Position numbers and translations under genes: made by a program | Shown here: piece by piece, positions 1-64,000 of the stretch | Numbering within the stretch: the stretch's first letter is position 1 | How the letters are laid out: the number at the start of each line of letters is the position of its first letter | Notes under the pieces: model-generated | The model's input: only the letters and a program-made list of their open reading frames with translations | Told to the model about the DNA's origin: nothing | Databases searched by the model: none | Source: Macrostomum lignano | Lineage: Eukaryota | DNA: 64,000 nt | Assembly (NCBI GenBank): GCA_002269645.1 | Contig: NIVC01001655.1 | Coordinates: 62,001 to 126,000 of the forward strand | Reading direction: 5' to 3'

Positions 1-175
1 GCCGCCTACCAAGAGACAGGGCCGCCTACCAAGAGACAGTGGCGCCTACCAAGAGACAGGGGCGCCCACCAAGAGACAGGGGAGCCCACCAAGAGACAGG
101 GGAGCCCACCAAGAGACAGGGGAGCCCACCAAGAGACAGGGGAGCCCACCAAGAGACAGGGGCGCCCACCAAGAC
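1..175. repeat. ~20-bp minisatellite (GCGCCCACCAAGAGACAGGG), truncated by the window start
   Basis: Tandem units read directly; reverse complement of the array at 16210-17915. Confidence 0.95.
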
Positions 176-465
176 TTTTTCAGTCCCTCATCCGCAGCGA
201 CTCAATGCATATCAGCCAGTCAACCATTATGGATGATGGGCAATGGTATCATGTCTTGGATTGCGCTAGCTTATTACGAGCTACTGTAAACAGATGCGTT
301 AACACAGGAGGCGCCATCGCTTTAAAAGCCAGAATATTCAAACGGCTTTTGTATTTATTTTTTACAAACTTTTGTTGGTAACATTACAAAACGTTTCGCA
401 TGCGATGCGGTTTTATAGTATTGATAGTATTGTGAAGGTGAAGAAGTTCGGGCATCGTAGGGCTG

Positions 466-1182
466 AGGGCTGTGAGTTTATCAGGGCTGTGAGTTTATCA
501 GGGGTGTGAGTTTATCAGGAGTGTCAGTTTATCAGGGGTGGAGTTTATCAGGAGTGTCAGTTTATCAGGGTGTGAGTTTATCAGGAGTGTCAGTTTATCA
601 GGGGTGTGAGTTTATCAGGAGTGTGAGTTTATCAGGAGTGTGAGTTTATCAAGGGTGTGAGTTTATCAGGGGTGTGAGTTTATCAGGAGTGTGAGTTTAT
701 CAGGAGTGTCAGTTTATCAGGGGTGTGAGTTTATCAAGGGTGTGAGTTTATCAGGGGTGTGAGTTTATCAGGAGTGTCAGTTTATCAGGGGTGTGAGTTT
801 ATCAGGAGTGTGAGTTTATCAGGAGTGTCAGTTTATCAGGGGTGTGAGTTTATCAGGAGTGTGAGTTTATCAGGAGTGTCAGTTTATCAGGGGTGTGAGT
901 TTATCAGGAGTGTCAGTTTATCAGGGGTGTGAGTTTATCAGGGGTGTGAGTTTATCAGGAGTGTCAGTTTATCAGGGGTGTGAGTTTATCAGGAGTGTCA
1001 GTTTATCAGGGTGTGAGTTTATCAGGAGTGTCAGTTTATCAGGGGTGTGAGTTTATCAGGAGTGTCAGTTTATCAGGGGTGTGAGTTTATCAGGAGTGTC
1101 AGTTTATCAAGGGTGTGAGTTTATCAGGGGTGTGAGTTTATCAGGAGTGTCAGTTTATCAGGGGTGTGAGTTTATCAAGGGT
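466..1182. repeat. 17-18-bp minisatellite (GTGTGAGTTTATCAGGA/GG)
   Basis: About 40 tandem units visible. Confidence 0.95.
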
Positions 1183-1287
1183 ATGACAGCACGATAGCTG
1201 TGAGGGTTTGAAGATGAGTTGATGTTTTAGGCAAGATTTGGGGATTTGTCAATCATTTGCCTTCGTCACCGCAGCCGGTCCGCGCCG

Positions 1288-1608
1288 TCACCCAGCCGCA
1301 ATGCTTAGCGTCATCCTCATCAGCAGCGCCAGCGCCAGCGTCGCCGACCTCAGCCGGACTGCCGAGTTGCAGAAGTCAGTCTGGCAGCAGAAGGACTCCG
1401 GGCTGGCCACGCACGCCTCCGAGGCAAAGCGAGACACCACATTGTTGGTGGTGAGCTTGACGCACCAGACACCCTGCTGGGAGCCCATCTGGGACAAGCT
1501 GAGGCCGTCACAGTTTGAGCAGGAGTAGCAGTTCACCTTAGCAGACAGGACCAGCTCAGGTGCTAGGAGCAAATAAATTGCTGGGAATAAAATTCTCAAC
1601 TGAAGCAT
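1288..1608 (-). CDS. Ly6/uPAR (three-finger, quiver/sleepless-like) small protein, predicted GPI-anchored, single exon, 106 aa
   Basis: ATG at 1608; signal peptide MLQLRILFPAIYLLLAPELVLS; CYSCxxC start; CCQTDFCN end motif; hydrophobic C-terminal tail; 8 Cys. Confidence 0.85.
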   Translation of the reverse strand: MLQLRILFPAIYLLLAPELVLSAKVNCYSCSNCDGLSLSQMGSQQGVWCVKLTTNNVVSRFASEACVASPESFCCQTDFCNSAVRLRSATLALALLMRMTLSIAAG

Positions 1609-2089
1609 CTCGGCTTTGACGGGGCTTTGGCCGGTTCTGCTCAAAAAATGAGATTTGGTGAGAGACTGAGATCTTCTCTATATAGAACTGTCACTTTTTT
1701 CGCTGAATGAAATGCTTTTCTCCGTATTATTTTTTAGCAACCAACCAAAGCCATCTGCAGCTAGCTAATTGATTTCCCTCATTTTAGACATTTCAAAGCC
1801 ATTTGCTCTGGCGTTTGAAGGCAATTTCCTCAGTAACAATGTACCCTCCGCATTCTGCTCTCTTTTGTCTGCTGATTTGCTTCTGGCAAAGCTCAAATTA
1901 TTGTCTCTCTGCGAGAGTATGCCCTTGTAGATTGCTTCTGAAAAATCTCAAGCGTCGCAGCAAGTGCCAATACGCGCTCGTAACAATACACGGAGAGAGA
2001 GAGGGAGAGGTTTGCATTCGAAACTCTATAGTTGGAAATATTGGTTACAGAGCAGGTTACTCGAAGCGCTGATATTTAGTAGCTTCAAA

Positions 2090-2600
2090 TGCCCCACTCT
2101 CTGCCCCAGTGCTACACCAACCCCACTCCCTGCCCCAGAGCTACACAAACCCCACTCCCTTCTCCAGAGCTGCACCAACCCCACTCCCTGCCCCAGTGCT
2201 ACACCAACCCCACTCCCTTCCCCAGAGCTACACCAACCCCACTCCCTTCCCCAGAGCTGCACCAACCCCACTCCCTGCCCCAGTGCTACACCAACCCCAC
2301 TGCCTTCCCCAGAGCTGCACCAACCCCACTCCCTGCCCCAGGGCTACACCAACCCCACTCCCTTCCCCAGAGCTGCACCAACCCCACTCCCTTCCCCAGT
2401 GCTACACCAACCCCACTCCCTGCCCAAGTGCAACACCAACCCCACTCCCTGCCCAAGTGCAACACCAACCCCACTCCCTGCCCAAGTGCAACACCAACCG
2501 CACTCCCTGCCCCAGTGCTACACCCACCCCACTCCCTGCCCCAGAGCTGCACCAATCCCACTCCCTGCCGCAGTGCTACACCAACCCCTCTCCATTCCTC
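2090..2600. repeat. 30-bp minisatellite (CCCCAGTGCTACACCAACCCCACTCCCTGC variants)
   Basis: Tandem units; produces repetitive ORFs in all three + frames. Confidence 0.95.
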
Positions 2601-2984
2601 AGTCATCCTATTTTCTCACTCAGTAATAGAGTAAGATGATGGAGTAAGATGATGATGAATAAGTAAGGCTTCAATGAAGAAAGTTTTTGCTAAAACAAGA
2701 TGTTATTAAGACTCTCGAAGTCTTGCCGTCAGTTGCCTAATTAGTTTTTAGAATTTTTTTCTTTTTCCAATGGTACTTACTAGTTTTTAAGACCCATTTT
2801 TAACGAAAATATTAATAGTGCTCAAACAATAATACAAGAGGTAATACTTTTTACCATATGAAAAACTACAAGCACCTGCATGTGCATACAAGGTATACGG
2901 ACGCTCTTTAACACAAAAAGATAACAAAGCGTTAGAAAGCGTGCAACTAAATTAATGGTCACCGCGACGCCGTTATCTCACACG

Positions 2985-3311
2985 TCAGCCACTGAAGCCA
3001 AGAATGTAAGCCACAGTAGCAACCGCTACAGTCAGCATCAGGACACTCGATCTGCCAACTGAAGGCGCAGCTTCGTTGCACAAGTCGGTGCTGCAGCAGA
3101 CGGTTGTGGAACTTGGTGTACAGGTTGGCACAGCGGCCCTGTTCACTGTGCTACCGTAGGTGGACTTCTGACACACCGAGTTTGTGGCGGTTAGCGTGCT
3201 GGAGGACACGGTGGCGCAGTCTGCGCAGCTGTAGCATTTCACAGCTGTGGTAGAGGATGTCAGCAGAGCCAGAGTCAGAAACGACACGATAACTAACACA
3301 CCAAGCTGCAT
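2985..3311 (-). CDS. Ly6/uPAR (three-finger) small protein paralog, predicted GPI-anchored, single exon, 108 aa
   Basis: Signal peptide MQLGVLVIVSFLTLALLTSSTTA; KCYSCADC...CCSTDLCN; hydrophobic tail VLMLTVAVATVAYILG; 8 Cys. Confidence 0.88.
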   Translation of the reverse strand: MQLGVLVIVSFLTLALLTSSTTAVKCYSCADCATVSSSTLTATNSVCQKSTYGSTVNRAAVPTCTPSSTTVCCSTDLCNEAAPSVGRSSVLMLTVAVATVAYILGFSG

Positions 3312-4662
3312 TATAGAGGCGCGTTCCTCTGAATCGATCAGCTATACTCGTTTCGAAAACAGCAAATTCCAGTTGAAAGATTTTCAGTCTGCTTTTAGTC
3401 GTGTCTCACTAACTATAAATGGCACAAAAAACCGAAAGCGCGGTGACTTTTTAATCGATTTTAGCATTAGAGAGGCTTGGCCTTGCACTTGGCACAGAGG
3501 TGGGGGGGTTGAAACAGACCAAAGAGACGGGAGAGAAAGGTACAGAGAGTGCACCTTCATTGTTTGCCATGCATAGCCATGCCTCACCTTGTGTGAGCGA
3601 ACGATCCATGCGTCAGAACTGCGTAGAAATTTTCTTCATAAACTCTTGAGCACGAATGCAGCACGAAGGCCGCTTGAGCAGCAGCTCAACTGGCTGGGAG
3701 ACAATGCAGAAAGCAGGAAATTTTCCGTATTCTCTATGCAGTTGACATTCGCAAATAGAATTTTGGAAGATTTTCACGGGTAAACATTCGATGCTATGCT
3801 GTTCACACAGGAATTTTTGTCTGTGTAGTACAGTGTAAGCAATTTGAGCACCCGAATAAATCGTTTGTTTAATTTTGTTTGATATCAGTCACGCTAAAAT
3901 TCTAGCAGCAGTTTCAACCGTCATTTAAAGGTTGATTAATCCGAAAAATTTATTGAATTGTCGTTAAATACTACTTGATAGTACGCAGTTTTTCTACTTC
4001 TAAAGATAGATTCAGACGTTAATTAGAGGCTAAATTTGAGGATTTGAGGATTAGTCAAATAAGCAACGAGGTACCACGAATTCCTCAGCATTCAGTATTT
4101 TTGGCCTAAAGAGGGACCTATCTTTGTGTCCCTTGTGCTGGCGTCCAGCCAACTGAACTGAAAAGGGGCGTCCGGCCCCTTTAATTTAAATGGCGCCCCT
4201 CCCCCCAAGACGCGACTTAATTTGACCCTAATGAAGAGTCCTGGCTACGCCTTAGTGTGTTATTAAGGTAGATGGATCTAATTTATCGTTGCTGTTTTTG
4301 CAAATCCAGGATGTTCTACAGTAGAATTTCTGAATAAAAAAATCTTTTATATCCACGATGTGAGAAAATACTGCTTGATTCGTGACTGCTAAGGCTTTGC
4401 ATAATTACGCAGCAATAAAGCAAATTAACTTGCGCAATACGTTGAGAAGAATGCACAAAAAACAAAGCGAGCCATAAATAACTGCCAAGAGATTTCAAGC
4501 AACAATTCAACCCCCTTTAGTCATTTAAGCGAGAAAATTTATGAATTTTTTTCTCATCCTTATACTGCTTTTAGCTGTATAAATACTCAACTCAAAAAGG
4601 GGCAAACTCAAAAAAGCGCCTCTAGAAATCTTATTTGCGAGCGACAACATCAAACACACAGA

Positions 4663-5357
4663 ATGGCCCACGCCCAGTTTGCCCAGGTTAATAGGCACAA
4701 TCTACAGGTGCAGGAGACTAGCAAGAGAGCTTCTGTAGCCAATGACCCCATCGCTCGGCTCATGTACTACCTGAAGTGCGTCGAGAATGTCGACTGCGGA
4801 GACTTCCCATCCTACATGACTGACTACGCGAACTACCGGAGGCTGAGCCAGAACCAGCGCAACAGCATCATCGCAACGGCCAGTCGGAATGAACCAGATG
4901 ATGTGTGAGAAAAATTATTTTCCTTTTTGAGTATCATGGCAAATCGTTGTATATGTGTCCATCGAAATACCCTACAGACTTCTGTTTGTGGAAGTGGACG
5001 AACTGCCGGACAATGACGCTAACAAGTTCCTGCAGCTGTCCGCCCAGGAGGAGAGCTTGACCGCCTTCGGCATCCGAGGCGGCGGTCAGGCCATGATGGG
5101 GCTGCGAAGGCAGCTGGGCAACAAGCAGAAGCTCATCGACATCATGGTGCACACCGATTCGTGGGCTCAGCACAACTATTACCGACCCCTGAAGCAGCTC
5201 ACTGAAGACAGCGACAGCGACGACGACTCTGACGCGGCGGCTGCAGCTGTCGGCATGCTGATGCTGTTCAGGTACAGGCCGAAAAATCATATTTTAATAA
5301 ATATCGTCACAAATCAACTTCAATCTCCTATGTGTTTGCAGAGCTCTACAGATGTAA
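4663..5357 (+). CDS. Uncharacterised protein, paralog A (3 exons)
   Basis: Exons 4663-4904, 4978-5271, 5342-5357; GT-AG introns of 73 and 70 nt, both phase 2; intron positions and terminal RALQM exon are conserved in paralog B. Confidence 0.8.
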
Positions 5358-7273
5358 GGGACGCAAGCTCCGTTGTTGCGGTTGTTGCAAGCGCAGCAAC
5401 CCTCACGGTGTAAAAATAACTCTGAATGCGGATCATCTTTACCAAACTCGTCTTTCGACTTTGTAATATATAACTCATTTTTGGTTTAAAAAAACTTATT
5501 TCAAGAAAGTATGCATAACTAAAAAACTGTTTTAAACTGGGAAACATTGATAACGCTGTGAGTGTTTATGTTATGTAACTGATCGTCCACATTACCTCTG
5601 GCTACATAACAGTTAAAATCCATATTTTTTGTGTTTTTTAATCTATCTGAAGACAAGGAGGGAATAAGTTTCATAAATACAAAATATGCGTACTGTTATA
5701 CATAAAATATTTCGGTAAATACACTCTATGCCAGGATCTAACTATATACATAGTAACGATAGTTTTCGCTATTGAAAGAAATTATTTGTCATGGTAAATT
5801 TTTAAACAGACATTGGGCTTGTTTTCTTTCGACGGACTCTGCATTATTTTTGTTCATAAATAAATCCCAATAACCTTATCATCGATCATCTCGTATGAAT
5901 TTGGGGTGTCAAAATATTATCGTTATAGTCGGTTAACAACCTTTAAACTTGTGAATTTTTATCGCTTCTAAATATAACAAGAAGTATGATTAAAATCTTG
6001 TTTATTCGTTAGTTTTTCATCAATTTAAATGTTTATCTAAATGATTCACATGATGAAAAACTGTCAATTCTTTTCTTAATTAATACTCCAACAAGTTAAA
6101 CTAGTTTTGTTTCGACTTTTTTCATTTGCAATGATCACGTGATTCTCACGCGAATGCGGATGATTTAAAAAATTTCTAGCTAGTTGTTTTTCCATGATGT
6201 GAGCTACTTTTTAGCTAGCTTGAGAGTCTTTTCTTTCTAATTTAGTTTAAACTTCTGTTTTTGAGCGAGCTACGAATGTACTGCTCAAGTGCAAAACAGC
6301 TTAAGACAATAAAACTAAGCGAAGACGCGAGATGAAAGTTCGAAAAAAAGAATGAAGAAAGCCAGCCTCGGTCATGGCTCAAGGGCTTACCTCAGTAATG
6401 AAAATATTTTTTCATTACTATTCATCCACATTCCCACCTACATACATTTTTGCCTCCGTACAAATTTTAAATTCCATTCTTTTGAAAAGTGCTTTGATGA
6501 AACTCGAAGTGAGTTTACATTTTACAGTGCCAAGAACTCGTGCAGCCACTCAGCCAGTGACCTAAACAGCAATGGCCAAATGTACAGGCCAAATATTAGC
6601 AGAAATACATTGCTTTGCAGACTATTTCGTGATGTTAAATGAGATATAAGATTGTTCTTAACATTTTTTTGTTTAAGCAACAGTTTTATCTAGATGAGTT
6701 CTGAAATTAAGCTGTTTGTTTTATTCATTCTCACAATCGTTTAACAACATTATCCGAATTGAGTAGCTAGCTAGTTGCTGCAGGAAAAACTGCGCGTTTT
6801 ACTTAGATGACAGCTGTATCGATGCTGAATTGAACTCCTAGCTACTTTTAATGCAGTTAAATGCTTTTAATACAACAGGCTCGCTTCTATTTCTGTATCT
6901 GTACATGTATCTGACTGCCACAAGCAACCTATCTGTCATTCTAACCTCCAAAAGCCGCCATATTGTTTGCGGCAGAGCATTCCAAAAAAACGAATGAGAG
7001 ACTTCGCTCGGCAGTTACATCCAAGATTTGCAAAAAAATATTTTTTAATTCACTCCATCCGGTTGAACTCTAAAATTCACCAACAATGCAAGCGAGAAAA
7101 ACAAGTTATCGTACAAAAGTACTCGAGCATAACTCACTTGCGCTCCACCAATTAAAACTCGTAAACCATTCGAAAATGGAGATATATAGACCTTACAGAG
7201 CGTTATGAAGCCTTTGGAGCTACGCGTCTCAAAGTAAACTGTCCAGCATCCGAGCAGATCTTCTAACTCAGCG

Positions 7274-7986
7274 ATGGCCCAGATTGCTCAGGTCAGCGGT
7301 CGCCGATTGCAGGTGACGGAGACCAGCAAGCGATGCACGGTACCAAACGATCCCATAGCCAGGCTGATGTACTACCTGAACTGCGTTGAGTGTGTCAGCT
7401 GCGGCAGCTTCCCGTCCTATATGACTAATTATGCCAATTATCGGCAGCTGAGCCCGGCCCAGCGGAGCAACATCATCGGCACGGCCAGGCGGAACGATCC
7501 GGACGAAGTGTGAGAGGACTCAAGCGCTTGCGCGGCTAGCCCTATCTGCCTACCTATCCTAACCCTAACCCTAACCCAATACTTGAATGCATGCATTCCC
7601 ACAGACTCTGCTTCGTGGAGGCAGACGAACTGCCCGACAATGACGCTAACAAGTTCCTGCAGCTGTCCGCCCAGGAGGAGAGCTTGACGGCCTTCGGCAT
7701 CCGAGGCGGCGGTCAGGCCATGATGGGGCTGCGAAGGCAGCTGGGAAACAGGCAGAATCTCATAAAAATCATGGTGCACACCGATTCGTGGGCTCACAAC
7801 AATTATTATCAACCGTTGAGGCAGCTCACGACGGGTGGCTCCGATGCGGCTTCTGCAGCCTTGGGGATGATCATGCTGCTCAGGTAATAATCTCCTCGAT
7901 ATAATTAAGGAACCTTATTAAATAATCTTTCTAATATTTATAAACTCACTTTCAAATTACTTTCCAGAGCTCTGCAAATGGATTAA
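7274..7986 (+). CDS. Uncharacterised protein, paralog B (3 exons)
   Basis: Exons 7274-7509, 7605-7883, 7968-7986; same intron phases as paralog A; shared motifs DPIARLMYYL, YANYR, MVHTDSWA, RALQM. Confidence 0.8.
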
Positions 7987-9091
7987 TATCAAAGAACAGG
8001 AACCGCCGTTGAATGAATTTCGCGTATTATATCTGAGAGGCGAGAGGCGCGACTTGAATACTTTTGATAATAACAGCCATATTTCAGTAGTTTGTATGTA
8101 TATATATCTACAGAAATATACGTTCGTTTTCTACGGTGTAACGTTGTATCATCGTTAAAACCCTCACGAAAACTGTTAGCACATGTAGAGCGGTTGCCAT
8201 GCTTTGAGTGTTTCATTGTGTATAGACTACTGGATAATACGCTCGTAATGTCCATTTTTGTTAATCTAATCTCATTACCTTTTTGTCTCTTCTCGATCTT
8301 TACGTGTTATAAGCAAACTTCTTATGAAAAATCTTTTTTAATTCTTTGACGTGTACAGTACAGTGCCATTTGCGGAAAAAAGCGTCACATCTATTCTCTT
8401 CTCATGTCCCGTTTGCATGGCAACTGTTCAGGTTTCAAGCTATATAGTATCTGCAAGTTGGACTTTACAATCGCTTGTAATATATTGTCATAATAGCAAT
8501 TATCAATTTCGGAGCCACTTCATGCCGTCATTAGCCTCTCACAGTCCTGGGAGTATAAAGAGTTCACACGAGACTTATGAAAGTAACATGTACAGAGAAT
8601 GTAAGAGAGAATTATGATTATTACGCTCGTTCGTATGCCGAATTAATTGAACAATATCATTTGTGATCAAAGCCGAGTGATAGCATGTTGTAGAATTAGC
8701 TATCGCTCCCATCAACTACATGAAAGAAATTTTTTGTCAGTTTTTTTAGTTAACAGTGTATTTGCCGGATAGATTTTAATTGCAGTAAGACTCAGAAAAT
8801 AAAGCTCTTAAATTGTGGTGCTAGAGGTTTTTGGACAGACTATAATTTCAAAGAGTGGCTTGAAAAATATTTAAAGAAATCTGCAAACTTCAAAGAGAGA
8901 AAAGTATTTTTGCAGCATGTGAAACGACATAGTCTGGACAATATAATAATATTTTTATTGAGTTTCAGCTATTTCACTGAGACATTCATTCTTTTTATTT
9001 TTTCAATCGGTTTTTCAACGATTTTTGGCGCCAATTCAAATAAAAATTTCATTGCAGCCAATTTAATTCATTATCAGACATCGATGCTTCT

Positions 9092-12000
9092 TTACTTGCG
9101 CGACGTGGACGAAGCCGAGCGCAGTTCGCGGGAGCCTCGGGCGCTGTCGGCGCCTCTCCCGAGGCCGCCAGAGGCAGCGGCAGTCGCCGTGTCGACGTCC
9201 CAGCGCTCCAGCTCGGCGCGCATCAGCTCCTCGGCGCGTCGGCTCCGTTCAGCCTCGTCGCTGCCGGCCCCCTCCATGCCAGACAGAGCGTCCAGCACGC
9301 GGGTCATCGCCTCGCGTCGGCGCAGCTTGGCCCGCTCCATCAGCTCCAGCTTGAGCAGTACGGAATCGATCTTCTGGACAATGTCGCCGATGCTCATCTC
9401 GACGCGGTCGACACGTTTAACCAAGACCTGCAAGGGTGACAATAGTAAGAGACTACCCGCTTTGAGCACTGCCGCAAATCGATGTGACAGTCGTCGTGAA
9501 GGCACTCTGGAATAGAAATGAAATATCATGGAACCTACCTGGAATTCAGCAGGGCTGACTAGCTTGCGTCCTCCGCCGCGGCCGCGACCTCCTCCGCCAG
9601 AAGTCCGGGTTGAAGCCGCGGTAGCAGCAGCCGGCAGAGCGTCTCCGTCGGCTTCCATTTCGTCCTCATCGTCGGGCTCAAGTTCTTCGTTCGCAGCTTG
9701 TTTGCTGTTAATCATCTGGTCGAGGTTTTCCTGGATTTTGGTAGACAAATGAGTGCATCTTATCGGCTTAAGTCAAAGATGCTAGATGCAAGTTAAAACA
9801 TTTTCCTGACTTAATTTGTAAACTTACACGCTGTCCCTCAAGCTCGAGGTGCATCTGACGCTGCTCCTCCTCATTGAGGACCCGATCTCCGTCCAGATCG
9901 AACTTGGCAAAGAGTGCTTCAATCTCGCCGTCAGCGTAACCGCGTCTACAATTTTTTTTTCATAGCGCACAGTGACTTCGCAAAACTTAGCATCTCTTAA
10001 AAAACATCTACAAAAATATCCAGCCATACTTTTAAAAATGTGACCCATATACCAGGCGATCCTTTTACAGGTGACTTTTACCAGGTAATTCTTTACCAGG
10101 TGACCGTTTTACCGGTGACCGTTTTTCCAGGTGACCCTTTTACCGTGACCGTTTTACCAGGTGACCGTTTTACCAGGTGACCCTTTTACCAGGTGACCGT
10201 TTCCAGGTGACCCTTTTACCAGGTGACCCTTTTACCAGGTGACCGTTTTACCAGGTGACCGTTTTACCAGGTGACCCTTTTACCAGGTGACCGTTTTACC
10301 AGCATCTTTTACCAGGTGATCCTTTTACCAGTGACCGTTTTACCAGGTGACCATTTTACCAGGTGACCGTTTTACCAGGTGACCCTTTTACCAAGTGACC
10401 GTTTTACCAGGTGACCCTTTTACCAGGTGACCGTTTTACCAGGTGACCCTTCTACCAGGTGACCCTTTTACCAGGTGACCCTTTTACCAGGTGACCCTTT
10501 TACCAAGTGACCCTTTTACCAGGTGACCCTTTTACCAGGTGACCCTTTTACCAAGTGACCGTTTTACCAGGTGACCCTTTTACTTCTAGTTGGTAACACT
10601 TCTGGGTAAAATTATATAGCTCATATATTGAATATAGAGTTTGCTCACTGTTTCAGCTCAGCCCTCCACTCCTCAAAGTCCAGCTGCTTGTCATTGTTGA
10701 GATCGGCCGATTGAATGGCCTTCTGAATGTCGACAATCTTGTCGCGACGCAAATTCAATTTCGACAGCATCCGACTGGCCCTCTGCTTGAAATAGTCGGT
10801 CATTTCGAATTCGTTCTGCTGCATTGACAGGTCAGACTTCACCTGGCTGTAGGTGTCGTTATGATGGCCAGGAACATGTTGATCAGCACGAAGAAGACGA
10901 AGAACACATACAGGATGAAGAAGATCGGTCCCAGTACGCGATTGGCAGTTTGCAGCGAGTTGAAATCGAAGTCGCCCAAGATGATGCGGAACAGGGTGAA
11001 CACCGACTGCTGGAACTCGCGGAAGTCTTTCACCTGGGTGCCGAAGATCAGGTAGCCCAGCTGGGCGAAGGCGAAGAACACAATGAAAAACATGATAGCA
11101 AAGCCCATCAGATCCTTGGCGCAGGCGCCCAGAGTGGAGCTGAGCTGCGTCATGGTCTTGTTGAAGCTGATGTACTTGAAGATCTTCACCCAGGCGAAGA
11201 ACACCGTGATGGCAATGCCGTGGTTGAACTGCTGCTGCCAGTAGGACAGGAAGTCAAAGTCAGGAAAGTTATTCTCGTCTTGCAGCAGGGTGGTGAGCTT
11301 CTGGCCCACCGCGACGGTCCGGTAGACGTTAAACGCAGCACAAACAGTGCTGATGACAATGACAAGGATGTCCAGACAGTTCCAGAAGCAGCGGAAGTAG
11401 CGCCACTTGTGCTTCTTGATCTCGAGGGCCTCCTCAACAATGTAGTAAAGGATGAAGAGCATGAAGACGCACTCGCAGGCTAAGATGAAGTAGTCCATGG
11501 GCTCAACGTAGCGCAGCAGCTTGACGGTACGCAGATCCCAGGTGGGTAGACAGCCACCTGTACATTAAATGCGACAGAGCACAGTTTGTATGATCAAAGC
11601 GAGTGATATTGGCGTAGATGAATTGCTGTTTCTCTATTTGGAAGCCGAATCGTTTGTTAAGGACCTTCTGCAGTATTTTTGCTAAACTCGCCTACGCTAG
11701 AGGTTCGGAAAAGTCCGGCCCGCAAAGCCTCTCCGGCCCGCAAAGCCTCTCCGGCCCGCAAAGCCTCTCCGGCCCGCAAAGCCTCTCCGGCCCGCAAAGC
11801 CTCTCCGGCCCGCAAAGCCTCTCCGGCCCGCAAAGCCTCTCCGGCCCGCAAAGCCTCTCCGGCCCGCAAAGCCTCTCCGGCCCGCAAAGCCTCTCCGGCC
11901 CGCAAAGCCTCTCCGGCCCGCAAAGCCTCTCCGGCCCGCAAAGCCTCTCCGGCCCGCAAAGCCTCTCCGGCCCGCAAAGCCTCTCCGGCCCGCAAAGCCT

Positions 12001-15000
12001 CTCCGGCCCGCAAAGCCTCTCCGGCCCGCAAAGCCTCTTCTCCGGCCCGCAAAGCCTCTCCGGCCCGCAAAGCAATCTCCGCAAAGCCTCTCCGGCGCGC
12101 TGGAAAGGTCTTGTGTCTCTTCTCATCTCCACTCGCCTCCTCTTCTCTCCTCTCTCCTGTCGTCTCTCCTCTCCTCTTCTCTCATCTCCTCTCTCCTCTC
12201 CTCCCCTCTCTCCTATATCTTCTCCTCTCCTCTCCCCTCTCATCTCCTCTCCTCTCTTCTTTCCTCTCCTCTCCTCCCCTCTCTCCTATTTCTTCTCCTC
12301 TCCTCTCCCTCTCCTCTCTCTCCTCTCCTCTCCTCTCCTCTCTTTTTTCCTCTCCTCTCCTCTCCTCTCCTCTCCTCTCTCCTTTCCTCTCCTCTCCTCT
12401 CCTCTCCTCTCCTCTCTCCTTTCCTCTCCTCTCCTCTCCTCTCCTCTCCTCTCTCCTTTCCTCTCCGCTCCTCTCCTCTCCTCTCCTCTCTCCTTTCCTC
12501 TCCTCTCCTCTCCTCTCCTCTCCTCTCCTCTCTCCTTTCCTCTCCTCTCCTCTCCTCTCCTCTCCTCTCTCCTTTCCTCTCCTCTCCTCTCCTCTCCTCT
12601 CCTCTCTCCTTTCCTCTCCGCTCCTCTCCTCTCCTCACTCCTCTCTCCTCTCCTCTTCTATCTGATCCTTTTTCCTCTCCTCTCTAGACTCCTCTCTTTT
12701 CCTTTCCTTTCCTCTCTCTCTTTCCTCTTCCTCCTTTCCTTCCTCCTCTCCTTTCCTTTTACCTCGCCTCTCATCTCTTATCTCTCATCTCTATGCTTAC
12801 TTTTCTCTCTCCTCCTCCGGCCTCAGATAAAAAAGTTTTCAGACCTCTTGGTTTACACAGAAGATCCACATATGCTATTTCTAGAGATTTTTTATTAATC
12901 CCCCTGTTAGGAAGCCCCTTAGTGAAGCATGGTCAATGAAGGATTTTATTCCCTGTCAGGTCTAAGCAACAATTTTTGCGTCGTTTGCCCTCTCTCCCTG
13001 GGAAACAATCAGCTCACCCGTAGCCATGAACTCCGTGACCAGCCGGATGACGCAGAACAAGTTGATGTTGGCATTGTAGAGCGTGAAGTCGATGAAGACG
13101 GCCCTGGTGCCGCGGTTCACCCACAGCTTGTTGTAGAGCTCCTTGAGAATGGCCTGCGTCGTGGCCTTGTCTCGGGACAGTTCAACAGCGAAGCCGCCGC
13201 CGTCGTAGGACGAAATTTCGGCGTTGTGCGACCGGCCGTCGAGCTGCTCCTCGCTGCGGTACTGCCAGGCTGTGCTGTTGCCGAGGCCGAAGCTGCTTTT
13301 GTCGGTGACGCCGTAGCTGTACTTGGCGTAGCAGGTGGAGATTTTGCCCTGAAAGTAGGACGCGATGTTGCAGGACTGGTTGCTGACTCGAAGCTGACGG
13401 AGGCGTGGAACTCCGAGCAATTTGTTCTCGTAGTAGATGAAGTTCTTCTCGCGCGGATCCGAGAAATTGGCGCTGTTGTACCAGGTGTCCCAATACAGGC
13501 CGTTCATCAGCGGGCCGTTCACGAACTGCGGTTGTTAAATTACGAGCTACATTTGAACTACTTTTCGGCTATGTACTCGAACAAATACGAAAGACCGAAT
13601 CTTAGACATAATTTTTTGCTTTCTCGACGCAAAATAAAAAGGACGTTTTACATCAGATGTCGGCAGGCAAAACTTTTTTAGAAGAACCTATCGCATGACT
13701 GCGGACCAGAGGAGGGGAGAAATGAGAGAGATAAGCAACAGAGAGATGAGAGGCGAGAGGCGATGTGAAAAGAGAGGAGGGGAGAGAAGGGGAGAGGAGA
13801 GGAGAGAGGAGAAGAGACAGGAGACAGGAGAAAGGAGAGAGGAGAGAGGAGAGAGGAGAGCGAGGAGAGGAGAGAGAAGAGAGGAGAGAGAAGAGAGGAG
13901 AGAGAAGAGAGGAGAGGAGACGAGAGAGGAGAGAGGAGAGAGGAGAGGGAAGAGAGGAGAGAGGAGAGAGGAGAGGAGAGGGAAGAGAGGAGAGAGGAGA
14001 GAGGTGAGAGGAGAGGGAAGAGAGGAGAGAGGAGAGAGGTGAGAGGAGAGGGAAGAGAGGAGAGAGGAGAGAGAGAGACGAGAGGAGAGGAGGCGAAGGG
14101 AGCTGAGAAGACACGAACCTTGAGCGGGCCGGATTGCTATTGTGAGTTCCAAAGGACGCCATGGCCGGATAGAGAGGCTTCGCGGGCCGCATATGGCCCA
14201 CGGTCCGGAGTCTGCCAACCCCATGCAGTTGTACATGTATAGATTTTGTCTTCAAAAATTTCGGCAAGTATTAAAATGTTCTTTCAAAAAAGGTCAAAGA
14301 AAACCAAACCAAACAGAATTCGGAAGGACGTTCCATCAATTATCACCAAAAAGGCGATCTAGTTTTACTGCCACAATGCCGATAAAAATTGATTCTGAAG
14401 CAACCCGGAAAGACTCACGCTCCACCAGTCGCCCATATTTCCAACGCTGCGATAATTGTTAGTGGTGTTTTCAATTTTGGTATCCAGAAAGAGGTCGCTC
14501 AGCACCTTCGTGTAATAGTACATTGTGCTGCTGGTCATCCCGAAGGTAACTGCAATTAGCGGTAGCGTTAAAATGAAAGCTGTAGTGTCACAGGGACTCT
14601 TTTAACTAACGGTAATAAAACTTACTGATCATGAGCACAATGATGAAGATGCAATAGATGATTAGCTCCCGCAGAGTGGTCTTGATGTACAGCTCTCGGT
14701 CCTCTTTAGTGTCCTGCGTGTCTCGAGTTCGCCATATCGCTGCAAAATTTTTAGAGGGGGGACAGAGCATAAAATATTTAATTTTAATAGAGCCGCCATA
14801 CATGCTAAATTTGATTTACAAGCCCCACTCACACTGTAGGCCGTGCTTGCAGGACTTCAGGCAGCCGCAGCCGCTCTTGCCATCGCCGTCGCCGTCTTTG
14901 CCATCGGCGTCGAGCTGACGATGCCCTCCGGCGCTTTGGCCTCGAACGGCGATCGGTTCGGTGTCCAAGACGTTCGGGTTCTCGAGTCCAGTCTCCCAGG

Positions 15001-15070
15001 CCTGCATCGTGCTCGATCGGCCGGTAGACGGCCTCGACATTGGTGGCTCGTTTGCTTGGGCAGTCGCCAT
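9092..15070 (-). CDS. PKD2: Polycystin-2 (TRPP channel), 8 exons, ~848 aa if the 1-nt deletion at ~10860 is corrected
   Basis: Exons 15070-14833, 14739-14626, 14549-14419, 13525-13018, 11557-10649, 9945-9828, 9730-9539, 9427-9092, all GT-AG. PKD2 motifs: [50 protein letters not shown](NDTY), EF-hands, coiled coil [17 protein letters not shown]. Exon phases close only if one base is added in exon 5. Confidence 0.93.
10045..10582. repeat. ~16-bp minisatellite (ACCAGGTGACCCTTTT) in a PKD2 intron
   Basis: Tandem units read directly. Confidence 0.95.
11698..12850. mobile_element. Putative hAT-like MITE in PKD2 intron 4 carrying an 18-bp minisatellite (GGCCCGCAAAGCCTCTCC, ~11716-12090) and a CT-rich microsatellite (~12110-12820)
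   Basis: Imperfect terminal inverted repeats (TAGAGGTTCGGAAAAG / revcomp AAGAGGTCTGAAAAC); GGCCCGC subterminal motif shared with copies at 13654, 28100, 38085, 38885; no clean TSD. Confidence 0.6.
13654..14225. mobile_element. Putative hAT-like MITE with internal GA-rich microsatellite, in PKD2 intron 3
   Basis: Ends CAGATGTCGGCA / TGCCAACCCCATG; ~130-bp arm (AACCTTGAGCGGGCCGGATTGCTATTGTGA...GGCCGGATAGAGAGGCTT) recurs at 38150-38272 and, inverted, at 28105-28220. Confidence 0.65.
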
Positions 15071-16209
15071 TCTTAGTGCTCCTGTTCTCGGTTCAAGAAG
15101 AATTAATTTCCTCCGTGTAATCCTCCGGGTAAAATCCCAACCTTGGCTGCTTTTATGCCGGAATCCACAGGTAAACACACGGTGCGACACGCTCGCAAGC
15201 CCAGCCCTTACTCGGCAGGCCCATTCTGGACTGAGGAGGGGCCAGAGTTTCTCTCATCTCCATGACAACAATCGGATAAACAATAGAGAGAGAGGAGAGA
15301 AAATGAGATTCAGAGGTAGAGAGTTGAACGGGGGACGCACGGCTTTTGTTAGGATTCTCAAACAGCAGGAAGAAGTTCGTAGCGACCCGCGGCTAGTGGG
15401 AGAAAAGAGCATTTTAGAGGAAGTTTGACGAGCAAAGCGTGGAAAGGGAGGGGACGCCGGGAACAGGGGGTGGGGACCTGGACCAATATTTGTCGTAGAA
15501 ACTGGGTAAACACGCGAAGGATGAAGGCGAAGCAGCCCAGGCAGACTGAGCAGGGAGTATTGACTGATGGAGGCAGCAGCTGCTGCTTCAGCAGGACCTG
15601 CTCCACGGTTTTGGCCTCTTCCATCTCTGCCTATGGAGGGAAAACAATGGATTTCTGGCTTCGTGTGAAACAGCTGTGTAAAAGCTGGAAAATCGAAGCC
15701 CCCAAGCATTGATTGTTGCTGCTATTAGTGGACCAAACTGAGCACAGGTATAGCAGCTGATGTGGAGTGTATCGCGAAAGACTTTTGGTGCATTTAGTGC
15801 TTGCGTCCAAGCCCGCGCCGATTTCCATGCAATCCCTTCGGATCTAAAAGCAAGATCTTATAAGTGATTTTCCTATAAGTGAGTACCTCTGAACGTCATG
15901 TACTGTAAAGACGGCGTGGGTTGCACCACAAGACTATATTAAATCGTTACTGTTGTCCTCTTTGTAATGTTGCACTTTTAACGTTTTAAATACAATCGTT
16001 TCGGCTTCGTCTATGGCCCAGCCCGATATCGGGCAGAGAATGGGCCATTTCTTAAGCAGTCTTGCCCGCAAAATCAAGCAAGAATAAGTTGCATGGCTGC
16101 TCTTATGTGAAAATGAATGCACTTTTTAAGCCTCCCGATGTAGCAAGCGTTGAAGAGCCTTCAGTAAAGTTCTTCATCAATCGGTAAATTTAATTTAAAG
16201 GGACGTCCC

Positions 16210-18075
16210 CTGCCTCTCGGTGGGCGCCCGTCTCTTGGTGGGCGCCCCCTGTCTCTTGGTGAGCGCCCCTGTCTCTTGGTGGTGGCCCCCTGTCAATTGG
16301 TGGGTGCCCCTGTCCCTTGGTAAGCGCCCCTGTCTCTTGATGGGCGCCCCCTGTCAATTGGTGGGCGCCCCTGTCTCTTGATGCGCGCCCCTGTCAATTG
16401 ATGGGTGCCCCTGTCTCTTGATGGGCGCCCTTTCTCTTGATGGGCGCCCCCTGTCAATTGGTGGGTGCCCCTGTCTCTTGGTGGGCGCCCCTGTCTCTTG
16501 GTGGGCGCCCTTTCTCTTGATGGGCGCCCCCTGTCAATTGGTGGGTGCCCCCGTCTCTTGGTGGGCGCCCCCTGTCTCTTGGTAAGCGCCCCTGTCTCTT
16601 GGTGGTGGCCCCCTGTCAATTGGTGGGTGCCCCTGTCCCTTGGTAAGCGCCCCTGTCTCTTGATGGGCGCCCCCTGTCAATTGGTGGGCGCCCCTGTCTC
16701 TTGATGCGCGCCCCTGTCAATTGATGGGTGCCCCTGTCTCTTGATGGGCACCCCCTGTCAATTGATAGGCGCCCTTGTCTCTTGGTAGGCGCCCCTGTCT
16801 CTTGGTGGGCGCCCCTGTCTCTTGGTGGGCGCCCCTGTCTCTTGGTAGGCGCCCTTGTCTCTTGGTGGGCGCCCCTGTCTCTTGGTGGGCGCCCCTGTCT
16901 CTTGGTAGGCGCCCTTGTCTCTTGGTGGGCGCCCCCTGTCAATTGGTGGGTGCCCCCTGTCCCTTGGTAAGCGCCCCTGTCTCTTGGTAAGCGCCCCTGT
17001 CTCTTGATGGGCGCCCCCTGTCAATTGGTGGGTGCCCCCTGTCCCTTGGTAAGCGCCCCTGTCTTTTGGTAAGCGCCCCTGTCTCTTGGTAGGCGCCCCT
17101 GTCTCTTGGTAGGCGCCCCTGTCTCTTGGTAGGCGCCCCTGTCTCTTGGTAGGCGGCCCTGTCTCTTGGTAAGGGCCCTTTCTCTTGATGGGCGCCCCCT
17201 GTCAATTGGTAAGCGCCCCTGTCTCTTGATGGGCGCCCCCTGTCAATTGGTAAGCGCCCCTGTCTCTTGATGGGCGCCCCCTGTCAATTGGTGGGCGCCC
17301 TTGTCTCTTGGTAAGCGCCCCTGTCTCTTGGTAAGCGCCCCTGTCTCTTGGTAGGCGCCCCTGTCTCTTGGTAAGGGCCCTTTCTCTTGATGGGCGCCCC
17401 CTGTCAATTGGTGGGCGCCCCTGTCTCTTAATGCGCGCCCCTGTCAATTGGTGGGTGCCCCTGTCTCTTGATGGGCGCCCCCTGTCAATTGGTGGGCGCC
17501 CCTGTCTCTTGGTGGGCGCCCTTGTCTCTTGGTAGACGCCCCTGTCTCTTGGTAAGGGCCCTTTCTCTTGATGGGCGCCCCCTGTCAATTGGTAAGCGCC
17601 CCTGTCTCTTGATGGGCGCCCCCTGTCAATTGGTAAGCGCCCCTGTCTCTTGATGGGCGCCCCCTGTCAATTGGTGGGCGCCCTTGTCTCTTGGTGGGCG
17701 CCCCTGTCTCTTGGTAAGCGCCCCTGTCTCTTGGTGGGCGCCCTTGTCTCTTGGTAGACGCCCCTGTCTCTTGGTAAGGGCCCTTTCTCTTGATGGGCGC
17801 CCCCTGTCAATTGGTGGACGCCTTTGTCTCTTGGTGAGTAGTCCTTGGGTGGGCACCCCCTGTCTCCTATCTGGGCGCCCCTATTACCTTGGTAGGTGTC
17901 CCCACCCCTGTCTCCAAGGCCTGTGGATGCCCCGTCCAGGAGGTGACAAAGTTGTTGAAACCATGTTATTTATCAAGCTTGATTGCCTGTTTCATTTAGT
18001 TGTTGGAAGAATCAATTTTTGTCGAGCGATGGAGGGCCGCGGCCCCCCTGGTCCCCCCTCTGCGTACTCCACTGC
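16210..18075. repeat. ~1.7-kb 20/21-bp minisatellite (GCGCCCCTGTCTCTTGGTGG) followed by a hAT-like terminus
   Basis: Tandem array to ~17915; the minus strand at ~18073 begins CAGTGGAGTACGCAGAGGGGGGACCAGGGGGGCCGCGGCCC, typical of hAT/MITE ends; the other end was not found. Confidence 0.85.
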
Positions 18076-19205
18076 TATACCGTACAGAGTACTGCTCTGG
18101 ACCGGCTCAACCGCATGGAGACCCCAGAAACCGATAAAAAGTGGCATGGTAACGAAGCCTTCGGATTGGTTGCATACCCTGTTGTACCGTAATTTTGTCG
18201 AAGCAGCCATAGACAGTACGTTGTGGTGTCAAAGGATCTCTGATAGCTTGTAACATCATTTACTAGCACCTGTGTAGATAAAGGAATTCTTAGGACCCCG
18301 GATATTAACCTGGAACTAATTTTAACTTAGAACACAAGGCAAAAGCGTGCACATTACTGATTGTCTCTGTTCTATAAAAGTACAGAATTTTGCTATCATT
18401 TAAAAATGAGTCAAAAAACAAAGAAGTCGGAATTTTCTCTTTCTGAAACATTTCTCAGAAAAAAACGAAGAAAAACAAATATTCAAGAATAATAAATGAT
18501 TAAGACACATATATTCAGCCGATTTTTGTTAAGACTCAAACAGTAAACGCATATTTAAGTTTGTCTTTAAAATTTTGTATAAAACTTGTCAGAAAAAAAG
18601 TGTGCAAGACGAAGCATGGGCACTAAAAGCCATAACATGCATTGCACTTGATAAAATATTTTTAGTAGAATAGCAACAGAAATATTTAAATAACACAGAA
18701 AAATTAAATAGTTTGTTAGTTAATTATTAATATTGTGCAGCATTATTTCTAAGAAACAACAATCAATGCCGTTTGTTTAAAAATCACTCACGAAATTTAA
18801 ACAAATATTATTAGAAAATCTAGAAGACTCGAGGACAAGGCAATTGGTCTGTAGAGGTGCTACTGAATCACAAAATAAGTCTTTATGGCTCTGGTAAACC
18901 AAAACTTTTGTAAATTTTTGAAATACATGTAAATACAAACATATAGAATTTATCTAAATTAGTAATTTTAATTGCTCAGTGTATGCATAGTGTCGTATAG
19001 ACAAATTCAACACTAAAATATGTCAACAGTATTGCAGAAAAACAGAGAATAAATATGAAAAAAAGGATATATATGCGTATATTGAACTGCGCAATTTCTG
19101 ATTGAAAAAAATATAGATAAAAACTTCGAGATTCGAAATTGCAAGTTATATATTTGTTCCCATGCACTACTAACACCAAGTAGAGTTGATTGCATTTTAT
19201 ACAGT

Positions 19206-22200
19206 TCAATTTTCGCCAATAAGAGCCAGCAAAATTTTGCAGTAATCCCCGCTTGTGTCGTCCTTGATCCACTGGGCCAAACTTTGGCCGAATTCTTTCT
19301 GGAAGGCGTCCTTGATCTGCACCATGTCCACCTCGCAGCGGCTGATAATAATGCGCAGGAGGGTGCGGTCGTCCGTGCCTGTGGGTTCCAGTGAGATCGG
19401 CTGTGCACCCTGCATCAATTCAGACTCCCTGCATCAATCCAGGCACCCTACATCAATCTAGACTCCCTGCATCAATCCAGGCACCCTACATCAATTCAGG
19501 CACCCTACATCAATCTAGACTCCCTGCATCAATCCAGGCACCTTACACCAATCCAGGCACTGTGCATCAATCCAGACTCCCTGCATCAATCCAGGAACCC
19601 TGCGTCAATCCAGACTCCCTGCATCAATCCAGGAACCCTGCGTCAATCCAGACTCCCTGCATCAATCCAGGCACCCTACATCAATCCAGACTCCCTGCAT
19701 CAATCCAGGCACCCTACATCAATCCAGGCACCCTGCATCAATACAGGTACACAAAAGTACCAATCTAGGCACTTGGTACTGATATCCAGGCACTCACCCA
19801 GTCCTTTCATGGACTTCTGCAGCGCCTTGGCAAAGTAGGCTGGCTTATTCTGCACGCATCTGATGAGAGTCAGCATCGCTTTGAGCAGGTCGCCCGACAT
19901 CTCCGACTTCAAGGAATCCTCCAGCGTCTTGGCAGTGAGGCTCTCGTACTCGGCGAATACCGCCCGCAGGTGGGCATTGTTGTTGCCGCAGAGGATCTCA
20001 TTAAATTTGCTCTCGTCGGTGCCCCACTTGCCAATGCCGGCCTCCTGCAGGGCCTGGGCGTCCTTCTTGGCCTGCACGGGGTCGAAGGAGCTGCCCTCGG
20101 GCCGGGCGCCAGTCAGCAGCGACACCAGAATGCGCTTGAAGTGGCCGGAGGTCTCCGACATCACGTCCTCCTCGAGGTCGCGATTGTACACTGCAAAGAG
20201 ACGGAAGTTGACCGATCAGTTGTCAATCGAGACTAAGACCTGATTACTTCGACACCTAAAGTACATCGCGTACGAAGAACAAAATAAAGCAGTGCGCTCA
20301 CTGTTGTGGTAGATTTTCTTCACCTCCTGCACCTGGGCTTGGGTTCTGGTGCAGATGACCTCGATTAGGCAGTCCTCGTCCGTGCCGAGGCCTTTCATAG
20401 CCGCGCGCAGCTCCATAGCGTCGTACTCGGCCGCGCCCAGGCACAAGTTCTGGCAGATTTTGTTGAAGTTGCCGCTCAACTCGCTATCCAAATCCGCTTT
20501 GAGATCCTTGCCGTACTTCATCTTGAAGGCGCGGACAATCTCCTGACGCTGAGAGACGGTCCGATGGCCCAGAACATTGATGATACTCTCCTCGTTGGTG
20601 CCGAGGCCTTTCATGGCCTTGCGAAGCTGCTCGGCGTCGGCGTTGGCGTTGAAGCTGTCGTAGGGCTTCAGCGTGCCCTCCTGGACGTACTCCTCCTGCT
20701 GGAAGTAGGCCTCGTCCACTGGCTCAGGCGGCTGCTCCTCCGGCGCCTTCAACTTAATGGCATCGGCCTTCTCGTTACTGGTCTGCTTGACCTCCGTCTC
20801 CACCTTGTGGTTCGGCGGGGGCGTCGGGTTCCTGCGCCTCGGCGGCGGCGGAGTCGGCGCCTTCTTGGCTGGCGGCTGTTTCGGCTTCGGCGGCGGCTGC
20901 ACCTTCGGCTCGCTCAATGGCTTCTTGTAGCCCGGCTTGCCGATCTGCACCGTCAGCAGGTAGGAGTCGGTTGACTCGTCCAGCTCGGCTGAAATCACCT
21001 GCGTCAGGTCGGGTCAGAGGAAGGGCGTGGTGAAAAACAACTTAAAAGCGTTGAAATGTGACTCCAGGACTCCAGGGTTGAAATGTGACCAGCACAAAAT
21101 GGAATTCATAGGCAAAATGATCCCACTAGTACCAGTATGAAAATGTGGCATCAACCTGAAGTTCCTTTAACTCCAAGATAAACTTCAACGAAGTTTTAAA
21201 AGCTTTCCACAAATGCTTGGTGTAAATAATTGGTCTGAGGCTAAAACGTTCCAACCTTTCCAAATTTTGGCCCGCCAACGGCCGCCTGAAAGTCGCCATC
21301 GGAGCGAGCGTACTGGAGCAGGTGAGCGTAGACGTGCTGCAGCTGCTTCTTAAAGTCGCCGTCTCCTTTGCTGACGGGCAGGCAGGCTGGGTCAGCTGAC
21401 ACGGGCTGCTGCGGAGGCTGCGGAGGCTGCTGCTTCTTTTTGTCTTCAACCAGCCGGCGAATGTCCTGCAGCGTGCTCTGTCGAGTTTCGTCCATGCGTT
21501 GGCTCAGCTGAGCAGCGATAAGGTTGAGCTGCTGCGGCGTCACTCCCTGCGGCGTGGCAGATTAGATTATCATAATCATAATTATTTCCCTAAATATTAC
21601 AAGGAAATACAGCTGGTATTTACACAGCTCGGAGCTCTCCTAGATGCCATTGATTTTGTCTTTTGAATTAAAAACAACTGTGTAACAGTGCAAAGATGAT
21701 TCTCACCTGATCCGGAGCAGGCAGCGCCGGCTGCGGCTGTTGCTGTTGCACCTGCGGTGCGAAGCCGCCCCTGAAGTTGACATTGTTCGGCGTGCGCACT
21801 TCCCAGCCCATCAAGCCGCCGGCTGGGCCGCCGAAGCCGCCACCGCCTGTTCCGGCGCCTGGTGGCCCGCCGCCGTACAGATTGATCTGCGTGCCGGAGT
21901 GATTGACCGCGGCGAAGCCCTGATCTGGCGGGATGCCCAGCTCGTCCAGCGGCGACGGCTCGGCAGGCTTGGGAGGAGCGTCTTTGTCCCAGGCTCGGCG
22001 TCTGGAGCCGCCACCAGAGGCGCCTTTGCGGGTGCGCAGGCCGTCCTCAAGGTCGCTGTCCCAGCTGCGGGGTAGGGAAGTTCGAATGCTATTAGCTATC
22101 AGGTCTTTTAACTGGTGAGGAATCAGATAGCGCTTATTGAAGTCTAACAGGTGACACTCCTGTCTAACAGGTGACACTCCTGTCTAACAGGTGACACTCC

Positions 22201-22913
22201 TGTCTAACAAGTGACACTCCTGTCTAACAAGTGACACTCCTGTCTAACAAGTGACACTCCTGTCTAACAAGTGACACTCCTGTCTAACAAGTGACACTCC
22301 TGTCTAACAGGTGACACTCCTGTCTAACAAGTGACACTACAGACACTCCGATCAGGATGGCACTAATATCTAACAGGTTCCACCTTTGTCCATTAGGTGA
22401 CAACAACTCTTACAGTCGCTCTCACTTACGCAGTAGAATCCGTGGTGACGCTGCAGTCGTCATAGCAGTCGTCGGTCTCATTCCAACCGTGTATATCCTC
22501 ACAGTGGTAGGTTCTCGTCGTCACTGCGCTTAATTGCCGGGTAACCCGGTGCATAGCAACCGCCTTGACAACCCGCTTGCCAGGCTTCAAACAGAATGGG
22601 GCCCGATATTTAAACGTGACCTCGCGTCCATTGACTTTTCGCTGTTCCGGTTTGGGTCGAGTTCCGTCCGTAGTAAAGAAGATGTGGCAGTTTGAGGAGT
22701 CTGCGAGGCAATAAGGCAATATTGCTGAGTATTTAATGTTATTTTTTAACGCTTGTCTCTAAATAAGCCGCTCAATTTCAAAATCAAATGAGACCCACCG
22801 CATGCCATCTCGATATACGTAGCTGAATCAATGCAGTGAGCTGGTTTTCCAGACACTGGGCCTTTCAGTGCAGTTAGCACTGGTGCAGCAATACCACCTG
22901 CAGGCGACATCAT
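19206..22913 (-). CDS. Chimeric protein: DZANK1-like N-terminal segments fused to a four-repeat annexin core; 7 exons, 765 aa
   Basis: Exons 22913-22799, 22700-22430, 22064-21707, 21546-21256, 20998-20302, 20190-19798, 19378-19206; all GT-AG, phases consistent, total 2298 nt. Annexin repeats MKGLGTNE, MKGLGTDE, GKWGTDE, MKGLGTDD; N-terminal IFFTTDGTRP...VKAVAM and FKKQLQHVYAHL...PKFGKVISA resemble DZANK1. Confidence 0.88.
19405..19745. repeat. 19-bp minisatellite (CCCTGCATCAATCCAGACT/GGCA) in the last annexin intron
   Basis: Tandem units read directly. Confidence 0.9.
22144..22345. repeat. 20-bp minisatellite (TGTCTAACAAGTGACACTCC) in intron 2 of the annexin-fusion gene
   Basis: About 10 tandem units. 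Confidence 0.95.
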
Positions 22914-25900
22914 AAAATTATGAAATGATTCATACTAATTTTAAAGTAATTTCGCAAACTTTTTGAGTTTCTAAAAACTAATAAAAAATAAATTTAGATA
23001 AAGTAACACACATTTTTGTATGTCTCTCAGATCTTAGACAAAATTACTTAGACAGACGAAAAGGTTTTCAATTTTTTTATTATAAATATTAAATTCAGTT
23101 AACAACTTTGAATTGTAATTTTAACTTTACAGTTATAAAAGTTGATTTACAAAAGAGGCTAAACATCATTCAACATAAGATGTATATAGTATGCTGTATG
23201 CATATGCATCATTTTCAACAAAAAGTTTCCATACTTTACTAAAAAGTAGCTAATTATATTTAAAAACTATTCAAATACATGACCAGTATTCATTGTTATA
23301 GATACTTGACCATTATAATGTTAATATATATGATATGACTTTTCTAAAAAGAAAACAAATAAAAATTATCTTTTTCAGATGAAATCTGTAAATAACAATC
23401 CAAATACATGTCTTATTTGTCTACTAGACCACACGATTATTGATAAGGAACAAAATGGAATTAATTAGCTAGCTAATCGATTCTTAATAAATAATTAGTA
23501 AATAAATCATTATGATATGGCATATTGTTTGGCAGCGATGAGCGAAGCGAGTTAGCTGGCTTAATTCTGATATTAAATCAATGCAACCATAACGCTTCCT
23601 TGTAGGCCCTACTTGTACATATTTTTCACAAAAAGCGAGCTGTTGTCGCTGGGCAAACATTTTGATATTTTTAGTTAAGTTGCCATGTTATGGAGTGTTA
23701 GTCATATAGTAACTTAAAGGGAATTAGCTTTTAAAAGTGTTTATAATGCTTTGTCCAACTGTTATAGATAGGTCTCTCGTTTCTACAAAAATATATATGT
23801 TATTAAAGTCAATCTTGAACTAAGCGCTACATAAACGGTGTTGAATGTTACTATGATACAGTTAAGTAACAGTAATTTATTTTTTGTATGCTTTCAAGGA
23901 ATAATACTAGTTAAAAAGAAATACGATGCAAATATTTAACGCTGCCTTAATCTAAAGAAATAAAGTTTATTAAACTGTTTCGTTATAGTTTTCCTACGTA
24001 ATAAGCTTAAAACTGTAAAATATCGAATACAAAAGAGGAGAATATGGTTGCTGTTTGTGTCTTTATCTTATTGACACAATAAGATAAAGAAGTGTACAAT
24101 AAGTTACACAAGTTACAGAAGTTACACAATAAGTGTTTCTCTATTTAAAGAAAGCACTAAAAAGCAAAACAAAGACTTCAATTTCATAATGTTTGTAATT
24201 TTCACAACCACGGCCTGGCATGTTAAGAACCGATCATCCAATTCTTAGGATGCGACGGCTCCGACTGGGTTTTGGAGCCATGGGTCGAGCGTGAATTTTC
24301 TCGCCTGTATTATAGTCCCAGGGACTTAAGTAGTCCTAGCGTGGTACAACAGGATGTAAAAATTAATTATCGTGTATTAGGCCAATCCTGGAAAAATGCA
24401 CTGCGGAAATAGAAAATATTCTTTCTTTCTTCTGATATAGAAAGGATATTATCTCTTCATCACATATTTAGTGATTACATTAAATTGCGACCCCGCCGCG
24501 CTAAGGGTCATAAAACTCGGTAACTTAATGTGAATGAACATTCGACACTGCATGTGATGGGTTTCGACCTTCCGGCCCCCTTGTGGGGAAGCCTTCGGGC
24601 CTCAGGTCTCAGAAATAAATCAATTAGAGTCCTGCCCCCCCTCCTGTCAGATGGTCAGCCCCATGGTAGCTTGATCGTGTGGCGAGCAGTCTAGGTCCTA
24701 TGGCTAAGAGAGGAACAGTGAGAGACAAGCAGGGAGAATTTTGAAGGTAGAAATTAGTTAATCCGCAGATTAGCCAACTCGCTGCCACCAGCCCGTACGT
24801 CCTGGCTCACCACACCGGGACTCTCGAAATCAGGCTTCCGACTAGAAGGGGCTTTGCCCTTACTTGCCAACTATTTTTTTTGCGGTCAATCTCGAAGTCA
24901 TAGCCGATGTTAAGGGACACTGCTGGGACTAGATCGCATTGGCCATGCAGGTACAGAGGGGACTTGTGCAGGGGATTCTTGCAGTGGCGAGACTATGGGG
25001 TAGCTACATGTACTATTACATAGCTAAATACGAAGATATGTACTTTTGGCCTTCAACGCGCCAACCAGCCTCTCCTAGCGCTGATGATAGGCTAACTCGA
25101 ACTTCAGAGACCGCATGATTCGATCATTACCCGAGCCGCTTGGCGAACCTAGAGTGCACAGAGTACATCTCTGGCGCCGATTCTGCACTACTGGCTGTTT
25201 TGCTCACTGATTTGATAGATTGATCGAGTGAGAACTGCCTTGCCATTGGTCCACTGTGACCGGCGCCTACTAGCTTAGCTACTCATCTGAGCCATCGGCA
25301 AACAAAGAAATAAAACCGATAAAAATAACTGTCAGATTTAACCTTCTCCTCAGATCAATTCACACTTCAGATTGAATTGGAGTTTCAGACTACTAGCAGT
25401 ATTATTGAATGACTTCTGCCTCGATTACAGCACTACTGAACAAAATGAGCAAAAGTGTGCGCCTAATCCAGCTACTGAAACAGGGGACAGATAAGGAATC
25501 ACCCAATCAAGCAAGTCTAGGTAGCCTCTCCCAACGAATCAGAAACTCAACAGCCGAAGACCAGGTAATCCACAGTGACCGAATCGGCTTAGTGCTTCGC
25601 AGCTGTAGACCCGGGATGATGCTGATGTCACAATTTTCGCAGATAGCTAGCAGGTGATGTTGTTAATCTTGATGTTTGCTGCTGACGACCGGGGGATTCG
25701 TCCTTGATGATGATGGGGGGAGTCGTGATCCGGGGATCAAGAGACGACGGTCGAGCTCCGGGGATCAAGAGGTCTAAGTTAGGCCGAGATCCCAGGAGAG
25801 GTTTGGTCCAAGCGGGCCAAAAACACCGGTTCAAATAGCCGCCAACTGGACCGCAGTTTGTTATAATATAACACGTCAATTCTCATTGGCTGAGCCGATT

Positions 25901-26700
25901 TGTTAAAGAGCGCCGAATTTTCTGATTGGCTAAGCTTGTTGCTACCCAGAATCACGTGACCGGAAGGTCCTATCAGTTCCCACAGAGTCGTAAAAAGATG
26001 ACAGGTGCGGCCATAAATCAATCAAAATCGCAACAAAATGATTTATGACTTTTCGCGTAGGATTGACAGAAATTAATGAAAAAATATACATTAGAAAGCT
26101 CTTATTAAATAGAAAGTGAAGATAATGAAGAGAAATCACTAATCGCTAATCCCAAAGTACTTTTAGGGGTAAAACGCATAGCTGTCAAAGCTGTCACACG
26201 CTTGAGTGAACACGAACAATAGGCTCTGACCTCATAAATCTTGATGGCCTGTCAAAATGATGAGAAAAAAGCTACTGCCCGCATCCTCTCAGACCATCTG
26301 GCGCCCGCCTCAACCCTGAGTGAGGCGCAGGTGGCTGTCAGACCAGCTTCGAAAGCGATGATTTATGACCCAAAAAGCTGTGCCTATGTTATTATGACTA
26401 CTAGTATGACCAAACATTATATCTAGTATAGATTCTATGACTATTCGCAGAAAAAGGATAAAAATTAAAAATGCCCATTGCCCACTGTTAGTAGGCTAGT
26501 AAGTTTAGAGCCCATGTGCTAGCGTGGGATTTGGAAAAAAGTGAGTCCTCATCACATGTACATTGGCAAGGAGAGGCCTAAATGGTTGAACTGAACAATT
26601 AGGTAATAAAACGGAGCGCCCATTAGAAGCATTAAAAACGTTTTTTGAATATAAGACCCACTTCCAAATCGAATTTTTCATCAAAAAAGTTATCAAAAAA

Positions 26701-26720
26701 ACAGACAGACACAGACAGAC

Positions 26721-26767
<47 letters not shown>

Positions 26768-26770
26768 GGC

Positions 26771-26827
<57 letters not shown>

Positions 26828-26918
26828 CAAAGACAGACAGACAGACACAAAGACAGACAGACAGACAGACAGACACAAAGACAGACAGACAGACACAAAG
26901 ACAGACAGACAGACACAA

Positions 26919-26959
<41 letters not shown>

Positions 26960-27002
26960 CAAAGACAGACAGACAGACACAAAGACAGACAGACAGACAC
27001 AA

Positions 27003-27085
<83 letters not shown>

Positions 27086-27118
27086 AAGACAGACAGACAG
27101 ACAGACACACAGACAGAC

Positions 27119-27191
<73 letters not shown>

Positions 27192-27224
27192 AAGACAGAC
27201 AGACAGACAGACACACAGACAGAC

Positions 27225-27277
<53 letters not shown>

Positions 27278-27298
27278 AAGACAGACGGACAGACACAG
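26701..27298. repeat. (CAGA)n microsatellite, ~600 bp
   Basis: Read directly. Confidence 0.98.
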
Positions 27299-28016
27299 CG
27301 CAAAATTAGTATATATATTTGATATGGGGCAGGGAAGCTTACCATTCTTTTAATTTAGCATCCACAACATATGTTACCATGTGATATTTTATACGGCTAT
27401 GAAAGATTTATCTCCATATTACATGTATTTACCGTGACTTAGTTTGTTAAAAACCAGTCTGATAAGTCTATTTCGAGTGCTGAAGTAGGCGGTACCCTTC
27501 CTAGAATATGTTCCCTACAACCAGCATTAGATGTTAACATTTTAGATTGCAGGATCGCTAGATCTCGCTCACTTATCATCGACAGCCATGAAGGAGCTGG
27601 AAACTTGCGGGAGGCACTTGGCTATCTGCGGTGTTGCAAAACAGAAAAAATAAAGCAACAAACACGTATAGCGGACTAATTGGAGCCTCCTCTGCTAGGT
27701 TGCGCATATAACTATTCGTACAGATTGTGTACAGCTCTTGCACATCTGCGTTTCTGCACTCAAACGGGCTTTTGTTAAGGCTAACTCATGATAATGTTCT
27801 CTCAAATAGTAAACCTCGTGTACAGGCCTGTCTGTTCTATATTTCTGTGCCTTCGTTAAACCTCCGTTTCTGTTTTCTCATTACTGTTGTACCGTCTCTA
27901 TCGGCACAAGCACGAGCATTATAAATCATGCAGCTTATGCGCAAGTATCTGATAAAACGAGAAGTCGGGCTTATAGTCAGCAGCCGAGCAACTCTGCGAA
28001 CGAAAGCTGGATAGAA

Positions 28017-31000
28017 ATGGCCGCATGTAATCGGCAGAGCAGCCACGAAAGTGACCAGGTAATTAACTACAACCACCTCTTTTCTGACTGACTCGGCACA
28101 TCCTTGCTAGCTGTACCAAATGCGGTCCGCAAAGTCTCTCTATCCGGCCCTCAGGTCCTTTGTAACTTTACAATTAGCAATCCGGTCTGCTTAGGGTTTG
28201 TGTCTGTTGTCAGCTTCCTTCTCTCTAATATCCTTTATCTTTTCTTTTCTCACCTTTTATCCTTCTCTCCTCTCATTTCTCTTATCTCCTCATTCCCCCT
28301 CCTCTCCTTCTCCTCTCCTCTTTTCCTTCCTCTCCTTTCTCCTCTCCATTCTCTCCTCTCTCGTCTAATTTTCCCCTCTCTTCTCCTAAATTCCCTCGCC
28401 CCTCCTTTCTTCTCTCTGTCTTCTCTCTTTTCTATTCCCTCTCCTCTCTCCACTCCTTTGGCTTGCAGTCATACACTATACACTCGGCTCTCTATCTGGT
28501 CTTTGAGGTAAGCTAAGTTTGGCGACCCCTACAGCAGAAAGTTTCTTAAATGTCCAAGCGTTCAACATGAAGACAGAAAGAAGCGTCAATCTGGATAGGT
28601 TTGAACTATAGAATAGAATAGAAAAGACGCATAGGGTTACAGAATCCTAGCGCGCACGCGTTCGCAAAACAGCTCAGAGGGGCAGAGAGCAGTGTTACTC
28701 GGGGTCAGGTCAAGGTCTCTGAGGTCGTCAGTCAGAGCCTGGATTAGCGTGGCAGCACGGCCTTGGCCGCCTCGAAGCCGTTCTCACGGTGGGTGAAGCA
28801 ACGCCATCGCGAGAGGGTTCACTTCACCGCGACCGTGCCGTCGCAGAACGTGGCCGGCGAGGGTTCGTCGCCGCCACCGCAGGACAACGCTGAGAGGCGG
28901 AAGGCCGTTGCGCCGGTCGAGATCGCGGTTCGAGATGGTCTCGGGGAATCGGATGCCGAGTGTGTAGCGGAGAAGCGCCCGGTAGATGCCGTTTAGCGCG
29001 TTTTCTCGGGTGGTGGTCACCGGTACGGCTTCCAGTCCGTAGAGCAGGATCGGTTCGACTGTGGCGCGGAAAAGCTTGATCTTGAGGGCGTCAGGCGCTG
29101 CGGAGCTGAACATAGGGCTGATCTTGACTGCAGCACGCCAGGCTTGTGCTTTCGTAGGTTTGAACTAATTGAACAACTAGGAAATATGGGAATATGGATG
29201 AAAGCAGTCTGTACAGAACTTTATCTAAGTGTCCTACACTCGCATTTAGAATAGACGATTTTTATTCAATACGCTTCGCAGGAAACCGCTAGTCTGCTGG
29301 ACCCCGCGAGTTCGGAGTCAGCTGATGGCCAGCCAATTGAGGCCAGTCCCATTTGCAAGCTAAAATGCCTCGTCCTTGGTCTGGTTATCGTTGCCATCGG
29401 GGTCGTTGCCTCGCTGAACGAAGGCGCCGCGACCTACCAGGAGAAGCACGAGATCCCGCTCAACAAAAGTAACTGGCCATGGCACCAGAGAGACAACCCA
29501 AACTTGTGGGTCTGCTGGGTTATCAAGTGCATTCAATTGTTGATGGGCATTGCCTCAATGGTCTTCCTGAACAAAAGAGTAATGCAAGAAGGCAGAATTA
29601 CCAATGCTATTTATCAAAACCCGGCTCTACCGCAGTTACGATATTTGCTGGGAAATTTGCGTCGATTTCAAGAACTGCCAGAGAACTTTTCCAACTATCC
29701 AACCAAAATGTTTATTTCAATATTCATCATATTTGCCATCCTTGGCATAGTCTGTGCCATTGCTGAGACAATTAGCGACCTCATCGAGGCAATTGATCCT
29801 AATGTATACGAGATGCTGCCGTACGCGGATGTACTGCGCTGTGTCCTGCTGTTTGCATTCATACTACTGCAGGCTTGGTTCTTTACTAAAAACAATCGGA
29901 TGTGTCTGAATTGGAAGCTGAACGGAGCCTGGGTAGCCATGACAATTATACTGGCTACCAATGTGTCATTGTGGTTCTTCTACATCTCCTATGAAATTTC
30001 CAAGATAGCCGGGGAAAACCACACTTGCCATACCAATGAAACAACGAGGAAGAAACTTCACGAGAGCTTTGATATGATAGTCGAGATCATGTTCCCGTTT
30101 CTGATTGAATTCTTTCTCATGGGAGCCATACTGGCAGCCAGTTTCTTGTCTAACATTGGGCGGCTGAGCTGTATTTTAAAACAGCTGCAGCAGAGTGTCC
30201 CCTATCTGACTAACGACGCTATTCGGGACAAGCTGTTCAGCTCGTCGGCTGCTCAACGAAGTCTAAGAAATTTCAAATACCATCTTCGTAAACACCTGCG
30301 CAGCCTGCTCTTAGGCATCGCGTTGGCCGGTTCAGCTATCCTCATCTCCTTGATGATGAAACTGTTTACATGCGAAAGAGAACCGTGGCACCTCCTGACA
30401 CTCTACATTCTGGCCGTACTATTCGTGGCCGGATCGGTATGCTGCGTTGTGCTGCTGCGAGCCTTCAGGGCAGCTGGAGAAGCTACGGTTGAGACGAAGG
30501 CTCGAACTGCGGCAGACAGGCTGATGCTCTGGTTCTGTGTTGTGGCCGTAGTAGTAAATGACCTGAACCGGTTATGGGGCTTGTTTCAGAGTGACAAGCC
30601 ACTCTACAATGCTATTGGCACCGGTTTGGTTATTGTGTTTGACATCGTACAGAGCGTGCTGCAAGTTTACGTGCTCGAGTGCATCCTGCTGAGGCGGATT
30701 AAGTCCACGAACGTGCAGGTTGGCGGCAGTCACAGTTGGGGCGCTCGCTTACTCACCGTTCTCATGGTGATCAATGCGCTTGAGTGGCTGGTCAGCGCCG
30801 TAGCCTTCAGTCTGTTTTTCTTCACCAGCAACAGCCAAAGAAGTGCAGCCACCATGGCTCTGGTAGTGATTAGCGCACCTCTGCAGGTGTTCTTCCGGTT
30901 TCATTCGGTTGGCTGCATCCATGAATTTCGGAAGCACTGTCGCGAGGTCAACGAGCCGAGAAGGCCAGTACCGCCCAGCATCCCGATCGACTTCCCGAGC

Positions 31001-31030
31001 ATAACACCTCGGTATGGAGCTGTGGTATGA
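28017..31030 (+). CDS. Otopetrin-like proton channel, copy 1 (2 exons, 596 aa)
   Basis: Exon 28017-28058 (MAACNRQSSHESDQ, donor GTAATT) and exon 29282-31030; multi-TM protein with otopetrin motifs ILATNVSLW, FPFLIEF, FFRFHS; same architecture as copy 2. Confidence 0.85.
28100..28531. mobile_element. hAT-like MITE with CT microsatellite in the otopetrin copy 1 intron
   Basis: Arm homologous (inverted) to 14105-14225; terminus AAGTTTGGCGACCCCT; a remnant sits at the orthologous intron position in copy 2 (38885-39130). Confidence 0.65.
28740..29150 (-). mobile_element. RTE-type non-LTR retrotransposon fragment (C-terminal part of the RT ORF)
   Basis: KIKLFRATVEPILLYGLEA...LLRYTLGIRFPETISN...LAGHVLR matches the post-RT motif pattern of RTE/CR1-type LINEs; absent from the copy 2 intron. 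Confidence 0.8.
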
Positions 31031-32399
31031 TCTGCCGTAACTCGACGCAATTCTGTCACATTATGCACAACTTTCTGCGGTTTCGATATTATCCCGGAGA
31101 CAACCTTTTAACTAAACTAAACGTCCTGTAAATGTGTTTATCGGATAACTGTTTGGATTTTTAATTTTTTTTGCCACGATTTTTCCAGAAAGTTGAACAT
31201 CTTATTTATTACGCTGACTAAGACGAAGTGGTTATTCGACCATCTATTCAGTTCATCAGGCCTTGCCTCTGTTTATCGGTTTTTCTCTTTTACTTTATAG
31301 TTCAGCAGGGTTGTTCTGATTATCTCTCTCCCACGCTGGCGCCAGCACGAGTATAAGGAGCTCCAATTTTTAAGCTAAGGGGCGCAAAGAATGCGTGTAG
31401 GGGGCGAAAAGTCAAGCTTAGGGGCGCAAAGATTGCGTGTAGGGGGCGAAAAGTCAAGCGAAAAGTGTAGCGGGCAATTCTCGGTAAGCAAATCTGGACG
31501 GGCAATTAGTCTGCGAGCATTTCTCATGGACCCGAGTAGGTGTCAGTGTCAGAATCGAGGTTAAATTTACATACAGTCAACAACAATTGGGAGTGTTGGT
31601 TTCGAAAAAGTTCAGTTTTAACAACAAAAGACCGGCTACACTGCAGTGTAAAACCTGAATTCCGTTCAGTCCCAGTTTAACAACAGTAGTAGTAGGGCGA
31701 ATCATGATACTGCCGCATATGCACTGGCGAGATAGGCGGCAAAAAGGATAGGAAAAATACACTGCGGAGAGGGATCCTATCTCTATGCAATGGGTCCTTG
31801 GGGGACGGCTAAACAATGCGTTTTTGGCTTGTATTCAGGGCCCTAACCGGGGGGGGGGCAAGACGGGCCGCGGCCCCCCCCAATCGGCTGACAAAACTTT
31901 GCGGCGCCCCCTCCCATCAGCGGGTCTTGGTCGTCACTAAGTTGACGGGGGAGCTCAGCGCTTTGCACAAGGGCCGGGGCAGAGGGATAGCGCCCAAGAC
32001 CACGGGTGAGGATCTAGCCCCCAAACCTTGACCTAGGGCCCACGCAGGAGGGGGCTCAAGCTAACCCTGGCAGGGTTAGAACTATAAGGGGAGGGGACGA
32101 GAAACGCACTTTAGAAGGAGAGGGGCGTGCCACGCGCGTGCCAAGAAAGTACATCAGTAGCATCTTGGGCGGCATGTGAGTTAAACTCTGTTACTCGCTC
32201 TTAAGTCTTAAGTTCTTGGTTTCCTACAGACAGACAGACAAACTTTACTGTGTCTTTGTGTCTTTACTACTTTACTGTGGCTTTACTGTGTTTTTTGTAG
32301 ACATTTTAGGGACAAGCACGAGTCCCATCTGAATTAGTAATTCGCAAGGCGAAAAATTAAGGCAAAAATATTTATGGAGACTAATATAAAATAATCTAA

Positions 32400-35245
32400 T
32401 GCACCTGGAGAGGCTATCCAGGCTTCTCGAAACAAGAGAAAAATTTCCGGGCTTAAATCGTCGTCTAAAGAAAGCAAAGCTTCCAACAGCCTGCGCATCA
32501 GGCTGCCAAAAGCTAACATCCATTTTAAAGGTTGTCAGCAAAACTTCTGACTCTGGTCTTGCGTCTGGCGCTGGTGACGGCGCCCATTCTGCCGGTGATG
32601 GCGCCCATTCGTCCGGTGACGGCGCCCACCAAGCCGCCGGTTCGACTTCTACATGCTCACTTTTGTCATCAAGCTGTCATTCAGCATCTGCTGTGAGAGA
32701 TATCGACCTTGCGGTGCAGAAGTCGGAGGTCCTTTCAAGTGAGGAACGAAGTTATTTTTGGCAGCACTGGAGACCCATTTAAGAAGAGTGTTGTGGGTGC
32801 GCGACCATGCGTACTTAACTCTATGTTCAGTGTGCGGCCCGTCGGGCACGTTGATTTGCGAAACGCGTTACGCTATAATCTAACATCCAATTTTTCTCAC
32901 AGCGTGCATGTTAATGTATAAATACAGGCCGTGGTCCGGCGAGACTCACTAAGTTTTTTTTCTATCAACCAAACCTACGCGTTCAAGACACAACAAAGAG
33001 GATTACCCATTTTCTCTTCACCATGTTCAGGGGCGTTCACGTAAAAGAAAGCTGCTTCCTGTACACCTTGAGCGCTTTCCGTGGTTGTCGGTGAGCAAAA
33101 TTTCTGAATTAGAAGGTGCATTCTGTACACGTTGTGTTCTTTTTCCTTGGGCACTGGAGTTGGTGGCCGCAGCAACGGTTGTGGACAGAAAGCTCGTGCA
33201 CCTGTTTTGTTGCCTCTAGAGAGGTTTGATGATTTTACAGGAAAACAAGGTGTACTCTCACTGCATGAAAAAAGCGCATACCATATTGCAAACTATGAAA
33301 AAATGAAGGAGTATGGCAGGCGCGTTCACAATGGAGAAAAAGACCAGGACATCCGTTCGCAGCTTTAGACCGCAAGGCAGCAGATCACAAAAAATCATGC
33401 AGGTCTAATACCAATTATTGACTTCATCCTGACATGTGCTCGACAGAACATCGCTCTCCGAGGTCATCGCGGGGAGAATTAGCCACTTCTGTTAGATGGT
33501 GGCGAGCCTGAAATGAACGATGGGAACTTTCGCGCGCTGTTGCGTTACCGAGCTCGAGGTGGGGATGCTGCTCTTGTAAACCATGTGAGTCACGCAGCTG
33601 CCAATGCTTCTTATCTTTTTCCACAGATCCAAAATGATGTCCTCGATGTAGCCTTGAAGTTGTTGAGAGAGATCATCCTGCGAGTTCAGAATGCTGAATG
33701 CTGGGCTTTGATAGTTGATGAGACCATGGATTTGCAGAAGAGAGAGCAGCTTGGGATCGTTGCCCGCTACCTGTTCGTCGCCGCTGACGGCTCTGTGCAG
33801 CAGAATGAGGAGCCTGTGTCAATGCTAGAGCTTGTGTCTGACATTGGCAGCACCGACTCATGGGAAGATGTTCGGCTTAGTGGTGAGAAGATTGCCGCTG
33901 CAATTTTTCGTCGGCTGGAGGCGATTGGACTTGACGTTACGCGATGCGTGGCTCAGTGCTATGATGGCGCCTCTGCGATGGCCAGTGAGAGGGTTGGAGT
34001 CGCAGCACACATCCAGAGACAAGCTCCTCAGACCGATTACTTCTACTGCTTGGCTCATTGGCTAAATCTGAGCGCAGTACGTGCCGTTAAAATTCCGACT
34101 GTCAGAAACTCGCTAGGCGTGATTCAAGAAGTTGTAGCTGCATTTCGGTCCAGTGGGAAAAGAACTTTCCTACTCAAAGCAGATAATCCAAGAGTCAGAT
34201 GAGACTGTCGGATCAAAGCGCCAGCTTGCGAGCCTGTGCGAGACGCGATTTTTGGAGCGTCACACTGCAGTTGTTACGTTTCGTCAGCTTTTCAGTCATG
34301 TTGTAGATGCTCTGGAAGAAATGAAGACCTGGCGTGGATCGGGGGCAGCTCGATCGGCAAAAACTTTGCATGCTGCTGTTCACAACTTTGATTTTATCGT
34401 CGGTATGATAGTCCTGGAAAATCTTGCTGGATTGCTTCTGCCTGTGTCTCGAAGGCTTCAAGCTGCAGACAGTGAGCTTGTCGAGTCCGTCCATGAGGTA
34501 AATGAAGTACTGTCATTGCTGAAGGTTCAGCGAAGTGAGAAGCAGCTTCACGATTTATTTAGAGAGGCGCGGGCTCTCGCACCCAAGCTTGACATAGATC
34601 AGAAAATACCTCGACAGGGACGCCCTGTGGCTCGTTTCAGAATGCGCACGTGAAGCAGATGCAGTCGCAGGTTGTTGTTAGTAGTGTAGAAGACTACTAC
34701 AGAACTGCTGTGTATTTTCCGGCGGTAGATGTTATTAAAGACGACATCAAGCTGCGATTTGGAGTCCACAGCAGCGTGCCTTTAATCTAGGTTGTCTTCT
34801 ACCAGCAAATTTTAATGACACAAAATTAGACGCGCAACTTGCTCTTGTCCAGGAAGCAGCAAAGAAGTACAGCAGTTTGTTAGCAGATCCGTTTGCTGTG
34901 CTTAAGCAAGAGTACCTGCTGTGGCGTCAGCAGTGGTCAACAGCGGCTTCTGAAGAGCGTCCAGGCACTGCGGTACTATCTTTGCGAGCCTGCAGGAACG
35001 TGAAGTTTCCTATCATTTATCGCCTACTGTCTATCTATGACACTCTGCCTGTGTAAACCTGCGAGCCAGAGATGGTATTCTCTAAGCTGAAGCAGACACT
35101 CATTTCAAGTTGTCGCAGCATGATGGGTGAAGAGCGCTTGGAATCACTACTTCTGCTTCAGTGCCATCGTAGTGACTGCCCCACTCCGACGGAGGTTCTG
35201 AACTCTTTCGCTACGTCGGCTCGTCGATTAAAATTGCTCCTGTAA
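32400..35245 (+). pseudogene. Degenerate hAT transposase (ZMYM1/THAP12-like, Tip100-type) with stops and frameshifts
   Basis: Across frames: FPWL...GAFCTRCVLF (TTF-like zinc finger), NIALRGH, GNFRALL, LIVDETMD, QCYDGASAM, CLAHWLNL, LCETRFLERH, C-terminal dimerisation TLPV*TC...EERLESLLLL; in-frame stops at ~33366 and ~34200. Possible left end CAGGGCCCTAACCGGGGGG at ~31836; right TIR not found. Confidence 0.9.
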
Positions 35246-37088
35246 GAGGTACCTGATTCGAGCAGCCAACAAATGCTCGTATAGTTTTCGGTACGAGATA
35301 TAACTATGACTAAAATGTAGGTTGATCAATTAATATTTTACTGCTATGCTTTTGTCTAGTTGTGTAGTCATTTCGTAATCACACTTTTACTGTTATTGAT
35401 TTGATCTAATCGCAAGGCTTACAAAATGCCTTTGAGGATATCACTACGTGGCCTACCGTACATGACCTTTAGTGCTTAATTATTGGTAGTTTTATTTGCG
35501 CATTTAAATTCGTAAGTACGCGTTTATATAGCTAGCTTGGACTATTTCTCATTTGTTTTTGACAGCTGTAATCACATTTTTTAGGTCTGAAGAGTTGTTT
35601 CGGGAGGTGATCAGTCTCCCGAAAACTCCCACTTCCAGACACTTAAGCCTGGGAACAAATTTAACGTGTTCACTTACTGTGGCGGGCTCTTCTTCTGTGT
35701 CGGGCAGGTTCTCCGAGCTCGTTCCTTGTTTCTTCCTTGTGGCGCGCGTTTATAGAGTTCGCTTCTACCAATCTTCTTCTTCTCCGGAGGAATCTTCTTG
35801 AAGTCTTCGAAGTCCAAAGTCGGCCGAGAGTGAGAGCAGAACAGTGAAGTCGACGTCGAAATATCTCCTCGAGTGCCAAATCAATATCAACAGTGCGCCC
35901 TAATAAACTCAAAATTCTAACGCGAGGTCCTCCAAAGGGGGCGTCTTCTTCTAGATCTAACGGAATCGGAGTCGTGTTCTCCTATCGGTTAATCTAGGAT
36001 AATCCAAATCAACAGTCAATAATCCTCTAAGGGTATCGGAATCGGTCCGCAGATCCTATCCAATCCCTTAGGAAAATGGGAGGCATCTAATAGTGTCAGT
36101 AAAGTCAGTGGATCAACAACGGCCGGCCGGCAATAAAATTGCTCTCAATTAATCAAAATAACGAAGACTTGAACAACGCTTCTCAATTGATACGCTTCTC
36201 TCCCAGAGATATAGCCTCGATTAGTTGCTCTAACTAACCACAAGATCTTTTGAGGCTGCTCCGAGTCTGAGGTTTCAGCTCGGATTTTACGCTTATATTT
36301 ATAGTCGAAATTTTGGCATATACTTAGTAGCGCGACTCATATTTCATCAGATTTCAACTTATTTCATCATATTTCACCATAGTTGCAATGTATTTCACCA
36401 TAGTTGCAACTTGTCTCATGATTCGTGGTACGTTGTATTCACTGTCTTAAAGTAGAGTATGACAATTTGCAATTTTTATAACATTCAAGTTTTTCGCATT
36501 TTTATGTTACTACTTACAGTAGTTTACTTGTATTGTTTCTGGAGATCTCTACAGGTCTTTTAGAAGTTTAAAATATTGTGAGTAATCCTCAATCATCTGT
36601 AACTGTCAACAATAAATATATATATATGTATATTATATATATATATATGATACTGTTGAATGATACTGTTGAATATGATCTGCTATGGTCAAAAACAAAT
36701 TCTTTATTTGATGAGAAAAATGCAAAAAGTGGCAAAGTTTAAACACCTCGTCAGTGTGGTACCTTTTCGAGAGAATTGTCCATTATGTTTCGCTTCTTTT
36801 TTGTCTGTCGGTGGCCTCTTACCATTTCCATGGTGGAGCACCCAATGGGGTGATCTATCCAATATCCAATAAACGTTAAAACTTTATTTTCTCCAACTGT
36901 CACTTTCCTTTTTTCTCTTTTCTTGATGCACATATTTTTGTTATCGCGACAGTAGAATCGTTTATTTTCGGATTTGACAAGCGTCTTGCGATACTTTTGA
37001 TGATGGGCTAAATACTCGGATGTTTTAGAAGCGTTACATAGCTTTCTGCCAAGGAAAATAAATAAAAATAGGAAGTTTATCCCTTTTT

Positions 37089-37762
37089 TCAATTTGCACT
37101 AATCACTGAATTATTTGCAGCAGTTAGCTTGACTTGGCTTTTATTTTTATTCACCGGAGAAACTACATTGAGCAGACGCATGCTATCGGTATGCAACTGA
37201 TTCATGGACCGAGCTCCACTGAGAACAAAGAAGCCGCTGTGAAAAAAGCAGGACATTTACAAAACTTTAAATTGAAAATTAAAACAGAAAAGGCTTCTGG
37301 TTCACATTCAACGTTTGGAATAATTGATTTCAACATCAATAATGAAAGTTCGGGAACGAAATGGGAGCTGTCCATGAGCAGTAATAGTTTTAATTCGAAC
37401 ACAAATTATTTGATGAGGCAGCAGTTGAGCCAGGCACTTTTCGATGCAGCATAGACACGAAGCGACGGGCAGCCCTTTTGGCGTCTGCGTGGTTCTTGGC
37501 ACCGCAGATGATCAGTTTTCCAGTAGGGTAGAGTAGCAGAGCGACTCTGGGACTCCGCATCCGCTTGATGAGCACCCGGGGCCAGACGGGCCGGTAGATC
37601 ACATGAGCCATGCTGAGAGCCAGTTCCCGTAGAGGCAGCTGGGCACCCCTGTCTCCATCCAGCCTCAGATCCATGCAATCCGCCAACAAGATTGGTCACT
37701 TTTAGGGCTGTAGCTGGTGGGCTCATTGCCGTTGACTTCTTCACCAAATCTGCTTCCACCAT
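37089..37762 (-). pseudogene. Intronless, divergent TATA-binding-protein-fold gene with ~4 frameshifts
   Basis: Repeat 1: LKVTNLVG / ELALSMAHVIYRPVWPRVLIKRMRSPRVALLLYPTGKLIICGAKNHADAKRAARRF; repeat 2: RIKTITAHGQL / NVECEPEAFSVLIF / FFHSGFFVLSGARS, spread over successive frames. Confidence 0.75.
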
Positions 37763-38084
37763 ACTCACTGCTCTAGTGCCATGCACACTGCTCGATTCTT
37801 AATTTGGTGCAAAACTTTGGCTTAAGCCAACTGTAGTGCAGCAATGAATTTCTCACTGCACAGCCAGTGTCTGAATCTGCTCGACTCGAGCAGCCAGCTC
37901 AAGTTCGGATTCTGCAGCTGCTGAAGACCCGCTGGGCCTTGTCCTTTCCAATGCAGTGTCATATCTTGACTCAGGTAAGCTGATAGCAGACTCCTTGCAG
38001 TTGCCGAGGCACTCTACAGTATGTGTTTTTAGAATCTGTTGGCGTAGACTGAGCTACCCTTGTTTCCTCTAATGGTAGACTGGG

Positions 38085-38272
38085 CAGGCGAGAGGAGAGG
38101 ACAGGAGAGGAGAGGAGATAAGAAGAGACAGGTGAGAGAAAAGAGCTGAGAAAAGACACAAACCTTGAGCGGGCCGGATTGCTATTGTGAAGTTTCAAAG
38201 GACCCGAGGGCCGGATAGAGAGGCTTTGGAGGCCACATGCGGCTCGGGGGCCGGTAGCTTGCCGACCCCTGC
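38085..38272. mobile_element. Truncated copy of the hAT-like GA-microsatellite MITE
   Basis: Arm near-identical to 14105-14225; minus-strand terminus CAGGGGTCGGCAAGCTACCGGCCC. Confidence 0.7.
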
Positions 38273-38782
38273 TATAGACAGTGCATTCTGCATACGGCTA
38301 TATCAAGTTAATTGTCTGTCAGCTATACCAAACATTCGACCGCACCCAGAGTACTTCAAATAGACCCAGAAGCGCTGCGAGACACTTGGCCCACTCACTG
38401 CATTCGTGCAAAAAGTACAGTAGAAAAACGAAAAACAAGTTTCGGACAAATTGAGTCCCCTCTGCTAGCTTGAGCATAGCTATTCATACAGATTGTGTAC
38501 AGCTCCTGCACACGTACGTTTTTTAAACTCAACAGGGCTTTTATTTAAGAAATGCTTTTCTTGAATAATGGCTCGTGTACTGGCTTCTTGTCTCTGTTAT
38601 ATATCACTGCTGTCACAGATGCACTTTCGTTAACCCTCCGTCTGTTTTTTCTATTATTATTTTACCGTCCCTATGGGCACAGGGCGAGCATTATAAAGCA
38701 GCTTATACGCAAGTAACCTGATAAAACGAGAGTCTTCTATAGTCAGCAGCCGAGCAACTATCTGCGAACGAAAGTGATAGAA

Positions 38783-40923
38783 ATGGCAGCAGCTGGTCGA
38801 CGGAGCAGCTACGAAAATAACCAGGTAATTAACTAAATAACCACCTCGTTTCTAACTGACTTTGTACAACTTAGCTGTATAGAGGTCAGCAAAATCCACA
38901 TACGGGCCCACAAAGCCTCTCTCTATCGGGCCGTCGGGTCCTTCGAAACTTCACAATTAGCAATCTGAACCCTCAAAGGCTTCTCTCTTTTCTTAGCTCA
39001 CATATCTCTAATCTCTCCCTTCTCCCTTCTCTCCTTTCTTTCCCTTCTCTCCTCCTCTCTCCTCTTCTACGCTATCTCTCATCTCATCCTTTATCTCCCC
39101 ACCTCTCATTTCTACTATTTTCTTTTCTCTATTTTCGTTTTTAAAAGTCTACGAGTAGTCGTAAGTGTTCAACAGACTTGGCTCGAACTTATAAAATACC
39201 GAGAAAGATAGATGAAAATGGTCTGTACGAGTACAAAGCTTTATCTCTGTATCCTATAAGTAGTTTCTGTGGTCGCTCGCAATTAAAAGAAATGATTTTC
39301 TTCATATCTTTGCAGGAAACCGCTAGGCTGCTAGACTCAGAGAGTTCGGAGTCAGCTGAAGATCAGCCAGTCGAGGTCAGTCCCATTTGCAAGCTAAAAT
39401 GCCTCGTCCTTGGCCTGGTCATTGTCGTCATCGGGGTCGTTGCATCACTTAACGAAGGCACGGTGACCTACCAGGAAAAACACAATAAAAGTAGGCTCAA
39501 CAAAAGTAGCTGGCGATGGTACAACAGGGACAACCCAAACCTTTGGGTCTGCTGGGCCATCAAGTGCATTCAGTTGTTGATGGGGATCTTGTCAGTTGTC
39601 TTCTTGCTTAAAGAAGTAATGAAAAAAGGATACTTATCAAATTTGCCTCGATTTCAAGAACTACCAAAGAAATTTTCCAACTATCCAACCACAATGTTTA
39701 TTTCAATATTCATCATATTTGCCATCCTTGGCATAGTCTGTGCCATTGCTGAGACAATTAGCGAGCTCATCAATTCAATTGATCCTAATGTATACGAGAT
39801 GCTGCCGTACGCGGATGTACTGCGCTGTGTCCTGCTGTTTGCATTCATACTACTGCAGGCTTGGTTCTTTACTAAAAACAATCGGATGTGTCTGAATTGG
39901 AAGCTGGACGGAGCCTGGGTAGCCATGACAATTATACTGGCTACCAATGTGTCATTGTGGTTCTTCTACATCTCCTATGAAATTTCCAAGATAGCCGGGG
40001 AAAACCACGCTTGCGATACCAATGAAACAACGAGGAAGAAACTTCACGAGAGCTTTGATATGATAGTCGAGATCATGTTCCCGTTTCTGATTGAATTCTT
40101 TCTCATGGGAGCCATACTGGCAGCCAGTTTCTTGTCTAACATTGGGCGGCTGAGCTGTATTTTAAAACAGCTGCAGCAGAGTGTCCCCTACCTGACTAAC
40201 GGCGCTGAAATGAATTTCAAAGACCATCTTCGTAAACACCTGCACAGCCTGCTCTTAGGAATAGCGTTGGCCGGTTCAGCTATCCTCATCTCCTTGATGA
40301 TGAAACTGTTCACATGCGAAAGAGAACCGTGGCACCTCCTGACACTCTACATTCTGGCCGTACTATTCGTGGCCGGATCGGTATGCTGCGTTGTGCTGCT
40401 GCGAGCCTTCAGGGTAGACGGGGAGGCTAAAGTTGAGACGAAGGCTCGAACTGCGGCAGACAGGCTGATGCTCTGGTTCTGTGTTGTGGCCCTAGTAGTA
40501 GATGAACTGAACCGGTTATGGGGCTTGTTTCAGAGTGACAAGCCGCTCTACAGTGCTATTGGCACCGGTTTGGTTATTGTGTTTGACATCGTACAGAGCG
40601 TGCTGCAAGTGTACGTGCTCGAGTGCATCCTGCTGAGGCTGGAAGTGCGGGTAGGCGGCAGTCCCCGTTCTCAGGGCGGCAGTGTTGGCGCTCGCTTACT
40701 CACCGTTCTCATGGTGATCAATGCGCTTGAGTGGCTGGTCAGCGCCGTAGCCTTCAGTCTGTTTTTCTTCAACAGCAACAGCCAAAGAAGTGCAGCCACT
40801 ATGGCTCTGGTAGTGATTAGCGCACCTCTGCAGGTGTTCTTCCGGTTTCATTCGGTTGGCTGCATCCATGAATTTCGGGAGCACTGTCGCGAGGTCGACT
40901 CGACGAGCCCAGCATCCCGATAG
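38783..40923 (+). CDS. Otopetrin-like proton channel, copy 2 (2 exons, 549 aa)
   Basis: Exon 38783-38824 (MAAAGRRSSYENNQ) and exon 39316-40923; near-identical TM core to copy 1; intact ORF. Confidence 0.85.
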
Positions 40924-41897
40924 CACCTGGGTATGGAGATGTGGTATGATCTGCTGTCAAAGCTGAAAAATCGCATCAATCGGACGCCATGTTGCCATAT
41001 TATGCAAGACTTTCTGCAGTTTTACTTGTAATACATACTATAACTATATCTAACTATTACTATACTTAAACTTTCGGTGAAGAGCTGAAAACAATCTTTA
41101 ACTTAACTAAACTTACTGTAAATGTGTTTAACAGATAACTGTTAGAATTTTTTTCCCGCGATTTTTCCGGAAAATTGAATATCTTATTTATACGCTGGCT
41201 AAGTACGAAGCGGTTATTCGACCATCCCTTCAGTTCATTAAGCCTTGCCTCTGTTTATCGGTTTTTCTCTTTCACCGTATAGTTTACGGCTTTTCTTCTT
41301 ATTTCTCTTTCCCTCGCTGCCCTCTGATTGGCTCTTCAATCTCGCCTCTCTTCAGCCGCGCACTCCACCCCTACTTTTTTCTTATTACGAGTGCGCGTAC
41401 AATCAAGTCCACCTACTTATTTGAATGTCTTATAGATATAATCGTTTTGCACCTTCACCCCCACGTAGCGATTAATTTTATTCTTAAAATATATTGTTAT
41501 CTTTTTTGTGTAGTCTTTACCAGTAGAAGTATCAACGGTAGAACCGTTGATACAGAGCCACTTAAAACAGTAGACAATTTCTTCTGTTGCGCCGGAATGG
41601 AGCAACGCAAGCACACGGAATTTCTGAAAACGGGCTAACTTTTTTCTTTTCTCTGCAACTTCTCAAAACAGGAATCTATTCGCCAACCCTCCAGACTGTC
41701 GAGATTTTCAACGATTCTGCCAGCAGGTTGGATTTTCCTCTCAGATTCCCCTGGTGCCATCGGTTAAAAAGGCCGACGGCGTCAGGGTGATGACGAAATG
41801 CTCAAGAGACTTGCTTTGGATGTCCAGCAGTTGAGGTTTGCTCACTGTCGAGGCTTGGTGAGCGAAACTAGAAAAATATGAATCCGGGTGTCAATAG

Positions 41898-42740
41898 TAG
41901 GGGTGTTCGTGTTTCCATTTTTCCGGGTTCAGGGTTTACCCAAAGGGACACCCAACCCGAAACCCGACCCGGACTGAAACCGACCCGACCCGAACCCGAA
42001 CATTCCCTGAAGGGTGAACGCTTAATCTCAGGCTTTCTGTGATGATCTTTTTTCCAAGATTGACGACTGAAGGGATTTACTCGTCCTGAGGTACCTCTAG
42101 TAGTCTACTTCTCGTTCTCATTTGCACGAGAATTCTCATCTCCTTGCTCCTTAACTCCTATTTCTAGTCATCAGCTGGCAATCTCAAGTCTTCACTCGTC
42201 TTCTCCCTATAATTTGACTCCTCATTCTTAAGATCTTAGCATTGAGTTTAACATCTACTTATCCAAATGTTTACCAACTTGGCTTCAAGTTGTCATTGTT
42301 AGCGCAACATTCGAGTGTAGCTTAATGAAGAATTGGAAAATAAAGGTTTAACACCCTTTAATTTTTTTATTTAACACTTTTGAATCTACCGCGAAAAAAA
42401 CAAAAAATGGCCTTTATTTACTATTATAATAATTTATAACAATTGCATAGCATACATGTAGGTTCGAACTTTAATACAAGCATTAAATCGTTTTTCAAAG
42501 TTTAAATATTCGCCTTTTAATACTTAAAAAGCGTTGCATAACGACATTAGGAGAAATTTATTTTAAAATAGCTAAAGTTTTTTCCTTTGAGCCCAAAAAC
42601 CTCGAAAACTCGAACCCGAACACCTAACCCCGACCCGAAAACCCGAACCCGAACACCCGACCCGATCGACCCCGAACCCGGTACCAAAACCCGACCGGAA
42701 ACCCGACCCGACCCCGAACCCCAAACCCCGAACACCCCTA
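41898..42740. mobile_element. Non-autonomous hAT (Ac-like) MITE, 843 bp
   Basis: Perfect 12-bp TIR TAGGGGTGTTCG (41898-41909) / CGAACACCCCTA (42729-42740); 8-bp TSD GTCAATAG / GTCCATAG (7/8); subterminal (A)CCCGA repeats at both ends. Confidence 0.9.
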
Positions 42741-43759
42741 GTCCATAGCCACCTGGTGCCACCTGTTGAAGGTCCAGACGCTCCACCTATGTGAAGGCCA
42801 GTAACCAACAAAGTCAGAGTTGATGCAGACACATTTGGTCGACGTGCTGATGAAATTTGGAGGAGTGGCAAGACTGCACTGAGGCGCAGTGCTGTTTGGC
42901 GAACAGTTGTATATTGAATACACTATAGCGCTAAAAACTGACCTTCTGACAGAACTGTTGAACGTCTCAACCGTCCGGAGAGCTGGCGACTTGATTCTTG
43001 TTTGAGAAGGTGCGCAGCAAACATTTAGTCCGTGCTCTGGAATTTCGTGTGCTGCCCAGCTTCGTTTCGGCACAGCAAAAAAAGTTCAGGTGTATTTTCC
43101 ATGGTAGTTTGACTAAAAATGGCTTTGTGTTCCTGTTGTTAATGACGGATGACAAAGGCTTCAAGGCAGTAAGCGCCGCAGTGAGTGCTAAGCGCTTGAA
43201 CTTGGGTGCTTGAAAAGCCAGGCATCGACCAACCAGAGTTGCGTGCAGAGCTGTCGTCGTCGGAAAACTAAAAATTATCGACTTTTCCGTGACTATGCAG
43301 CTCCAACACCAGTAGCTTGATTTCCCAAGACTCTCGCGCAATTAATTTTCTAGCCAGGTGAATGCCGAAGAAGCTTCTTTTCGTAAATCAATCAGAGCTG
43401 TTCTGTTTAAGCATTCGTGCGGGGTCTGCTGTCACCTAATGAAGATGTGATGTGACTAGGATGATGATACAAGCTACCATGAGGGTTTGGTTCGTCTAGA
43501 ATCAGGGACGTTATTAGAGGTGTCTATTTCAGAATTGGAGTTAAATTTACATACAGTCAACAACAATATGGAGTGCATTAGTTTGCTTTTAACAACCAAA
43601 AAGACCGGCTGCACGCATCGAGCAAGCATTGGAAGCATCCTTAGCTACTCGAGTTTGCAACCACTTCCTTTCTTTAAAATTCTGCTATCAATTCGGCATG
43701 CTCGTAGATAAGAACAAGGACAAACTAAAGCAATGTATACAGGAATCGACACTCACGTT

Positions 43760-44340
43760 TCATGGAAAAGCTTTTGAAGGCCACTTTTCGCCGAAAAATA
43801 CACTACGGAAATAGGAGGTTTTCATGTTTCAGCAAAAAAAATGTTATTGCTTTCGATAGGAGGCAGACCCAATGTTTATCTTTTGATATGCTGTGCCTCT
43901 CTTATTGCTTTATTTAGAAAATTATATTATATGTTTGTTACATGTACCTAAAAATCATAAAAATGCATGGCACAGCTCGAATCATTGGTTTTTATGAGTC
44001 TATTTTATCAATTCTGTTACAAATATTGTTATACAATCAGCTAAGAATGACAAAATAGATTTAAAAAGCAATGAGCTGAGCCGTGCCATTTCAATGGTTT
44101 TTAGGCACAGGACAAGCAATTATACGTAAAATGAGAAAGTAACATAGAATCCTAATTTTCAAAATGAAAAACTTTGTGAATATCGATAGACCTACAAAAA
44201 AGGGACAACATATCAAAAGATGAACATTGGGTCTGCCTCCTATAGAAAGCAATAACAATTTTTGGGCTGAAAAATGAAAAATGTCCTGTCTCCGTAGTGT
44301 ATTTTTTGACGAAAAGTGGCCTTCAAAACATTTTTCATAG
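43760..44340. mobile_element. MITE with long (~150 bp) imperfect terminal inverted repeats
   Basis: TTTTGAAGGCCACTTTTCG...GGAGGCAGACCCAATGT...TTTTGATATG on the left matches the reverse complement of ~44205-44328; superfamily and TSD unresolved. Confidence 0.85.
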
Positions 44341-45285
44341 ATTTGGAGTGTTACATCCTTCTACTTTAGTAGTCATTGGATACGAATAGATGGATGAAAG
44401 TGTCGGCACTTGCAGCGAGGGGTTGCGCATCGGGTAATGATTTCTGGGTGTACTTTCTGCTTTGTGCGATCCCATCGGCGATTCCATTTTCAGTACCGTT
44501 GTTTTCTTGGAAAGAAGCCTGTAGGAAAAAGTCCAGATTCGAGTTCTAATTCTTCTCTAGAATTTTGTCAAGGATGTGAACAAACTCTGTTCAGCTTTCA
44601 TCCTTCGTCCTGGCCTTTGCTGCGCCGAGTAGAACAACTATAGCCGCTAGTATTGCTGATTAGATTTCTGGTGATTCGAAAGATTTTTCCGAAGGAAAAT
44701 ACCTGGAGACGTTTTATGTTGTCAAGATATAAAACTCTGCCGATTATGTCATTTATCTGAGCACTGAGACAATAGGAAGCTGCGGTTGGCAAAAAAAGCG
44801 ACAGACCCTTTGCGATTTCTTCATAATAATGAATATGGAATTAATGCATTTATGAAGGCAGGAAAAACTTTTGTCCTGAAAGCCCCCTTCATGACAACTA
44901 GCTCGTACTCTCCAATTTTTCCACAGGTAATGCTGATTCGAAATGCTATTTATAGATCGGATTAACCAGAGCCAAATTACGGCTGTCAAAGTACAGTTCA
45001 AGAGGGGTTTTACTCGGTGAGAAAGTGAAATTGTCTTCGAAGAGAAATGGGAAATAATCTTATTGTAAGCACTGATTAGACCACTCGTGCTTTTTTACGA
45101 CTTCTTAAAGAAATAATTGTGACGTAGAAAACAGCTAATCTAGCGGGAATTTAAAAAAATAATTTTCAATCTTGGAAGTGTTTAAGAAATGTTTCTATTT
45201 TGCTTTACTTGTCAAGAAGTAAATTGTCTTCGTAAGGTTGCAAAGGTTTGGGGTTGGATGCTGTTCTTACTCGGTCTCCACTGAA

Positions 45286-46112
45286 CAAGGACGTCGCCAT
45301 GGATTTTATGGTAGGGGGGGGGACAAAGCCGAGAATTCTACATGTACATGTACATGATTAAATTTCTATATGTAAATTATTTCCGAATCGGCGTTTTCAT
45401 CAATAATTTTGGCGCCGCATGCAGGCACTCATTTTAGCGTCGCAGGCACTCATTTTAGCGTCGCAGGCACTCATTTTAGCGTCGCAGGCACTCGGGTCGC
45501 AGGCACTCATTTTAACGTCGCAGGCACTCATTTTAGGGTCGCAGGCACTCATTTTAACGTCGCAGGCACTCATTTTAACGCTGCAGGCACTCATTTTAGC
45601 GTCGCAGGCACTCATTTTAACGTCGCAGGCACTCATTTTAACGTCGCAGGCACTCATTTTGGCGCTGCAGGCACTCATTTTGGCGCTGCAGGCACTCATT
45701 TTAGAGCCGCAGGCACTCATTTTAGCGCCGCAGGCACTCATTTTGGCGCTGCAGGCACTCATATTAGCGCCGCAGGCACTCATTTTGGCGCTGCAGGCAC
45801 TCATTTTGGCGCTGCAGGCACTCATTTTGGCACCGCAGGCACTCACTTTGGCGCCGCAGGCACTCATTTTGGCGCTGCAGGCACTCATTTTGGCGCTGCA
45901 GGCACTCATTTTGGCGCTGCAGGCACTCATTTTGGCGCTGCAGGCACTCATTTTGGCGCTGCAGGCACTCATTTTGGCGCTGCAGGCACTCATTTTAGCG
46001 CCGCAGGCACTCATTTTGGTGTTGCAGGCGCTATGTTATGTCGCCCTGAACCAAAATTATTGACTTTCCATAACGGGTCAACAAGGTGTGGTTGGGGGAC
46101 AAAGCATTGGCA
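45286..46112. mobile_element. Right-truncated copy of the hAT MITE at 57928, with an internal 21-bp minisatellite (GCAGGCACTCATTTTGGCGCT, ~45420-46030)
   Basis: Left end CAAGGACGTCGCCATGGATTTTATGGT and both unique flanks of the array match the 57928-59187 element. Confidence 0.85.
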
Positions 46113-46477
46113 TCGCGGTGCATTGTGTACTCTTTCCGGGCTAACATTGAGGTCTTAGAAGCCTTCTGAATAAAATAAGATGGTCCACCATGTCATACTC
46201 ACTTTTTGGCAGACTAAAAGAAAACATCGTGTGGAACTAGCGGCATAAAATACAGCTGGAATTCAATTTTTCTGTCTGGCAACCAATAAAAAACCGCGGC
46301 AGCCTCACTAGTTTTGGATTGGCTGACAATTTTTGTATATTTGCCCATAAATCTGATGCGCGGTGAAGAGCGCAACACTTGGACCTGCTTCTGTAGGTGA
46401 ACTGCAGTGGATTACCAACTCTTTGAGGTAAGACCGAGCATTTGGGTGGTTTGAAAACACAGAATTAAAGCTAAAGT

Positions 46478-47115
46478 CTGTGCCAGTCTGTGCTAGTCAG
46501 TGCCAGTCAGTGCCAGTAAGTGCCAGTCAGTGTGTTTCAGTGAAAGTCAGTGTGTTTCAGTGCCAGTAAGTTCCAGTCTGTGCCAGTCAGTGCCAGTCAG
46601 TGCCAGTAAGTGCCAGTCAGTGCCAGTCAGTTCCAGTCAGTGCCAGTCAGTGTGTCTCAGTGCCAGTAAGTGCCAGTCAGTGCCAGTCAGTGTGTCTCAG
46701 CTCCAGTCAGTGTGTCTCAGTGCCAGTCAGTGTGTCTCAGTGCCAGTCAGAGTATCTCAGCTCCAGTCAGAGTGTCTCAGTGCCAGTCAGTGTGTCTCAG
46801 CTCCAGTCAGTGTGTCTCAGCTCCAGTCAGAGTGTCTCAGCTCCAGTCAGTGTGTCTCAGCTCCAGTCAGTGTGTCTCAGCTCCAGTCAGTGTGTCTCAG
46901 CTCCAGTCAGTGTGTCTCAGCTCCAGTCAGTGTGTCTCAGCTCCAGTCAGTGTGTCTCAGTGCCAGTCAGAGTATCTCAGCTCCAGTCAGAGTGTCTCAG
47001 TGCCAGTCAGTGTGTCTCAGCTCCAGTCAGTGTGTCTCAGCTCCAGTCAGTGTGTCTCAGCTCCAGTCAGTGTGTCTCAGCTCCAGTCAGTGTGTCTCAG
47101 CTCCAGTCAGTGTGT
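46478..47115. repeat. 10/20-bp minisatellite (GTGTCTCAGCTCCAGTCAGT)
   Basis: Tandem units read directly. Confidence 0.95.
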
Positions 47116-47780
47116 CATTATGCATAACAAAGCGCTCGTCTGTCTCGGGTTGGCATGGGGGGGGGGCAAGTTCAACTCAATGTGAAGATGGAGAGGAAGG
47201 CAAACTAGCAATGCAGCTAGGCAAAGATGGGGGGCTGCACCCAACGGTTGCCATAAAAGCAGGTAGCCAAGCAATTAACACCTGACCAACAGAAGCGTCT
47301 CGCACGCAAAATAACTCCGAAAAATTTTATTGTCAGCACCTTATTAGCATAACAAAAGTTTTATAATTATTGGGAAAGTCTCTGCCGCTCCGGGGCCGGT
47401 TGGAAGAATCACATTTTATTACCTTGGGCTCCTTATGGCGTACTTCAGAAGCACCTTTTCTTTATGGGAGCCACGCTAGGGAGTGAAAAACTTCTCGAGT
47501 GGGTACGGCCGCGATTTACTGCCTAAAAAAACCCATTTTCTTAGCAAAATACAAGCACTGCAGACAACTAAGGCGTGACTTTGTCTTTGTGTAAGCTGGA
47601 AGTATTCAAAAAGATTTTAAATTTTGTCAGAAAAGCAGCAAACCCCGTGAGTACAGTGATTTAGGTGAGCGAAACATAACAGTTGAGTGCTTTTGAAATG
47701 TAAGACTCTTTCTTATACCTGACAGCTTCCGTGTACCTTTTCAGGACTGCCTGATATATGTGTGCAGGTTATTTACCGGT

Positions 47781-48111
<331 letters not shown>

Positions 48112-48296
48112 CATTGTTTAGATAGTCCGATATCCACTAAACAACCGCGTCTTTTAGCTAGGACAAATGGTTCACCAATATGTAGGGATTTTGGCCCGTC
48201 ATAACAAGATTCTGTTATTCTTTCTCCAAACCTCCTAAGATTTCCTCGCAAACCCTATTGATACACTGCAGCCGTAGCTGGACATTGGTTGTCAAG

Positions 48297-49938
48297 ATGA
48301 TTTTCGAAGTCGCGAATCTCCGCAGCCTGCTGCTAACTGCTGCTTTGTTGGCCACTCTTGGCAACTGCACGCTGCTTGACGATGAGTACCGACTGGAGCG
48401 TCACCTGAAGTCTCTGGAGTATAGCACCAACATTGTGCCCATCCGGGATAAGACAAAGACGAGACAGGTGAAACGTTTTGCACGCACGCGTAGCATTCCG
48501 AGAGTACAGCTCAATATTATGAGCTAGAGTGACAAGTGGATGCGGGTAGTCATTGGTCTGCTCACCTATCTAAGTAAGGGTGTCTTTGGCAGGATGATAT
48601 TAGCTAACCGTGAGAGATTAAAGGTGAAAGATTCGATAAATATCGCAAGTTTTTTATTCAGTTACAAATAAAAGACTTCTCTGCAGCAAGTCAACATTAA
48701 TTTAATCAATTCACTGTATGGGCTCAGATTTTTAATTGATTGATTTCTAACCAGAGCAATAATTATATCTTTAAGTAATAGCTCGTACCGCACCAATGCA
48801 GGTTATATTTATGGCCTTCCATCCGGTGAGCCTCGTTGAGCTGAACGGCGCTAGCCAGGTCATCAAAGTGATGGGGATGCTCAGCATTCGCTGGTTCGAT
48901 GAAGTGCTGGTGTGGAACAAGACCCACTTTAACGTGTCCTTCTTGCGCCGGACTCCTGAGGAGATCTGGTACCCCAGCGTCTACGTGTTCAATGGCAACA
49001 GCATTCTGAAGCCCGAGCTGCCGATCGGCCTGTACCACCTCAACAGCTCCGTCACAATGGCCTACGCAGTCTTCAAGCAGACCTTCGAGGTCAACTGCCA
49101 GATGAACATGAGCAAGTTTCCCTACGACACGCAGGCTTGCCAAATCATTCTGGTCGTGGACTACGACACGGATATACCTCCGGTACTGAGCCTACAGGAC
49201 CGCAAACGCAACTACCGAGCTGCCTACTTTGAGCACAGCGAGTGGCGCCTCGCAGACCTGCGCAGCCAGCCAGAGAACCTGTGGTTCAATTTTTCCCAGG
49301 TCGACCAGACTAAAAACACGCTGCAAGCCTTTGTTGTCAGGATGGAGTTCCAGCGCCTCGGACTGTACTACACTCGCAACATCGTCATTCCGGTTACTAT
49401 GCTCACTATACTGCAGATGCTCGTGTTTGTCATTCCGATCGAGAGCAACGAGAAAATTACGTTCGGAGTGACGCTACTACTGGCCTTCACCATCTATATG
49501 CTGCTGTTTGAGAAGCTCATTCCCAAGGCTCCGACTGTGCCTGCAATCTTCTCCTTCATCACGAGCGCTGTTGTGCTGTCGGCCGTGTCAGTGCTACTCA
49601 GCTGCTGCGTGCTGGTTGTGTACTACATGCACGAAGAGCTGCCTATGCCGCAGTCCGTGCACTGGCTGCTGTTCGACATTCTGGCTCGTCTGCTTCGCGT
49701 CCACCTGCCCGCCCAGTACCGTCGCCGCCCCCAACATGCGGGAGTCGCGACTGCCGTTCTGGAGCTCAATGGCCAGGAACTGCTGCCCAACCAGCAGCCG
49801 CAGCCGCCAACAACTCTGAAGCCACAGCTCCGACACCGTTGGCGCCTCGCTGCTCAGGTTCTGGAGCGATTGCTGACGCTGCTGAGCATCCTGTGCGTGT
49901 GCGGGCTGTTGGGAAATTATTACAGGACCTTGCTGTGA
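48297..49938 (+). CDS. Divergent Cys-loop ligand-gated ion channel subunit 1 (nAChR-superfamily, non-alpha), 2 exons, 435 aa
   Basis: Exons 48297-48467 and 48802-49938; signal peptide; IWYPSV loop A; Cys-loop C-QMNMSKFPYDTQA-C; four TM helices; EKITFG before M2. Confidence 0.9.
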
Positions 49939-50397
49939 ACAGGCTGAGCTTTGATCATGCGACTAAAAGATACTTTTAGCGGAACGTTGATCGAGCCGTG
50001 CATGAAGTTCGTTGGAACTTGTCAAGTGCGCGCCCAATTCTTCAAGAGATCCAATGATAACTGAGAGTTTCATAGCCATGAAGCGATAAGTTTTCACAAT
50101 TTGTGACACAGTCAGTGACCTTTTCTAGTTTCTCTCGTTGAATTGACACTAGAATCGAAATCGACACTAGCACACTATATTGCCCACTATACCATCTGAA
50201 CTATTTGCTTGTTCCACTTCCATGACGATTAGTTTTATCAATTTGGAAACGTGAAACCAAGCAATCAATAATCTCTGTTGAACTCTTGCTGATCGTCTTG
50301 CCGCTGATCATATGTTTTATCTGCTTGATGGCCGACGCCATTGTATATGTTCCATAATTTCTAGACCAGGAGCTACCCTACTTCACTAGTGACAATG

Positions 50398-50850
50398 TTA
50401 GCTGATCAAGTCCCAAAAACATTAGCTGATCAAGTCCCAAAAACATTAGCTGATCAAGTCCCAAAACATAAGCTGATCAAGTCCCAAAACATTAGCTGAT
50501 CAAGTCCCAAAACATTAGCTGATCAAGTCTCAAAACATTAGCTGATCAAGTCCCAAAACATTAGCTGATCAAGTCCCAAAACATTAGCTGATCAAGTCCC
50601 AAAAACATTAGCTGATCAAGTCCCAAAACATTAGCTGATCAAGTCCCAAAAACATTAGCTGATCAAGTCCCAAAACATTAGCTGATCAAGTCCCAAAACA
50701 TTAGCTGATCAAGTCCCAAAAACATTAGCTGATCAAGTTCCAAAAACATTAGCTGATCAAGTTCCAAAAACATTAGCTGATCAAGTTCCAAAAACATTAG
50801 CTGATCAAGTTCCAAAAACATTAGCTGATCAAGTTCCAAAAACATTAGCG
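50398..50850. repeat. 24/25-bp minisatellite (TTAGCTGATCAAGTCCCAAAAACA)
   Basis: About 18 tandem units. Confidence 0.95.
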
Positions 50851-51364
50851 TATTATGCGAGCGTATTTCGGAGAGATTTTGGTTTGGTTTTAGCCCGTAA
50901 TACAAAAATTTTTGTCGGTATTATTCTTAATCCTTGCCTGTTTCTCCATCGTAAAAAATTCTGATGAACAAACTTATTTATCATATCGCTAGACCTCGAC
51001 ACTACGTCTGTTTTAAAAGTCAGCTTCGAGCTATCAGTGACATTTAAAATGACTCTATTGTGTTGTGCCACAATCAATTTTAAATATTTGACGTATTTTT
51101 ATAACTCACTGATGTCACCTGGTGTTGGTTTGTTTTGCCGCATTCTTCCATTGCTACTGTGTGTTGAAGTATAGCTCGTAGGTTGTTGCATATTGACGCT
51201 CATACAATTTTTGAAAAAAGGCCATTAGAGAGTAAAAAAACAGTGACTGACTTCTTGTAATTTTTTTCTAGCTCGTACTTTGATTTGAGTAGCTGTGCTT
51301 TCGTAATATTTTGTTTGGTTTCAAAGAATTTAAAACGCACTTTGAAATTATCACACTCTTCCAG

Positions 51365-52585
51365 CAGCTGAGACAAATCAAAGCGACTCGTCGACAGCAA
51401 CAGCTCCCGCTGCTGCTGCTGCTGCTGCTGCTACTGCTACTGACTGCTTCAGCGGTTCTCGCCGACTCCAAAGAACTGGCACTTCAACGGTATCTTGACA
51501 GTCGCGCCGTCAGCCGAAACATCTGGCCTCTGAAAGTTGACAGTCCCGAGGCCGCGTGGTTCCTGGTCGTCGACTTCGCGCCCCTAGCCCTGGTGCAGTT
51601 GGACTCCACATCCCAGTCGCTCAAACTGCTCGCCTCTCTGCAAATCGACTGGCCCGATGAGGTCAACGTGTGGGACGTCGGCCGCCATCCGCTTCGACTG
51701 ACGCATCGACGATCATCGGAGCTCTGGCACCCGACGGTGTTGCTGCAGAATGCTCTGGACAGTTCGAGCGGCCTGCTGAAACCGCAGGGCTCGATCTTGC
51801 TGCGTCACCAGGCTAACAATAAAACCCTAGGAAGCATGAAAATCCGTCGGGTCTTCGATGTTGGCTGTTTGGCCGATATTCGAAAGTTCCCTCACGACAC
51901 TCTGTACTGCGATCTGGTCTTCGTGGTGATGGGAGCGCCGCCCAACGCCGAAGCTATTGCACTTCGCCCGGTGCCAACATCTGGTTACGTTGCTCACAGC
52001 GAGTGGCAGCTCATTAATGTCAGCACGCGAACAAAGGTTGAGCTGTTTCCGGGTTACCTGGAGCAGGTCCCAGCCCTCACTGTTGCACTGCAGTTTCAGC
52101 GGAACGGAGATTTCTATCAGCGAAACCTGGTGCTGCCAGTCTGCGTACTGACGGTCCTGCACGTCGTGGTGTTCGCGGTGCCCGCCCAGCCAAGCCGCAA
52201 GCTGACGCTGGGAAGCAGCATCCTGCTCGGCTTCATTCTCTACCTGTTGCTGTTTGAGCAGATCATACCAAAGTCGCAGCAGCTACCATCGATTTTCTTT
52301 GCCTTCCACGCCGCTTTGATTTTCTCTGTCGCGACCATCGTGTTGGCGGCCGGGGTGTTGATCATGTACCACAAGAGGGGCTGGGGGCCGCCGAGGTGCC
52401 TGCAGATGCTGCTGGTTCGCCTGCTTGGCAGCTGCGTGTTGCTGCCGGCTGAGCGGACGCTGAGCAGCTCGTCGCGACCGCGGCAGCTGTGGCGGGGGGC
52501 CGCCAAGGTCGCCGACCGAACCCTGACCATCGCTGCAGTTGTGGTGGCAGCCATCTGCGTTGCAAGTTTCTCGCGATATTCCTAG
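51365..52585 (+). CDS. Divergent Cys-loop ligand-gated ion channel subunit 2; one large exon, start codon not located
   Basis: Acceptor CTTCCAG at 51364; poly-Leu signal peptide; LWHPTV; Cys-loop C-LADIRKFPHDTLY-C; four TM helices; PSRKLTLG before M2; no in-frame ATG upstream of the signal peptide. Confidence 0.85.
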   Translation, partial: QLRQIKATRRQQQLPLLLLLLLLLLLTASAVLADSKELALQRYLDSRAVSRNIWPLKVDSPEAAWFLVVDFAPLALVQLDSTSQSLKLLASLQIDWPDEVNVWDVGRHPLRLTHRRSSELWHPTVLLQNALDSSSGLLKPQGSILLRHQANNKTLGSMKIRRVFDVGCLADIRKFPHDTLYCDLVFVVMGAPPNAEAIALRPVPTSGYVAHSEWQLINVSTRTKVELFPGYLEQVPALTVALQFQRNGDFYQRNLVLPVCVLTVLHVVVFAVPAQPSRKLTLGSSILLGFILYLLLFEQIIPKSQQLPSIFFAFHAALIFSVATIVLAAGVLIMYHKRGWGPPRCLQMLLVRLLGSCVLLPAERTLSSSSRPRQLWRGAAKVADRTLTIAAVVVAAICVASFSRYS

Positions 52586-53519
52586 AGATGGAATTCATGG
52601 AAGTTGCACAATTAAGTGAACAATGGATTTTGCAGTCGTGGACCCTGCGGTTGAGGCTACTTGTTTATAATTATTCTTAAGTGGATTTAACTGGTTTGAA
52701 AGGGTAAAGTGCGGCCACCAGGTCCCTGATTTTCTCTAATTCTTCAGCGATCCTTCAGCGATTCCTTTAGCGATCAAAGAATAAAGGCAGGAAACCAAAT
52801 GATTTATTTACCCGAAGGTTTACCTGAAACTGAGTAACGTAGAAATGAGCATGCAATAGGTATTACAGTCACTTGTCCTAAAATTGGTGCAGATTTAGTT
52901 AGGCATTGACTACCTTGGTGTACTGTTATGGGCATCGACTACCTGTAACAGTTTTACGTATTCCCCCAATTTCTATTATTCTTGATCTTACCTCTATATT
53001 TACCTTGAAGTTAGAATAAGCTTCAACACTGACACCCAACTTAAAAACCCTTTTGTCTCCCCGAGCTTCAAATGCTCGATACTTATAAGGAACTCCCAAA
53101 TTCGCGATCTAATCTAATCCTAAGCTGAAACTACTGATAGTAGTGCAAAAGCATTTCTGCACTAATACAATATTTTGCCACATCTTTTAACATCGCTGAA
53201 AACATTGTAACGATTAAAAGTACGTAATTGTGCATAAAGATGCTGGTTTTAAGCACTAAAAAAGTAGGAAATTTTCGTAGACAGGTTTATTTGAATGTAA
53301 AGTAATAAAATACAGCTATGGCGGCCTGCCTTTTGTAATTTTTGTCAATTTCAACTACAATAAACATTTTAATCGTAATTCAGTGTCTCGGACCTGCGAC
53401 CAAAAATGAGACCAAAAAATCCATTTCCGCCGTCAAACGCTACCGCTCCGATTCTTTGAATGGTTGATTCATATCGGGAATTGAAGTGGGGGCTCAACTG
53501 TCTCACCGCGACTGTCTCA

Positions 53520-56500
53520 CTGAGACACTTGAGAGAGGAGACACATGTAGAGGAGACACAGTGAGAGGAGACACAGGGAGAGGAGACACAGGGAGACACA
53601 GGGAGAGGAGACACAGGGAGAGGAGACACAGTGAGAGGAGACACAGGGAGAGGAGACACAGGGAGAGGAGACACAGGGAGAGGAGACACAGGGAGACACA
53701 GGGAGAGGAGACACAGGGAGAGAAGACACAAGGAGAGAAGACACAGGGAGAGAAGACACAGGAGAGGAGACACAGGGAGAGAAGACACAGGGAGAGAAGA
53801 CACAGGGAGAGGAGACACAGGGAGAGAAGACACAGGGAGAGAAGACACAGGGAGAGAAGACACAGGGAGACACAGGGAGAGGAGACACAGGGAGAGGAGA
53901 CACAGGAGAGGAGACACAGGGAGAGGAGACACAGGGAGAGAAGACACAGGGAGAGAAGACACAGGGAGAGGAGACACAGGGAGAGAAGACACAGGGAGAG
54001 AAGACACAGGGAGAGAAGACACAGGGAGAGAAGACACAGGGAGAGGAGACACAGGGAGAGAAGACACAGGGAGAGAAGACACAGGGAGAGGAGACACCGG
54101 GAGAGGAGACACAGGGAGAGGAGACACAGGGAGAGGAGACACAGGGAGAGGAGACACAGGGAGAGGAGACACAGGGAGAGGAGACACAGGGAGACACAGG
54201 GAGAGGAGACACAGGGAGAGGAGACGCAGGGAGAGGAGACACAGGGAGAGGAGACACCGGGAGAGGAGACACAGGGAGAGAAGACACAGGGAGAGAAGAC
54301 ACAGGGAGAGGAGACACAGGGAGAGGAGACACAGGGAGACACAGGGAGAGGAGACACAGGGAGAGGAGACACAGGGAGAGGAGACACAGGGAGAGGAGAC
54401 ACAGGGAGAGGAGACACAGGGAGAGGAGACACAGTGAGAGGAGACACAGGGAGAGGAGACACAGGGAGAGGAGACACAGGGAGAGGAGACACAGGGAGAG
54501 GAGACACAGGGAGAGGAGACACAGGGAGAGGAGACACAGGGAGAGGAGACACAGGAGAGGAGACACAGGGAGACACAGGGAGAGGAGACACAGGGAGAGG
54601 AGACACAGGGAGAGAAGACACAGGGAGAGGAGACACAGGGAGACACAGGGAGAGGAGACACAGGGAGAGAAGACACAGGGAGACACAAGGAGAGGAGACA
54701 CAGGGAGAGAAGACACAGGGAGAGGAGACACAGGGAGAGGAGACACAGGGAGAGGAGACACAGGGAGAGGAGACACAGGGAGAGGAGACACAGGGAGAGG
54801 AGACACAGGGAGAGGAGACACAGGGAGACACAGGGAGAGAAGACACAGGGAGAGGAGACACAGGGAGAGGAGACACAGGGAGAGGAGACACAGGGAGAGG
54901 AGACACAGGAATAGGAGACACAGGGAGAGGAGACACAGGGAGAGGAGACACAGGGAAAGGAGACACAGGGAGAGGAGACACAGGGAGAGGAGACACAGGG
55001 AGAGGAGACACAGGGAGAGGAGACACAGGGAGAGGAGACACAGGGAGAGGAGACACAGGGAGAGGAGACACAGGGAGAGGAGACACAGGGAGAGGAGACA
55101 CAGGGAAAGGAGACACAGGGAGAGGAGACACAGGGAGAGGAGACACAGGGAGAGGAGACACAGGGAGAGGAGACACAGGGAGAGGAGACACAGGGAGAGG
55201 AGACACAGGAGAGGAGACACAGGGAGACACAGGGAGAGGAGACACAGGGAGACACAGGGAGAGGAGACACAGGGATAGGAGACACAGGGAGAGGAGACAC
55301 AGGGAGAGGAGACACAGGGAAAGGAGACACAGGGAGAGGAGACACAGGGAGAGGAGACACAGGGAGAGGAGACACAGGGAGAGGAGACACAGGGAGAGGA
55401 GACACAGGGAGAGGAGACACAGGAGAGGAGACACAGGGATAGGAGACACAGGGATAGGAGACACAGGGAGAGGAGACACAGGGAGAGGAGACACAGGGAG
55501 AGGAGACACAGGGAGAGGAGACACAGGGAGAGGAGACACAGGGAGAGGAGACACAGGGAGAGGAGACACAGGGAGAGGAGACACAGGGATAGGAGACACA
55601 GGGAGAGGAGACACAGGGAGAGGAGACACAGGGAAAGGAGACACAGGGAGAGGAGACACAGGGAGAGGAGACACAGGGAGAGGAGACACAGGAGAGGAGA
55701 CACAGGGATAGGAGACACAGGGAGAGGAGACACAGGGAGAGGAGACACAGGGAGAGGAGACACAGGGAGAGGAGACACAGGGAGAGGAGACACAGGGAGA
55801 GGAGACACAGGGAGAGGAGAGGAGAGGAGACACAGGGAGAGGAGACACAGGGAGAGGAGACACAGGGAGAGGAGACACAGGGAGAGGAGACACAGGGAGA
55901 GGAGACACAGGGAGAGGAGACACAGGGAGAGGAGACACAGGGATAGGAGACACAGGGAGAGGAGACACAGGGAGACACAGGGAGAGGAGACACAGGGAGA
56001 GGAGACACAGGGAGAGGAGACACAGGAATAGGAGACACAGGGAGAGGAGACACAGGGAGAGGAGACACAGGGAAAGGAGACACAGGGAGAGGAGACACAG
56101 GGAGAGGAGACACAGGGAGAGGAGACACAGGGAGAGAAGACACAGGGAGACACAGGGAGAGGAGACACAGGGAGAGGAGACACAGGGAGAGGAGACACAG
56201 GAGAGGAGACACAGGGAGACACAGGGAGAGGAGACACCGGGAGAGGAGACACAGGGAGAGGAGACACCGGGAGAGGAGACACAGGGAGAGGAGACACAGG
56301 GAGAGAAGACACAGGGAGAGGAGACACAGGGAGAGAAGACACAGGGAGAGAAGACACAGGGAGAGAAGACACAGGGAGACACAGGGAGAGGAGACACAGG
56401 GAGAGGAGACACAGGGAGAGGAGACACAGGGAGAGGAGACACAGGGAGACACAGGGAGAGCAGACACAGGAGAGGAGACACAGGGAGACACAGGGAGAGG

Positions 56501-56570
56501 AGACACAGGAGAGGAGACACAGGGAGAAACAGGGAGAGGAGACACAGGGAGAGGAGACAAGGAGAGAGGT
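53520..56570. repeat. ~3-kb purine-rich 15-bp minisatellite (GGAGAGGAGACACAG)
   Basis: About 200 units with variant units; source of the 700-1080 aa spurious ORFs. Confidence 0.98.
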
Positions 56571-57065
56571 GGCAGCAAGGAATTTGAAGTCCTCGTACAA
56601 TGGATTGGCGTCATGTGCAAAAAAGGTCGTCATAAACTTTTATCAGCAGTCGCGGGACATCATGACGTGTTTCAATCCTTTTCATCCCCCCAGCATTTGA
56701 CCAGACAGAAAAATGTGACACTGGATTTATTTGCTACAGTGGGAAAAGTTCGGGGCAAACAAAATATTCTCTGCCCCGAAATCGAACCAGCATAAATGGA
56801 GAATTACAGTCATTATGAGTCAGGAATGCGACCCTCCCTCCGTCGCAAAGGGGCTGGTTTAGGGTTCGAATCTTTGTCAAATAAAAATAGCGGCCTCAGG
56901 AACGCTGTGGTTGTCGAAAAAGACGAATATCGTAGGAGGTTGTCGATTTGGTTTCGCCCTGATTTAACCCTCAGAAAGCAAAAAGATGTCTACTGTAGAA
57001 ACTGCCTGTAGTGTTCCATCCGCACTATTCAATTCATATTCCCTAACTTTAACTCCCTACTGTAA

Positions 57066-57137
57066 GGGGGGCCGTAGCCCAGCGGTAGCGCAGGCTCTGG
57101 TGTGCCAGCGACCCAGGCTCGATTCCAAGTGCAGTCA
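57066..57137 (+). mobile_element. tRNA-like sequence, probable SINE head or tRNA pseudogene
   Basis: A box TAGCCCAGCGG and B box GGCTCGATTCC at tRNA-like spacing; anticodon arm (CTGG-TGTG-CCAG) and acceptor stem are non-canonical. Confidence 0.6.
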
Positions 57138-57269
57138 CATTAATTTGGGACTGAATTGGAATCTCGGCTTGGCTCTGCTCGTGCAATTAACGGCCTTGAG
57201 AGCCAACCCCTCAAGGCGCAGTGAAGTGTACATGCCTAACGATAATATAAAGTTAGGGCCGCTGTACAC

Positions 57270-57395
57270 CTGTGTGAGTGTGTGCCTGTGTACGTATCCG
57301 CGCGCTTGTATGCCTGCTCAGGGGAGTCGGCGGAATGGGCAGTAATGCCTCTCGCCGGTTGTGTGCCAATGTCGCTTAAAGTGCGCCAGGGTGCA
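57270..57395. repeat. ~130-bp dispersed direct repeat, second copy at ~59650-59785
   Basis: Shared CGTATCCGCGCGCTTGTATGCCTGCTCAGG...TGTCGCTTAAAGTGCGCCAGGGTGCA. Confidence 0.85.
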
Positions 57396-57927
57396 CACAA
57401 CCCCCCTGCCTCTAAAAAAAAAAAATTCCCTACTGTTGATGACTACTACACTGCAGCATTGAACTGGACAAGCGTGAAATATTTATATTTGGCCAAGGAA
57501 AGTGCGCTAAAAATTTTGAAATGTCTAACAGTTTAATTGTGTCCTATCTGTAGTAACCTCTATTTGAATGCAGTTTCAAGCGCATGACATTTTTTAGGGC
57601 ACAATCAAAGTTCATGACGAACATGCATTTTTCAACACTACCTACTAGCTTTAGATAATACGAAGTTATATAATGGCAATCTAGAAATGTCGTACAATCA
57701 GGCATGTACACTCTGCACTTTGGGGTTGGCCCTCAAAGCTGTGAATCGCACGGGACCACCCTCAGGAAATTTTTTCTGATCGAACCAAGAAGCTGTTGAA
57801 ATAAGCAAAGACACATTTGACAGAAAAACTTCAGGCCGCGATTTCATTTTATTTGTTGACTACCAGAACCACACGGTGATGATTGAATTTATAGTTTTAA
57901 AGATCGGTGTCCGAAGAGGTGCATAGA

Positions 57928-59187
57928 CCGGGGCGTCGCCATGGATTTTATGGTGGGGGACAAAGCCGAAAATCCTACATGTAGCTCGTACATGACTAAA
58001 TTTCTACATGAAAATTATTTCCGAATCAGCGTTGTCATCGATCATTCTAGCGCAGGTGCCATTTTGGCGCCACAGGCACTCATTTTAGCGCCACAGGCAC
58101 TCATTTTGGCGCCACAGGCACTCATTTCAGCGCCACAGGCACTCATTTTAGCGCCGCGGGCACTCATTTTAGCACCGCGGGCACTCATTTTAGCGCCGCG
58201 GGCACTCATTTTAGCACCGCGGGCACTCATTTTAGCACCGCGGGCACTCATTTTAGCACCGCGGGCACTCATTTTAGCACCGCAGGCACTCATTTTAGCG
58301 CCGCAGGCACTCATTTTAGCACCGCAGGCACTCATTTTAGCGCCGCAGGCACTCATTTTAGCACCGCAGGCACTCATTTTAGCACCGCAGGCACTCATTT
58401 TAGCACCGCAGGCACTCATTTTAGCACCGCAGGCACTCATTTTAGCACCGCAGGCACTCATTTTAGCGCCGCAGGCACTCATTTTAGCACCGCAGGCACT
58501 CATTTTAGCGCCGCAGGCAGTCATTTTAGCACCGCAAGCACTCATTTTAGCGCCGCTGGCACTCATTTTAGCGCCGCAAGCACTCATTTTAGCGCCGCAG
58601 GCACTCATTTTGGCGCCGCAAGCACTCATTTTAGCACCGCGGGCACTCATTTTAGCACCGCAGGCACTCATTTTAGCGCCGCAGGCACTCATTTTAGCAC
58701 CGCGGGCACTCATTTTAGCACCGCAGGCACTCATTTTAGCGCCGCAGGCACTCATTTTAGCACCGCAGGCACTCATTTTAGCGCCACAGGCACTCATTTT
58801 AGCACCGCAGGCACTCATTTTAGCACCGCAGGCACTCATTTTAGCGCCGCAGGCACTCATTTTAGCACCGCAGGCACTCATTTTAGCGCCGCTGGCACTC
58901 ATTTTAGCGCCGCAAGCACTCATTTTAGCGCCGCAGGCACTCATTTTGGCGCCGCAGGCACTCATTTTAGCGCCGCAGGCAGTCATTTTAGCGCCGCAGG
59001 CAGTAATTTTAGCGCCGCAAGCACTATGTTTTGTCGATCTAAAGCAAAAATTTTGATTTCCATAACGGGTTAATCAGGTGGGGTTGGGGGGGGGGACGGG
59101 ACAAAGCATTGGCATGTCCCCCACATAGCTTTTACTGGGGGGGGGGGGGTATGTCCCACTGCCCCCCACCCGGTGGCGACGCCCCTG
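57928..59187. mobile_element. Complete non-autonomous hAT MITE carrying a ~970-bp 21-bp minisatellite (GCAGGCACTCATTTTAGCGCC)
   Basis: TIR CCGGGGCGTCGCCA / TGGCGACGCCCCTG (13/14); perfect 8-bp TSD TGCATAGA at 57920-57927 and 59188-59195. Confidence 0.93.
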
Positions 59188-59377
59188 TGCATAGAGGATG
59201 AAAAAGACAATTAAAAGAAGGTTATTGCTAAAACACTATTTTAACACTTTGTGGTGCATTCTGTGCATGCATTCGTGGCGCATCCATTAGGGCAAACCAC
59301 CGAGCTATTGTTTCCTGACGCGTGATAGAGAAATAATCAATAAAACAGAGCGCTGAGCATCACCAGCTGTTCACAGA

Positions 59378-60599
59378 TCACTTCGCCTTCTTTCCTTTCT
59401 TCTTTCCCTTTCGCTTGCCCTTCTGCTTTCCCTTGCCCTTGCCGGCCTGGCCTTTGCCAGCTTTGCCGGAACCGCCTCCGCCGCCTCCGCCGCCCAGCTG
59501 GGCCGCCTCCGCCTCTGCCGCCATCGCCTTGGCCCGCCGGCGTCCCATCGGGGTTCGCTCGTACCAACGCTTGAAGGCCTCCTCTTCGTCCGAGTGCACG
59601 AACTCTCGTCTGCAAGGAGGGGGGGGGGTTGCCATGCAGTTTATAGTCGTGTGAGTGTGTGCCTGTGCGTATGATTGCGTACGTATCCGCGCGCTTGTAT
59701 GCCTGCTCAGGAGATTCGGCGGAATGGGCAGTAATGCCTCTTGCCGGTTGTCTGACAATGTCGCTTAAAGTGCGCCAGGGTGCATGCAAGGACCACTAGA
59801 AGTTACCCTTGTATCAGGTCGCAACACTCGTGAATATTGCAAAATTATTTGAAGGCCCGCTTGTTTGCGTGTATTTAGCGATGCTTGTCTTCAGAAAAGC
59901 TTTATACTGGACTGTTTTAAAGAATTGCCTGCACTACATTTGAGCCTCAGAAGCTCCAGAATAGGTGTGTTTATAATTTATCAAGGCTTTAATTTGTTGA
60001 ATCTACATATTTACAGTATTTATGCCATACTCAAATTTGCAGCCTACTCAACTCTGTGCAGGTTATCTGCTCTATTAAGCTTCCAAACTGCAGGATATAA
60101 AGCATGGTCTGCTACTTTATCCAGACTATGAGGCAGTGGTTGAAATAACTGAAACTTTATTCATTTTGAATGCAATGAAATATTGCGTATTGCCGTTACT
60201 TTACACGTAGATACAGCGTAGAATTAGAACTATCATTCTAAGTCCAATCAGTCCAGAATTATGAGTATTTAAAGTTTAGTTGCAATGCAAACATGCAAGG
60301 ACCACTGGACCATGCAGCAGTCCTTGGCCTCACATTTGTCTCAGCCAGTTGGAGTCCACTGAACAAAGTAAGGGTAGCCCGATGCCATGGCCCTGCTCAC
60401 CTGGCGATGGCCGGGATGAACTCCTGGGTGGTCAGCGGCCGATGCTGCAGCGCGGCCAGCCGCCTAGGTGTAAGAATCTCCTCGCAGCACAGCTTGATGT
60501 GCCCGATGGTGTTGCCGTCCGTGGCTTTTGCCAGGGCGCTGATGTCCAGCAGCTGCCCGCCGGGGCCTCCGTGACGAGCCAGAGCTCTGCGCCAAACCA
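59378..60599 (-). CDS. IQCA1: IQ and AAA domain-containing protein (IQCA1/DRC11), last two exons; rest of the gene not found in the window
   Basis: Exons 60599-60401 and 59609-59378, GT-AG, phase 2 junction; ISALAKATDG...PLTTQEFI...EEEAFKRWYERTPMGRRR plus Lys-rich tail match the IQCA1 C-terminus. Confidence 0.88.
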
Positions 60600-61954
60600 C
60601 TGCGAAGGAATTTTAAAGATTGATAAAATGAATAAATCAAGTTGTGCCATCTTTATGATTTTTAGACACATCAAATGTGCGCAAGATACAAAATAATAGA
60701 ATTGTCTACTCGTATAAAAATGAAAACTCTGTGTGTGTGTGTGTGTGTGTGTGTTTGCGCACGGGGCATTTGTTGGGCCATACGCGTACAACGGGACCCG
60801 CACTGTTGGGCCAAAAAAAATGTTGGGACTGTCCCATCAAGTCCGTCCAACACTTCCAAAAAACTTACAATAGCAGCTCAAAAAAATACTCTATGGATTC
60901 AGCTCGACAGCCTCTTTTTGATGGTGCAACTCATTTTTAATAATTTTACTTTCTGAGTCCATAATTAAGCAAAAACTGGCGTCCCAATAAGGAAAAATGA
61001 TACAAAATTCGACCAAATCACTATTGGGACACTGAAATGGCTAATCTGCTCCCGCATATTTTTATTGGTTTTTTCTCATATTTTTACTAATAGTAGATTT
61101 CAAGCGCATTCATTTGCTGCAGTCTTTGTTACAAGACGTAAATACATAGCATACATTAAAATACATACAAAGCAAAGCATAGCAAAACACTTTTAAGGGT
61201 ATTTTATTGTCAAAGGATGGTTCTGGATGGAGATAAACCTAAAGAAATGACAAGGGCTTACATGTACTTCTGACTGTGATGGGCATCAGTACTCTACACG
61301 AACTAAATTGTTAGGACAGTGTTGCAGTGTTGAATACAACAGCCCACTCTTGTTAGGACTCATGCTATTGACTGCTGCGCGCATTCGATATTCTATAAAT
61401 TGTTGGGACTGTGTGCTAGAGTGTCGTTTACAAAAGCCCACTCATATTAGGACTTACCCCGTACATGTTAGGACTAAGCCCTACCCCCCTGTGTACATGG
61501 CTCCAATTTACCAGAGTCCCCTTGCTAGTTAAGTGTACTTTTATTTTGGTCTATTATTGACGCCACCCCGCAAACGTACGGTAAAACTAAATTGGCATGT
61601 ACTCGCTATGCTGAAATCAATGGTCAACTCTGCCTCTGCCATGGCACCCGAGTCACCATGGTATGGAAAGAACAGCATGGAATGGCACAGCGAGAAACAT
61701 GTAAGTGGTATTAAAAAACTTTGTCGGAAACAAGAAGCATTTATATTTAAATGCTATAAAAAATACTGCTCCTGCTAAGCAGTACCTACCTTTACTTCAG
61801 GTATATCACCTTTGATCAACTGCCATGTGGCGCAATTGCCAAAGGATCCGTCGACTTTAACCAGTAAGCTGTAAAAGCTTTGAGTAAAACTTGACATTTC
61901 GTCTGAATCCATTGACACTCAATAGCCTACGTGTCCAACCACAAAAATTATAAG

Positions 61955-63159
61955 TTTTGTACTTTTAACTCTCAGATCGGGTCTTAGCAGATTCTATAGC
62001 TATGCATGCAAGGGCCCCTCAGAGGAGATGCTTAAACACTGCAGTGCATTTTTCCTAGCAATTATTGGGACACGAAGTGTTGGGCCACTGTGTGTGTGTG
62101 TCTAGTTTTTTCCGCATTTGTTAAGTCACCTAAAGAACTCAATTAATAAAGGGCTCCAGAACAAATTGATGGGCAAACGGATGACACACTGCACAGAGAC
62201 TTGTTGGGACATATTAAAAACAGCTTATTTTAGAATGGGTACACTTTACTAAAGTAGAATGCTCCTACAGAAAGCTGCAAGCAAACTAGCATCTTCTGGA
62301 GCTGACATGCAGAGAAGAATGATTTTGTCGTCCTTGAAATCACTAAACAGATATGCGAAATCGATCTTTTGCTAATCCCACCACAGGTTCCAGTGAAAAG
62401 AAGAAACGAAACCCATTGACTAAATTGGCAGTCGACTCAATCGATGCCGACTGCAACGGACCTGTCAGCTTCGAACTCAGGAGAGCAGCTAATAGTCTAC
62501 GAGAGTAATGCTAGATGCCAGAATGCTTCACAGCATCAAAGTATTTAAAGCAGAAGCTTCAATAAAAGGTTAGTTCATGCTGTGGCTGCATTCGTTTTCG
62601 TGTCTAGAAGCGTTATAACTTTTTGTACTTTTAACTCTCAGATCGGGTCTTAGCAGATTCTATAGCTATGCATGCAAGGGCCCCTCAGAGGAGATGCTTA
62701 AACACTGCAGTGCATTTTTCCTAGCAATTATTGGGACACGAAGTGTTGGGCCACTGTGTGTGTGTGTCTAGTTTTTTCCGCATTTGTTAAGTCACCTAAA
62801 GAACTCAATTAATAAAGGGCTCCAGAACAAATTGATGGGCAAACGGATGACACACTGCACAGAGACTTGTTGGGACATATTAAAAACAGCTTATTTTAGA
62901 ATGGGTACACTTTACTAAAGTAGAATGCTCCTACAGAAAGCTGCAAGCAAACTAGCATCTTCTGGAGCTGACATGCAGAGAAGAATGATTTTGTCGTCCT
63001 TGAAATCACTAAACAGATATGCGAAATCGATCTTTTGCTAATCCCACCACAGGTTCCAGTGAAAAGAAGAAACGAAACCCATTGACTAAATTGGCAGTCG
63101 ACTCAATCGATGCCGACTGCAACGGACCTGTCAGCTTCGAACTCAGGAGAGCAGCTAAT
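61955..63159. repeat. Tandem direct duplication (~540 bp, period 666 bp)
   Basis: 61955-62493 reads as essentially identical to 62621-63159. Confidence 0.95.
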
Positions 63160-63712
63160 TTATAATCTGCAAGCGTAATGCTGGATGCCAGAGTGCTCTA
63201 AATAACGAGACTCCTGTTTTCTCGCTCGACCGGAATTTTTTGTTTAATCTGCTTAACTAATCTTTGCGTTTCAGTTTTTCAGTTTCACTGTCAATTTTAG
63301 GTTTTTTCCTAAGCGCAAGTGTAATTGAATTTTTTATTCATATTAGTCAGGCATATTGCGTACAGCATTATAGCGTATTAGTAAAGGTAGAGGTAAATAG
63401 ACTGCTTGTAACTAGTTTTTCCTTCATGTGGATTGGCTTCAACGAAGACTTGTATTTCAATTAATGCTGAATTCGCTCGACTGAGGACAATATAGTTACA
63501 CGATGATATGCTATTCCTTCACTTTCAATAGATCATACTATTAGTATGGGACGTGCTTTTTTATTTCAATGTATGCTTTTTTTCATCATTTAAATGCTAA
63601 AAATACTTAATAGGTCATTGCACTGTGTGTATGTGTGTGTTTTCGTGTGTCAAAAAAAATTGCAAAATAAGTGCCCACCATTGTATACCGTACCAACAAG
63701 TGCCCGGTGCGT

Positions 63713-63714
<2 letters not shown>

Positions 63715-63749
<35 letters not shown>

Positions 63750-63935
63750 TGAGTGAGTGAGTGAGTGAGTGAGTGAGTGAGTGAGTGAGTAAGTGAGTGA
63801 GTGAGTGAGTGAGTGTGTGTGTGTGTGTGTGTTTAAGTAGTTAGGGTATGTAGGTAGGTAGGTAGGTAGGTAGGTAGGTAGGTAGGTAGGTAGGTAGGTG
63901 TGTGGGTGGGTGGGTGGGTGGATGGGTGTGTATGC
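63715..63935. repeat. Compound microsatellite (GT)n-(GAGT)n-(GT)n-(GTAG)n-(GTGG)n
   Basis: Read directly. Confidence 0.97.
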
Positions 63936-64000
63936 ATGCATGCTAGATATAAGGTGTTGACTGGTGATGTGACCGTGTTGACGGGGGATGTAACCATGTT

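What the first reader, a model, noticed from the sequence alone, without database searches (positions are those of the whole stretch)
19206..22913. DZANK1-annexin chimera: zinc ribbons and ankyrins replaced by a Ca2+/phospholipid-binding annexin core
Seen: one phase-consistent 7-exon ORF (765 aa): N-terminal MSPAGGIAAPVLTAL...IFFTTDGTRP...VKAVAM; a Gly/Pro/Gln-rich linker; GDFKKQLQHVYAHLLQYARSDGDFQAAVGGPKFGKVISAEL; a Pro/Lys linker; four intact annexin repeats. The second DZANK1-like block continues across the 21256/20998 junction into the same exon as annexin repeats 1-2, so this is not two neighbouring genes. Established: DZANK1 has an N-terminal Fn3-associated-like domain, double zinc ribbons, a conserved block and C-terminal ankyrins, and acts in dynein-based transport in ciliated photoreceptors; annexins bind membranes Ca2+-dependently. 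Inference: a Ca2+-triggered membrane adaptor for ciliary or dynein trafficking. I cannot tell whether the architecture is already described in other invertebrates.
Basis: partly seen in the sequence, partly recalled or inferred. Interest (0 to 1): 0.72.

Follow-up and report, generated by a model that had tools for sequence, protein, structure and literature searches.

The report
Annexin with a DZANK1-derived head
This flatworm (Macrostomum lignano) gene encodes a calcium-dependent membrane-binding annexin whose long front half descends from the ciliary-base protein DZANK1; the fusion is real and ancient, is filed in databases simply as 'annexin', and its function has not been studied.

Summary
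A 7-exon, all GT-AG, minus-strand gene (22913-19206) encodes 765 aa. It is identical to existing Macrostomum lignano annotations named 'Annexin'. The C-terminal 313 aa form a canonical four-repeat annexin core with intact Ca2+-site motifs.

The N-terminal 450 aa are homologous to DZANK1:
- Ig-like Fn3_assoc domain: hhalign E 1e-40.
- Central helix-helix-hairpin block: hhalign E 1e-15.
- A positionally equivalent TQ motif.
- Three intron positions of identical phase shared between fusion and DZANK1-type genes; the window keeps two.

The zinc ribbons, which bind NINL in vertebrates, and the ankyrins are absent.

The 'chimera' is not a local novelty. The same architecture, with a conserved head/core junction motif, occurs in flatworms, nemerteans, a brachiopod, a snail and a priapulid. 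These heads form one clade (96% bootstrap). M. lignano also keeps a separate canonical DZANK1. A starfish gene carries the DZANK1-like head plus ankyrins plus annexin.

Function is inferred only. The protein is probably a Ca2+-switched membrane tether for whatever the retained DZANK1 modules bind, plausibly at the ciliary base. The dynein-adaptor reading is weak, because the NINL-binding part is lost and the TQI motif is an unvalidated LC8 anchor. I found no paper describing this family.

The parts
19206..22913 (-). Whole gene: 7 coding exons (22913-22799, 22700-22430, 22064-21707, 21546-21256, 20998-20302, 20190-19798, 19378-19206), 765 aa, or 764 aa from the second ATG at 22910.
   Evidence: splice sites, phases, translation. 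(identical to UniRef A0A1I8I7R3 and PAA65411.1). (AT-rich spacers on both sides).
22492..22886 (-). Ig-like beta-sandwich domain (Pfam Fn3_assoc / CHB_HEX_C_1), aa ~10-108, split by intron 1 (phase 1, IEMAC|D). Homologous to the N-terminal domain of DZANK1.
   Evidence: Pfam above cut-off. (hhalign prob 100%, E 1e-40 vs DZANK1 alignment). (pLDDT ~90). (intron position and phase shared with the Hymenolepis fusion and the Asterias gene).
21872..21904 (-). Invariant linear motif N-H-S-G-T-Q-I-N-L-Y-G (aa 183-193) inside a predicted disordered stretch (aa 110-244). Positional counterpart of the [SAG]TQT[VT]GL[FY] motif of canonical DZANK1. Candidate LC8/DYNLL-type anchor variant.
   Evidence: N183, S185-N190 and G193 invariant in 9 sequences. 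(motif in every fusion protein; TQT-GLF in DZANK1s and in the starfish form). (disordered context). (LC8 motif rules and the TQI caveat).
21433..21537 (-). Long single alpha-helix (aa ~252-286, VTPQQL...DETRQSTLQDIRRLVED), conserved within the fusion family.
   Evidence: conservation. (helix, pLDDT 80-90 with the deeper alignment).
20942..21390 (-). DZANK1 central conserved block ('block 2', aa ~301-364): helix-helix-beta-hairpin module, split by intron 4 (phase 0, FGK|VISA) and continuing into exon 5.
   Evidence: 34% identity, E 1e-11 to Tubulanus DZANK1 aa 497-569. (hhalign prob 98.6%, E 1e-15). (pLDDT 90-96). (same phase-0 intron after GK in Ciona DZANK1, the Asterias gene and the Tubulanus and Hymenolepis fusions). 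(no solved structural relative).
20678..20941 (-). Pro/Lys-rich linker (aa ~365-452) ending in the conserved head/core junction motif AYFQQEEYVQEGTLKP. It lies in the same exon (exon 5) as block 2's C-terminal half and annexin repeats 1-2.
   Evidence: single ORF/exon. (junction motif shared with Hymenolepis, Tubulanus and Lingula; remnants in Bradybaena and Priapulus). (other species have an intron just before EGTLKP; it is lost here).
19206..20677 (-). Annexin core, four repeats (aa ~453-765), with MKGLGT/KWGT loops and acidic caps in all four repeats, followed by the stop codon at 19208-19206.
   Evidence: Annexin x4, E 5e-95. (annexin A6/A4/A5 structures, E 1e-171 to 1e-85, aligned over aa 452-763). 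(Ca2+-site motifs).
22142..22338 (.). Intron 2 minisatellite, 20 bp x 9.9. Not coding.
19405..19747 (.). Intron 6 minisatellite, 19 bp x 18. Not coding.

Best explanation
SHOWN. This is one intact, already annotated Macrostomum lignano gene. Its product is an annexin: a four-repeat Ca2+/acidic-phospholipid-binding core. The ~450-aa N-terminal 'head' descends from a duplicated DZANK1 gene. The head keeps DZANK1's Ig-like Fn3_assoc domain, a TQ-anchored linear motif in a disordered stretch, a long helix and the central helix-helix-hairpin block. It lacks the double zinc ribbons and the ankyrin repeats. The gene belongs to an old orthologous family present in flatworms, nemerteans, brachiopods, gastropods and a priapulid, and it exists alongside a canonical DZANK1 in the same genome.

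INFERRED. When Ca2+ rises, the annexin core docks on acidic-phospholipid membranes. The head supplies partner binding and probably self-association (long helix plus block 2, possibly helped by an LC8/DYNLL dimer at the TQ motif). The protein would therefore act as a Ca2+-switched tether between a membrane and whatever structure the retained DZANK1 modules bind. In mammals DZANK1 sits at the basal body and has been modelled, as a dimer with LC8, on the A-tubule of transition-zone doublets. The most likely site is therefore the base of cilia. With the NINL-binding zinc ribbons gone, a role as a NINL-dynein cargo adaptor is unlikely.

My confidence is about 0.95 for the identity and evolution part and about 0.3-0.35 for the ciliary-base tether mechanism. 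The single figure given below is a blend.
For: - Gene and architecture.
- DZANK1 homology of the head. An annexin-free profile finds Fn3_assoc+DZR+Ank proteins that RefSeq names DZANK1 at E ~1e-36 to 1e-42, each in two stretches. BLASTP gives E 2e-17 and 1e-11. hhalign gives E 1e-40 and 1e-15. Introns of identical phase are shared with canonical Ciona and M. lignano DZANK1 genes.
- Separate canonical DZANK1 in M. lignano.
- Age and single origin within protostomes. The same architecture occurs in six phyla. The junction motif is conserved. The fusion heads form a clade with 96% bootstrap whose internal order follows the species tree.
- Structure. The beta-sandwich is confident, the middle is disordered and contains the invariant motif, and the helix plus block 2 are confident with a deep alignment.
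- Literature. DZANK1 binds NINL through its zinc fingers, pulls down DYNLL1/2 and localises to the basal body (PMC4617706). A DZANK1 dimer plus an LC8 dimer have been assigned to transition-zone A-tubule protofilaments A06-A07 (bioRxiv 10.64898/2026.06.11.731632). LC8 binds TQT-anchored strands in disordered regions (PMC6607443).
Against: - No expression, localisation or binding data for this protein or any orthologue were found.
- The LC8 link is weak. The DYNLL site on DZANK1 has not been mapped to its TQT motif in any paper I could search. The anchor here is TQI (TQV in some phyla). A TQI peptide from rotavirus VP4 failed to bind LC8, and several true TQT peptides are non-binders.
- The DZANK1 placement on doublets comes from a preprint and rests on AlphaFold docking into a sub-nanometre map.
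- Neither retained fold has a solved relative of informative function.
- Flatworm annexins are otherwise studied as tegument proteins, so a non-ciliary role is quite possible.
- I did not examine transcripts directly.
Confidence: 0.6

Rival explanations
1. The DZANK1-derived head has been re-purposed, and the protein is a general membrane annexin with no special link to cilia. It would act in vesicle aggregation, membrane repair, or tegument or secretory-cell biology. The head would serve only as a dimerising or scaffolding extension, much like the long heads of annexins A7 and A11.
For: The head has lost two of DZANK1's four Pfam-recognisable parts, including the only one with a mapped partner. 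The TQ motif has drifted from TQT to TQI/TQV, and extra family-specific blocks (WDVRTPN and the QQL helix) have been inserted. The fusion heads form their own long-diverged clade. The flatworm annexin papers read here deal with tegument components. Databases name orthologues A4, A6, A7/11 or A11.
Against: The beta-sandwich and block 2 have stayed recognisably DZANK1-like across more than five phyla under evident constraint. That implies a conserved partner, which is probably shared with DZANK1. There are no data placing the protein in the tegument or in secretions.
Confidence: 0.33
2. Gene-model artefact: two neighbouring genes, a truncated DZANK1-like gene and an annexin gene, were read as one.
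For: Gene predictors do merge neighbours. I examined no cDNA. In Hymenolepis and Tubulanus the head and core lie on separate exons.
Against: - In the window a single uninterrupted exon encodes the end of block 2, the linker and annexin repeats 1-2.
- There is no stop, AT-rich spacer or promoter-sized gap between the halves.
- The linker's junction motif is conserved between phyla.
- The same architecture is predicted independently in more than 20 species by different pipelines.
- A 60%-identical M. lignano paralogue keeps it.
Confidence: 0.02
3. A recent, Macrostomum-specific domain swap in DZANK1 itself: the species' DZANK1 had its zinc ribbons and ankyrins replaced.
For: None beyond the architecture itself.
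Against: M. lignano has a canonical DZANK1 elsewhere. Orthologous fusions exist in Nemertea, Brachiopoda, Mollusca and Priapulida. They share a junction motif and form a 96%-supported clade that excludes the same species' DZANK1s.
Confidence: 0.01
4. The similarity of the N-terminal half to DZANK1 is only a generic Ig-like/Fn3_assoc domain match, and the protein is an ordinary annexin with an unrelated long head.
For: Fn3_assoc and CHB_HEX_C_1 domains are widespread, including many bacterial multi-repeat proteins among the profile hits. Foldseek finds only generic beta-sandwiches.
Against: A second, non-Ig block matches DZANK1 specifically (E 1e-15; alignment). The order of features is the same: domain, then TQ motif, then block 2. 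Three intron positions with identical phase are shared between fusion genes and DZANK1-type genes.
Confidence: 0.01

Closest known systems
[quoted passage not shown] Ciona XP_078492254, Tubulanus XP_074645402, M. lignano BOX15_Mlig021025
   Same: Both have the N-terminal Ig-like Fn3_assoc domain (E 1e-40) and the central helix-helix-hairpin block (E 1e-15). A TQ-anchored motif lies between them. They share the phase-1 intron in the sandwich and the phase-0 intron after 'GK' in block 2.
   Different: There are no double zinc ribbons, which form the NINL-binding region in vertebrates, and no ankyrin repeats. The anchor is TQI, not TQT. Extra conserved segments (DQGFAA, WDVRTPN, a 35-aa helix) are present. 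The C-terminus is an annexin core. It is a paralogue that coexists with true DZANK1.
Annexins with long N-terminal heads or extra cores (vertebrate A7, A11; eight-repeat A6)
   Same: The four-repeat core is canonical, with type II Ca2+-site motifs. The best solved matches are A6, A4, A5, A8, A3 and A7. A long head precedes the core, partly low-complexity and rich in Gly/Pro/Gln. Relatives in a snail and a priapulid have 8 and about 11 repeats, as A6 has 8.
   Different: The head contains two folded, evolutionarily traceable domains taken from another gene family. A7 and A11 heads are Gly/Tyr/Pro-rich and disordered (general knowledge). None of the annexin papers I read describes such a head.
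Asterias rubens / A. amurensis 'DZANK1-like isoform X1' (XP_033629438, 908 aa)
   Same: It has a DZANK1-type head (Fn3_assoc, IGTQTVGLF, block 2) followed by a four-repeat annexin core and has no zinc ribbons. It shares the phase-1 and phase-0 introns.
   Different: It keeps the ankyrin repeats between block 2 and the annexin core and keeps the DZANK1-type TQT-GLF motif with its short spacing. It lacks the protostome junction motif. In the tree it falls on the DZANK1 side with weak support. It is therefore either the ancestral state or an independent fusion.
LC8/DYNLL client proteins (TQT-motif hub partners)
   Same: A short, invariant motif with Gln at its centre and Thr at position -1 sits in a disordered region next to a long helix. 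That is the usual context in which LC8 promotes dimerisation.
   Different: Position +1 is Ile or Val, not Thr. A TQI peptide was reported as a non-binder, and the flanks do not match the preferred positions -4, -3 and +2 well. Binding is untested.

Membership tests
Annexin (Pfam PF00191) | Four (or a multiple of four) ~70-aa annexin repeats forming the core | tested here: met
   four stretches, 311.9 bits against a cut-off of 25; aligned over aa 452-763 to solved annexin cores (A4 E 3e-100).
Annexin (Pfam PF00191) | Type II Ca2+-binding loops (GxGT, or KWGT in repeat 3) with an acidic cap ~38 residues downstream | tested here: met
   MKGLGT plus an E/D cap in repeats 1, 2 and 4. Repeat 3 reads IGKWGTDE...SEMSG (direct reading). 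This is motif-level evidence only.
Annexin (Pfam PF00191) | Ca2+-dependent binding to acidic phospholipid membranes | not testable with these tools
   Needs liposome co-sedimentation with recombinant protein.
DZANK1 | N-terminal Fn3_assoc (Ig-like) domain starting at residue ~2-5 | tested here: met
   (hhalign E 1e-40).
DZANK1 | Double zinc ribbons (Pfam DZR; ~10 CxxC pairs) | tested here: not met
   no DZR hit; no CxxC in any fusion protein, against about 10 in canonical DZANK1s.
DZANK1 | Central conserved block ([38 protein letters not shown]...) | tested here: met
   E 1e-11; prob 98.6%, E 1e-15; alignment; fold.
DZANK1 | C-terminal ankyrin repeats | tested here: not met
   no Ank hit. An annexin core takes their place.
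DZANK1 | Conserved TQT-[VT]-G-L-[FY] motif upstream of the central block | tested here: inconclusive
   the window protein has SGTQINLYG (most other fusion proteins SGTQINLWG) in the equivalent order, but with a different +1 residue and different spacing. The motif is too short for hhalign.
DZANK1 | Shared gene structure (intron positions and phases) | tested here: met
   the phase-0 intron after GK is shared with Ciona DZANK1. The phase-1 intron in the sandwich is shared with the Asterias DZANK1-like gene. The phase-2 intron at AV..|K is shared between the Hymenolepis fusion and the Ciona and M. lignano DZANK1 genes.
DZANK1 | Binding to NINL and to DYNLL1/2; basal-body localisation | not testable with these tools
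   Known for vertebrate DZANK1 (PMC4617706). NINL binding maps to the zinc fingers, which are absent here.
Protostome DZANK1-head annexin orthologue group (defined here) | Head (Fn3_assoc, N[HY]SGTQ[IV]N motif, helix, block 2), then a basic or Pro-rich linker, then the junction motif [YF]F.TE[ED]Y.QEGTLKP, then the annexin core | tested here: met
   The clade has 96% bootstrap support.
LC8/DYNLL client | 8-residue strand motif anchored by TQT (or an accepted variant) in a disordered region, with demonstrated binding | tested here: inconclusive
   The context is disordered and the motif invariant. The TQI anchor is not validated, and one TQI peptide is a reported non-binder. Binding cannot be tested here.

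The most novel reading that the evidence does not exclude
The DZANK1-head annexins are an overlooked, ancient bilaterian class of Ca2+-switchable linkers between the ciliary-base cytoskeleton and the overlying membrane. The cytoskeletal side would be centriole or transition-zone doublets, bound through the retained DZANK1 modules and an LC8 dimer. This would be a calcium-regulated counterpart to the static Y-link and transition-fibre connections. The class has no counterpart among the vertebrate annexin structures or named DZANK1 relatives seen here, which would explain why it was never noticed.
Probability: 0.15. Interest if true: 0.75.

Novelty: new variant of a known kind. Interest (0 to 1): 0.45.

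Why it matters
Annexin heads decide where and with whom each annexin acts. Here the head is a traceable, folded module borrowed from a ciliary-base protein, not a short or disordered peptide, and it has been kept for hundreds of millions of years in at least five protostome phyla.

This has three uses:
1. It gives annexin biology a new, well-defined subfamily that current names (A4, A6, A7/11, A11) hide.
2. It shows which parts of the poorly understood DZANK1 protein form an evolutionarily separable unit: the sandwich, the TQ motif and the central block. These function without the zinc ribbons and ankyrins, which helps to dissect DZANK1 itself.
3. It offers a concrete, testable candidate for Ca2+-regulated membrane attachment at the ciliary base in a tractable model, Macrostomum lignano.

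If the head has instead been re-purposed, the family is still a clean example of an old gene fusion followed by domain loss and intron loss.

Tried and rejected
- A word-indexed homologue search with the head found only fusion proteins and no DZANK1. That could have been misread as 'no DZANK1 homology'. The exhaustive profile search corrected it.
- hhalign of the full alignments returned only the N-terminal domain. Block 2 had to be tested on trimmed alignments. The TQ motif and the long helix could not be aligned by profile methods.
- Foldseek against the PDB gave only generic Ig/Fn3 sandwiches for the head and nothing for helix plus block 2 (best E 1.7).
- Literature searches found no description of the family: DZANK1+annexin, annexin+Fn3, annexin+'Fn3 associated', the Mlig locus tag, and DZANK1+TQT.
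- I tried to identify the S. mansoni orthologue and its expression from candidate Smp IDs in the 2013 annexin survey. This led nowhere.
- A planarian paper reports a dzank1 RNAi phenotype (fewer TH+ neurons), but I could not tell which paralogue was targeted.
- Genomic loci for Tubulanus and Mya DZANK1 were not on record, so Ciona was used instead.
- I rejected four readings: a merged gene model, a recent Macrostomum-specific swap, a chance Ig-domain match, and a NINL-dynein adaptor role. The reasons are given under the rival explanations.
Full report
1. WHAT IS IN THE SEQUENCE

On the minus strand between 22913 and 19206 there are seven coding exons: 22913-22799, 22700-22430, 22064-21707, 21546-21256, 20998-20302, 20190-19798 and 19378-19206. 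All six introns have GT...AG ends. The spliced reading frame is 2298 nt, giving 765 codons plus TGA. The GC-rich gene body (48-61% GC) is bracketed by 26-30% GC spacers at 18.4-19.2 kb and 22.8-24.0 kb, so there is no room for hidden neighbouring exons nearby. Two introns hold minisatellites: 20 bp x 9.9 in intron 2 and 19 bp x 18 in intron 6.

The predicted protein is identical to UniRef A0A1I8I7R3 (764 aa, starting at the second of two adjacent ATGs). It is also identical to NCBI PAA65411.1 (BOX15_Mlig011209g1) apart from that model's four missing N-terminal residues. It is 99% identical to BOX15_Mlig011209g4 of Macrostomum lignano. So the window is M. lignano and the gene is already annotated, under the name 'Annexin' or 'hypothetical protein'.

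2. THE TWO HALVES

Residues ~453-765 are a canonical annexin core. Pfam finds four repeats (E 5e-95). Solved annexins A6, A4, A5, A8, A3 and A7 align over aa 452-763 at E 1e-171 to 1e-85. All four repeats keep the Ca2+-loop motif (MKGLGT three times, IGKWGT in repeat 3) and the downstream acidic cap (and direct reading).

Residues 34-103 pass the Pfam cut-offs for Fn3_assoc (29.3 bits against 23) and CHB_HEX_C_1.

Exon 5 is a single open reading frame (20998-20216). It starts inside the second conserved head block (VISAELDESTDSYLLTVQIGKPG), runs through the Pro/Lys-rich linker and encodes annexin repeats 1-2. Head and core are therefore joined at DNA level. The immediate neighbours are otopetrin-like and Cys-loop channel genes, not an annexin or a DZANK1.

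3. IS THE HEAD REALLY DZANK1-LIKE?

A word-indexed search with aa 1-451 returned only proteins with the same architecture and no DZANK1. I therefore built an annexin-free alignment of the head (A1) and ran it exhaustively against 1.84 billion representatives. It gave 1091 hits. Hits of 600-900 aa that match in two stretches have the Pfam architecture Fn3_assoc + DZR + Ank. RefSeq names them DZANK1 in Ciona, Tubulanus and Mya, and their E-values are about 1e-36 to 1e-42.

Pairwise BLASTP of the window head against Tubulanus DZANK1 aligns aa 5-120 with 3-117 (35% identity, E 2e-17) and aa 301-373 with 497-569 (34% identity, E 1e-11). Profile-profile comparison gives probability 100%, E 1e-40 for the N-terminal domain, and probability 98.6%, E 1e-15 for block 2 (alignment).

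(a) A shared motif. Canonical DZANK1s have a conserved [SAG]TQT[VT]GL[FY] motif between the zinc ribbons and block 2. Every fusion protein has N[HY]SGTQ[IV]N[LV][WY]G in the same order, and it is the most invariant stretch of the head outside the sandwich.

(b) Shared introns. Exact splice-junction solutions show introns of identical phase at homologous positions (with for the window):
- Phase 0 after 'GK' in block 2: window FGK|VISA, Hymenolepis VGK|VIGG, Tubulanus fusion IGK|ILNA, Asterias MGK|ITSA, canonical Ciona DZANK1 LGK|ILGT.
- Phase 1 in the sandwich: window IEMAC|D, Hymenolepis IELGN|E, Asterias IEIKS|A.
- Phase 2 at ...AV..|K: Hymenolepis fusion, M. lignano DZANK1 and Ciona DZANK1. 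This one is lost in the window gene.

The head is therefore derived from a DZANK1 gene, not merely similar to one.

4. WHAT WAS LOST AND WHAT WAS KEPT

No fusion protein has a DZR hit or a single CxxC pair, whereas DZANK1s have about ten. None of the protostome fusions has ankyrins.

AlphaFold2 models give the following anatomy:
- A confident beta-sandwich, aa 10-108 (pLDDT ~90).
- A disordered stretch, aa 110-244, carrying the invariant TQ motif at 183-193.
- A 35-residue helix, aa 252-286.
- With a 30-sequence alignment that mixes fusions and DZANK1s, a confident helix-helix-beta-hairpin for block 2 (pLDDT 90-96).

The folds themselves therefore do not reveal an activity.

5. HOW OLD AND HOW WIDESPREAD

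The architecture Fn3_assoc + head blocks + annexin occurs in:
- many trematodes and cestodes;
- the nemerteans Lineus and Tubulanus;
- the brachiopod Lingula, where one copy is named 'annexin A11';
- the gastropods Bradybaena and Candidula (the Bradybaena protein has eight annexin repeats);
- the priapulid Priapulus, with 11 detected repeats, probably three tetrads.

The segment just before the core, [YF]F.TE[ED]Y.QEGTLKP, is conserved in Macrostomum, Hymenolepis, Tubulanus and Lingula, with remnants in the snail and the priapulid.

A neighbour-joining tree of sandwich plus block 2 (177 columns, 200 bootstraps) puts all protostome fusion heads in one clade with 96% support. The branching order is priapulid, brachiopod, nemerteans, flatworms. 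The clade excludes the canonical DZANK1s of M. lignano and Tubulanus. M. lignano itself has a canonical DZANK1 (BOX15_Mlig021025, Fn3_assoc + DZR + Ank). The simplest history is a DZANK1 duplication and a fusion to an annexin before the protostome radiation.

Tubulanus and Hymenolepis have an intron exactly at the head/core boundary (EEY.|.EGTLKP), and Hymenolepis has another in the linker.

A starfish gene (Asterias rubens and A. amurensis, named 'DZANK1-like isoform X1') has sandwich + IGTQTVGLF + block 2 + ankyrins + a four-repeat annexin core. Its last ankyrin exon reads through the usual DZANK1 C-terminus into a Lys-rich linker, followed by an ordinary 1.2 kb intron and then the annexin exons. 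It lacks the protostome junction motif and sits on the DZANK1 side of the tree with weak support. I cannot say whether it is the ancestral intermediate or an independent fusion.

6. HOW IT PROBABLY WORKS

Shown: an intact annexin core and a conserved, partly folded DZANK1-type head.

From established annexin biology: Ca2+-dependent docking on acidic phospholipids, with the head determining partners.

From the DZANK1 literature:
- The zinc-finger region binds NINL.
- DZANK1 pulls down only DYNLL1/2 among dynein subunits.
- It localises to the basal body (PMC4617706).
- A 2026 preprint assigns a DZANK1 dimer with an LC8 dimer to protofilaments A06-A07 of transition-zone doublets, using AlphaFold-guided docking.

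Inference: the fusion keeps the DZANK1 parts that are independent of NINL. It would therefore tether a membrane, in a Ca2+-dependent way, to whatever those parts bind, most plausibly a structure at the ciliary base. The long helix, block 2 and perhaps LC8 would provide dimerisation.

Caveats:
- The DYNLL site of DZANK1 is not mapped to its TQT motif in any paper I could find.
- LC8 motifs are anchored by TQT 'or a variation'. However, a TQI peptide from rotavirus VP4 did not bind, and several TQT peptides, including a GTQT one, were non-binders.
- No expression or localisation data exist for any family member.

I put the identity and evolution claims at about 0.95 and the ciliary-base tether mechanism at about 0.3-0.35. 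A re-purposed, non-ciliary annexin role is about equally likely.

7. COMPARISON WITH WHAT IS KNOWN, AND NOVELTY

As an annexin it is a full member at the sequence level: the repeats and Ca2+ motifs were tested and met, and the biochemistry was not testable. As a DZANK1 it fails two name-giving features (zinc ribbons, ankyrins). It should be called a DZANK1-derived paralogue, not a DZANK1.

Public records show the domain pair in precomputed Pfam columns but name the proteins 'Annexin', 'Annexin A4/A6/A7-11/A11' or 'uncharacterized'. The genome-wide survey of parasite annexins treats N-termini only as 'variable' (PMC3795353). No searchable paper links annexins with DZANK1 or with Fn3_assoc.

The gene itself is therefore known. 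Recognising a conserved DZANK1-head annexin family, and its history, appears to be new. I rate it a new variant of a known kind, of moderate interest.

8. SAFETY NOTE

All proposed experiments use the free-living laboratory flatworm or recombinant protein.

Noticed in passing
window 16207-17836: A 1.6 kb minisatellite lies about 1.4 kb downstream of the gene's stop codon: 20-bp unit CCCCTGTCTCTTGGTGGGCG x ~81, 80% matches. It accounts for the GC-rich, strongly AT-skewed block seen in the composition profile.
   Followed up: partly
window 26701-27295: An (ACAG)n microsatellite of ~151 units explains the AT-skew of 1.0 and the spurious 237-263 aa ORFs listed there.
   Followed up: partly
window 22142-22338 and 19405-19747: Introns 2 and 6 of the gene are largely made of minisatellites (20 bp x 9.9 at 98% identity; 19 bp x 18 at 81%). 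Short tandem arrays with 19-20 bp units recur in this window.
   Followed up: no
window 29504-31030 (+) and 39178-40923 (+): Two large ORFs both match Pfam Otopetrin (E 1e-13 and 2e-11). This is probably a tandem pair of otopetrin-like proton-channel genes.
   Followed up: no
window 48796-49938 (+) and 51311-52585 (+): Two ORFs have Cys-loop ligand-gated ion-channel ligand-binding and transmembrane domains. This is a likely tandem pair.
   Followed up: no
window 53369-56633, both strands: Very long overlapping ORFs run on both strands (up to 1083 aa), with only a sub-threshold Extensin-like match (62 bits against a cut-off of 105). This looks like low-complexity repetitive sequence, not a gene.
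   Followed up: no
M. lignano proteins P0001, P0216, P0217, P0218 (near-identical) and P0002, P0219 (60% identical in the head): The species carries at least three near-identical copies of this gene on different contigs, plus a divergent paralogue pair with the same architecture. This fits the known duplicated state of the M. lignano genome.
   Followed up: partly
P0025 (Bradybaena similaris, 1096 aa) and P0028 (Priapulus caudatus, 1288 aa): These family members have the same head but 8 and about 11-12 annexin repeats. The annexin core has been duplicated in tandem behind the DZANK1-type head in some lineages.
   Followed up: no
P0033 (Glandiceps), P0039 (Batillaria), P0058 (Pinctada), P0046 (lacertid lizards, isoforms): These are DZANK1-like proteins or isoforms with sandwich + TQT + block 2 + ankyrins and no DZR hit. 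Loss or skipping of the zinc-ribbon region therefore recurs in the DZANK1 family independently of annexin fusion.
   Followed up: no
L002 (M. lignano canonical DZANK1 locus): The canonical M. lignano DZANK1 gene has lost the ancestral phase-0 'GK|' intron in block 2. It has a different phase-0 intron 22 codons upstream (VVAHLK|VYTNNNT). Intron turnover is high in this genome.
   Followed up: partly
literature (PMC13594227): RNAi of a planarian gene called dzank1 reduced the number of regenerated dopaminergic (TH+) neurons. The text read does not say whether that gene is the canonical DZANK1 or the annexin-fused paralogue.
   Followed up: no
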